Source: Tubulanus polymorphus
Lineage: Eukaryota; Animalia; Nemertea
Direction: 5' to 3'
NCBI RefSeq assembly: GCF_964204645.1
Contig: NC_134030.1
Span: 12,545,947 to 12,609,946 of the forward strand
Length of the DNA: 64,000 nt
In this document: piece after piece, positions 1-64,000 of the stretch
Layout of the letters: every line of letters begins with the position of its first letter
Numbering within the stretch: position 1 is the stretch's first letter
Made by a program: the position numbers and the translations under genes
The notes under the pieces: model-generated
What the model was told of the DNA's origin: nothing
The model's database searches: none
What the model saw: the letters and a program-made list of their open reading frames with translations, nothing else

Positions 1-796
1 TATTCTTTTATTTTGATACCTCGTCGACATAACAGCTTTTCTCCGCTACGTATATCTCTTCAGCGTGTTTAGTTTAGGCCTACGACTCCCCAGTACACTA
101 AAGATTTATCTTAGTAAATACACGGTTAATTTGGTAATGAAAAATAGGTATTGTTAAACTAACTCCTTGAAACCCGCAGCCAAATCACTGGTAGTAATAA
201 ATTAATTTGTACTCGATTTGATTCTCATGATGAGGAGAAACTCTCAGCTGATCCACGGAATGACGATGTAGTGACACACGTCGATTCGTCGATGTTTACG
301 GCTCGACAGTGCTTTTAAAATCTAAAGTAGTAAATTTCCGGTGTATCGGTAATATGATTTGATGAGGAAAATGGGCTATTGTTAAAATAACTGTTTGAAG
401 ACCGCGGCTGAATGTGAAGTCTGCGGCAATAAATTAGTTCATTTATACTTGAATTGATAATCGAAGTGAATATTGGCCTGCGGTTTGATTTCGGGATGAC
501 GACTCGAAAAACATGTCGCCCCATTGAATGGGGCTAAATTTTCGATGTTTACGGCCCGACAGTGCTTTTGAAACGATGATTCGTGTCTCAGTGAGCTGAA
601 CGATATCATACGGATTGTATCGACAACAGCGGCAAGGTAACAAAGCCTTAGTTCTTTTAGTGAAAATAGTGTGACATAAAATAATAATAAGAAGAAACAC
701 GCGAATCTCAATAGGGTTTTCTGTGATGTAACAGAAAACCCTAATAATCACGCGGATATCAATAGGGTTTTCTGTGAAATAACAGAAAACCCTAAT
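1..796 (-). mobile_element. Family-B Helentron-associated (HINE-like) element end with two stacked terminal hairpins
   Basis: Near-identical to 34595-35476; TAGGGTTTTCTG-N8-CAGAAAACCCTA hairpins at 712-743 and 763-794; (AAT)n microsatellite. Confidence 0.75.
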
Positions 797-3700
797 TATC
801 GAACATATCCGCGTTCTCCGATCACACTCGATTTTAAAACCTTCCAATACAGAGGAGAAGTATACCGGTAGGTCTGGCAACTACTGACGGGTAATTGTAC
901 AGTTATCAAAAATCCACAGATTAGCGATCTGATAGTCATTATATTAAAATACGCTGGGTGTAAAGTCAACCCCAGGAAAATGTCGTTCAAGACAATACAG
1001 ATTAGCAACGTCTTCGGACCAATACAAGCGTATTCCGCCAAATCGCTCTACACCCTATTCAAATTCAATTATTGCTCTACTTGAAATCGGCAATTCGATG
1101 AAATATTCGCTCTCGAACTGAAATCTTTAGGTAACACTAGAATCCTCTTCTCCAACTTATTAAATCCAATTACCAGGTCGGTAAAAAAGATAACTTATAG
1201 TAAGTTTAAATTTTGTCAATTCCAGTCCACAAGCCGTGGAACTAGACAAAAACTTTAGACGGAATTTCATAAGGTCTTTGGTTAAGAACCTTCTCCTTCG
1301 AAATCTCAGAAGCAAGTCCTGTTGCACCCATGCACTCCTACAGGGATCCGCTGCAGGATGTCACATGACTAACCACTAAATAAAAAGTAAAACCTAACTT
1401 GAGGTGTCTCAGCAGTGAAAAATGGCTCAAAATTATGGTATAAATTATAATTAGAATTTTAGAAAGATTCCCGTAAAATAACTCAGACTTAACTCAAAAA
1501 TTAAATGAAACGACTAAATAATTCTAATTCACTGCTGATCACTCAAGTTAACCCCCGTACAGCCCACGTTAAGTTTCGAATTTTCTATGAAAATGTCAAA
1601 TGAAAATGATAGATAACTGAGTCCTGCAAGTATTTCCTTTTCGGTGAAAAGGATAGCTCCCCGGAACTTCAGTGCAAACTGCAGTTACAGACCTGCTCTA
1701 AGACACCCCGACTGTGTGACCCATAGATAATAATGAACATTGTAACTACTGGTTACATTAATGTTTAAGAAAAATCTTTCTCTTGCGATACTCACTGATT
1801 GTCAGCACTGTTGTAGGAAAAATCTCAGGTGGGATTGTAATTGCTCAGCATTTTGCTTCACCCACCTGGGGGATGTTGAATATTCCCTCCATATACATAC
1901 AGGCTGCAACAGTTGACCAATTTTTAAACTTCATACACATGTTGTCTAATATCAATCTTATAGAAATAATTGTGGCCACGATATTTCCAACAAATTCACC
2001 ACAAACCCTGTAACTTCGCATGTGGCGTTGAATTTGAGGCCGGGGGCATTCGAGGCTTTCCCTCATTCTAGTATGAATATGCAGTTTATACGTCCACCAC
2101 TCAACATTACTGGCACTACAGGTCTCCAAGGATGCCAACAGCATTTGGTGGTGGTGCCACTTGACGGACCAAAGAAACGCCTGTGGCAGCAACATTAATG
2201 CAGCCATCAATTTGATCAACCCTTCTGCTCATCCACTAGATTTTACATAAAATTGATGGGGTGGTCCACTTGATCACAAATCTATGTCACTGTCCTTAGC
2301 TATCCCTGTCCATTCACCTCCATGCAATGTGTTTCCTTCGAGATATTGGTGCTTTCGACCTTGACTCACTGATGCATTTATTTTGTGAAATCAATAAAAA
2401 GAGTAATCATGTGTATTTGTTGCAAGTATTTCCTGTAACAGGTTATCTAGACGTATCGGCCCCACTCCGCGCGGGTGCGCCACCGTGCGGGATTTACGCG
2501 AAGCAGCAAACACAAACATGGCCACTCTCTCAATTTTCAATGATAGAAATCGTGTGTGCATTTCAATTATTTCGGCTGTTAGGGTTTTAAGGCACAATAT
2601 AAGTTGATGATGTGATATGGCGATGTTAATTAATGATAATTCCGCAGTGAAGCTAGTCACGAACGGTGCCGATTGAGTGTACAGCTGCCAAAAACACTGA
2701 AGTGTGCGTAGTTGCGTAACTATTTGCAGTGAATTGCAGACGAAACATGAAGCCTTAACGGCCGTTTAAAAAAAAATTATACCAATCGCAATTGTAAAAT
2801 AAAAATGAGATAGAACCTAAGTTAAAATTCTGGCCATTTCTAAAATGTTATTACTAATTTTTAGTCAGTGCCGAACGTTTAGTTTTCCAACAATAATGAG
2901 GGGTGGTAGGTAGTCATGCAATTCAAGTCATCATTTATTACACGTTACTTCCGTGTTGTTGAAAATCTCGCGAGTCCTGGACCAAACCCCAATGAACAAT
3001 GTGATCTGTGTGCTGGCCACAAATGCACACAGATCACACTACACTACCCATTACACACTCCAGTACCCACAGCTTTCATATATCCATCCAAATATTTAGA
3101 GTGTCTTTCTTCCTGGATCTGCCCCTGGGTTTCTGTCCATCAAATTGTTGCTTTATATACATGTAATTTAAATGAGTAACCAATATTCATCATCGCTGTT
3201 TCATCTGTCCTGAAAATTCTGAACAGTTAAAGAAGCAACTCAATGGCGAATGAATAGATTTTTGTAATTTTTTGAAAATTTTATTCACAGTGGAGGAGAT
3301 GCAAGATTCATTTTGTCTACCAGTTTAGCTGGCTATAACACAGTTATTGGTGGATGTGCCCCGATGTGTAGACATGGATATGCAACATTTTATCGGATAG
3401 CACCAGAAAGGTACCGTATTTTAACAGTACAATAAGATTAAATTGATTAGAATATTGCAAGCCTTCTTTAAATAAGGTGCAGGGGAGGAATTAACAATTT
3501 GATTTTTTGTATACCATCGTTTATCCACTAATATATAATTGAGTTTTCACTGTAATGTTTCGTATCACTGCCATAATTGTCCCCCTGCAATGTTTAGTCA
3601 CAGGTATCCGCATGCGTCTGTCATCCGTCTGCATTTGTATGCAGATGAATTTTAAACAATTCATTAAAAACGCCATACAGGTAGACCAATATTGTGTAGT

Positions 3701-4427
3701 ATATAGTTGAATTCAAACACTTTGTTAGCTGCGCTTAACTCGCTACGATCCTGCCTTTGCGTGGGATCAGTTTTACTGGCCACTGTGTCAAGTATAAGCT
3801 GGTAGACCACCTTACTAAACCAATGTATCGTCTAGTATGGTGGATATGATTAACCTCTTCAATTCACTAACTTCTGCGCTGAATCTAACAGTGCCCATGG
3901 GCACGTTGTTGTAAAAAATAGAATTTATCAATCCGTACTAAAAAGCTGTCCTGAGTGATACTGAGGTTGACTGTATTTCCATATACAGTGATACCTAGGC
4001 ATATTTTGTAACCACTATCAACTGCAATTATCCATGCTAATGGCAAGTTCTATGATTGTGGTGAGTTCCATGCTCATATTTATGTTTTGGTTGTACTGCA
4101 ACGGTATCTGGTATGAATGGTTTCAAAGCAGGGATGAAAACGGCCCATATTGAAGAAGTCGGGAAAATATTTAAAAAGAGTTTTTTTTGGGGAAAAAATC
4201 AGTAACCTATAGCCAAAAAACTTACTTTCCTTTCATAATGTTAATAGTTTGGGCCTGAATTAGAGTCGTTTTTTCGAATGAGACGCCATATTGGTTTCTC
4301 CGACTCCACAGTTGTGCTAACTAACGCCGAAAACCATCTTAGGCAGCACTCCTAACTATGGAGCGCTTCAATGTGACGTTAGTGATTGAGGCGATTAAAG
4401 CTTGATTTAATAACAATGCTCATTATA

Positions 4428-4613
4428 CAGTAAACTTCGCCTAAACCGGTACTGTTGGGACCGTCAAATATTTTACTGGTTTAGGCAATGCCGGTTTAGG
4501 CGTTGCGTTATTTTAGGAAATTTTTTAGGAAAGGGATCAGAAATTCTTTAAAGATTTCATCGGTCTGGACGATTTACAGTACTGACTGGTACCGGTTTGG
4601 GCGGAGTCTACTG
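4428..4613. mobile_element. Tc1/mariner/pogo-type MITE (TA TSD) nested in the hAT element
   Basis: TA|CAGTAAACTTCGCCTAAACCGGTAC...GTACCGGTTTGGGCGGAGTCTACTG|TA. Confidence 0.8.
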
Positions 4614-5809
4614 TACAGCACTCTTGCTACCCTGTAAACCATCCAATTTTAATGATTTAAACACAAGCAAGGGGACTACCATTTTATGTGATGACATCAT
4701 ACATTTGTGCGTATAGATACGATTATATAGATTGTTCTAAAATACTAAGAATAGCTTTATTGTGGGACTCAGAGATCCCATCAGGAAGTTCGTGTCATTT
4801 CTACATTTTGATTCAGTGAAAAAGGCTGAGGACTCACACAAGTCTCACCAGGAACGAAAGGGATAAGAGATTCTCATTTGGAAAGAGGAAAAAATAATGA
4901 AAAATAATAATGATAAAACACGTACAGGGAATAAAAATAGAGTTTCAATTATTTTTTCTTGGCCAGTTAATTTTTTTCTTCTGGACAGTGGCACATATGA
5001 ATTCGATGTATGCTGAGTGGGAAATATGGGCCCTTTTCGCCACATCGTTTGCACCCTCTCTGGCTTTGCGCTTCGAAACATTATTTGCTTCAGTTGCTTT
5101 AGTTTTAACTTTGGTAACGCCCAGTTTCGGTGACCTGAGACCACCCAAAATCTAAGTGAACCGGCTTATTTTCGAATAGAATATCTGAAAGTGACCGATC
5201 AGTGTTATATCTGTGCACTTCCATATGGTAGCCGTCCAACTCCGAGTCATCCAAGACATAAGTCACCAGGTTTGGCAACTGTTTTAGATATTTCAATGTT
5301 ATTTCATGTCCACTGCATGCTGGTTAGAACTTTTTTAAGATAAGCAAATGTTGATATATAAAGAAAAATAGCTTTTCTCCAGATCAGCATCAAGTTCGTG
5401 AGAAAGTGTTTTTGCCAGTTACGCGGCTCATGGATAAATGCGACAGCGCATTCAAATCAGAAGACAATGTTTTCACCAGATGAATTATGTGTGGTGCCAC
5501 AGTGAAGGGCAGGTTGTGCTCAGCCAGAAATCTGAGTAACATATCCTCTTGATTATACATTCGATCCTGCACTGACAGGACTGACGGAGCCGCTACAAAA
5601 GAAATTTGTGCAGTTTGGTTGTATATCGAACACAGACCATATGGGGTTGAAATAGAAACTCATGAAAATAGAACCCGATGCGGTATTTTGGAGGGACACT
5701 AGCAAACAGCAAAATATTTTGTTCTCACTTTTTGTATATATGTGGTAAAAAATGGGCATTTAAAGCTTACGATACGGGCTAAACTACGGTACTGTAGTTC
5801 ATGAGTTTA

Positions 5810-6205
5810 GGGGCCGTACAAAAACTCCAGGGGGAGGGAAGGGGTGAGCTCATAGCGTACATATTTTTCTAAGGGTAGGGTATAGTATGTGCTGTGCGCA
5901 AAACACTATGTAATTTTCACAATTTTGTTGGGATTTTCCCGGAATTTTCTCACTCTCCGTCTTTCACTTTGTCAATTGATACGCTACCGTATCATCGTCG
6001 GAACTGTTGATGAATCATGCTGGTGAATGTTGCTTTCTTTGAACCATTGATCCTAGAAATTCAGTCTTACAACGGACAGCGGTCATTCACGTAATGGGAA
6101 AAGTACTGGTATGTACGCGAGGAGGGGGGTCTTAAGAAAACGTAAAGAGCGTATGTGGGGTTAAAATACCCAGAAGACAACTGTACGTACTTGGTGCACG
6201 GCCCC
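5810..6205. mobile_element. PIF/Harbinger-like MITE nested in the hAT element
   Basis: TIR GGGGCCGTACA / TGCACGGCCCC; TSD imperfect. Confidence 0.55.
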
Positions 6206-7588
6206 AAGCCCCTTCAGGATTTTGCTTGGTCTGGAGTATGAAATACTGATAGTGATTTAAGAATTAAAAGATTATTTATATATATTTTATATATATATTT
6301 CTAAGTCATACCTGGTATCTTGTAATTACTTTGTTGTTCCTTCACAACTTTCCTCTGTTTGTCGGAAAGTGCATGTTGTTCCAAAACCGAAGCACCGTGG
6401 CTGCTGTATTTCAATTCAGTACCATAACAAATACAAATGGCCTTTCCGGGGCATCTTATTTTACGAATGAAAGCTGCTAGTGGACTGACTTTCTTCTACG
6501 GCTTTTTCGATCTAATCCCATCTCCAAGTGTTTTTTCTCCTTAACGTTTTCGGTTTTCAGAACCAGTCCGATGTACGATACGAGGATCTGACTGACATAT
6601 TCAGCTAACTACTGAACGTTTTTTACTACTCTCCTGCATGTATATGGTATTGTATAGCACTCTCGTAAAGCACGTGCTCATTATTTGAATTTAATCTGTG
6701 CATGGCTGCCTAGCAACAAGATCGGGAGAACACATCGTCGATGCGCTTTTACGGCTGCCGATGCGCTCTACCAATCTTGAACTTGAAAGAAAATTAATGA
6801 CCACCAACCCCCAATAACTCTCAACACCCCCCCCCCTAGTTTTTCAAAGGATGTGCACTGATCTCAGGAATGGAGAAAATGGAAGAAAAGGTCAGAAATC
6901 CGTCTATGGTCTGAAGATTTTCATCCCTGTTAAAGAAATAACTTCCCTGTGTGGTGATCATAATTTGATTGATCTAATGAAAAACCTGCACTTTTCATTT
7001 CAGTCTTGAATTCATCTTCTCCAGTTTCAAGAGTGATGAAGATACTAGCTGTAAAAGATGGTCAGAAGCACTTGATCGCGGTCTGAATGATGTCATGACT
7101 CTAGTGCAATCTCAACAATCTAAGCTTTGATTTCATTGACAGTGGTTTGACATTGCCACTGGGTGATATTTAAAACTTAAACCATGAAATTCCTCAATGA
7201 AATCATGAACACAGAGACAGAAATAACTTACCCAGTCCAGTTCACACGTAAACTCAACCCTTTGAGGCGTTAGTGTGAATCATTGACCCTTGTCACTTGC
7301 CATCTAAAGGTTGCCACTGGTCGGCAATTTTTCATTGTGTTTCATTTTTTGTGATACCTGTAGTAGCATCTCTCCTAGCACGGTTGCTTTCTCAGACCTC
7401 TGATAAAATCACTGTCTTTATACTGGTTTATGGTGTTATCATATAGTATAGTGATGAATACAACGAGACGAATAGTACATAATCGATTAACTAGTTACGC
7501 ACAGGTGATTTATTTGATCAGGTGAATGTCTCATTCAGTCAAAGCAGGTTATAACTTTGGCCTCGGGACTGTCAAAATTTAGGCGCTA

Positions 7589-8102
7589 CAGTCAACCCTG
7601 CATAAGTCATCGAATTAGTCGTATCATCACATATCTCGTATAATTAATTTGGTCCCAATTTTTTCTTCTTTAAACCTTATGAAATTATGCTTATAACTCG
7701 TACTTCATAAGTCGTATTTTGAAGTAAGTCGTATCAATTTTAGAAGCCAAATCTTCTGATTCCATTCAAAATACATCGCGTAAGTCACAGCCCGAAATGC
7801 CGGCAGCAGATAAAAAATACGCTACTATATTGTCAGTGTAATTGTTCAGACAGTTACAATGTAATTTTCTTGTGACATTGTCTGCGTGGTGCATGTGACA
7901 GCTTTAAATGATTGATTGAGCTATATAGGATTTGCTCATGATAGAACAATATATCGTATTTTCACGGGTTATTCGCGGAATTCATATAAAACCATGACTT
8001 ACAGATAACTCGTAAAAATACGACTTACACGTAACTCGTACATCACGTAAGTCGTGGTAAAATCGTCAGTCCCAAGGACTACGACTTATGCAGGGTCGAC
8101 TG
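7589..8102. mobile_element. Tc1/mariner/pogo-type MITE (TA TSD)
   Basis: TIR CAGTCAACCCTGCATAAGTC / GACTTATGCAGGGTCGACTG. Confidence 0.85.
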
Positions 8103-8599
8103 TATAACAAATATGGCGGTATAAAGAAATGGCGATCATGAGAGTTGACATAGTATGAAAGACATGATTATTGACCAAGTCCAGAATTGACATGAATTAA
8201 CCTCAATAAAGGAAGGGTAAAGGTCTTACTTCTTAACATAACAGATGGGGGAAACATCATTGAAAAAAGATCATTGGCGGTGTAACTAATGTTTTTCCTA
8301 TTAGTTTGAATAGGACCGTTATAGTATTTTGTTGGTGTTATGGCGGAGGGTGAGAGGTGGTATATTGAGAGCGATTCACATACACATAGATACCAAATGA
8401 ACTGTCCACAAGAAAATTCTTGGCGATAGGTGAATTTGGTGGTATTACGGATGGCGGTTTAACGAGCTTGGACTGTATTATAGCTAAAGCTCATGCGTCA
8501 AATAAACTGGTCTAGTTGACCTATAAAGTATTATTCGTCTTGTATATATTCTACACCAGGTTAACACGGCTCCTCCATGAATCTATAGTGTTAGGGTTT

Positions 8600-8847
8600 C
8601 AGGCGCGGATCCAGAGGGGGGTTTTTGGGCTTGTGACCCCCTTGCTCAGCTACCGGTTAAATCGTTTTCTTGAAGGAATGTACTCAAGACAAAGCGGGCA
8701 GAGAGTACCACATAATGGAGTACCATATTATCTTATGTTTGGCCAAACAATATGCCGTATAGGCCCTTCATTAGAGATTTTAGTCAATAGTTTAACATTA
8801 ACATTTTTATGAACCCCCTCCTGGAAAAAATCCTGGATCCGCGCCTG
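8600..8847. mobile_element. MITE with CAGGCGCGGATCCAG TIR
   Basis: 15-bp perfect TIR; flanks GGTTT/GATTT. Confidence 0.8.
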
Positions 8848-8909
8848 GATTTACAACCATTGGTATCACTTCTCTGATTAGATTAATTAGTTGAAATAAA
8901 CACTAGGTG

Positions 8910-9087
8910 GTATGATAACCACACTCAAACGTGGTGAACAGATGATACTAGAGATCATCGTCAGGTCACACCTGACGATGATCTCTAGTGTGAGATCGAA
9001 ACGTCGTGTTCTTATATTTTAGATTGTTTCAATTAATAAATTCTCGATTTTAGATTTCTTTTAATTAGTAAATAGTGGGTTTTTATC
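8910..9087 (+). mobile_element. Short Penelope-like (pLTR) insertion with hammerhead motif and 13-bp TSD
   Basis: TAAACACTAGGTG at 8897-8909 and 9088-9100; internal inverted duplication; AATAAA downstream of the ribozyme. Confidence 0.7.
8968..9009 (+). ncRNA. Minimal type I hammerhead ribozyme motif
   Basis: ACAC-CTGACGA-T-GATCTC(tagtgt)GAGATC-GAAA-CG-TC^-GTGT; stems I and II pair perfectly. Confidence 0.75.
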
Positions 9088-9816
9088 TAAACACTAGGTG
9101 TTAGAGTAGCACATTCTGAAACACCTACATCCATTCACACAATGGTTAAATTTTACTATTACACTTGATTAATTTAATCTGGCAGATTATTGGATGTCCC
9201 AGACAATGTCAGTTTAATCTACACTCAGTGTCAAGTAACATAACTGGTTTAAAATCATCAACTTCAGAGCGCTTCAGTCAAGCGACGGTCAATTGGTGTG
9301 AACATGTAAAATAGGTTCAGTTTTTGATAAATTGAAAGCCATAATACCTCAATCAATGAAATTGATATTAGTCTATAACCTGTGACAAACAGTCGAAAAT
9401 CTGTATTGGAAATTTCCAACATGAGCTTTTTGAGACTTCTTCATAGTAATATCTGACAGTAGTGTAAGAAAAAATAGATTTTGTTCATTTTTGCATTTCA
9501 GGCACCAAGAAATTATTTACTTACCTTGCCACTTGTGATGAGATGATTGGTTATTTTCATTTTCACATGTGGAGAGGCGGTGATTCTGATCCGTCAGGTC
9601 ACCATTGTAGGTGATTGAGTTATTATTGCATACTCAGCGTTTCTTGTTTAGGTAGTCTTTTAACATACCGCACAGCAATCAACAAATGTTTGTTAAGAAA
9701 GTGTTGTATCTATCTGTATTTGTTTTGGAAAATGTTAGTTGGCTAAATAATGAGAATGTATATTGGGGATACACCATTAAACTCATGGTGCTCACATGAT
9801 CATGGTTTTGTACATA

Positions 9817-9981
9817 CAGTCAACCCCCTATACACCGCCCCTGATTGGTATATTGGAGTTAACTGTAATTTCAGGGCAGGCCCCCTACCAAAAAATAAAC
9901 CCTGAGAGTCTGTCATATGGTTACTGCAATATAAGTGTTTTCTGTGGTCCATGGTCCCAAGAGACTAAGCGAGGTTGACTG
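9817..9981. mobile_element. Tc1/mariner/pogo-type MITE (TA TSD)
   Basis: TA|CAGTCAACC...GGTTGACTG|TA. Confidence 0.7.
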
Positions 9982-12032
9982 TACACATGTACTATTATTT
10001 TTGTGAGGAATGAATTATTTTTTTCAGCTCTGTCATGTTGTTTTGCTCACAGTTGAAAATTCTCTATTCCAAGACTGGTGATTTTTTGATAATTCAATAA
10101 AAAATTTTTTAGAATATGTCTCTCCATTCTATTTTGGATCTCATCATATACGGTTTGCTACCTAAAGAAATATAAGTGAATGAGAATGCCAAAAAATCCG
10201 AAGATCACTAAGGCAAGTGTATAGTGACGTCACAGGAGTTAGCATCACCGTTCGCTCATATTTTTATGTATTATTATATTCATTTTGCTGAATTATTGTT
10301 CAATATTATCTATCCTATTATATTAATTGTTATTTTGACCTTTCCTTGCTCGAATTTCCTTAATAAGAACTTTTTTTCAAGTTTGTTTCTAGATCCTGAG
10401 AATTAACACGTAAATTTGATGGACCTCATTGATTTCCTAATGAATTTTGAGTGCATTTGCCCTGCATGATCAATATTGTTGCTAGCCTAGTTAGACTGGT
10501 TGCCAGTTCAATTAATTTCAAAATTACCTCTTTGATCCTTAATATTATATTATTCATTGACGATAATATTAGGCACTATACTGTGCTATTTTCAAAGCAT
10601 CTTGTTACCATCTTTTTCGTTCCCATTGTCCCATCTTTCAAGAATATTAGATACAAAACGTTGTTTATACATGTATATTTATAATATTTATAAAAATCTA
10701 TTCCAAATGTTTGTTCAATGTTCATAAGTTAAGATGCAAAAATTCCTTTCCACATTGGGGGTTTTGGCATCTCAACTTTTGGATAAATCATCTTTTAGTT
10801 CTAATTATTGACCTAAAAGGTTATTTCTTATAATTTTTGATTGAATAAATAAGTTTTTAAACTTTCAAATTTGTATTGGGTTTTGATTATTGACAAATCC
10901 AGCCTTACTGAGGCAATACAGTAGAATCCGCTTCATTCAGATCATTTGGGACCAATAAAATTCATCCAATTTACAGGAAATCCAGATTAAAAGTCATTTT
11001 CTTATATATTAATGAACAAATGGACTGCAAATATTGTCCGGTTTAAAGCTGATCCAGAAAAAGCGGGTTTGACCGCAAATGGAAGTTTCCTTTCTTACAT
11101 ATACTCTTTATCACATACAGTTATCACATCGTATACACATGTATAACGAGAAATAATTACGATTACCCAAAAGTTTTGTTAACATTTGAATTTTAAGTGG
11201 AGCTGAAGCTGAACCTTGATGTCTTTATGGTCCTATCAAAATATCAAAAACCTGGAATTTCACTCGCCCCCTCAAAAGTCCATTTGACATTTACTCTATA
11301 AACTAAAAAGGAAACTGGATCAACGTTAATACTAATGATGACAGTCACTCGAAGCATTAACAGAGACTGTTCACCTGCCCTTCATCAGGGATGAACCTGA
11401 TGGCATCGAGATTGCCATGGTAAAAACCCTGCCACACTAGACGTGAGTATTATTAGCCAATCAGATATCCCGCTATATCTTAGTCCAGGTTTTTCGATTT
11501 ACAGTGAAAAATGTAACAAGCAATCTGATTGGTGCTGCAAGTTTTCATATGGCAAACCGGCGCATTTACCTGTCCATTCTAGTATGGCAGTGATTCATGC
11601 AGTGACTGGTGTAGCAATACCAATCCCTGCTGAGGGAGGATGAGACTGTCCAAGTGACGCTTCTGCTGAGACCCAGTACAAAATGATAGCACACTTAAGA
11701 TACAGTGGTGTAATCATCCATTGCATCAATTGAGAAAAAAATCCTGTGGGATAAAAATACCCAGGAGAGTAGCGATATCAATAAACGACTTGTCGGATGT
11801 CGAATATTCCTAGGCAATGAGACCAGCGCATGGGGGTCCCTAGGAGGGTTTGGTAGTTCGCACGAACCCCTTTTTGAATTTTCAAATATCGACGAATGCC
11901 AGCACATCCGGGGCAGCACATGGTCTGCATCTGCTTAATTAGCAAAATAATCATCGATACATGCAAAGTAAACAGGAACCAGTCTACCTATCGGCCTCAG
12001 ATTTCACCAGAACACGCCTGCCCTATTGTATT

Positions 12033-12746
12033 ACTCAACACCCCCTGGTGGCCACATACAATAACCAATGAACTTGTAACTCACCACAATCATAGAACAT
12101 GTTATAAGCTACAACTTTCTAATTTATTGTTGTAACAAAATATGCTTAGGTATCAATATAATGTTGAAAAACTTTTTCCCACCTATGAATGAGTACTAAT
12201 GACACCAAGATGGCTGCCAATTGCGTCATAATTGGCTGATCAAAAATACCTGTCTCAGGTATGAAACATCCCTTTCCAAAGAATACCCATCACAAATTGC
12301 AATGAGAAATGGCCAACCAGTAGGAAGCTACAGGACCTAGAATTCTGACCAAAATTGACATTTTTGGCACTAAAAAGGTCATAGGACGGACATCATGAGT
12401 CAGATCGACCCAATTTTTCTTATGCTGATGGGCCCTTGGTAGATTCAAATATAAACGAAAGATCAAAATTTCCCTCGAAAACTTCCAAAATGTGTAGAAG
12501 TGCTGATTTTGGCGAACACCAGTGGCTGCCAGTCGGCCATCTTGAATCTGACAGGGCCAGTTTTTGGGCTGAAGATGTGTCTAGGGTAGATACATGTATA
12601 AACCAAATATCAAGACATTACCTTGAAGCGTCTTCAAAACTTCTCAAAATAACTGGATTCCGTCTACGGACGGACCGACGGATCGACGACGGACTAAAAA
12701 TGAACGCAATAGCCCGCTGGGACTCAAGTCCCAAGTGGGCTAAAAA
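12033..12746 (-). mobile_element. Family-A HINE/DINE-1-like element (partial)
   Basis: Terminal hairpin GCCCGCTGGGAC..GTCCCAAGTGGGC followed by TAAAAA; (GGAC)n microsatellite; homologous to other copies. Confidence 0.8.
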
Positions 12747-13189
12747 CGGCTGATTCTATGTTCAGGGGGGTTGGAAAAGTCAAATTTCTTTCGTAAATAA
12801 TAAATGAAAGATCCCTTATGGCAAGCAAGGATCCTCCAGGTTCACTAGTTGTTACTCAGCTTCCGCATTCAATTTCTTCTACATTTCAGTTAAAATCCGA
12901 ATTTTTCTTATAAAAATTATTGATAAAACTATACCATCTAGTAGAGCAAATCATGAATTCAATATATATTGGGTGGGTCTTGTGATGGATTTAGGAGCCT
13001 AGAAATTCAGTTAAAATTTGATTGATAATGAACTAATTTTGGCAACGTAAGACGGAGTGCTCATCATGCCATCTAGCAGGATAGCTGGTGTTGAAGTTCC
13101 CCTTTGAACAGATTGAACAATCCTTGATTCATAAATACAACAATCAAACGATGAAACAATGCATATTTACTACTATTGGTTTAACAATC

Positions 13190-13195
13190 TTTATT
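13190..13195 (-). terminator. Candidate polyadenylation signal AATAAA of ASCC2
   Basis: First AATAAA on the minus strand, 30 nt after the stop. Confidence 0.5.
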
Positions 13196-13224
13196 TTGAA
13201 TAAATAATTTAACACGTAATTCTT

Positions 13225-13488
13225 CTATGGAATCATGCCTTTCATTCGTTTACGGTCAGCCATTGCACGGCGATTATGATTGGAACGAGTTGCTTTATGT
13301 TTATCTTTGTAGTCACGATTCCGAGAAACTTCTTCTGATTGACCCTGTCCTTTTGGGGCACCTTTGACATCTCGTTGACGCGGTGGACCACCCCTACCTC
13401 TTCCTCGTCTTTGAGCCGCCCACCGTTTTTCATTTCTTTCGCGTACTTTAGCTGGATCTTCAATGAACTGATCTAGTCTGCGCTTTTC
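13225..13488 (-). CDS. ASCC2: ASCC2 coding exon 14, terminal (EKRRLDQFIEDPAKVRE...ADRKRMKGMIP*)
   Basis: tttcag|GAA acceptor, TAG stop at 13227-13225. Confidence 0.95.
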   Translation of the reverse strand, partial: EKRRLDQFIEDPAKVRERNEKRWAAQRRGRGRGGPPRQRDVKGAPKGQGQSEEVSRNRDYKDKHKATRSNHNRRAMADRKRMKGMIP

Positions 13489-16400
13489 CTGAAAAATTTT
13501 CGACAAAATAAAAAGATTACAGGCCTGATGACACTTAGGTGACTGCCGATTGTATCATGCTTGACTGAGGACCATCCATTTAGTACGTCTATCTCATATG
13601 TATAGATATATTTAACACGTTCACTGCCACCTAGTGGTTTAACGTCCGGTCGCCATTGCCAACACTAATTTTTGACATTATACAATTTATATACTGCCAG
13701 CACTATTTGTACATTGATAGATAAATACACTGATCTATTTTAGTGTAAAAAACCAATGACGAGATAACTCGTCACTGGCACTGGTGAAAGGATTCTCAAT
13801 TTTTTCTTGTCCCCATTGCCAGTGAAAAGCGTGAAAAATCAAATAAAAATCTAAAAGAATAAAAGTCTTATTTTGAAAATGATAATAGAATGATTTTAGT
13901 CGTTATATTCTCTCTAAATATTGGCCAGAAAAGAAGCTAAAATGCATTGCTTTCTGAAGATTTTTTTTAAAAAATTTCAAGTGTGCACCAGACTTGAGTT
14001 ACCCCCATAAATAATATCTTAGTCTCTCCATACTGCCAGACAATTATTATCTAGTTTCTCGCCTCTGCCAGGTCATTCATAACGCTGTAAAATGACTTTG
14101 AATCGATGACGATATAACTCGTCATGGCAAACTGCGGCGCACCCACCATGACGATTTATCTCGTCAGCGGCAGCGAACGTGTTAAATTTGTAATAAAAAT
14201 TATCTATTTATACATCAATTTAGAATTTCGTCCCAAGTAAGACAATTTGATTAATATTTTTAAAATCATTTTCTGGTTTGGAAGTTAATTGTAACGAGGT
14301 TCCACTGTATAACATAACTTGTAAGAACAGGTCATTGTTGAGGTGTTGCCCACCCAGGTGACAACTGTTGTTGGTTGTAATAAACTTTATACAGTGTTTT
14401 CATTGATAGCCGGGACTCGGGTCCCGGACCCGTCTGTTAGTCCTTTTAGACCCGGCTGATATTTTCAAACCGAATTCGTTCCCGAATGGCTTTTGTCGGC
14501 TATCGGCACGACTGTGTATTTTCTGGTCAGAAGTATTTATGAATATACGCTCGACACACGCGACAACTGCCGCGTGGTTTGACTCTACTCACTATTGCTA
14601 GCTTTGAGAAAAACGCGCCTTGACGCGTTTTCCAAGAAATTGGCAATGTTCCAATCAGCTGTCAGCGAAGCTGGAAGTGCCACGCATGTTGGCTGTTGCT
14701 ACAGGATTCCGTTCATAGCAGGTTTTACAATCATTGAATTATTAAAAGGGAAATTCAAGGCCTTGAATTCAGCAATGGTCTTCAAAATCGATTTAGGGCC
14801 TTTAATTTAAAAAATATTGCAAATCTATAGATTTATGATTGTTTTTGTAATAATGGAAATCTTGACAACAGTGTGAGACCCGGTGTGACGATGTTTAATG
14901 CGAGATATATAAATTGTATTGATTTCTTTTCACTGTTGTACGGAAGGTGTCTATTTTGAATCATTGGGGAAAACCCACTACCACAAATAACCAAGATAAA
15001 TCATCATGCAGTTGTGTGTGATATCGTGGAGATCATGTCCATTGGCGGATTTTCATACAAATTCATTGGTTCAAGGGGACACATGTTAGGCTTTTTTAAT
15101 CACTTGGAGCACGGATCCCCTTTGACTTTATCATATCTAACTTTAAAACAAACTTTTTCCTGATATTTCCATCTTGACTTATGATCTATTTATGATCATT
15201 TGAAAAAAGTAAGATTTCTCCTCATTGGAATTCAATCCAATCCAGTTTTCATTCTTTATTTTTCTGCAGTCCATCAAAGATTTTACAAGGAAAATACCCA
15301 AAGAAGGAAGCTATGATCCCTTCCATTTTGAAAGATCTGTGATCTTAGAAATATATTTCATATAAGATTGTAAATTTCATTTTCTCCTTCAACCTTTCAT
15401 TTATGCTGGTAAAATCAGTAGGCCTACTCCAACCATTTTTAAAGGGCCTTAGTATGGGCATTTGGTCACTGGCTCGAAAAATTGCAAGTTTCTTAAAAAG
15501 TTGCTGCAGTTGGCAGTGAATTTTATATAAGATGGGCAGTCAATGGCAGTGAAATTCACTTTTCTAGCTTCACCAAGAATCTTAGTGTCTGATGTACCAC
15601 AGACACTAAGATGAGAACGACATTTTCTCGATACTTTTAGATCACTGCAGCTTTAAACCCCCAGAAATCCAGTTTCACTAAACCGATTGTGAAAAATAAA
15701 CTATCGTTACAAACCTCATACATTCAGTTTTCTTATTATTATATTCATTCGGAGGTTCCTTCAGTTAGTGTAGATAGTTTATTCATCAAAATCGGTTGTT
15801 TATTTGCTGAGATATTGCAGTTTGAACACGGACAAAAAAGCCGACCAAATTCTGGTCGGTAACTGTACAGCGACTTTGAATGCATGCATCTGGGTGGTTG
15901 GTTACACTAGAATCGTAGAGCGACGGAGATCACTGGGTGGAGACAACCACTGCCAGTGCTGGGTGAATTTTCTAGCCTGATTTTCTTGTAAAAAGTGCTA
16001 ACTAAGGTTTGAAAAAAGTGCGTTTAAGTGCTTATATATTTCCTTATATAGCCTTACAACTATGTCATGGTTGTGAGGCTATAGGAAAAATAGGAGGGGG
16101 CTGTAAATCAAGGCTTTTGTTAAATCGAGGTTTGACTGTGTGTTAATATTCAGTGGTGAATCAATTGCCGGAATTAAAAAAAGGAAAGAAATTCCATTTA
16201 TGAACCAATTAACCCACCTCTTGTTGAATATTTCCTATAACTTGCTTGTTATTTTGCACCAGATTTTCTTCTTCCTCTTCACTTTCTTCTGATTCACGAA
16301 GAGCTCGTGGAATGACAAATGGCCTTTAAAACAAAACAGGGACACCATGTCCACTTGGGAAGTGGTTTCAAATGCTCAACAATCAAACAATTTCAATACT

Positions 16401-19400
16401 CAACGCCCCTGGTGACCATATACAAAAATAAATGATCTTGAAACTCACCACAATCATAGAGGATGTCATGAGCTACAACTTTGCAATTGATTGTGGTAAC
16501 AAAATATGCATTGGTACAAAAATAATATAGAAATGCTAAGATATTGTATTATTCAACGCTCCCTGGTGACAATATACAACTAGGGGTCCAGGGACACCAT
16601 GCCCACTTGGGAAGTGGTTTCAAATGCTCAACAATCTAACAATTTCAATATTCAACACCCTGGTGACCACATACAAAAACCAATGACCTTGAAACTAACC
16701 ACAATCATAGAACATGTCAGCAGCTACGATTTTGTAATTGATTGTGATAACAAAATATGCCTCGTTACCAATTAAATATGGAAATACTAAGTTATTCTAC
16801 TATTCAACGCCCCCCTGGTGACCATATTCAAAACCCAATGTCCTTGAAACTCACCATAATCATAGAACATGTCATGAACAACAACTTTGCAATTGACCAT
16901 GGTAACAAAATATGCTTACTTACCAATATGATAAGGAAATACTAGGTTATTCTACTATTCAACGCCCCCTGGTGACCATATAGAATAACTAATTTCCTTA
17001 AAACTCACCACAATCATAGACGATGTCATGAGCTATTACTATGCAATTGATTGTGGTAACAAAATATGTATTGGTACAAATATAATATAGAAATACTAAG
17101 ATATTGTATTATTCAACGCCCCCTGGTGGCCATATACATAAACCAATGACCTTGAAACTCTTGAATCAAAGTCATCATAGAACACGTGGTAAGCTACAAC
17201 TTTCTAATTCATTATTGTAACAAAATATGCTTAGGTATCAATATAATGTCGAAAAACTTTTTCCCACCTACGAATGAGTACTAATGACACCAAGATGGCC
17301 ACCAATTGCGTCATAATTGGCTGATCAAAAATACCTGTCTCAGGTATAAAACATCCCTTTCCAAAGAATACCCTTCCGCAATCGCAATGAGAACTGGTAG
17401 ACGACCATCCTAGGACGACCATCTTGAGTCCGATCGACCCAATTTTTGTTATGCCGATGGGCCCTGAGGGGGTTCAAATATATACGAAAGCTCAAGGTAA
17501 TTGATCAAGGCGTCTTCAAAATTTCCCTCAAAAAGTTCAAAAATGTGTAAAAAGTGCTGATTTTGGCTAACAACAATGGCTGCCAGTCGGCCATCTTGAT
17601 TCTGACAGGGCCAGTTTTTGGGCTGAAGATGTGCCTAGGGTAGATACATGTATAAACCAAATATCAAGACAATACCGTGAAGCGTCTTCAAAACTTCTCA
17701 GAATAACTTGATTCCGTCTAGAGACGGAAGAAAAGTGAACGCAATAGCCCACTGGGACTAAAGTCCCAAGTGGGCTAAAAACTGAGAATATATCTGCCTA
17801 CCAGTCATCATAGGTTTTCTCCCCTAATCCCTTTTTTTAAATGGGCATAAGTATTATATATTAATTGATTCTCTTTACAGCCTATTTATTGTAAATAAAA
17901 AACACATAATTATTGATTCCTTTGAATAACTGCGATACTATTTATATCTATTTATTTCCTATTGTATGTTTTGATATTTTGACACGTATATTGTATGAAC
18001 CTCCTTATACTTTCATAATCAGGAGAATAAAAGTTTAATCTAATCTTATCTAATCTAGACCTCCTAAGTAACATTGTACTTAAGTTTCATCAGTATCAAC
18101 CCACTATTAACAAAGCTATGTAGCTGAAAGACACACACACGCACGCCCGCACAAATTGAAACCAACTTGTAAAACAGGCAATAATAGCCGCTTGATAGCC
18201 GAGCTTAAAATGGTAAATAAAATTTTAGGCGGTCCTTTTACCTCCGCGAAGTAAGTTCATCTGCCGAGTCTGCATCTTCAGCACCAACATTGTCATCATA
18301 TGTGTCATCATATTCATCTTCATATAAATCCCTTGAGAATACATCATCTGCATCAATATTTGCGTAAAGGTTGTACTGTGGTTGAAAGTTGGTCAGATCA
18401 ACCTTCTCATCGAGAAGAGACATATCTACTTTATCTCTGAATACAAAACAATAATATATGTTCCTATAAACAACCAAAAAGCATGTAAATTGGATTAAGA
18501 TTTGGACTAAATGCCTTACTTCTTCCCCCTATGAATACGTGACAGGTCAACAGAATCCTTATTGAATATGTCAAATTCATCATTGTCATAGATATTATGC
18601 CTGTGAAGAATATCCTTTCCCGTATCACTCATCTGAGTCGGTTGATTCCTGAAAAAAAAAGAAAAAAATAATACTTGAAAAGATAAAAAGATAAGTGCAA
18701 AAAATACTTAATACGTACATCTGAACAATGCTGGAATACATATCATAACCATAAGGCAGCATGTCAGGCGTGTCTTAAAGCATCATAAAAAATTATCATC
18801 TAAGTGAATTGTTTACTCATGTGGTTAAAATGCGAGTTTCTTATATTCAAATATCAATAGCAGGTTACAGGTCCTGATGCCCAATGACATAAAATGTACA
18901 AATTACGTAACCTAATATTTTTCGTCGCCAGTTGTTTAACACTTAATTGACTGATTGAAATTTTGTATGATCTGTTGAAGGTCCTGGTATTTCTAAGTAT
19001 ACCCATCACAAACTAACACAATGTTCAGAGGCGTTTTGACATTTGACATAGTTGCAAATGTACAGTGAACCTACATTAGAACCTTGTCTATTCGTAGACA
19101 TGTGCAGATAAGATTGAGATGGAAACCTTGTGCATGTACGAAATTTACAAATTGGAGTGTATTTCATGATTTTACAGTTCTTGAAGTAATGTGAGGATCG
19201 ATACATATTATCATGAAAATGGATTGGATGACTGTTTTAATTTGATTTAATTTGAAGTATTTCACCTCTCCAATTGTCGATCTATTTCTTGTAATGAAGG
19301 AGGCAGTCTTTCTTCTAATATACCATTTATCACTCGTTCTACATCATACTGATATTCTTCAAGACAAATCTGTAAAATAAGATTCATTCACATACTAGAA

Positions 19401-22400
19401 ATGCCAGCAATGGGCAGACTAATACTTCCCATAAATGCAGTTTGAGTTAGAAAAGGTTGGCATTGTATACAAAGGATTGCCGCATTGGGACGATCAATTT
19501 ACAAATCAGAAAAATGCAACATAGATTTTTTCATTCGCCAATTTTTTGGCTTCAATATTTACTGCTCACTGATCACATTTTAGCTGCTGCCATCCTGCCT
19601 CGGCAGGGATTCGAACCTGATGGCATCGCTACTCTCTGCCATGGCACCAACCCCTGCCACACTATACAGGGATCATAACGAGTTGCGTGAAATACGTCGG
19701 AGGTGGGCCAGAAAAATCATTTTCAAAACCCAATATGGCTCCATGTCGGTCACTTTGCCACAAAAATTGTCCTTAGTTTTAGAGTTATAGGCCAATACAA
19801 TATGATAGATGTAAAGAATCAACATGGCTGCCAGCTGGCTATCTTTGATCTTGAAATAGATTGCAGGTGCACAAGGTCCTACTAAACCTGAACGTTCTAT
19901 CAAGATACAAATTATCTGTGGACGAGTTCTTTGGACAAGATATGTTGATCAATGGACGGATGTGCATATACACAGACCCAGAGATATTTAAGTAGAAGCT
20001 GACTCCAGTACAGAATTGTTATGCGTAATAAATCAGTTATGAAAATGCCTAGTAGCAATTGAGTTAAAATTTTGACTTTTGTGGCTTTTTCTCTCGTATG
20101 AAGATAAACAGTTATTTGTCCATGGAAATAAATGTATTGATTCATATGTATTATATATGCACCTCAATAAAACCGTTGCCAAGGTTTGGAAGTAGATCTT
20201 TCACAGCTGATACTAAAGATTCCAATTCGATGCCAGTTTTTCTCATTGCACATGCACCATTTCCTTCTGATAGTTCAACCTAAAAATGAAAAGGCACATG
20301 AAACATGAATTGAAACACTAGCATGATTGGATACTTTTGATTCTTACCTTTGATTCTGATACTCTATCCAATGAAAAGCCCTATTTCAGACATTATGAAT
20401 TATTTTTATAAGATTGATTTAAGAAATTTCAGAAAAAAGCATTTCTATGGTGTAATGTTTTGTGTTATAAGTCATGTAAGTTAAGATCAATCAAGCTATC
20501 TTAGGAGACGGAGCATACAGATTAAAAAAAAACAGCTGAGTGGTATTTTACCATACATTGTGAATTTAATAATTTGCATAGGCAGCAACATGAATAACTA
20601 GGGGTCCAGGAACACCATGCCCACTAGGGTAGTGGTTTGGAATGCTCGAAAATCAGAAAATATCAATATTCAATGCTCCTGGTGAACTTATAAAGAAACC
20701 AATGACCTTGAAACTCACCACAATCATGGATCATGCCATGAGCTACAATTTTGCATGGTACCGTTAACAAAATTCAATATGAAAATAGAAAGTTATTCTG
20801 CAATTCAATGCCCCCTGGTGACCATATAAAAAACCAATGACCATGAAACTCACTACAATTACAGGTATAGAATAATAGTATTAATTAATATAGCTGCAAA
20901 GCAGCGATAACGGGTTTTCTGCACAGTCTTAGAATCCTGTTCAACGGTGGATTTCAACAAAGCATTTGATAAGGCTCAACATCAGCCATTACTAAACAGG
21001 CTACTAGGAAACAGTATCAATGATAGGTCGCCCAAATGGCTCAGCAGTTATCTCTGAACGGAAACTTGTAACCGAAATCAACGGAACGCCTCATCTTGGA
21101 ATGAGACGGTCTAACTAGTGGAGTCACTCAAGGTAGTATCCTAAGTCGTCTTCTGTTTAATGTCCTGACAAATGACATACACAGTAATCCAAAATATACT
21201 AGACCGAGTAAATTTCCAAAACGACCTTAACACACTGTTCGACCAAAAAACTTAATGTTCCGACAAAACCACGGGCGACAAAACCAAAATAATGAATTGT
21301 CGCGGGTGACAAAACCAAAATATTGAATTGTCACGGGCGACAAAACCAAAATAATGAATTGTCGCGGGCGATAAAACCAAAATAATGAATTGTCGCGGGC
21401 GATAAAACCACAATAATGAATTGTCGCGGGCGTTAAAACCAAAAAATATTGAATTGTTGTAGGGGGATAAAACCAAAATAATGAATTGTCGCGGACGACA
21501 AAAACAAAATATTGAATTGTTGCGTGCGACAAAAGCAAAAAAATGAATTGTCGCGGGCGACAAAACCAAACTAGGGGTCCAGGGACACCGTGCTCACTTG
21601 GGAAGTGGTTTCAAAAGCTCAACAATCTAACAATTTCAATACATAACGTCCTCTAGTGACCATATACAAAAACCAATGAACTTGAAACCCACCACAATCA
21701 TAGAACATGTGAGCAGCTATGATTTTGTAATTGATTGTGATAACAAAATATGCCTCGTTACCAATTTAATATGGAAATACTAAGTTATTCCACTATTCAA
21801 CGCCCCCTGGTGACCATATGCAAAACCCAATGACCTTAAAACTCACCACAATCGTAGTACATGTCATGAAATACAACTTTGCAATTGATCATAGTAACAA
21901 AATATGCCTAGGTACCAATCTAATAAGGAAATACTAAGCCATTCTACTATTCAACGCCCCCTGGTGACTATATGGAATAACTAATGTCCTTAAAAACTCA
22001 CCGCAATCATAGACAATGTCATGAACTACAACTTTGCAATGGATCATGGTAACAAACTATGCCTAGGTACCAATCTAATAAGGAAAAACTAAGCTTTTCT
22101 ACTATTCAACGCCCCCTGGTGACTATATGGAATAACTAATATCCTTAAAAACTCACCACAATCATAGACGATGTCATGCACTACAACTTTGCAATTGATC
22201 ATGGTAACAAAATATGCCTTGGTACAAATATAATATAGCAATACTAAGTTATTGTATTATTCAACGCCCCCTGATGGCCACATACAAAAACCAATGACCT
22301 TGAAACTCACCAAAATCATAGAACACGTTATGGGCTACAACTTTCCAATTGAATATAGTAACACAATATGCTTAGGTATCAATTTAATGTGGAAAAACTT

Positions 22401-25400
22401 TTTCCCACCTACGAATGTGTACTGATGACACCAAGATGGCCGCCAATTGCGTCATAATTGGCTGATCAAAAATACCTGTCCCAGGTATAAAACATCCCTC
22501 TCTAAAGAATACCCATCAGCAATTGCAATGAGAAATGGCAAACCAGTAGGAAGCTACAGGACCTAGAATTCTGGCCAAAATTAACATTTTTGGGCACTAA
22601 AAAGGTCATAGGACGGCCATCTTGAGTCAGATCGACCCAATTTTCTTATGCTGATGGGCCTATGGGAGATTCAAATATAAACGAAAAATCACGAAAACTT
22701 CGAAAATGTTTAAAAAGTGCTGATTTTGGCAAACAACAATGGCTGCCACTCGGCCATCTTGCATCTGACAGGGCCAGTTTTTGGGCTGACGATGTCTCTA
22801 GGGTAGATACATGTATAAACCAAATATCAAGACATTACCTTGAAGCGTCTTCAAAACTTCCCAAAATAACTGGATTCCGTCTACGGACGGACGGACGGAC
22901 GAAAAGTGAACGCAATAGCCCGCTGGGAATAAAGTCCCAAGTGGACTGAAAAAGAATTGTTGCTGGCGACAAAACCAAACTAATGAACTGTCGCGGGCGA
23001 TAAAACCAAAATATTGAATTGTCGCGGGCGATAAAACCAAAATATTGAATTGTCGCGGGCGACAAAACCAAAAAAAAAATTGTCGCTGGCGACAAAAACA
23101 AAATATAAAACCAAAATAATGAATTGTCGCGGGCGTCAAAACCAAAAAGAAGAATTGTCCCGGGCGACAAAACCAAAATAATGAATTGTCGCTGGAGATA
23201 AAACCAAAGTAATGAATTGTCGTGGGCGAAAAAACCAAACCAATGAATTGTCGCAGGCTACAAAACCAAAAAAACAATTGTCGGGGCGACAAAACAAAAA
23301 TAATGAATTGTGGCGGGCGATAAAACCAAAATATTGAATTGTCGCGGGCGATGAAACCAAAATAATGAATTGTCGCGGGCAACAAAACCAAAATGGTGAA
23401 TTGTCCAGGCGACAAAACCAAAATGGTGAATTGTCGCGGGCGACAAAACCAAAATAATGAATTGTCGCGAGCGATAAAACCAAAATAATGAATTGTCGCG
23501 GGCGATAAAACCAAAATAATGAATTGTGGCGGGCGATAAAACCAAAATAATGAATTGTCGCGGGCGATAAAACCAAAATAATGAATTGTCGCGGGCGATA
23601 AAACCAAAATAATGAATTGTAGCGGGCTACAAAACCAAAATATTGAATTGTCGCGGGCAAAAAAACCAAAATATTGAATTGTCGCGGGCGATAAAACCAA
23701 ACTTATGAATTGTCACGGGCGACAAAACCAAAAAAAGAATTGTCGCGGGCGACAAAACCAAAATAATGAATTGTCGCGGGCGATAAAACCGTAATAATGA
23801 ATTTTAGCGGGCGATAAAACCAAAATAATGAATAGTCTCAGGCGACAAAACCAAAATAATGAATTATCGTGGGCGATAAAACCAAAATAATGAATTGTCG
23901 CGGGCGACAAAACCAAAATATTGAATTGTCGCGGGCGACAAAACCAAACTAATGAATTGTCGCGGGCGACAAAACCAAAACAAGAGCCCCAAGGGGCACA
24001 ATGGCCAGCCTGTCAGATTTGCTTTTTATAAATGATGTAATCTGTGGGTTATATTTATCAATATACACTCCCTGCTCAATATCATTTACATAGTAAAATC
24101 GTGTGTTAACGCAGACAGCAGGAACGAATGTAATATAGAAATACTAAAAGCTTGAAACTCACCTCGATCATAGAACATGTCATGAGCTACAACTTTCCAA
24201 TTGATTATAGTAGCAAAATATGCTTAAGTATCAATTATGATGTGGAAAAACTTTTTTTCCGCCTACGAATGAGTACTGATGACCCCAAGATGGCCGCCAA
24301 GTGCGTCATAATTGCCTGGTCAAAAATACCCTCTCGGATATAAAAGATCCCTTTCCAAAGAATACCCATTACAAATTGCAATGAAACATGGCGCACCATT
24401 AGAAAGCTACAGTACTCAGAATTCAGGCCAAAATTGACATTTTTGGGAACAAAAAAGGTCACAGTACGGCCATCTTGAGTCCGATCAACTCAATTTTTCA
24501 CATACCGATGGGCCCTCGGGGGATACAAATATATACGAATGATCAAGGTTATTGATAAAAGTGTCTTCAAAATTTCCCTCGAAAACTTCAAAAATGTGTA
24601 AAAAGTGCTGATTTTGGCGAACAACAATGGCTGCCAGTCGGCCATCTTGAATCTGACAGGGCCAGTTTTTGGCCTGAAGATGTGTCTAGGGTAGATACAC
24701 GTATAAAACAAATATCAAGACATTACCTTGAAGCGTCTTCAAAACTTTGGAACTCTCACGAACTATCTAGATGGTTATCTCTCGACCTCAATAGCTTCAA
24801 GACCCATCTCAAAACAACTTTGTTCCATGCAGCATACCATTAACTCTCGGAAAGCAAATTGTATTTAACATTTTTTGGCAGAATAAAATTTGATTGAATT
24901 TGCAATTTGGGCACATGGCTAATTAGCATATCAAGGTCATACACCCGATTTGGTAAAACCTTTTTTTCGCGAACCTTGCGCAAATGTCAAGGATGAATTT
25001 TCTGTAGAGCAAATAAAAATTCCTCCCAAACACCAAATCAACTAAAGATTTCATAGAAATCGATCTTGAAATACAATTTTAAACCTTAAAATAAAACCCG
25101 GAAGTAAAACAGTAGACGATACCGCGGATTCACGTGAACACCTGATTTCTGTAAACGAAATGTTGGTTGTGACAAAATTGTTCAGACGGTTTTAGGTGGT
25201 AATAAGTACGGAAACGTAACGACCATGGTCGACTTATTCGATGAAATCAGGCCTATGTGATATCCAAATTTTGACTTTTTTATTCTCCAGACCTCCCTGA
25301 TATAGAAATAAAAAATTTTGGTGGTACGAAAGTGCAATCACAGCGCCGACGGGGACAGAGCCGTGTCAGAGATCGGCGGAGTGAAAATTGAGGTGGACGA

Positions 25401-28400
25401 ACTCGAAGATGTAGGCTATTGCGCTACTTGAATCACGAAAACTCCTGGCGCGGCCCCGACGCTTTTCGTTGATTAAGTAATACAAATATCATGCAATGGG
25501 TTTTCACAATCTACCGCTGGTATTTACCGGATTTCAATATCACTCCAAAATTCAAAGAAACCTCGAAATATCGAACCGGAACACATCCGGTACTGTAGAT
25601 ATCCGCGGCTGCCCAACCGGGAAACTTATTTGTTTCAATAGATATTGATAGGATCCATCATCTTCACCCGTCAAGGGATTCGAACCCACTAAGCTAAAGC
25701 CATGCCAGAATCGCGTCGGGCCAATCACAGCGCTTGTAACAAACCACATTAGGCTTCTGTGGAATTTCCCAGTAAATGGGCCAATCAGCGAACACGTAGC
25801 GAACGCGGAAGTATTGTCGCGTGTTGATACATGACGTCATGCGCAAAAGCGCCAGTAATGAAATCGCGATAATTCACGTGAACAGCTGCTGATATTTTCA
25901 GATAAACCAATCACAGGGAAGACACAACTTCCTGATTGGCTGATAAAAATTGAAATTTTCATGATTTAACTTTCGTGAAAAATGCAGAAAACATTTTTAT
26001 GAGACCCTATTTCAAAATTCTGCTCGCTACGATTCCGAGAATGGATTACGCTTAAATACGTGATTTGTTCGAATATGCCCTCACTTGGCAAGCAAAAGAG
26101 CCTTTTGTGTGGAAACCATGTCATTTAAATTCGCTCCATTTGTATAGTAATAGGCTCAGCCTACGGCTAAAAAGAATTGTCGTGGGCGACAAAACCAAAA
26201 TAATGAATTGTCGCGGGCGACAAAACCAAAATAATGAATTGTCGCGGGCGACAAAACCAAAATAATGAATTATCGCGGGCGATAAAACCAAAATATTGAA
26301 TTTTCGCAGGCGATAAAACCAAAATATTGAATTGTCGCGGGCGACAAAACCAAACTAATGAATTGTTGCGGGCGATAAAACCAAAATAATGAATTGTCGA
26401 GGGCGAGAAAACCAAAATAATGAATTTTCGCAGGCGATAAAACCAAAATATTGAATTGTCGCGGGCGACAAAACCAATAAAAGAAAATTGTCACTGGCGA
26501 CAAAAACAAAATATAAAACCAAAATAATGAATTGTCGCGGGCGATAAAACCATAATAATGAATTTTCTCAGGCGACAAAACTAAAATAATGAATTGTCTC
26601 AGGCGACAAAACTAAAATAATGAATTATCGCGGGCGATAAAACCAAAATATTGAATTGTCGCGGGCGACAAAACCAAAAAAGAAAATTGTCGCGGGCGAC
26701 AAAAACAAAATATAAAACCAAAATAATGAATTGTCGCGGGCGACAAAACCAAAAAGAAGAATTGTCGCGGGCGACAAAACCAAAATAATGAATTGTCGCT
26801 GGCGATAAATAACCAAAGTAATGAATTTTCGTGGGCGATAAAACCAAAATATTGAATTTTTGCGGGCGACAAAACCAAAAAGAAGAATTGTCGCGGGCGA
26901 CAAAACCAAAATAATAAATTGTCGCTGGCGATAAAACCAAAGTAAAGAATTGTCGCGGGCGATAAAACCAAAATAATAATGTCAACAAAGGCTTACCCCA
27001 AATTTCAAGTGTGACTCCAGCATACCGAAAAGAGTGTGTTATATACTTGTATTTAGTAAATACCTTGTGCATTTGACAATGATCGGTATGTACTGTAGGA
27101 AATATAGAGTATTGATGGTATTGATATAGAGGTTGAAGCCCGCGGCCGAATAAAGTAACATAACAGCTTTTCTCCGCTATATCTCTTCGGCGTGTTTACT
27201 TTAGGCCTATGACTCCCCGGTACACTCATGATTTATCTTAGTAAATACACAGTTAATTTGGTAAAGAAAAATAGGTATTGCTAAATTAACTGCTTAACGC
27301 CCGCAGCCAAATCACTGGTAGTAATCAATCAATTTGTACTCGATTTGATTCTCAGCCCCGGAACGACGATGTAGTGACACACGTCGATTTGACGATGTTT
27401 ACAACTCGACAGTGCTTTTAAAATCTAAAGTAGTAAATTTCCTGTGTATCAGTAATATAATTTGATGAGGAAAATGGGTTACCGTTAAAATTAGTTTTTG
27501 AAAACCGCGACAGAATGTGCAATCTTTCGGTAATAAATTTGTTAATTTATGCTTGAATTGAAAATCGATGTGACAAGAAACGTGCGGTAGATTTCGGAAA
27601 GACGACTTAAAAAACATGTCGGCTCTTTGAATGGGGCTCAATTTTCGATGTTTACGGCCCGACAGTGCTTTTGTAACGTTGATTCTTCAAAATTCGCACG
27701 GAGTATTTGTAGATCGAACTGAGCTGAATGATATCAGACGGATTGTATCGGCAACAGCGGTAATGTAAAAAAGCCTATGTACTTTTGACAAAAAATGTGT
27801 GGAAAAAAATAATAATAATAATAATAAATATAGCTGCAAAGCAGCGATGACGGGTTTTCTGTAAAGCCATTCAGAATGATGGGAATTGTAGTAAATTGAA
27901 ATATCGACACATAGAATAAAATGCATTGACAGATTCGAACCTAATATGCAACCACTGTGTAAACGTCAAATATGATTCAGCTTTGAAACTGAACATACGC
28001 GGACGTACAATCACAAATATTAATATATTTGACCAGGCATTTATTTTGGCATTCAAACATCATGATACTGTATTATCACCATCCTTAAAAATGGATCTGT
28101 CCTATTAAGAACTCATCTTAAGCACCTGCTGAGCCGATAGATTGAGTGAATTCACGGATAAGAACGTATTATGATTTAGAATAGATTCAAGAAGTTAATG
28201 TTTTTATTGAAATATTTGAATAAATACATATATTGTAGTGTAGATTCAATCAATAAATTATGAATTGATTTGGTCTGGGTTTCCGGCTGATGTTGATTTT
28301 GGCTTTTATGGATTACAAATTCTATAGTGATAAACAATTGATACCTGCAACATGTGTGTAAATCAAACCTATTCCACAAGTTGCGTGTGTTTCCTAATAA

Positions 28401-31400
28401 ACGGGAGAGTCACTCTTGATCTGAGTTATTAGAACTAGGGGTCCAGGGACACCATGCCCACTTGGGAAGTGGTTCCAAATGCTCAACAATCTAACAATTC
28501 AGGTATCAAAGGTATAAAACATCCCTTTTCAAAGAATACCCATCACAAACTGCAATGAGAAATGGCAAACTCAGAATTCGGGCCAAAATTGAAATTTTTG
28601 GACACTAAAAAAGGTCATAGGACGGCCATCTTGAGTCCGTATCCCAATTTTTGTTATGCTGATGGGCCCAGGGGGCATTCACATATATACGAAAGATCAA
28701 GGTAATTGATCGTAGCATCTTCAAAATTTCCCTCAAAAAGTTCAAAAATGTGTAAAAAGTGTTGATTTTGGCGAATAACAATGGCTGCCAGTCGGCCATC
28801 TTGATTCTGACAGCCAGTTTTTGGGCTGAAGATCTGTCTAGGGTAGATACATGTGTAACCCAAATATCAAGACATTACCTTGAAGCGTCTTCAAAACTTC
28901 CCAAAATAACTGATTTCCGTCTACGGACACACAACGGACGAAAAGTGAACGCAATAGCCCGCTGGGACTAAAGTCCCAAGTGGGCTAAAAATCATGTTCA
29001 TTTAGTTATAGAAATTCATTGTTTTTTTTGAGTTTCTGTAATAATATTTGTTCTGCCCTAATTTTTATTACTGTATAAACCAATGATATGCTTTGTAAAT
29101 ATGATGTAATAAAATAAATTTGAATTAAATTTGAACATGAGAATCAAGCATAACTTGTGTTTTTTCAACTTGTCTTACTTGTCTTTTGTTAACAGTTCCA
29201 GAGTTTCAATTACAATCAAATCCAAATTGGCTAAAAAGTACATAGGACTAAATGAAATGAACCGTTAGTTACTGCAAACCTATTCCAGTGTTATGTCGAT
29301 CGTGTTGAATCACTTTCCTTGAGTTAAAAGAATCAGATCTTCTATGGTACAACATCGGTCGAAGAGAGATATCTTGGTGTTGACGGTCCTTGACCATCTA
29401 ACTTCATGCGTTTGACATTGGAATCAGCATCATACCCATTTGAACTGCAAAATATTCATACAACATGAAAACCTATAGTACATGTATACAGTAATCAAAC
29501 TTTCACCGATGTTGGATATTTGAATGAACATTAGGTTTATTTCAGTATTCTATAGCAGGAAATAATAAGCCCAATCAATAGGCCCTATTCCCATTGGAAC
29601 AATTGTATAATGCGTACAGCTGTACCGTACACTTATCAGTCAAGAATGGAGAAATCGATATACCAAACCTACGAACAGCAAAATGTACAGGCCTACAATG
29701 ATTTCTGGTATACAAGCCTTGACCACATGAACGTTTTGGTTTGACTATTAATGTCAGCAGGTCAGAGAAAGCCTGGCCAAACTTAATCACATGGCTCAAA
29801 TCAATTAGTCTTTCTGCGTGTGAATATTTCACTGTATTGTTTTAAAAATAGGCCTATCGAGTGAATTAGTACATAGACTGAATTAGACTTTAGGCTAGTC
29901 CTGACCAAATCCTATCCATGTTATAATGGCACCAGTTAGGCCCTATAGTAACATCACTGGAGGGCCGACAAGAGGGAAAAAGTTGTGTTTGTAGTACATA
30001 GGCATGGTAGGCTTGTCGTACTCACGTAATACTTAAAACGCTGTTGTTACCTGTACGTGACTGTACGGTGATTTCTACAGGTTAGCCGTATGTGAGTACG
30101 TTAACGCTCAGACTTGCAATATTGGGATTCGAAACCAAACGAAAAAAAATCCAGTTGAAGTCCGGTGATTTACCCACTGTGCCACAGAACATAACTGCAG
30201 GGTGGATGAAATTTGATTTATAAATAGCCTAGCCTCACCTAACCCAAACTCTATTCTTTCACGCATGCGCGTTTCCAGATTATAGGCCTAGGAACTCACG
30301 TACGGCGTTTTTAGGGAACTCACGAACGGTTAACCTGTGGATATCACTGTACAGTCACGTACGGGTAACAACTTCGTATATACTTAAAATGGTATTGGCT
30401 ACTAGGAACTCACGTACGGCGTTAGTAGGGAACTCACGTACGGCGTTAGTAGGGAACTCACGTACGGTTAACCTGTGGGGAGATCACCGTACAGTCACGT
30501 ACGGGTAACAACTATGTACTTAAAATGCTATTGGGTACTATATAATAGGCCTATATATATAGACAAATAAATACCGGTAGGTAGGCTTTCTTGCTTAGCT
30601 TCCACACTTCACAACCGAACCAACCAGTATATTTATTCCCAGTACGCACCAACCGGCATAGGCCTAACACTGTTTGTCAACTGTGTGTACCGTAGTAGGC
30701 TATCGATAATCACCTGATACTTTTCTGTGGTTTGTTTTCTCTCTGAGTCGAACGTAATTCCTAATTCTAGTAGCCCTCCGCGACTCAACGACCTTGATTT
30801 AAACTTGATCAATTCAAAATATGTTTATTGACGCTTTTCGTTACATGAACTGATCAGCAATATACTTAAATGAAATAACCGGAATAACAAGAAATCCAAA
30901 ATATTAAAGAGGTAACAAACAAATTGCCGTAAACCTGTCAGACACGCGAACGCCGGACTCGTAAACTCTTGGACTCGGACCCGCTGAGCAATAAATTCAT
31001 AAAATTGACTTTGAAATTGATTGTGGAGAAGAGAGGGAATAATTCGATAGCTCTTCCTCGAAAAGAAGAGAGATATTTCTGAAAGAAAACACAACATGGC
31101 TACTAATTGAACGGAGCCAAATTTCCGATGTTTACGGCTCGACAGTGCCTTTATAACGTGGATTTATCAACATTCCCATGCAGTATCTGGAGATTGAAGT
31201 GAGCTGAAGGATATCATGCGGATTGTATCGGCGACAGCGGTAAGGTAAGGAAGCCTTTACACTTTTAACAAAAACTGTGTGGAAATGGGAAAAAAAAAAA
31301 AAAAAATATAGCTGCAAAGCAGCGATAACGGGTTTTCTGCACAGTCTTAGAATCCTGTTCAACGGTGGATTTCAACAAAGCATTTGATAAGGCTCAACAT

Positions 31401-34400
31401 CAGCCATTACTAAACAGGCTATAAGGAAACAGTATCAATGATAGGTCGCCCAAATGGCTCAGCAGTTATCTCTGAAAGGAAACTTGTAACCGAAATCAAC
31501 GGAACGCCTCATCTTGGAATAAGTCGGTCAAACTAGTGGAGTCACACAAGGTAGTATCCTAAGTTGTCTTCTGTTTAATGTCCTGACAAATGACATACAC
31601 AGTAATCCAACATATACCAGACCGAGTAAATTTCCAAATCGACCTTAACACGCTGTTCGACCAAAAAAATTAATGTTCCAAGAAAATCTTGTTCGAATAA
31701 AAATAATTCTGTTTGATCCAACAATACGCTTTTTGCTTGAACCAAAAATTTTCTTCATTCTGACAAAAAATGTGTTCGAATAAAAAGCTATGTTATTGTT
31801 GAAATGAAAAATTTTTAGTCCCAGCAAAAAAATTTGGTTGAGCGAAAACAATTTTTTCGGAACGAATGCTTGAATGAAAACAATTCTGTTCGATTGAACG
31901 AAATACTTAATACTTTCGGTTCGGAAAAAAAAACTTTTTTCAATATACTTGTTCGAACGAAAAACTTAATGTTCTGACAAGAAAATTCTGTTCAAATTAA
32001 AACGATTCTGTTCAATTGAACGATTGTTCGAACGAAAAACCTTTCGTTTGGACAAAAAAAAAGTTTGTTCAACTTTGTTCTAGCGATTTTTTCAAATTGG
32101 TTCAATCGTATAGAATATTATTGGTTCGAACGAAATAAATTTTGTTCCGACGAATTTTCAAGCGAAAGGTCTTTTGAACGAAAAAAAAAAGATATTTCTG
32201 GTGCTCCGCAGTAACTTAAAGCCGGACGGAGGTTGGTCTTGTGACACGATGCGATCCTCATGTGCATCGCAAGTTTCGGTGCAAGTCGGTTGCAATACGA
32301 TTGTGTACGACTAGTTTCTGCCAGTCGCAAGAGCGCGTCGGTTGGTTGTGACAGTCGTGTCGCGTCCCAGAAAGTAGAACACGTATGACTCCATGTGACT
32401 GGCGTTGCTGAAAGATGAGGACGCCAGTGATATGACGACTGTACGGAAGCGATACAGGGCCTCGAGTTGTCAGATTAATCAGATTAATCGACTTCAAAAT
32501 GGGCGAAAGCATAAGTCTTTATTACGTTATTAATTGGCCTAATTATTCAAAAGCTAATAAAGTGGGCGACAAAACCAAAATAATCAATTGTCGTGGGCGA
32601 TAATCCAAAATAATCAATTGTCGCTGGCGATAAAACCAAAATATTGAATTGTCGCGGTCGACAAAACCAAAAAAATCAATTGTCGCGGGTGATAAAACCA
32701 AAATTTTGAATTGTCGAGAGCGACAAAACCAAACTAATGAATTGTCGCGGGCGAAAAAACAAAAATAATGAATTGTGGCGGGCGATAAAACCAAAATAAT
32801 GAATTGCCGCTGCCGATAAAACCAAAATATTGAGTTGTCGCAGGCGATAAAACCAAAATATTGAATTGTCGCGTGGGACAAAACCAAAATATAGAATTGT
32901 CGCGAGCGACAAAACCAAAAAAATGAATTGTCGCGGGCGATAAAACCAAAATCTTGAATTGTCGCGGGCGACAAAACCAAAATATTGAATTGTCGCGAGC
33001 GACAAAACCAAAAAAATGAATTGTCGCGGGCGATAAAACCAAAATCTTGAATTGTCGCGGGCGACAAAACCAAAATATTGAATTGTCGCGGGCGACAAAA
33101 CCAAACTAATGAATTGTCGCGCGCGATAAAACCAAAATAATGAATTGTCGCGGGCGATAAAACCAAAATAATGAATTGTCGCTGGCGATAAAACCAAAAT
33201 ATTGAATTGTCGCGGGCGATAAAACCAAAATAATCAATTGTCGTGGGCGACAAAACCAAAAAAATGAATTGTCGCGGGCGATAAAACCAAAATCTTGAAT
33301 TGTCGCGGGCGACAAAACCAAAATATTGAATTGTCGCGGGCGACAAAACCAAACTAATGAATTGTCGCGGGCGATAAAACCAAAATAATGAATTGTCGCG
33401 GGCGATAAAACCAAAATAATCAATTGTCGCGGGCGACAAAACCAAAAAAATGAATTGTCGCGGGCGATAAAACCAAAATCTTGAATTGTCGCGGGCGACA
33501 AAACCAAAATCTTGAATTGTCGCGGGCGACAAAACCAAAATATTGAATTGTCGCGGGCGACAAAACCAAACTAATGAATTGTCGCGGGCGACAAAACCAA
33601 ACTAATGAATTGTCGCGGGCGACAAAACCAAACTAATGAATTGTCGCGGGCGATAAAACCAAAATAATGAATTGTCGCTGGTGATAAAACCAAAATATTG
33701 AATTGGCGCAGGCGATAAAACCGCGACAAAAAAAAAATTGTCGCAGGCGATAAAACCAAAATAATGAATTGTCGCGTGCAACAAAACCATAATAATGAAT
33801 TGTCGCGGGCGATAAAACCAAAATAATGAATTGTCGCGGGCGATAAAACCAAAATATTGAATTGTCCTGAGCGATTAAACCAAAATATTGATTTGTCGCG
33901 GGTGACAAAACCAAATTATTGAATTGTCGCGGGCGATAAAACCAAAATAATGAATTGTCAACCAAAATTATTGTTTTGTCGCGTTATTTTAGTTATGTCG
34001 TTTTGTCATAATGTCGCCCTCATTTGCATATACGTGTTTTTTTACACATGGCCCTTATCAGCCACCATACTAAAGCCTTAAGGTCGCGTAAAACTCGATA
34101 AACACTTCAAGGGACACAGCGAACGATCTCCTTTCCCCCACAGCGAACGCTTAACCTAGTAGAGGCTACTAGCCTATGTAGGCCTATGTATATGCGTAGG
34201 CCTAACATCCAGACAGATTGGTCTTAGGCCTATTGAATAACTACCCACCTAAATATCGTAAATTTTGTTTTGAAGTTCAATCCAATGAGTCCGTTAATAA
34301 ACGCAACAATTATACTGTGTCTGTTTGAGACAGTAAAGCTCAGTTCCAGTAGGCCTAAAGCCGCGTCAAACTCGATAAACACTTCAAGCGACACATCGAA

Positions 34401-37400
34401 CGATCCCCCTTCCCCCACAGCGAACGCTTACTCCGAATGTCAAGTGTGAGTCCAGCATACGGAAAGGATTGTGTTATATACTTGTATTTAGTAAATACCT
34501 TGTGCATTTGACAATGATCGGTATGTACTGTAGGAAATATAGAGTATTGATGGTATTGATATAGAGGTTGAAGCCCGCGGCCGAATAAAGTAATATATTC
34601 TTTTATTTTGATACCTCGTCGACATAACAGCTTTTCTCCGCTATATCTCTTCGGCGTGTTTCGTTTAGGCCTACGACTCCCCGGTACACTTATGATTTAT
34701 CTTAGTAAATACACGGTTAATTTGATAAAGAAAAATAGGTATTGCTAAACTAATTGCAAGACGCCAGCAGCCAAATCACTGGTAGTAATAAATTAATTTG
34801 TACTCGATTTGATTCCCATGATGAGGTGAAACTCGTAGCTGATCCCCGGAACGACGATGTAGTGACACACGTCGATTCGTCGATGTTTACGGCTCGACAG
34901 TGCTTTTAAAATCTAAAGTAGGTAATTTCCTGTATATCGGTAATACGATTTGATAAGGAAAATGGGCTATTGTTAAAATTAGTTTTTATAAACCGCGACA
35001 GAATGTGCAATCTTTGGGTAATAAATTTGTTAATTTATGCTTGAATTGATAATTGATGTGACAAGAAACGTGCGGTAGATTTCGGAAAGAGGACTTAGAA
35101 AAACATGTCGGCTCTTTGAATGGGGCTCAATTTTCGATGTTTACGGCCCGACAGTGCTTTTGTAACGATGATTCTTCAAAATACGCACGGGGTATTTGTA
35201 GATCGAAGTGAGCTGAATGATATCAGACGGATTGTATCGACAACAGCGTCAAGGTAACAAAGCTTTTGTTCTTTTAGTAAAAATAGTGTGGAAGAAAATA
35301 ATAATAATAATAATCACGCGGATATCAATAGGGTTTTCTGTGAAATAACAGAAAACCCTAATAATCACGCGAATTTCAATAGGGTTTTCTGTGAAGACAC
35401 AGAAAACCCTAATAATGATAAGAAACACGCGAATCTCAATAGGGTTTTCTGTGATGTAACAGAAAACCCTAATAATTTCATTTGTATAGTGCCCTTTCCG
35501 TTGTGTAAAAATTTTTAACGGCGCCATTGATAGCTAAACTTTATATGCAGCTTTGAACAGGATTTAGGTTTGCATCTGAATGACAGAACTGATGTCTCTG
35601 AAAGGAGTGATGGTGGTAGAGAATTCCAGAACATGGCATGAGCAACAACTTTGTAACTGATTGCAGTTACAAAATATGCATAAGTACCAATATGAATAGA
35701 TAAATTGTATAAGATTTAATATTTAACTCCACTCCAAGGCAAGAACAAAAGATTGGGTGATCCCATTGCTATGTGATATGTATCCCATGAGCGTGCTAAT
35801 GATAATCAAATATTAAGACTAGAATTCAAAAAGCTATAGACATTTTCCTCTGAAAGTCTTTTTCCATCTACGGATGAGGATCTGATATACTAAAGATCTC
35901 CTCCCAAAGAACACAAATGACAAATTTCAATAGAAAATAGCGACTTATGAGGTAGGAAGCTACAAGCCTCGAAATTCTGGCCAAAATAGATCTTTTGGGC
36001 ACAGAAGGTGACAGGATGGCTATCGGTGGCTGATTGACCTAATTTTACTTAAGATCATGGGCCCTTAAGGGATAAAGTACAGGGAAAATGTTTTTATCAA
36101 CTACACTCTTATATTGAAGCAACGTATGCTAGCAATATAAGATGGGTCACCTCTGGAGAGGGTGCGAAAAAGGTTATCATGTAGAAGTCCAGGGAGACAC
36201 CATGCCCACTTGGGAAGTGGTTTCAAATGCTCAACAATCTAACAATTTCAATATTCAACGCCCCCTGGTGGCCATATACAAAAACCAATGACCTTGAAAC
36301 TCACCACAATCATACAACACGTTAAGCTACAACTTTCTAATTCATTGCGGTAACAAAATATGCTTAGGTATCAATATAATGTGGAAAAACTTTTCCCACC
36401 TACGAATGAGTACTGATGACACCAAGATGGCCGCCAATTGCGTCATAATTGGCTGATCAAAAATACCTGTCCCAGGTATAAAACATCCCTTTCCAAAGAA
36501 TACCCATCAGCAATTGCAATGTGAAATGGCAAACCAGTAGGAAGCTACAGGACTCAGAATTCAGGCCAAAATTGACATTTTTGGGCACTTAAAAAGTCAT
36601 AGGACGGCCATCTTCAATCCGATCGACCCAATTTTGTTATGCTGATGGGCCCTGTATTCAAATATATACGAACCATCAAGGTAATTGATCAAAGCGTCTT
36701 CAAAATTTCCCTCAAAAAGTTCAAAAATGTGTAAAAAGTGCTGATTTTGGCGAACAACAATGGCTGCCAGTCGGCCATCTTGAATCTGAGAGGGCCTGTT
36801 TTTGGGCTGAAGATGTGTCTAGGGTAGATACATGTGTAACCCAAAAATCAAGACATTCCATTGAAGCGTCTTCAAAACTTCCCAAAATAACTGGCGGACG
36901 AACGTCTGGACGGACGAAAAGTGAACGCAATAGCCCGCTGGGGCTTAAGTACCAAGTGGGCTTAAAAGTCGTTTATCCTTACATAAATCCAGCCAGCTAA
37001 GCAATGGCTATGTACGAGAAATGTATTGAGGGAAATTTCCCCCACAGCGAACGCTTACTCCGAATGTCAAGTGTGAGTCCAGCATACGGAAAGGATTGTG
37101 TTATATACTTGTATTTAGTAAATACCTTGTGCATTTGACAATGATCGGTATGTACTGTAGGAAATATAGAGTATTGATGGTATTGATATAGAGGTTGAAG
37201 CCCGCGGCCGAATAAAGTAATATATTCTTTTATTTTGATACCTCGTCGACATAACAGCTTTTCTCCGCTATATCTCTTCGGCGTGTTTCGTTTAGGCCTA
37301 CGACTCCCCGGTACACTTATGATTTATCTTAGTAAATACACGGTTAATTTGATAAAGAAAAATAGGTATTGCTAAACTAATTGCAAGACGCCAGCAGCCA

Positions 37401-40400
37401 AATCACTGGTAGTAATAAATTAATTTGTACTCGATTTGATTCCCATGATGAGGTGAAACTCGTAGCTGATCCCCGGAACGACGATGTAGTGACACACGTC
37501 GATTCGTCGATGTTTACGGCTCGACAGTGCTTTTAAAATCTAAAGTAGGTAATTTCCTGTATATCGGTAATACGATTTGATAAGGAAAATGGGCTATTGT
37601 TAAAATTAGTTTTTATAAACCGCGACAGAATGTGCAATCTTTGGGTAATAAATTTGTTAATTTATGCTTGAATTGATAATTGATGTGACAAGAAACGTGC
37701 GGTAGATTTCGGAAAGAGGACTTAGAAAAACATGTCGGCTCTTTGAATGGGGCTCAATTTTCGATGTTTACGGCCCGACAGTGCTTTTGTAACGATGATT
37801 CTTCAAAATACGCACGGGGTATTTGTAGATCGAAGTGAGCTGAATGATATCAGACGGATTGTATCGACAACAGCGTCAAGGTAACAAAGCTTTTGTTCTT
37901 TTAGTAAAAATAGTGTGGAAGAAAATAATAATAATAATAATCACGCGGATATCAATAGGGTTTTCTGTGAAATAACAGAAAACCCTAATAATCACGCGAA
38001 TTTCAATAGGGTTTTCTGTGAAGACACAGAAAACCCTAATAATGATAAGAAACACGCGAATCTCAATAGGGTTTTCTGTGATGTAACAGAAAACCCTAAT
38101 AATTTCATTTGTATAGTGCCCTTTCCGTTGTGTAAAAATTTTTAACGGCGCCATTGATAGCTAAACTTTATATGCAGCTTTGAACAGGATTTAGGTTTGC
38201 ATCTGAATGACAGAACTGATGTCTCTGAAAGGAGTGATGGTGGTAGAGAATTCCAGAACATGGCATGAGCAACAACTTTGTAACTGATTGCAGTTACAAA
38301 ATATGCATAAGTACCAATATGAATAGATAAATTGTATAAGATTTAATATTTAACTCCACTCCAAGGCAAGAACAAAAGATTGGGTGATCCCATTGCTATG
38401 TGATATGTATCCCATGAGCGTGCTAATGATAATCAAATATTAAGACTAGAATTCAAAAAGCTATAGACATTTTCCTCTGAAAGTCTTTTTCCATCTACGG
38501 ATGAGGATCTGATATACTAAAGATCTCCTCCCAAAGAACACAAATGACAAATTTCAATAGAAAATAGCGACTTATGAGGTAGGAAGCTACAAGCCTCGAA
38601 ATTCTGGCCAAAATAGATCTTTTGGGCACAGAAGGTGACAGGATGGCTATCGGTGGCTGATTGACCTAATTTTACTTAAGATCATGGGCCCTTAAGGGAT
38701 AAAGTACAGGGAAAATGTTTTTATCAACTACACTCTTATATTGAAGCAACGTATGCTAGCAATATAAGATGGGTCACCTCTGGAGAGGGTGCGAAAAAGG
38801 TTATCATGTAGAAGTCCAGGGAGACACCATGCCCACTTGGGAAGTGGTTTCAAATGCTCAACAATCTAACAATTTCAATATTCAACGCCCCCTGGTGGCC
38901 ATATACAAAAACCAATGACCTTGAAACTCACCACAATCATACAACACGTTAAGCTACAACTTTCTAATTCATTGCGGTAACAAAATATGCTTAGGTATCA
39001 ATATAATGTGGAAAAACTTTTCCCACCTACGAATGAGTACTGATGACACCAAGATGGCCGCCAATTGCGTCATAATTGGCTGATCAAAAATACCTGTCCC
39101 AGGTATAAAACATCCCTTTCCAAAGAATACCCATCAGCAATTGCAATGTGAAATGGCAAACCAGTAGGAAGCTACAGGACTCAGAATTCAGGCCAAAATT
39201 GACATTTTTGGGCACTTAAAAAGTCATAGGACGGCCATCTTCAATCCGATCGACCCAATTTTGTTATGCTGATGGGCCCTGTATTCAAATATATACGAAC
39301 CATCAAGGTAATTGATCAAAGCGTCTTCAAAATTTCCCTCAAAAAGTTCAAAAATGTGTAAAAAGTGCTGATTTTGGCGAACAACAATGGCTGCCAGTCG
39401 GCCATCTTGAATCTGAGAGGGCCTGTTTTTGGGCTGAAGATGTGTCTAGGGTAGATACATGTGTAACCCAAAAATCAAGACATTCCATTGAAGCGTCTTC
39501 AAAACTTCCCAAAATAACTGGCGGACGAACGTCTGGACGGACGAAAAGTGAACGCAATAGCCCGCTGGGGCTTAAGTACCAAGTGGGCTTAAAAGTCGTT
39601 TATCCTTACATAAATCCAGCCAGCTAAGCAATGGCTATGTACGAGAAATGTATTGAGGGAAATTTCCCCCACAGCGAACGCTTACTCCGAATGTCAAGTG
39701 TGAGTCCAGCATACGGAAAGGATTGTGTTATATACTTGTATTTAGTAAATACCTTGTGCATTTGACAATGATCGGTATGTACTGTAGGAAATATAGAGTA
39801 TTGATGGTATTGATATAGAGGTTGAAGCCCGCGGCCGAATAAAGTAATATATTCTTTTATTTTGATACCTCGTCGACATAACAGCTTTTCTCCGCTATAT
39901 CTCTTCGGCGTGTTTCGTTTAGGCCTACGACTCCCCGGTACACTTATGATTTATCTTAGTAAATACACGGTTAATTTGATAAAGAAAAATAGGTATTGCT
40001 AAACTAATTGCAAGACGCCAGCAGCCAAATCACTGGTAGTAATAAATTAATTTGTACTCGATTTGATTCCCATGATGAGGTGAAACTCGTAGCTGATCCC
40101 CGGAACGACGATGTAGTGACACACGTCGATTCGTCGATGTTTACGGCTCGACAGTGCTTTTAAAATCTAAAGTAGGTAATTTCCTGTATATCGGTAATAC
40201 GATTTGATAAGGAAAATGGGCTATTGTTAAAATTAGTTTTTATAAACCGCGACAGAATGTGCAATCTTTGGGTAATAAATTTGTTAATTTATGCTTGAAT
40301 TGATAATTGATGTGACAAGAAACGTGCGGTAGATTTCGGAAAGAGGACTTAGAAAAACATGTCGGCTCTTTGAATGGGGCTCAATTTTCGATGTTTACGG

Positions 40401-43400
40401 CCCGACAGTGCTTTTGTAACGATGATTCTTCAAAATACGCACGGGGTATTTGTAGATCGAAGTGAGCTGAATGATATCAGACGGATTGTATCGACAACAG
40501 CGTCAAGGTAACAAAGCTTTTGTTCTTTTAGTAAAAATAGTGTGGAAGAAAATAATAATAATAATAATCACGCGGATATCAATAGGGTTTTCTGTGAAAT
40601 AACAGAAAACCCTAATAATCACGCGAATTTCAATAGGGTTTTCTGTGAAGACACAGAAAACCCTAATAATGATAAGAAACACGCGAATCTCAATAGGGTT
40701 TTCTGTGATGTAACAGAAAACCCTAATAATTTCATTTGTATAGTGCCCTTTCCGTTGTGTAAAAATTTTTAACGGCGCCATTGATAGCTAAACTTTATAT
40801 GCAGCTTTGAACAGGATTTAGGTTTGCATCTGAATGACAGAACTGATGTCTCTGAAAGGAGTGATGGTGGTAGAGAATTCCAGAACATGGCATGAGCAAC
40901 AACTTTGTAACTGATTGCAGTTACAAAATATGCATAAGTACCAATATGAATAGATAAATTGTATAAGATTTAATATTTAACTCCACTCCAAGGCAAGAAC
41001 AAAAGATTGGGTGATCCCATTGCTATGTGATATGTATCCCATGAGCGTGCTAATGATAATCAAATATTAAGACTAGAATTCAAAAAGCTATAGACATTTT
41101 CCTCTGAAAGTCTTTTTCCATCTACGGATGAGGATCTGATATACTAAAGATCTCCTCCCAAAGAACACAAATGACAAATTTCAATAGAAAATAGCGACTT
41201 ATGAGGTAGGAAGCTACAAGCCTCGAAATTCTGGCCAAAATAGATCTTTTGGGCACAGAAGGTGACAGGATGGCTATCGGTGGCTGATTGACCTAATTTT
41301 ACTTAAGATCATGGGCCCTTAAGGGATAAAGTACAGGGAAAATGTTTTTATCAACTACACTCTTATATTGAAGCAACGTATGCTAGCAATATAAGATGGG
41401 TCACCTCTGGAGAGGGTGCGAAAAAGGTTATCATGTAGAAGTCCAGGGAGACACCATGCCCACTTGGGAAGTGGTTTCAAATGCTCAACAATCTAACAAT
41501 TTCAATATTCAACGCCCCCTGGTGGCCATATACAAAAACCAATGACCTTGAAACTCACCACAATCATACAACACGTTAAGCTACAACTTTCTAATTCATT
41601 GCGGTAACAAAATATGCTTAGGTATCAATATAATGTGGAAAAACTTTTCCCACCTACGAATGAGTACTGATGACACCAAGATGGCCGCCAATTGCGTCAT
41701 AATTGGCTGATCAAAAATACCTGTCCCAGGTATAAAACATCCCTTTCCAAAGAATACCCATCAGCAATTGCAATGTGAAATGGCAAACCAGTAGGAAGCT
41801 ACAGGACTCAGAATTCAGGCCAAAATTGACATTTTTGGGCACTTAAAAAGTCATAGGACGGCCATCTTCAATCCGATCGACCCAATTTTGTTATGCTGAT
41901 GGGCCCTGTATTCAAATATATACGAACCATCAAGGTAATTGATCAAAGCGTCTTCAAAATTTCCCTCAAAAAGTTCAAAAATGTGTAAAAAGTGCTGATT
42001 TTGGCGAACAACAATGGCTGCCAGTCGGCCATCTTGAATCTGAGAGGGCCTGTTTTTGGGCTGAAGATGTGTCTAGGGTAGATACATGTGTAACCCAAAA
42101 ATCAAGACATTCCATTGAAGCGTCTTCAAAACTTCCCAAAATAACTGGCGGACGAACGTCTGGACGGACGAAAAGTGAACGCAATAGCCCGCTGGGGCTT
42201 AAGTACCAAGTGGGCTTAAAAGTCGTTTATCCTTACATAAATCCAGCCAGCTAAGCAATGGCTATGTACGAGAAATGTATTGAGGGAAATTTGCAACTAA
42301 CCTGATTAGGCTCAGTTGGGCTATTATCATTGCCAATCGCTGATAGTTCCGTTCTATCAACAACAACATTCGCCTTTCCATGTTTTTTATCACTGTCAAT
42401 AAAATGTGACGCGATTGCTTCCATAATGAATTCTATCCTAGTTTCATCACTTATGTCTGAGTCAAAGGTTGTTAACTTGAATAAGGGTCCAAGCATACCT
42501 ATATTCATTTGGGATCTTCTAACCAATTTGTAAATAGATACACTTCCAAAATACTACATGTATATTAACCCTTTAACCGGCAAGTATTTTTCGGCCTATG
42601 AGAGATTTTGGGCCTTGCAAGGGGAAAACTTAATAACTCAGTAGATATGAGGGATAACCCCATACTGTATGTTTTTTATGAAAGCTCTTTTTACAAGCTT
42701 TCAAATGATACCATGTTTGCGAACTTTGGGGGTTACCTTCAGGGTCTGACCCAAAGGTCACAGATCCCAAGGTCATCCAGATTTTTGGGCCACCCATAAT
42801 AAAAAACTGTCATGAGATTCATCCCAATATGAATTATCATCAGAATCTTTCATTACTATGTCCAAAATATCAGCCAAACTCACTAGAGAATGTCTTTAGT
42901 GCATTGGCCATTACTACTAACGATATTCTCAATTTTGGAAATCTGACCCACGTGACACGTGGTTTCCATACCCCCTTCTACATGCCAAATGTACGATATA
43001 TCACATTCCTGCCTTGTTAGACATTGTAGGCCGTCTGGTGTTGCCATCTGCTGATAGGAAAATGAGTTAGAATGCTTCACTGAAATCAATACTTGACTAT
43101 TCTATTCACTATAGCTGGTCTATTCAAATCAGTGAAATGAAACCATGGAAATAACACTGACTTATGTCGATTTGTAGGCTGTAGCCTATACAACTGATCA
43201 GCTTCAGTATACACAAAGGCTGTAGCAGATACATATTTCAAAAAAATTCCAATCAAAATCCAGTATGATTTGCAGGTAAATTGAGCGATCAAGTCTTTTC
43301 ATCAATTTTCTTATTTTGCAAATGAAAGACCAGGTTAACTCCAAAAAATAAATGTACCAAATAATCATCTAGATAAAGCAAAGTTAACATTGTTGTAAAG

Positions 43401-46400
43401 GATACATGAAATAGGATGACTGAGTCAGGACCACAAAGTCATCCTCAATTGGAAATTTTGTCTCAAAATCAACAATAAACCTGAAATACAGAACAATTTG
43501 ATAAGTTGAACAAAATTTTCAGATTTCAAAAGAAAATTGATAAGCACCTGTAAAATGATATCTAATCCGTGGCACGCATAAAATTGTATGACCAAGTTCT
43601 AAAATTCTAGCATTTTAGCATTTCATCCAAACGTATATCATTTTGAAAAACAGCAGACTCCACTTGTCTTTGATCTCGTGGGACCAATAAATATTTTCCT
43701 AAGTAAATTCCAGGGTAACTGGACTGATGATAGATCGCTATCACAATTTCATGAATAAAATCTTCAACTTCCTAAATCGTCAGTAATCAGGATGAATAAT
43801 CTTAACTTTGCTCCAATGTCAATACAATTTTTCACCATTGTAACTATCATAGTGAATTCTTTTGTTATCGCCATGAAGTAGGTTACAGGTCCTACGTACA
43901 CGTAGGTCCACGTGAAAAACCTAAAGTGCATATAGCCTAAATCCTACGTAAATCACAAAATAATTTTACACGTGATCATCAGAATAGCGGGGAAAAGATT
44001 GTTTGTCCAAAAGGAATATCGCTGAAGATTTTGAGCGGAGCATGGATTTTATTTGAAAATTAATTGTAACACGAAAATCGTTAACTTTTTTCCTGGAGAA
44101 CAATAATCCATGGCAGGCAGACTCTGCAGAGTAAGCATTATAGAGCTGGCAGAACCTGTTCGTCAAGTCGAGCCATCTACCAGGCTATTCAAACAAACAT
44201 ATCAACATTGGTATAACCCCTTTCATTATCTTCGGTCAAAATGTTTTTTAGTATTCAGTATATTTTTTCAGTATGACAGTCTTACACAACATTTAGTACA
44301 GTGCAACCTCATTATGACGAACTCGGATACAACGATTCATCGGATATAACAAATATAGAATTTTGTCCCAAGTAAGGCAATTTAATCATTTTCATACTGG
44401 ATATAACGAACTATCGGTTATTAAGAATGTATTTTCTGGTCCCGTGAAGTTCGTTGTAACAAGGTTCCACTGTACTTCAATATCTTAATCAGTATTTTCT
44501 GATATAGCACCTTGCAATTATCAGTATCAAGTTCAATAACATCTCAAAAGAGGTGAAACATATCACAATCAATTCGGACAAATACTCAAAATTTTGAACC
44601 TGAAGACTCTTGCGACATCTATCGGATGCCAGGACATAAAGATACGTGCAAAACATTTAAAGGGTGAATCCATGAGGACTTACTGAAATCACTATACGTA
44701 ATATTCCTCAGTTTCCTATGAGATATGGTTCTAAAAAGCACAAGGCCATGAAAAAGCACAAGTCATTAAGAAAAGTCAACTAGAAAATTGAAATCATATC
44801 AGACATTGATAGCCCAAATGAATCATTAGAGCGGTGAGTGATCACTAGATCCCAAGTAACTTGTGAATTCCACCAAAATCTGAGCATCATAATAAAAGGT
44901 AGAAAATCAGCCAATCACCTTAACTTCATGCATATTCTCTTACAAAAAAATGAAACAATTTCATCGTAAATTGTTGAGAAAAATGTGAATTTTACCTCTT
45001 TTCACCGAGTGTAGCATTCCAGAAATGCAAAAATCCTTCAACACATTCTTCAATGATTTGATCAGTCCCACTAAAAAAGAAAATAAATGGAATATGCAGT
45101 TCGAGCGCATGGCTAATTTAAATTAGCATATCAAGGTCATCCATCCGATTTGAGAAAGAGCTATTTTTCGCAGACTTAGCATAACTGTCCTGTCCTGTGG
45201 CATGGTGGATAAGGTGTTTGAGTGGGTTCAAATCCTAGTGAAACCATGTTATTCAGGCATGACACATATCAGTGCCAGTCGACTCAGTGATTTAACAACA
45301 AAAATCGTACCTGGCAAATATCTTCAACATGATGAAGTTGGCCAGTAAGGGGGTAGAACTAGAATTTTCAACGATATTTTCTGTAGTGCAACTATAAATA
45401 TTCCTCTCAAAAACCAAATCAACTTAAGACTTAACAGAAATCGATCTTGAAATACAATTTGAAATCTTAAAATAAAACCCAGAAGTAAAAGTGTAGCTGA
45501 TTTCTGCAGCTTAGACAATCATAGAGGAGTCTGCTTTCTGATTGGTTAATTAATGTCCATGCATTCGCGAATAGTTACCTATTTTTAATGATCTCCTGAA
45601 TGGTGCACTCGTTCAAGACTTGATGAATGATATCAAGAAGAGCCGTCCGTATTCGCTGCAGTTTATAACGTAATGCCTCTTGCATGCAGACAGATTCATT
45701 TTGATGAATTTTTATGGTGGATTTCAAAGCAGGTACCATTGTAGCATAAAACTTAGACAACCTATAATATCATCAATACATTGAAGGATGCCGGTATTCT
45801 TCAGAAATCATCCCCTTCCCTGGGGCTCAACAACACTTACATAATATGAAATTCATGATTGTAGAAATATCGACATGATGTAGGGATAACTAAGAAGAAT
45901 GCCAATAAAGTTTCACTTGTATCCTGTAGGTAAGACAGAATATCCGATAGTTTTTCCACCGACTTTTTTGCCAGCAACTCATGCTTGCCAATGGAGAGCT
46001 TCTGTGGAGACTGATCGGTAGGAGAGTACGATTCTACGCCGCATTGTTCTATTACGCTTGCAAAAACCTGTAATATAGAAAAGAAAGCCCCTGAACCTAG
46101 CTATTTCCGATGCAGCACATCCACATTCAATAGGCAATATCGGCATCTCAAGAAGTACAGGTCAAGCCCCTAAATTAATGCTGTTTAAATACACCGAAAA
46201 ATGCTACATTAATACTGTTGCCATGTGCTGTGTCTACAACTGATCAATCAAATCTCAAGGATGATCTTTTTGCAATTCATGAAACTAGGGGTCCAGGGAC
46301 ACCATGCCCACTTGGGAAGTGGTTTAAAATGCTAAAAAATCTGACAAATCTGACAAATCCAATATTCAATGCCCCCTGGTGAACATTACTGAAACCAGTT

Positions 46401-49400
46401 ACCTTGAAACTCACCCCCCAGAAAATCTTAGAAATTAAAAGCGTTTTCCGAGCATTTAGATCGATCTTGAACCCATGAACGACTATCATATTTTGGAAGG
46501 AAATGATGTCATCATTCGATGACATTCAGCATTACGGGTCGAGCCCTGAATTATTGCAGTTAAAATACGCCGAAGAATGCTCACTAAAATTCATCACAGT
46601 GTATAATATCTAAAGGCGTTCGCGCGGCAACAGTATTGAGTAGGCCTATATACATTACTCCTGTTGCCGCGCACGTGTCTGCAACCGATCGATAAAATAC
46701 GTACACATCATAGTAGATACAAAATGCAGTGTTATAATAAATGCGCCTTGAAATGCAATATACGCAACGATAAAAAAACAGGCGCTGAATGCTTTTACGG
46801 TTCACCCGATTACCAATCGCGCCAGACCAGCTGAGTAAGACCATCATCGCCCCCCTATACTTTTAGGTCGTTTCTGGAATATTTGGAAAATTGATATTTT
46901 TCAATACTGAAATCCGCAGGAAACCGCCGATGGATCCGCAGGAATTCTCATCTCTGTGAATACCAATCATGAATTTCAATGAAAAATGGCAAACCATTCG
47001 AAAAAAAATCACAAAATGACCATCTCGAGTCTGATGGACGCAAATTCCCCCATGCTGGTGGCTCCCGGGGGAGATAAAATATATATATGAAAGATAAAGC
47101 TAATTGATTAATATCAGCAAAGATTAATATCAGTTTGATGTGGAAGCCATGTTTGATCTATAACAAATGTATCGAAGATTCTGATTGGTGGTTGAAATCT
47201 TCAAACAAACAATTGAAAGCGGATTCGAATCCTTGAAGCAGCAGCTATTTTTCTCGGTAGAAAGATTTTTCAATAGTTATGATTTTATTCGAATATAAAG
47301 TAATACATTAACGGGCATTCGACATTTTGGATCCATTGGTAGTGATTTATTGAATAGTTTTGATTGACGATTTGTCGGCCTACGCATCACCTGCACATCA
47401 GTCTGATCATTACTGCTATGCGCTGCTCAATAGACCACGTGCACGCAGTAGTGTGTAGACGCTGCTCACTAGTGTGAGGCGCATGTTTGAATGCTATTGT
47501 ACATCGTTCCACTATTTTTTTATTCATATCGTGTCAGCACGTGGTCGCCTACAATACTGTACTTCAGTACGCGGTACGGTATCGATTTTCTAGATGTACG
47601 CTCAGGCAAGCCACGGCAAGTAGATTATTATGGATCTCGTGACCACAAGTGGCATAACCGATTATAACCCCATGCCCCTTTATTCTAACATCAAATCTTT
47701 ATCGATCTCAGAGACCATAATTTTTTTTTAAAAGTCGGAATTCCGATTAAAGTCAGAAGATTTGGATCCCTGATATAAATAGCGAAATAATTCAAAATTC
47801 AACTTCCCCTGTGGTGACAACAAAAACCTGGGTTACCCCAATTCCACATGAGGAGATAAATCCTATGACAGCGATAACATTTATCAAATATCAAAACTAT
47901 AAATCAAAACCTGTCGATATTCTCCACAAAAAACCTTTTTCTATCTACAAGTGAGGAGTGATTACACTAACAACAAGATGGCTGCCACTTGCGTCAGGCT
48001 TGACTGATCAAAAAATCTGTCTGGTATGTTTAAGAGCTTGTCTCAAAGTTTAAGCATCACAAATTTCGATGAAAAATGACAACCCATTCAGTAGCTACAG
48101 GTCTCGAAATTCATGACAAAAATGACCTTTTTGGCACAAAAAAGGTCACACTTCAATTTCACTCATGCTGATGCACCATGGAGGGATACACATATGTATG
48201 AAAGATCAAGATAATTAATCAAACAGGGATGTGAACAAGGTAAAAACATTTTGGCTGGTAGAATTATTTGTGCCCTAAGGGCACGTAACGAGGCCGCAGG
48301 CCCTCGTTCCGTAGAGATATAACAAAGGGTGGCCGAAGAAATCCTGTCTGACATGCTCTTATTACATCCACACCAATAAAACTAAACTAAACTCATATTC
48401 AATTCATAACTCACTTTTAAAACTCTAATTCAATGCAACTTAAAATTCACAACATAATTATACTAACAAACTTAATTTTATTCAAACTTAGTTAATTCAA
48501 GCTTAATTAATTACCAATTTAAAATTCATAAGATATCATACAAACGAACTATCAAGTCTACCACAGAAATATATTGCAAACCTCAGATAACAATCAAACT
48601 TGTCATGGACTTGGCTTCCCGCTCTAGTGTTTTCCTTTCATTTTCTGTGGCTTGTTGTTTTGCCTTACGGGCACTTAGCGCACGTGGTTTTGTACCATAC
48701 TGGGCAAGCCTTTTTTACGTTCTTCCTGCACATTCTGCTTCTTGGCTTTCCAGACTGAAGCTGCCAACCGGACTCCCTGACAAATATGTCTGTTGATTGG
48801 CCCATACTTAATACTTAATGTCAGTCCGTTTAAAATATTGAATTGCTGAGACTTTCTTCTGGTGGAAATTATTTGCATGTTTGATATGCAGCATGAGTCT
48901 CAGTTTTCACATTAGTAGACTTATTGTCAATGATGTCTCCAAGAATATTGAAACTACTAAAAAACAACAGCAAACAGGCCTTTATACAGGTTCGTTTTGT
49001 GCACATAAAACCACCACTGAATGATATCACCAGTAGTAGAATCATACTTTCAGTTCACAAGAAAATTAAATTCGGAAAAGCAAGTATTTAGAGGTTGAAT
49101 TTCATTTTCATTTGTATTTTATACACTGCCTACACTTTCGACATCGTTCTAAACTGACGATGTTTAGATAAGAGTTCAAGGTCGCCATGATGAAATGGAA
49201 TATTAATTTGTTAGGCGACAATTAGAATCCAGGATGGTGATAAAATAGTTTCTTATAGTTTGGAAATGTTTCAAAATTAACTAATGCTAAAAATACAAAG
49301 AGAAAGAAAAGCGTGCCAATAATCAATACACAGCAGTCTAATAATAGACTGCAGGCGCGCGGCATTCAACGTATACACTATACATTCAACACGTGGATAC

Positions 49401-52400
49401 AAACAATGAGCACTAATCCGGTAATTTACTATCAGAAACAACAGATCCCAAATGGTGATTGTTGAGATATAATGATTTGACAATCTATAACCTACCAATT
49501 TTCATGATGGATTCCGATGCGATTGCCGATATCATCTCGCACGAAAAACAAGAACCAAATCTCCGTCGCTGCTACTCTTGGTTTCCGTCAGTGAGCACTC
49601 GCTTACCGCGGCGGATTCTCCGCGATCTTGGAGGGTGGAAGTCGAACCCCCCTAAATTATTTTAACGGATTTGCGCGAATTGGGAAGACCACAAAATTCG
49701 GCAACAAAATGGCGGATTCCCGCCATTTGGCGTGATATTCACATCCTTGTGAAAACGCTTTGATTCAAAGCGTCACCATTGCCCTTCAAAACTTCACAAA
49801 TGTGTAGAAAGTGCTGATTTTGGCAAACAACAATGGCTGTCAGTCAGCCATCTCGATTCTCAAAGGGCCAGTTTTCAGGGAGATGTGACTAGGGTACATG
49901 TATATAGGTACCAAAGATCAAGATAATCCATTGGAGCATCTTCAAAACTTTCCGAAACAACTGGATTCCGTCTACGGACAGACGAACAAAAATGAATGCA
50001 AATGGCCCCCCTGAGACGTATGTCTCATATGGGCTAAAAATGTATAAAAGTGCTATTTCAGCAAATATGAATAGCTGCCAGTCAGCCATCTTGAATCTGA
50101 TAGGGCCAGCTTTTTGGGCTGAAGATGTGTCTAAGGTAGATATACGTATTCAACTAGATTCAATATATGGACAAAAGAAAATTGAACGCAATAGCCCAAG
50201 TAGGCTACAAATAAAAGAAAAAGAATCTAAACTAAATTTCGAGTAAAAGAAATACCTCTGGACTGTATGTTAACCTCAATTTCATAGCAAATACAGCAGC
50301 GGATCCAGGGCCGGTGCACAGGGGGCACGTGCCCCCCCCTAAGTCCTCGCTAATTTCTTATGGTCTGACCTTTTAGTGAGAACGAAGACAAGCATGTGAA
50401 AAATCCCGCTGAAATTGCTTAAGCTTATGTCGTCATTTACAGTTACCAGCGCTTTTCTGCAGCAGTCCTACATGTTCATGTCGTTTCATTGGCCGGTGTT
50501 CATTGGGTTTAGTCGTTTTGAATTCTAACAATCCAAATTGCGAGTTAAATCGTACTCTGATCGTGCCCAGAACGTGTCTCTGCGCGTCCAATTTTTTAAA
50601 ATTTTCTGGGGGAGGACCCGCAGACCCCCCTATTTAGATTTGTGCACCCCCCTCCATGGAATCCTGGATCCTCCGCTGAAATACCAGGAATGAAACCAAC
50701 TACTATAACTGAACACTCCAACACATTTTTCATACCCATATGCATGCGTAAAGTATTCACTCATTCACCTGATGAAACTATTGGTACTATACACTAATAA
50801 CGAAAGCTTGTGCGTCAAATATACTAGTTAAACCTATAAAGTTTGACTTGTCTCCCTGTATTTATAAAGCATAAAGTCTTGAATGTTATCAATTCTGTGT
50901 AAAAGCAAACATGCTTACCTGAAATAGTGTAGGAACAATGGCGCGAAGGTCATCATAATATTTTGGCTGTTGATTGAAGATGTTTTCAATCATCTTAGAT
51001 AGGAGAGCTATATTGCCATTCTTGTACAATGCACATAAATCCATCAACTTGGGAATATCAAAGATGAAGTTTTCATATATAATTTCACCAAATACGGATG
51101 GCTTGATGTGACTTTCTATCGATTCTTTATGAGTAGCCATCCGTAAACAGACCATAAATATTCGTCGATGAATGTCTTGATGGCATTTCACTGCGGACAA
51201 AGGCAGACATGAGGCATAATTCTCATCATAGTACCTATTGGATATACAATAACCAGTATAAACCATCATAGCTTTTGTATCATCTTATTTTTGGTTATTC
51301 TGCAGTGGAACTAAGATTATAACATTATCCAACTTCTATTTTATATTTTGTATATAATTCATATCTGTTTGTTCGTTTTGCCTATTGTTGTTCAGATCTT
51401 GGTTTCCATAAGACTGACCCCATTCGATTGTTCATTCAACTTTACGATTGGATGGCTTTTTAAGTATTGTCTGCAACCTGTAAGTAGCCAGCAGGTCTTG
51501 AACACTCTTATGACTCTTGATAGTGAATAAAGCAGCATCACCCCTAGTCCCGCTGAAGTCACTTATACTATTGCATCTTGCAAGAAAGTATTTTGACCCC
51601 TAGTTGATTTACTGATGTTTTTTCAGTACAGAACATAGGATCCAGGATATGGGCTTTGTTACATATATGCATGGTAAAAAAATCCAGATCAACAATATGT
51701 ATGACTAGCCATTTAAAAACCATCAAAATTACCACCGACATATAGATTTTTAAGGCAAATAAATAGAAAATACAGATGCAATGCAGCCATAAAACATTTG
51801 CTATAGTTAAAGATACTAGTTGTAGTGTGCCACCTTATGGCCACCTTATTTCCAGCCTTGTGGTCGTAATCAAGTATACTATACTAATTCTGTAAATTAC
51901 CACATTCTACATTCATGGATGCATGCATGTATCAGATATAGTACACCTTTTCTACAATTCATAGAGGGGCCACTTACAAGTGTTTGACTGTATTAAGTTG
52001 AACTATAACTTACCTAGGAGCAGATTGTAAATATGATTCTATGCATTTGTGCAAAGTCTCATCAAATATCACTTGGCACCAAAATTGTTGATGAGGCATA
52101 CACAACAAACAGCGAAGATCTTCGTTAATAAAAGCCAATCGTTCTTTAAACTCTTCAACATGACCTTCATCTTCAAGGTTAGCTGGAGGTGGATGATACA
52201 CCACAAATTTCAAATCCGTCTTCCATCGTAGGTGCTGTAATGAAAAATAGACTGTTGCAGTGTGTGACAACATAAACTTGAGGGATCGTCAAGCCCACTT
52301 GCAAAAAGGAAAATCTGATAACATCAATATTCATCATCCTTTGGTGATAGTTCCCAGAAAACGATGGCCTTGAAAATCATTGCAAGAAGAGATTAATTGT

Positions 52401-54528
52401 TCTTTAAAAGGGGGTAAGCCTATTAATCAGAAAAGGAAATGTAAAATCCAAATGAAAGATTGGAACTTTTATGCAAATGCTTTTCATATCATTTCATCAT
52501 AAATTGTTTTCATTTCTTGCACTAACCGTACAGGCCTATTCATGGTATAAAAAGTCTCCAATACTTAACAACTAGTCATGTGAGCTCAACGGATCGGCTA
52601 GTCAAATTCCTTAAGGTAGGGACACATGAGGGTATTTTTTCACCCGATCGCGGCGAATCGCTCGTGTGGTGAATTCCACAGCGTAATCTATTTTCATCAA
52701 CCAATAGGATGCATTGTTGATATCATGTGATTTGTTAAATCTCTCCCGCTAAGTGCCAGACGCTGACCGAATTTCGGTTTGATCACGGCGTGTGCCCGCT
52801 CGTATCGGGTGTATATATTCGTCGGCGAATTAAATCGTCGCAATCGGGCGAAAAAATACGCTTATGGTCATCATTCTCAACCCCAAAAGAATAGAATTTC
52901 AAAACTCTATGAACCTATGTACCATTCATTCCTAATTTAAAATGCTTCCATCATCATAAGACATGCCATGAGCTACATTTTTGCAATTGGTTGAAAGTAC
53001 AAAATATGCCTGATAACCAGTACAATGTGAAAATACTAAGCTATTCTGCTATTCAACGCTCCCTGGGAACTATGTACATAAACTAATAACCTAGAAACTC
53101 AACACAATCATACAACATGTCATGAGCTACAGCTTAACAATTGATTGCGGTTACATAATATTCTATAGTACCAATCTAAATAGGCAAATTGTACATAACA
53201 CAATATTCAACTCCCCCTGGTGGTTGGAACAAATAACTGCTTAACCCCAATTCAAAGCGAGGGGATGAAAATCCTATGACAGTGATAGCATTTATCAAAT
53301 ATCAAGACTATTTAAGTTCAAACCTGTCAATATTTTTCTCCAAAAGCCATTTCTACCTACAAATAAGGACTGATGACACTAAGATGGCTGTCGATTGTGT
53401 CAGGCTTGATTGATCATAAGATCTGTCTGATATGTTTAAGATCCCTCCCTAAAGAATACCTATCACAAATTTCAATGAAAAATGGCATACCTCTATCTTT
53501 TCCCTTGGTCTTATTGATTTGAAAACGGAATAGAATTGAATTGGATTTTCTGAAATTTGTGAAAAAGCTATTTTTCCCGGACTTTGCATAATTGTCAATG
53601 ATATTTTCCATAGGCTAGAGCAAACAAAAATATTCCTCCCAAAAACCAAATCAACTAAAAATTTCACAGAAATCGATCTTGAAATACAAATTTCAATCTT
53701 AAAATAAAACCTGGAAGTAAAACGGTAGACGATACCGTGGGTTCATGTGAACACTTGCTGCTAAGCCAATCATAGAGGAGTCTTTGTTTTGATTGGCTTT
53801 TTAAAACAGATATCTTTGCGTTCAGATTTTCGCAAAAAAGCTCCAGATTTTTAACAAGGCCTTTTTTCAAAATTCAGCTCCATAGGATTTGGAGAATGGA
53901 TAATGCTTAAATGGATGATTTGTATGAATATATGCTCAGTTGTACAGTCAAAGAGCCTTCGCTCTGGAAACCATGTCATTAAAATTTGTCATTAATTCGT
54001 CATTCCATGTCATTAATGAACCAATATCAAGACAATCCATTGAAGTGTCTTCAAAACTTCCCAAAAATACCTGATTCCATCTATGGACGAAAGAAAAGTG
54101 AACACTCTAGTCTGCTGTGACTTAAGTCCCAAGAGGGCTAAAAAACGCTGGTTTATCTAGGCTGCACAGTTTCACTGGTCGTATTTAGACCAAATTGAGG
54201 TATGTGTTCTAAAGTTTAAGAGAAATATGAAAAGTTGCACCATCTTCCCTCCATCGTAATATGCGGCTCAGATGCAGTATCGATATAGATGAACTGTCAT
54301 CACGTTCAATTACGATTCGCATGTGAAACTATCCTGTGCCACCCTACTTACGTATTTTTCGGCAGGTCTCTAGGCTGTACAATAGCTATTATTGATAAGC
54401 AGAATGCTGTCTGCTTTGATAAAAGGCCTACCTACTAAGCCACTTACGATAGCGGGGAATTTTTGTTCCTTTCCATTTAGTACAATCGTCACTCGTTTTT
54501 CATCTAATGTTTGGTTGGTTAGATCCAT
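13225..54528 (-). CDS. ASCC2: Activating signal cointegrator 1 complex subunit 2 (CUE-domain protein), spliced CDS span, 14 coding exons, 746 aa
   Basis: Joined exons give 2241 nt in one frame with GT-AG boundaries. Peptides match ASCC2 hallmarks recalled from the human protein: FWCQVIFDETL, LRMATHKES, FDIPKLMDLC, VKDLLPNLGNGFIE (CUE), DEFDIF, YEDEYDDTYD, NHNRRAMADRKRMKGMIP. Confidence 0.96.
13616..14181. mobile_element. piggyBac-like MITE (TTAA TSD)
   Basis: TTAA|CACGTTCACTGCC...GGCAGCGAACGTG|TTAA. Confidence 0.8.
16218..16323 (-). CDS. ASCC2: ASCC2 coding exon 13 (PFVIPRALRESEESEEEEE...IQQE)
   Basis: ttaaag|G acceptor, GAG|GTGGGT donor, 106 nt; RPFxIP motif then acidic tract. Confidence 0.92.
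16337..17781 (-). mobile_element. Family-A HINE-like element with ~140-bp internal tandem repeats (second head at 16580)
   Basis: CTAGGGGTCCAGGGACACC stem-loop plus subTIR GCCCACTTGGGA at one end, GTCCCAAGTGGGC hairpin at the other. Confidence 0.85.
18242..18436 (-). CDS. ASCC2: ASCC2 coding exon 12 (DKVDMSLLDEK...YEDEYDDTYDDNVGAEDADSADELTSR)
   Basis: ttcag|A acceptor, AG|GTAAAA donor, 195 nt. Confidence 0.94.
18520..18648 (-). CDS. ASCC2: ASCC2 coding exon 11 (NQPTQ...RHNIYDNDEFDIFNKDSVDLSRIHRGK)
   Basis: tttcag|G acceptor, AA|GTAAGG donor, 129 nt. Confidence 0.94.
19266..19369 (-). CDS. ASCC2: ASCC2 coding exon 10 (ICLEEYQYDVERVINGILEERLPPSLQEIDRQLER; CUE C-half)
   Basis: ttacag|ATT acceptor, AG|GTGAAA donor, 104 nt. 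Confidence 0.94.
19595..19672 (-). mobile_element. tRNA-derived SINE-like fragment (second copy at ~11387-11440)
   Basis: B box GGTTCGAATCCC on the minus strand; shared AACCTGATGGCATCG...CCCTGCCACACTA. Confidence 0.5.
20163..20279 (-). CDS. ASCC2: ASCC2 coding exon 9 (VELSEG...ELESLVSAVKDLLPNLGNGFIE; CUE domain N-half)
   Basis: ttttag|GTT acceptor, GAG|GTGCAT donor, 117 nt, phase 0 matches exon 8. Confidence 0.93.
20598..20870 (-). mobile_element. Diverged family-A fragment; apparent continuation at ~35625-36080 beyond the family-B nest
   Basis: Family-A head and internal repeat units. Confidence 0.55.
21262..23980. repeat. 31-bp satellite AAAACCAAAATAATGAATTGTCGCGGGCGAY (split by a family-A insertion at 21571-22953)
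   Basis: Direct tandem units; 31-aa periodicity in the ORF track. Confidence 0.95.
21571..22953 (-). mobile_element. Full-length family-A HINE-like element inserted into the 31-bp satellite
   Basis: Both termini present; five ~140-bp internal units; satellite resumes on both sides. Confidence 0.88.
24150..24745 (-). mobile_element. Family-A fragment
   Basis: Homology to the family-A body; followed by an L2-like LINE tail fragment (24745-24840). Confidence 0.75.
24915..26135. repeat. Dispersed repeat family C (further copies at ~45115-45545 and ~53510-53985)
   Basis: Shared blocks such as AGAAATCGATCTTGAAATACAA and AAAATAAAACCYRGAAGTAAAA. Confidence 0.7.
26168..26980. repeat. 31-bp satellite array
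   Basis: Same unit as above. Confidence 0.95.
28435..28990 (-). mobile_element. Family-A element, internally deleted
   Basis: Both termini present, no internal repeat array. Confidence 0.85.
30039..30516 (-). mobile_element. MITE with 9-bp TSD, internal tRNA-like A/B boxes and telomere-like motif; right end duplicated
   Basis: TSD TACTTAAAA (30030-30038, 30517-30525); long TIR GTTGTTACCYGTACGTGACTGTACGGTGAT. Confidence 0.8.
32560..33965. repeat. 31-bp satellite array (about 45 units), inside an IR-bounded element ~32440-34070
   Basis: Same unit; ends GTACGGAAGCGATACAGGGCC / GGCCCTTATCAGCCACCATAC are imperfect inverted repeats. Confidence 0.93.
34410..42292. repeat. Tandem triplication of a 2627-bp unit
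   Basis: Identical ORFs recur at +2627 and +5254; junctions share a TT microhomology. Confidence 0.97.
36181..36966 (-). mobile_element. Family-A element (identical copies at 38808-39593 and 41435-42220 via the triplication)
   Basis: Both termini, one internal unit. Confidence 0.85.
42302..42449 (-). CDS. ASCC2: ASCC2 coding exon 8 (DETRIEFIMEAI...TEPNQ)
   Basis: aag|T acceptor with U12-like branch site, CAG|GTTAGT donor, 148 nt; DETR motif. Confidence 0.88.
42450..43405 (-). other. U12-type (minor spliceosome) GT-AG intron of ASCC2, 956 bp
   Basis: 5' site GTATCCTTTAC; branch-like CCTTTGAC with its A at 42462, 12 nt from the 3' end; no polypyrimidine tract. Confidence 0.85.
43406..43480 (-). 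CDS. ASCC2: ASCC2 coding exon 7 (FIVDFETKFPIEDDFVVLTQSSYF)
   Basis: tttcag|G acceptor, AT|GTATCCTTT U12-type donor, 75 nt; aligns to FLRDYDALFPVAEDISLLQQ. Confidence 0.9.
44299..44472. mobile_element. Tc1/mariner/pogo-type MITE (TA TSD); related fragment at ~14220-14308
   Basis: TA|CAGTGCAACCTC...AAGGTTCCACTG|TA. Confidence 0.75.
44996..45070 (-). CDS. ASCC2: ASCC2 coding exon 6 (GTDQIIEECVEGFLHFWNATLGEKR)
   Basis: ttttttag|T acceptor, AG|GTAAAA donor, 75 nt; aligns to the IEEFLQIFSSLLQEKR region. Confidence 0.9.
45579..45761 (-). CDS. ASCC2: ASCC2 coding exon 5 (LSKFYATMVPALKS...IQEIIKN)
   Basis: Follows a 79-bp intron; tatag|G acceptor, AG|GTAACT donor, 183 nt. Confidence 0.92.
45841..46067 (-). 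CDS. ASCC2: ASCC2 coding exon 4 (VFASVIEQCG...DILSYLQDTSETLLAFF...HEFHI)
   Basis: ttacag|GTT acceptor, AT|GTAAGT donor, 227 nt; not in the ORF track, translated by hand. Confidence 0.93.
48224..49749 (-). mobile_element. Non-autonomous hAT-like element interrupting a family-A repeat
   Basis: TIR CAGGGATGTGAA/TTCACATCCTTG; basic, transposase-C-terminus-like remnant at ~48600-48790. Confidence 0.5.
50294..50678. mobile_element. MITE with CAGC..GGATCCAGG TIR
   Basis: Imperfect TIR; AAATA duplicated on both sides. Confidence 0.7.
50766..50812 (+). ncRNA. Minimal type I hammerhead ribozyme motif (antisense within an ASCC2 intron)
   Basis: CAC-CTGATGA-..TATTGGT/ACTAATA..-GAAA-GC-TT^-GTG; palindromic AAGCTT stem III. 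Confidence 0.6.
50919..51234 (-). CDS. ASCC2: ASCC2 coding exon 3 (YYDENY...LRMATHKES...FDIPKLMDLC...PTLFQ)
   Basis: aatag|G acceptor, CAG|GTAAGC donor, 316 nt. Confidence 0.95.
52014..52234 (-). CDS. ASCC2: ASCC2 coding exon 2 (HLRWKTD...FWCQVIFDETLHKCIESYLQSAPR)
   Basis: ttacag|CAC acceptor, AG|GTAAGT donor, 221 nt. Confidence 0.95.
54448..54528 (-). CDS. ASCC2: ASCC2 coding exon 1 (MDLTNQTLDEKRV...KFPAI); exon itself starts at acceptor 54631
   Basis: ATG at 54528, in-frame stop upstream, donor GTAAGT at 54447, phase 0; resembles the ASCC2 N-terminus (PLD...PAL|H). Confidence 0.85.
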
Positions 54529-54899
54529 CCCTTCTTCAATTGTTATGGCAATGGTGGTACCTAGCTGTATCACGCACGGGCCTTCCTTGCTCTGACGTTG
54601 ACTACGGTCAGTCTAATTGATGCACCGGTACCTATAAATACAGGAAACGTTTGGTTAGAATTTCAAAATGGTGTTCTCATTTCAACACGAGAAAATGATG
54701 ACTATTTGGCAATCCCTCAATACAGTGTAAAATGGATATAAAAATGCTGTTTTATTGAGACTAGTCAGTAACCTTTCCTTTCTGTGCTCTAGTTTCACGA
54801 TCGGATATTTTTGCTGGTAAGCCCATCTTCCGATTAAGCTTACCACCAACGATCAGGTAACTAACTATAGAGACTGCACAGTTTCACTGGTCCTATTAA

Positions 54900-55289
54900 C
54901 ATGTTTGCTGCCACCTAGGAGATAAGTTCCAGTCACCATTGTCGATGCTATTAATTTTTGATATCATGCAATTCATATGCCGCCAGCACTATTTGTACAT
55001 TGATAAATCAATACACCAATCATGCTGGTCTGTTTTAGTATAAAAACCAATGACGAGATACCAGTAACTCGTCACTGGCAATCAAATAGAAATCTAAAAG
55101 AATAAAAGTTTCATTGTAAAATGATGATTTTAATCATTATATTCTCTCTTTTGCACCCCCCGTAAATAGGCCTAGTATCTTAACCTCTCCATGAAATGAC
55201 ATTGAATCGATGAAGATATAACTCACAACGGCAAACTGCGGTAGGCCCACCATGACAATTTATCTCATCAACAGTAGCGAACAAACGTG
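54900..55289. mobile_element. piggyBac-like MITE, deleted relative of 13616-14181
   Basis: TTAA flanks and collinear internal homology. Confidence 0.75.
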
Positions 55290-55421
55290 TTAAAACCAAA
55301 TTAAGCAAGCTAACGGGACATGACATGAAAAGTTCTTGACCCCAATAGAAGCCTAGGTAGGCCTACTAATCAGAATTATTGGAATGAAAAGACTAGTCTA
55401 GACTAGAGGATACTGGGGTAA

Positions 55422-57784
55422 CTAGGGGTCCAGGGACACCATGCCCACTTGGAAGTGGTTTCAAATGCTCAACAATCTAACAATTTCAATATTCAACGCC
55501 CCCATCCAATGACGTTGAAACTCACCGCAATTGTAGAACATGTCAGCAGCTACGATTTTGAAATTGATTGTGGTAACAAAATATGCCAAGTTACCACTAT
55601 AGGCCTAAAATGTAAAATACTAAGTTATTCTACTTTGGGTTCTGGGTATCATTTCCAGGGGCTCAGCTCACAGAGCCACTCAGCGCGTCCCCAGGTGGCA
55701 GATAGGGGGAGCCTCATTTGTGGGGCCTGTCAGGTCATAATACGGAAAGCCGACAGCGGACCATAGTCAGCCGAGCTGATGGCGCTCGCAAAAACCGCAC
55801 CTAGGAGACGGAAAAGTGATTCAAACACCTGGTCTGGTTAGTGACCATAAGCCCTGCAAGGCAACTTACCCGGGCAGGAAGGGCTCCCAGCCTCGGGTGA
55901 TGGCAGCCTTCCTAGGTGACGCAAAACACTGATTTAAAACCTGGGCAGGAAGGGCCCGCAGCCTTGGACGATGGCAGCCCTCCTTAGTGAAGGACATCAC
56001 TAATTCCAAAACCAGGATAGATCAAGTTTTCTAGCCCTACAAGGCAAATGATCTGCATCTGCCCCAGTCTCCGCCTTGTGGTCCCAGCGGCACTAGACAG
56101 AACATGACTGCTGCAGACGAGAGATCGATCGATGGTCACACCCTGAACGCAGTAGAGAAATTCTGCTACTTGGGCAGCATTATGAGCCATGACCCAAGCC
56201 TTGATGCAGAAATTACCCTACGCATTGCCAAAGCCATAACCGCATTCGGCAGACTAAATAAGAGGCTCTGGAACAATCATGGCATCAGACTGCCCAGCAA
56301 GATCCAAGTCTTCCAAGCGACAGTATTCTCATCTCTGTTACATGGATGCGAGACCTGGGCAATCTACAAGCGGCATATACACCAGCTTGACAGTTTTCAT
56401 ATGCGCTGTCTAAGACGCATCTGTGGAATATAATGGCAGAACTATGTACCGAACGCAACTGTGCTTGAGAGGTGTTGCTGTACTGGTGTGGAGGCATATA
56501 TCATGAAAGCTCAACTCCGCTGGTGCGGTCACCTTGAACGGATGGATGATAGCAGGATACCCAAGGCCCTACTATACAGCCAGCTGCGTGATGGCCGCTG
56601 TAATATTGGCCGTCCACACCTCCGCGTCAAGGACTCACTCAAGCTTCAACTGAAAGCCAGCGGCATTGACACCGAGACATGGGGACGTTCTGCCCAGAAC
56701 AGATTGCTCTGGCGCGCACCCACTGTCGTAATGCTGTTGCATCCTGGTGACCATATTCAAAACCTAATAACCTTTTACCTCACCACAATCATAGAATAGG
56801 CCTATGACATGAACTACAACTTTGCAATCGATCATGGTAACAAAATATGCCTAGGTACCAATATAATGAGGAAATACTAGGTTATTCTACTATTCAACGC
56901 CCCTGGTGACCATATAGAATAACTAATTTCCTTAAAACTCACCAGTCATGGACGATGTCATGAGCTAAAACTTTGCAATTGATTGTGGTAACAAAATAAG
57001 TATTGGTTAAAATATAATATTGAAATACTAAGATATTGTATTATTCAACGTCCCCTGGTGGCCATATACAAAAACCAATGAACTTGAAACTCACCACAAT
57101 CATAGAACACGCTATACGCTACAACTTCCTAATTCATTGTCGTGACAAAATATGCTTAGGTATCAATATAATGTGGAAAAACTTTTTCCCACCTACGAAT
57201 GAGTAGGCCTACTGATGACACCAAGATGGCCGCCAATTGCGTCATAATTGGCTGATCAAAAATACCTGTCTCAGGTATAAAACATCCTTTTCCAAAAAAT
57301 ACACATCAGCAATTGCAATGAGAAATGATGGCAAACCAGTAGGAAGCTACAGGACTCGGAATTTGGGCCAAAATTTTTTGGCACTTGAAAGGTCCTAGGA
57401 CGACCATCTTGAGTCCGATCGACCCAATTTTTGTTATGCCGATGGGCCCTGGGGGGTTCAAATATATACGAAAGATCAAGGTAGGCCTAATTGATCAAGA
57501 CGTCTTCAAAATTTCCCTCAAAAAGTTCAAAAACGTGTAAAAAGTGCTGATTTTGGCAAACAACAATGGCTGCCAGTCGGCCATCTTGATTCTGCCAGGG
57601 CCAGTTTTTGGGCTGAAGATGTGTCTAGGGTAGATACATGTATAGGCCTAAACCAAATATCAAGACATTACCTTGAAGCGTCTTCAAAACTTCCCAAAAT
57701 AACTGGATTCCGTCTACGGACGGACAACGGACGAAAAGTGAACGCAATAGCCCGCTGGGACTAAAGTCCCAAGTGGGCTAAAAA
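55422..57784 (-). mobile_element. Family-A element carrying an RTE LINE insertion and five TAGGCCTA micro-insertions
   Basis: Both termini present; interrupted at ~55636-56742. Confidence 0.85.
55636..56742 (+). mobile_element. Internally deleted RTE-clade LINE (structured 5' UTR joined to RT C-terminal region)
   Basis: VEKFCYLGS...EITLRIAKA...LLHGCETW...FHMRCLRRI and LRWCGHLERM...RIPKALLY in one frame with a stop at 56431; triplicated RTE-like 5'-UTR motif (CTAGGAGACGGAAAA..GATTCAAAC). Confidence 0.88.
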
Positions 57785-58320
57785 GGCTATTCGCATTATA
57801 GATGACGCTAAATTTAACTCCCATACCTCGAGTATCTTTATGAAATATGAGATACTTAAACTTGACGACATAATCAAACTCGAAATCACAAAATTTGGAT
57901 ATAATTTCACGAAGAACGTTCTGCCGACACCTGTAATGAAACTATACAGGAAAAACTCTATTCACCATAATTACCAAACCAGAAATCGAAATCTCCCTGG
58001 GACCGAACCACATAGGCTACTAGTTTGATATCATAAATCATTTCTAACTGAAGTACCAGCTCCCTGGCGTTGTAGGTACTTCACAAATCCTTAGAAATTC
58101 CACTACTTTTGAGAAGACCACCCTGACAACATATCAATATCAATCAGCCAAATTAATAATACTTAGTGATATCCATTATTCATTTATAAATATAACTTAT
58201 GTTAATATTATTACCATTATTATTGTTATCATTATTATTAGGCCCTATCACTATTATTATTATCATTACTGTTATTACTAATTGAATATTATTATTATCA
58301 TTGTTATAGTTATCATTTAT
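57783..58320 (+). mobile_element. 3' fragment of a CR1/L2-group LINE with (ATT)n tail
   Basis: KAIRII...NSHTSSIF...ILKLDDIIKLE...HNYQTRN, a typical post-RT C-terminus. Confidence 0.7.
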
Positions 58321-58506
58321 TTCCTGTTTCTATTGCACCCTTCTTGCACGCTTTGCACTCGGGTTCAGCGCCTTGCAATTGCTTTTGAGTACAGCCCCAA
58401 AGACTTGCGCTGGATCCCTCATTTAACATCTCTAGTTATTCCGCATTGTTAAAATAACCTTATATCGAAATGTAGTTTAATGAAAATAAAATTGTTATTA
58501 TTTATA

Positions 58507-58960
58507 GCAATGAAAAATGGCAAACCATTATGAAGTTACAGGACTCAGAATTTCAGCCAAAATTGACATTTTTGGGGAGAAAAAAGGTCACAGGACGGCC
58601 ATCTTGAGTCTGATCGACCCAATTTTTCTCATGCTGATGGACCCTTGGGGGATACAAATATATCTGAAAGATCAAGGTAATTGATAGGCCTAAAAGCGTC
58701 TTCGAAATTTCCCTCGAAAATTCAAAAATGTGTAAAAAGTGTTGAATTTGGCGAACAACAATGGCTGCCAGTCGGCCATCTTGAATCTGAGAGGGCCAGT
58801 TTCTGGGCGATACATGTACAAAACAAATATCAAGACATTACCTTGGAGCGTCTTCAGAACTTCCCAAAATAACTGGATTCCATCTAATGATGAACGGACG
58901 GACGACGGGCGAAAAGTGAACGCAATAGTCCGCTGGGACTTAAGTCCCAAGTGGGAAAAA
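58507..58960 (-). mobile_element. Family-A fragment (hairpin end)
   Basis: Homology to other copies; more diverged relatives at 46284-46420, 47790-48220, 49770-50200, 52960-53480, 54020-54145. Confidence 0.8.
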
Positions 58961-59048
58961 AACTTTTTATGTCAGCTGCTGACACTTTCACCAAGAACCT
59001 TAGTGTCTGATGTACCACACAGGGTACACTAATGTCTATTTCAACCTG

Positions 59049-59515
59049 ACTTGAGAGCATTCCGGGTGGCCTAGCTCGCTAATTTTTGGTAGTACATACC
59101 TGATAAAGGTCTTAATAGGACCAGAAAGGACAGGCAGTCGACCTAAATCATCATTTTTTAATCCATTTGAAACTGTGTTGAAGGATAGGTATCCAAAAAG
59201 TCTTCACTGAAAGGGGTTAAATGAAGAGAAGTGACTCCATGATTTGAAAGTTTAACAATATGTTTCCACGCCTACGTATCAAATTTCGGTTGGTAGGCAT
59301 GGAGACATATTGTTAAACTTTCAAATCATGGAGTCTCTTTTCTCTCTGGAACCCCTCTCAATGCATATTTTTTGGATATCCTTCAATACAGTTTCAAATG
59401 GATTAAAAAATGATGATTTAGGTCGACTGCCAATGCATTCTGGTCCTAATAAGACTATTATCAGGTATGTACTACCAAAACTGACTGAGCTAGGCCACCC
59501 TTTATGCTCTCAAGT
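59049..59515. mobile_element. Foldback (almost fully palindromic) MITE, ~225-bp arms
   Basis: Arms are reverse complements around a ~17-bp spacer at ~59276-59292. Confidence 0.85.
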
Positions 59516-59949
59516 AGAGCGACGGAGATTACCGTGGAAACAGCCACGTCATTACTCTAGTTAGCTGGTTAGTTACCGTCCTAATCGTTGGTGGTAAGCT
59601 TTTTATAATCGGATGGGCTTTATACCAACGTTTGTTGTTTGTGAAAAGATCGTGAAACTAAACCCGAGCTAGGTTACTGACTACAACACCACATGACTGG
59701 GTGGGTGGGTGGTGAACGAACCGGCACTGTGAGTGTGAAAGGTAGGCAAAAAATTAAGCAGCACATGCCAAAAAGATTGATATCAGACGAAAATAATGGA
59801 CATTAACAATTGCAAAACCATAAAAAACGAGTTCAGAAGTTCGGAAAAGCTGCTGAACTAAATTCTAGGCAAGTTACTAAATTTTAGAGTTGTTCAATTC
59901 TGTTGTATCGTATGATCTGATGAGAGTATGTACCTTGTAGTAAGGCTCT

Positions 59950-60460
59950 AGCAGATGTGTATTACTATTAGGCCATGGCATAAGAACTCAAATACGTCGC
60001 TAAGTTTAGTTTCGAGTCCCGATTTTGCAGTTAATCCTGATAACATTCATCGGTCATAATCGGCAAATTATTGTAAATTCACGCCGGGCATCTTACACAA
60101 AAATAAGAAATATATCTCGTCATACCCAAAAGGAAAGGAAACCTTCACGGGTCGGATACGCACGCGCGGGCCTACGTCAGGCTCACGTGTCTTGGATATA
60201 ACATCAGCCCTCCCAAAGTGAATATCCTGAAAACGTCATCCCGAGATTCTGGAAATATTATTGCGTTATAGGGCTATATGAACCTTGACACTCTCGCGTG
60301 AGTATATGGATAAATACAACCAGTAGGCTATCTTACAATGACCAACCCTAAAGGCGGCCAGCCCAGTACAGTGGCCAGTACAGTGGGCTTGTAAACTGGC
60401 TTTGATTTTATTTCCGGGTTGTTGTTATCGTTGAATGATAATCTCGCGAGAACGGCGCTA
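59950..60460 (-). promoter_or_regulatory. CpG-rich putative promoter / non-coding first exon region of ASCC2, with a TCTCGCGAGA palindrome at 60442-60451
   Basis: Coding exon 1 has an acceptor at 54631, so an upstream exon is needed; this unique, CpG-rich stretch is the best candidate. TSS not determinable. Confidence 0.45.
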
Positions 60461-60470
60461 AAATTTGAAC

Positions 60471-60877
60471 CAAAGTGGCTATTCGTATGGACACGTACGA
60501 ATAATTCCGTAGGCTATTCGTACGCACCCGTACCGATTATTCTGGAATGTTCGTACGGGAAGGGATAGGGTTAGGGTAAGGTGAGGCTTAGTTAAAACAT
60601 TCGGCCGACTGTCAGTGTCAGCGCAGCGAGCTCGGTGGTCTAGTGGTATGATGCTGCGCTAGTAATTTACTGGCCCGGGTTCGAGTCTCGCTTGATCACG
60701 CTCTACTTTCCTCTTACTCTATTTTCCATACTTTCCTTGAATTTTCTAAGTCGCGCACCTCTGTACGCATGCGTGCGTTAATCAGCCAATCAGCAACAGT
60801 TATTAGCATACAGATCCTAGTTCCGTACGAATAGCCTCCATAGTAATCCGTACGGGTCCGTACGAGAAGCCACAGCG
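60471..60877 (+). mobile_element. MITE with 9-bp TSD, internal tRNA-like A/B boxes and telomere-like motif
   Basis: TSD AATTTGAAC (60462-60470, 60878-60886); TIR GTGGCTWYTCGTAYGGAC. Confidence 0.8.
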
Positions 60878-61175
60878 AATTTGAACACAGGCACTCGGGC
60901 GCTATATCCCCTCCGAAAAATTTTCATTTCTGCATGGACCTTTTTATCATCAGGATGGTCTAGGGATTCAAAATCATTCAATCTTTTGACCAAATAGACT
61001 TACTTTTTCTATATATGTCAAAATTTTGATATTTTGGGCGCAGTGAGTGGTAGGTGGATATTTTACTGTATACGGCTGACTATTTATTTCTGCTATTTTA
61101 CCATACATTGTCGCTGATTGGCTGATTTACGCAGCACATGAGCACAGAGGTGCGCTAAATTCAAGGAAACTGTGG

Positions 61176-63440
61176 CAGTGCTTCATCTAGGCAAAAATAG
61201 AAGGGCGGGCCGCCCCGCCCCGAAAATAGCCGCCCTTGTGCCCTGCAGATGTGTCCCAGGCTCGCCCTTGTGCCCTCATCACTTGCCGTAGGTCTGCCCG
61301 CCTGCCCTCGTCAGTCACCGTTTCGTCAACAATACGATCCGCTTTTTAGTAGATTCCAACTTTTAGACGCTACCGCTGGCGCATGTGTAGCGCATTACTC
61401 GATGTGCGAGTAGCAGACGTCTCGATTAATGGTTTTTTCCGTAGAAAGCCTATTAGAATGCCGAATGAGAAGCGTAGGCTGGCAGAAAAGGAAAAGATTT
61501 TTAACTCTGAATCCAAGAAGCATAAAACGATTACTAGTTGGTTCAGCACAACGTGAGTAGGCCTATTAATTGTTATGTTGATGATTTCACGACGACGTAC
61601 CAACCATGCGATGATTCACCCGGTGGTTTAACAGGCGTATTTTCATACGGCCGTGGCTTATTGTGTACAATGACGTGTTACAATCGCTCTATTTGAATCT
61701 AGTACGGTCTTGAATACAATTCTGAGCGGTGGTAAAATGATTGACGTATTTTGTTAGGAGGATTGCACGTGGAGGATTGTTTTGTATAAGTGGGACTGGA
61801 GAGCGCGCAATGTTGCTAAAAATAGTGTACACACGGAGGCCACACGCCATGACTACAGCAGGCAATCCCTGCTGTATACTACAGAATAATATATACAACT
61901 AGTATTACATGCGTGCTTACACTATTGACAGCAGAGATGCGCGCGCTGTACGCGTATTTGATATAGCCTATTAATTCAAGGATAATAAATATTTTAAATT
62001 TCGAGTATAATAATAACATTTATGAATCATTAATTTGAATGAGGGGGCTATGAATTATTAAGGTGACTGATTAGAATAAAAAATCGCTATTTATTGAATA
62101 GTTTGTTTTGCATTGTCAGTTGTTAGTTATTATTCAGTTAGTGAATTATTTATTTTCTTCTCTCAGTCAAAAAAATCCAAATGACCCTCCCCCGGTCGGT
62201 GATGAAAGTCAACCTGGTTCTTCAGCATACGAACTCGACGATGTCGAATCACATTTTAGCGATGACGATGTCAGCGATGAAAATAACAATTTGATCAGTG
62301 ATAATGGTGTCGAAATTATCACAACACAGGAGAATCAAGAAAAGTCTAATGCTAAAGGTAGGCCTATCCATTAGAATTAATTTCGGTTATTTTCAATATG
62401 GCAGGTAGGTCCATGGTTTGACTGACACTGGAAAGTAAACTAAAAATATAGCTTGTCGTAGCCTATGGATGCCGTTTTACTATATCTTCTTTTACAGCTT
62501 ATGAAGGGCACCAGTGTGGGCCTTTTTAAAATTTTTGATATTTCTATAAGTCTGTTATCTTGTCAAAAATCTGCATGAGACTATTTATTAAATTTTTCAG
62601 GTCATGGTAAGCGTGCTGTAGGCTACAATGAATCATTGAAGAAGGAGAATCCTTGGGTGCGTGCTCATGTGTATACTGATCTAACCGAAGGAAAAACATA
62701 CACTGGGTTGATATGTGATATCTGTAAAAGAACCAACACGAAAGCGATGAATGGTAGCGACGTATGGTGTAACACCCCCTTTCGATGCCTTCGACTGGAT
62801 AAGGTTGTCCAACATTCTCGAAGTGAACAGCATAAACAAGCAATAGAGACAGATAAACAACGAGCGAACAATATGGACAAAATAGCGTCGGAAATGAATG
62901 AAGGAGAGGTGAAGGCCGTAGCTGATGCCATGCGCATCCTCCATTTTTGTGTTGTGAATCATATTGCATATACAACAAATCTCAAACCATTAGTGGACCT
63001 GTGTGTTGAACTCGGTGCTGATAATCTTCCAACTCTTAATAAAGCCAAGAACTGCCAGTATACAAGCCATACAATTATCCAGGAGATGCTAGATACAATA
63101 TCAGAGATTATCCAACACGATGTTCTAGATGAAGTCCGGCAATCCCCAGCTTTTGGTCTGATGTTAGACGAGTTGACAGATAGTAGCATCAAAAAACATC
63201 TTGCGTTAGCTGCTAAACATATGAATAAAAATGGTCAACCAACAATGTCATTCTTAGCAGATGAGGAACTTGTTGATGCCTTGGCAGACAGCCTGTTAAA
63301 GAAAGTTACTGGTTGTTTAAACAAATTAGATCTAGACATAACCAAAATGCACAGCATTGCCACTGATGGACCAAATGTGATGATGGGAGTTAGTAATGGC
63401 CTCCATAGAAAGCTCAGAGATATTCAACCCACTCTTCTCA
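61176..63440 (+). mobile_element. hAT DNA transposon, left end plus transposase; right end lost
   Basis: CAGTGCTT terminus followed by GC-rich subterminal repeats (GCCCTTGTGCCC x2), then the transposase. Confidence 0.6.
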
Positions 63441-63472
63441 CCCTCTCGACACTAACCCTATCGAAACCCTAA
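61458..63472 (+). pseudogene. Spliced hAT-type transposase (ZNF862/C17orf113-like), 3 exons 61458-61552, 62167-62357, 62601-63472; 385 aa, C-terminally truncated
   Basis: GT-AG joins keep frame. Zn-finger-like CDIC...HSRSEQH, FGLMLDELTD, IATDGPNVMMG motifs. ORF runs into (TAACCC)-like sequence where the HCxxH motif is expected. Confidence 0.8.
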
Positions 63473-64000
63473 CCCTAAACCCAATATAATGATTTTATTG
63501 TTACTTTTATTAGTTAATACTATATATTAGTAAAATATATATATAGTAAAAACGTTCGGTAAAATAGCGGAAGTAAATACTTTGCCGTATACGGTTAAAT
63601 ATCCACTTCGTATTTTGGGCCCTAAATCGCATGTAAATTCGCCGATGCGCGATGGCGATCGATGCCATAATGGTTGTCAATCAAAGTTTCTAACCTTCAC
63701 TGAAATGTCACGACAGAAAATTTGCAAAAACCATGTTTTCAAACATAACTATCTCTTAAAGTGATGCGTATGTTTGTATTATTTCAATGTGTTACTATTG
63801 ATTCAAAGATGTACTGGTTGAAGAAAAGTTACATGTCCAAAAACGATATTTTATCAATTCAATTCAATGTATTGTGACGTACTATTATTCCATCCAACTC
63901 TTAGGCACTGTCTATTTGTGAGACGTCTTTATTAATATAAAAGAAAAGGTAGTTGATGAACTGTGAGCGTATAAGAAAAACTTTCAGACAGCAACACTAG

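Follow-up and report, generated by a model that had tools for sequence, protein, structure and literature searches.

The window analysed here is a stretch of 64,000 nucleotides from Tubulanus polymorphus that contains exons of ASCC2, copies of the repeat families A and B, and a recurrent 8-mer, TAGGCCTA. The 8-mer occurs 25 times in the window versus 0.46 times expected and a maximum of 3 over 100 shuffles, in agreement with the original count by eye of more than 20 occurrences against less than one by chance, and the eight coordinates named there for TAGGCCTA were all exact. The features concerned are listed below in window coordinates, with the strand where one is assigned; insertions of the 8-mer type are referred to as scars.

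29849 to 30666: hot cluster, with TAGGCCTA at 29849, 30283, 30546 and 30659
34170 to 34357: hot cluster, with TAGCCTA at 34170 and TAGGCCTA at 34179, 34197, 34225 and 34350
34666 to 34673, plus strand: TAGGCCTA inside family B, flanked as at 75, 27202, 37293 and 39920, with family-B homology on both sides
50892 to 51269, minus strand: ASCC2 exon, human residues ~104-208 (PDB 6yxq_B, E = 3.3e-32)
52013 to 52240, minus strand: upstream ASCC2 coding exon, N-terminal region; open frame, the most 5' coding piece located
55167 to 55174: TAGGCCTA scar in a MITE-like repeat whose paralogue at ~14.0k has TA
55358 to 55365: TAGGCCTA in unique sequence directly left of the family-A copy; identical in the X1 contig
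55420 to 57784, plus strand: family-A copy with five scars (self-BLAST); thousands of loose read ends at its edges, 55420 and 57784
55600 to 55607: TAGGCCTA, insertion relative to paralogues with neighbouring changes, net +7 (alignment A2)
56797 to 56804: scar, 6-bp insertion absent from six paralogues (alignment A3)
57204 to 57211: scar, TAGGCCTA, clean TA insertion of +6 bp (alignment A1)
57482 to 57489: scar, TAGGCCTA, clean TA insertion (alignment A1 and paralogue-indel scan)
57643 to 57650: scar, TAGGCCTA, clean TA insertion (alignment A1)
58504 to 58964, plus strand: second, partial family-A copy (self-BLAST)
58685 to 58692: scar, TAGGCCTA, TA insertion in the second family-A copy (alignment A1)
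61558 to 62366: right-hand limit of the hot zone at 55-62k, with TAGGCCTA at 61558 and 62359

Insertions at TA in repeat copies

When the family-A copy at 57150-57700 was aligned with five to seven other copies from the window (alignment A1), the plain TA that other copies had been said to retain at 57204, 57482 and 57643 was recovered, so that this copy shows clean 6-bp insertions there, and the same event was confirmed at 58685 in the copy at 58504-58880. The sites at 55600 and 56797 are less clean, also as described: the former has a net gain of 7 bp, and at the latter an ancestral TA requires one flanking C-to-T change. For the proposed equivalent at 55167, comparison with 13.7-14.2k fits a change from TA to TAGGCCTA, with the qualification that the alignment has many gaps and needs one extra substitution. 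None of the family-A copies at 12k, 16-17k, 21-22k, 28k and 36k carries TAGGCCTA, in line with the initial observation. The scarred copy is itself split by foreign DNA at ~55640-56740, and two ORFs tied to this DNA (56104-56799), which have no Pfam match, look on visual inspection like part of a reverse transcriptase.

Genome-wide, about 1,850 family-A copies have an empty site at the tested TAs and only 3 are scarred per TA, on different chromosomes. The TA homologous to 57643 is empty in 1,842 copies and scarred in three (C4, C6 and C7), with an adjacent TA scarred in C1, and the one homologous to 57204 is scarred in just two further copies (C3 and C1) and carries CCGG in one (C64). Each of these two scars is thus common to two other copies, different ones per site, which have the one insertion without the others, and the scarred copies do not share one another's insertions. 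The closest relatives of the scarred family-A copy anywhere in the genome are just 88-91% identical, and a search found no subfamily with the same combination of insertions. These sequence comparisons support two of the original claims, namely that the TAGGCCTA events are TA insertions later than the repeats that host them, and that those in the family-A copy arose independently of subfamily rather than by inheritance. By contrast, the five sites at 75, 27202, 34666, 37293 and 39920 have one common family-B flank and are inherited copies, a few having been assigned to family B from the outset; the other 20 of the 25 window sites have unique flanks.

The same type of event is found beyond this locus. 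Among dispersed repeats in a 264-kb sample of the genome (the window plus 200 kb more), the best-supported copy-specific 6-bp insertions in the paralogue-indel scan were of the TAGGCC type. At one family-A TA, GGCC was the core in four of six 6-bp TA-NNNN-TA insertions, and the sole 5-bp TA-NNN-TA insertion was GGC, so that the 7-mer also arises by insertion. Read contigs from runs X1-X3, which may derive from the assembly's own sample, do not differ from the reference at 55167 (X1, 55092-55441), 55358, 55600, 56797 (X3, 56541-56833) and 58685 (X2, 58631-58753), while at 57204-57643 reads from paralogous copies predominate. Among the reads listed, neither an occupied nor a polymorphic allele appeared, a weak test because most of them came from repeats.

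Motif specificity and hot zones

Across the 268-Mb genome, TAGGCCTA was counted 21,141 times versus ~3,400 for each control of the same composition (ATCCGGAT, 3,384; ATGGCCAT, 3,529; TAGGGGTA, 3,393; TACCCCTA, 3,218), an excess of about 18,000. This enrichment is specific for both the flanking dinucleotides and the core: TA-GGCC-TA was the sole enriched form among the 16 XY-GGCC-XY forms compared, and among ten G/C-only cores only the palindromic GGCC (47x) and CCGG (6x) were enriched, with mixed GGGG/CCCC cores at background level. Since only palindromic cores are enriched, two identical inverted ends would fit this pattern and random tailing would not. The flanks display a weak preference for purine-TA...TA-pyrimidine. 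The 5-bp variants TAGGCTA and TAGCCTA, about one for every five 8-mers in the 264-kb sample, co-cluster with the 8-mer, with 24 of 57 falling no more than 400 bp from one, in zones that make up 17% of the sequence (p = 6e-6). One-mismatch variants suggest ~4% decay of the scars, and the greater divergence of their host repeats (~10%) hence suggests that the scars are younger.

The clustering and position dependence noted from the start were both upheld. Of the 25 non-inherited sites in 104 kb, 19 are no more than 500 bp from their nearest neighbour, whereas random TA sites gave 5.3 on average (p <= 5e-5). The family-A locus carries 3 scars in 44 TA sites, more than the 1.6e-3 per TA seen across the family would predict (P = 5.5e-5), which supports a dependence of TAGGCCTA insertion on position. 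Overall, 2-7% of TA sites are scarred in hot zones versus 0.09% genome-wide. The cluster at 29849-30666 contains 4 scars in 96 TA sites, along with 7-mers at 29891, 30225 and 30696 and TACCGGTA at 30572, and the region at 61558-62366 is accompanied by TAGCCTA/TAGGCTA at 61964, 62459 and 62619. For the cluster at 34170-34357, the inverted paralogue L027, immediately outside the window on its left side, shows a difference of one additional scar. Hot and cold windows are alike in CpG and GC content.

It had further been proposed that these insertions mark the 5' region of ASCC2. They do lie upstream of the gene, but the nearest TAGGCCTA is ~2.9 kb from the most 5' coding exon located, an open frame that we take to resemble the human ASCC2 N-terminus, and no site was found between 46641 and 55167, so the proposal holds only loosely. 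The ASCC2 locus is not special, and is one hot zone among many.

Probable excision footprints of a TA-targeting transposon

We consider it probable, at roughly 0.65, that TAGGCCTA was left by the excision of a transposon that targets TA and has inverted GG(CC) ends, with the break sealed by end-joining repair. From the sequence we infer the transposon itself, its ends, the stagger of its cut and the cause of the hot zones. The anatomy of the scars supports this reading, including a target duplication (a single TA in paralogues versus TA-GGCC-TA in scarred copies) and a range of repair products in which the main 8-mer and the minor TAGGCTA/TAGCCTA are clustered together. In the proposed mechanism, insertion of the transposon would duplicate the TA, and upon excision the transposase would cleave the non-transferred strand within each inverted end, a few bases from the terminus. 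As both ends would be cut internally, the same terminal transposon bases would be left on both flanks as 3' overhangs, and the break would then be sealed by end joining. Ends starting with GG, GGC or GGCC would all yield TA-GGCC-TA. An overhang of 3 bases (GGC) would pair through GC, and one of 4 bases (GGCC) would be fully self-complementary and behave like a sticky end, and either pairing would explain the dominance of one product, with TAGGCTA/TAGCCTA as minor 5-bp products. Being nearly neutral, such scars would drift to fixation and build up where the element landed most.

The most likely source superfamily is Tc1/mariner/pogo. In Tc1/mariner excision, cleavage of the non-transferred strand is internal to the element, and the footprint consists of two TA repeats that enclose the last 2-4 bases of the transposon, as in the TACAGTA/TACTGTA of Sleeping Beauty, made through end joining of 3' overhangs and with minor products one base off (PMC6943129). 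In addition, some Tc1/mariner and pogo elements favour genes and their regulatory regions (PMC9976928). The scars described here differ from these footprints in their excess of ~18,000 copies, which the germline genome carries as fixed sequence and which cluster in hot zones, and in that no element with matching ends was seen in the sampled sequence. Unlike in Tc1/mariner footprints, one product dominates, the GGCC core being a perfect palindrome. Such GG ends would also be unusual for Tc1/mariner and count against this source. Minos, a Tc1-like element, leaves a footprint of 6 bp, composed of four terminal bases plus TA, through pairing of 4-base 3' overhangs, and its mismatched pairing yields two alternative scars. 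The net gain of 6 bp at TA is alike in both cases, whereas a GGCC overhang would pair perfectly. P-element-type footprints are also excision scars retained in genomes, but consist of 15-17 bases per end with a 7-8-bp duplication, versus 2-4 bases plus TA here.

More tentatively, the scars may trace an active or recent TA-targeting transposon that landed overwhelmingly in certain chromatin domains, exited almost universally and was repaired uniformly owing to self-complementary GGCC overhangs, leaving a germline fossil map of landings at base resolution, which would double as a natural map of accessibility, with almost no resident copies. In the literature, as far as searched, we found neither genome-scale scars nor a link between this motif and footprints, and no precedent for ~18,000 fixed scars without visible copies of the element. 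Excision footprints are usually observed singly, in experiments. With ~18,000 accumulated copies of one recognisable scar, the landing history of a cut-and-paste element would be legible from a single genome, including the strength of its regional preference (20-50 times the genome mean) and the germline repair of breaks with cohesive overhangs. Each event lengthens the sequence by 6 bp and creates another TA, which also makes the process a quantifiable contributor of small insertions to this genome. Should the hot zones turn out to coincide with promoters or with germline chromatin that is open, such regions would be marked for free by the scars in an animal without functional genomics.

Alternative explanations and candidate source elements

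An unlikely alternative retains the same mechanism and attributes it to an undescribed PHIS (PIF/Harbinger/ISL2EU/Spy) group with TA duplication. Elements of this superfamily, which also includes Pangu and Nuwa, mostly have inverted repeats starting with GG, typical of PHIS and not of Tc1/mariner and compatible with the GGCC core, and their groups differ widely in the duplication of short AT-rich targets (PMC4482050). In this genome they occur in large numbers and look young: PHIS transposases far outnumber Tc1-like ones (at least 150 matches versus 8 for DDE_3) and 12 copies share an identical score and intact 400-aa frames. However, the duplications described are TWA, AT (in ISL2EU), ANT, CWG, TNA or none, and in no described group TA (PMC4482050), and scars of the matching forms show no enrichment, with ATGGCCAT no commoner than the controls (3,529 in the genome, 1 in the sample) and TWA-GGCC-TWA forms absent or rare (TAAGGCCTAA, 0; TTAGGCCTTA, 2). 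Terminal element bases between repeats are, moreover, the hallmark of Tc1/mariner (PMC6943129). The single PHIS-linked TAGGCCTA that could be examined, beside a transposase at L007, was considered as an element end and rejected, as its outer flank is conserved in 4 of 4 copies and the 8-mer is thus internal to its repeat; the likeness of this site to the family-B one is within chance.

We regard as improbable a process that involves no mobile element, in which a host or domesticated nuclease would make regional staggered breaks at TA and repair would add GGCC. The extreme uniformity and regional concentration of the scars would suit such a process, as would the failure to find the source element in 264 kb and eight transposase loci. 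Yet the flanks contain no template for GGCC, random G/C tailing predicts the GGGG/CCCC cores that remain at background, and no repair process known to us inserts one constant tetranucleotide. For the CCGG that arises at the same TA, a second element family is the simpler explanation, and such an element with CCGG ends may have left a parallel landing map. Slightly harder still to sustain is the possibility that mutation is roughly even genome-wide and that selection retains TAGGCCTA in clusters as a regulatory protein-binding palindrome. An 8-bp palindrome is plausible for a dimeric binding protein, but the scars occupy repeat copies that have decayed, at a distance of 3-6 kb upstream of ASCC2 and amid nested retroelement sequence, the 5-bp variants break the palindrome yet co-cluster, and hot and cold windows are alike in composition. 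Finally, the thousands of family-A copies, and the many reads without the 6-bp gap at 57204 and 57643, could be taken to indicate that the five insertions are subfamily variants or assembly or polishing artefacts, an idea made barely credible by nearest relatives only 88-91% identical, by insertions each found in just two other copies that differ by site, by the exact reproduction of five sites in independent contigs, and by a motif that obeys the same TA-site rule at some 21,000 positions.

The excision-footprint reading predicts an element bounded by TA|GG...CC|TA, and none was found in the 264 kb sampled, window included, or in the eight transposase loci readable; the original proposal of excision scars is supported by the palindromic core, the TA insertion and the 5-bp minor product. 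Inverted-repeat searches over the 264 kb, using TAGG/CCTA and TAGGC/GCCTA anchors as well as a general TA-flanked search, returned family-B internal hairpins, unrelated MITEs and the large L027 palindrome, whose arms run past the TA. The family-B hairpins (TAGGGTTTTCTGTG...), considered as GGG-ended mini-elements, are really 51-60-bp tandem subrepeats with ~980 copies genome-wide. Nor did we see longer remnants with more of an end: TAGGCT...AGCCTA forms, tried as longer scars, occur 704 times versus 515 for the control and are dominated by one repeat-family motif, the TAGGCT[G/C]AGCCTA series. The Tc1-like elements with readable ends start with CAGGG, and a maT-like family ends in TA|CAGGGTG. 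A mariner Pfam search returned no match here or in control genomes, and is therefore uninformative.

At the Tc1-like loci L001 and L002-L004, the available sequence stops short of the element ends. An inverted repeat at L001, tried as a CC-ended terminus, has seven copies, 6 of 7 in one orientation. The spliced Tc1-like family (L002-L004) comprises three copies that are 97-99% alike, and the L002 open frame, used as a protein query, matched only relatives no more than 48% identical. The pogo elements comprise eight copies with an identical Pfam score and open frames of 588-775 aa, and, together with the spliced Tc1-like family, represent candidate young families of TA-targeting superfamilies.

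Abundance and form of the motif

The window contains 25 copies of the 8-mer TAGGCCTA (TA-GGCC-TA) against 0.46 expected from shuffles of the same 64 kb, in agreement with the original count by eye of more than 20 copies and a chance expectation below one, and all coordinates reported for these sites were exact. T and A flank 25 of the 33 AGGCCT hexamers, which makes the 8-mer the unit. Five sites (75, 27202, 34666, 37293 and 39920) share a flank from repeat family B and, judging by that flank, descend from a single ancestral site; the flanks of the remaining 20 are unrelated to one another. A weak purine-TA...TA-pyrimidine preference was seen around the motif. Across the assembly (268 Mb in 77 contigs, the window being C6:12,545,947-12,609,946), motif counts translate into an excess of about 18,000 TAGGCCTA sites, or roughly 0.09% of TA dinucleotides.

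Genome-wide motif counts
TAGGCCTA: 21,141
TACCGGTA: 12,039
ATGGCCAT: 3,529
TAGGGGTA: 3,393
ATCCGGAT: 3,384
TACCCCTA: 3,218

Among the 16 forms of XY-GGCC-XY in sampled sequence, enrichment was found for TA flanks only, and among ten G/C-only cores it was limited to the palindromes GGCC (47x) and CCGG (6x). The phenomenon is real, genome-wide and mutational.

Independent insertions at TA within repeats

When eight family-A copies were aligned with MAFFT, the copy at 55420-57784 had exactly six additional bases at each of 57204, 57482 and 57643, as did a neighbouring copy at 58685; the other aligned copies have a single TA at these places, which bears out the proposed conversion of TA to TAGGCCTA. 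The flanking substitutions anticipated at two further sites were also recovered: 56797 is a clean 6-bp insertion relative to six paralogues and has a single C/T change beside it, and the insertion at 55600 is accompanied by neighbouring changes. The same event fits at 55167, in a MITE-like repeat unrelated to family A, although the alignment there is gappy. In a 264-kb self-comparison, the best-supported copy-specific 6-bp insertions in dispersed repeats were all of the TAGGCCTA type. Contigs from three public runs, which may derive from the assembly's own sample, matched 55167, 55358, 55600, 56797 and 58685 without difference; reads over 57204-57643 are swamped by those of other family-A copies.

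The insertions were not inherited from a family-A subfamily. The best relatives of 57034-57790 genome-wide are only 88-91% identical, and the insertion at 57204, flanks included, is found in three copies (C6, C3 and C1), as is that at 57643 (C6, C4 and C7), the copies sharing one differing from those sharing the other and lying on different chromosomes. At the 57643 site 1,842 copies have the empty form, against three scarred copies (a scar being a TA converted to TAGGCCTA), which gives family A a rate of about 1.6e-3 per TA, near the genome mean. With any four bases admitted between the TAs at this site, GGCC was present in four of six matches, one at an adjacent TA, and the sole 5-bp match carried GGC; at 57204, GGCC was found in three matches and CCGG in one. 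Scars at homologous TA sites are recurrent, independent events. One-mismatch relatives of TAGGCCTA suggest about 4% decay, so that many scars are younger than their host repeats, as had been proposed. Immediately left of the window (L027, 9391-9745), a palindrome of about 350 bp with perfect arms, built from a family-B edge, carries one extra TAGGCCTA in one arm relative to the other, which is another dated insertion event.

Clustering and the relation to ASCC2

Accumulation depends on position, as originally proposed: with three scars among its 44 TA sites, the 757-bp piece at 57034-57790 exceeds the family rate (P = 5.5e-5), and clustering was significant over 104 contiguous kb (p <= 5e-5). 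The zone at 55.1-62.4k has 10 scars in 544 TA sites, about 20x the genome mean, that at 29.8-30.7k has 4 in 96, and a cluster 446 kb distant comprises 18 sites within some 5.5 kb, most of it unique DNA. The 5-bp variants TAGGCTA/TAGCCTA do accompany the 8-mer, with 2.5-fold enrichment within 400 bp. Hot and cold 1-kb windows showed no difference in GC or CpG content. Three features lie on either side of the main zone:

50892-51269 (minus strand): ASCC2 exon, matching residues 104-208 of the human protein
52013-52240: upstream exon, probably of ASCC2 by its likeness to the human sequence
62579-63469 (plus strand): 297-codon open frame at the zone's right edge, matching DUF4371 (E = 4e-7) and, weakly, a C17orf113-type zinc finger; on these matches a hAT-transposase-like gene or relic

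The idea that scars mark the ASCC2 5' region is only loosely borne out: they start 2.9 kb beyond the upstream exon, within decayed repeats, and extend to 62.4k, and no scar was found between 46641 and 55167.

Proposed excision footprints and candidate source elements

The best-supported reading, to which we assign a probability of roughly 0.65, is that TAGGCCTA is the excision footprint of a TA-targeting element. Tc1/mariner footprints have the same anatomy, a duplicated TA enclosing a few terminal bases of each inverted end. They form when the transposase cuts the non-transferred strand within the element and the resulting 3' overhangs are sealed together (PMC6943129). Two identical inverted ends would yield a palindromic core between the duplicated TAs, and enrichment of palindromes only is what such ends predict, while random polymerase tailing predicts otherwise. 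A GGC overhang would pair through GC and a GGCC overhang perfectly, and either would leave TAGGCCTA dominant and the 7-mers minor. A preference for genes and regulatory regions is known in some Tc1/mariner and pogo elements (PMC9976928), so hot zones would be compatible with this superfamily. Our literature search found no published description of TAGGCCTA scars.

Against this reading stands the search for the element itself: neither the window, nor a further 200 kb of genome, nor eight transposase loci yielded the expected TA|GG...CC|TA ends, and Tc1-like elements with readable ends start with CAGGG. One candidate source is a spliced gene for a Tc1-like transposase, with one or more introns (L002, L003 and L004, at G000:C8:3.92 Mb, C39 and C12:10.34 Mb). 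Its three copies share 97-99% identity over more than 3.1 kb and have their ends outside the loci, and the element appears to be a large and young one of Tc1 type. Another is a pogo family, eight copies of which have the same Pfam score. A third is a PIF/Harbinger-type (DDE_Tnp_4) family, in which 12 copies with identical score and intact 400-codon frames suggest very recent activity; such transposases are very abundant across many contigs (371 candidates gave at least 150 matches). Elements of the wider PHIS superfamily (PIF/Harbinger/ISL2EU/Spy) usually start with GG. TA is not among their known target duplications (PMC4482050), and scar forms matching those duplications showed no enrichment in sampled or genome-wide counts. 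Pattern counts also led us to reject a TAGGCCTA beside a PHIS transposase as an element end, since it is internal to that repeat, and the TAGGCT[G/C]AGCCTA series as a lead to ends, since it is a repeat motif.

TACCGGTA is also a palindrome flanked by TA and probably represents the scar of another element, with CC...GG ends: its 12,039 occurrences compare with about 3,400-3,500 for same-composition controls, its contexts are mostly unique (in the window, 30572-30579 and 863-870), and in a family-A copy at G000:C64:14578 it forms a 6-bp insertion at the TA equivalent to window 57204. In a single case, a family-A copy with diverged flanks (G000:C1:5894131), TA-CCAG-TA stands at the site where other copies have GGCC and may have been left by a mariner-like element whose ends are CCAG.

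Other repeats were noted in the window. A 2,627-bp unit, which includes a family-B part and a family-A fragment, is present in three head-to-tail, 100% identical copies at 34410-42292, the result either of tandem duplication in the very recent past or of the assembly. Within family B lie tandem subrepeats of 51-60 bp (35329-35471, 712-794, 37956-38098 and 40583-40725), each a TA-bounded hairpin of 32 bp (TAGGGTTTTCTGTG...), with about 980 hairpin sites genome-wide, those listed for contig 1 lying from 11.3 Mb onward. The hairpin-like repeat at 59049-59515, with 139-nt arms 89% complementary and a second inner arm pair, has a read depth of several hundred fold and so belongs to a high-copy family, related copies of which occur at the sampled loci L012 and L009/L010.
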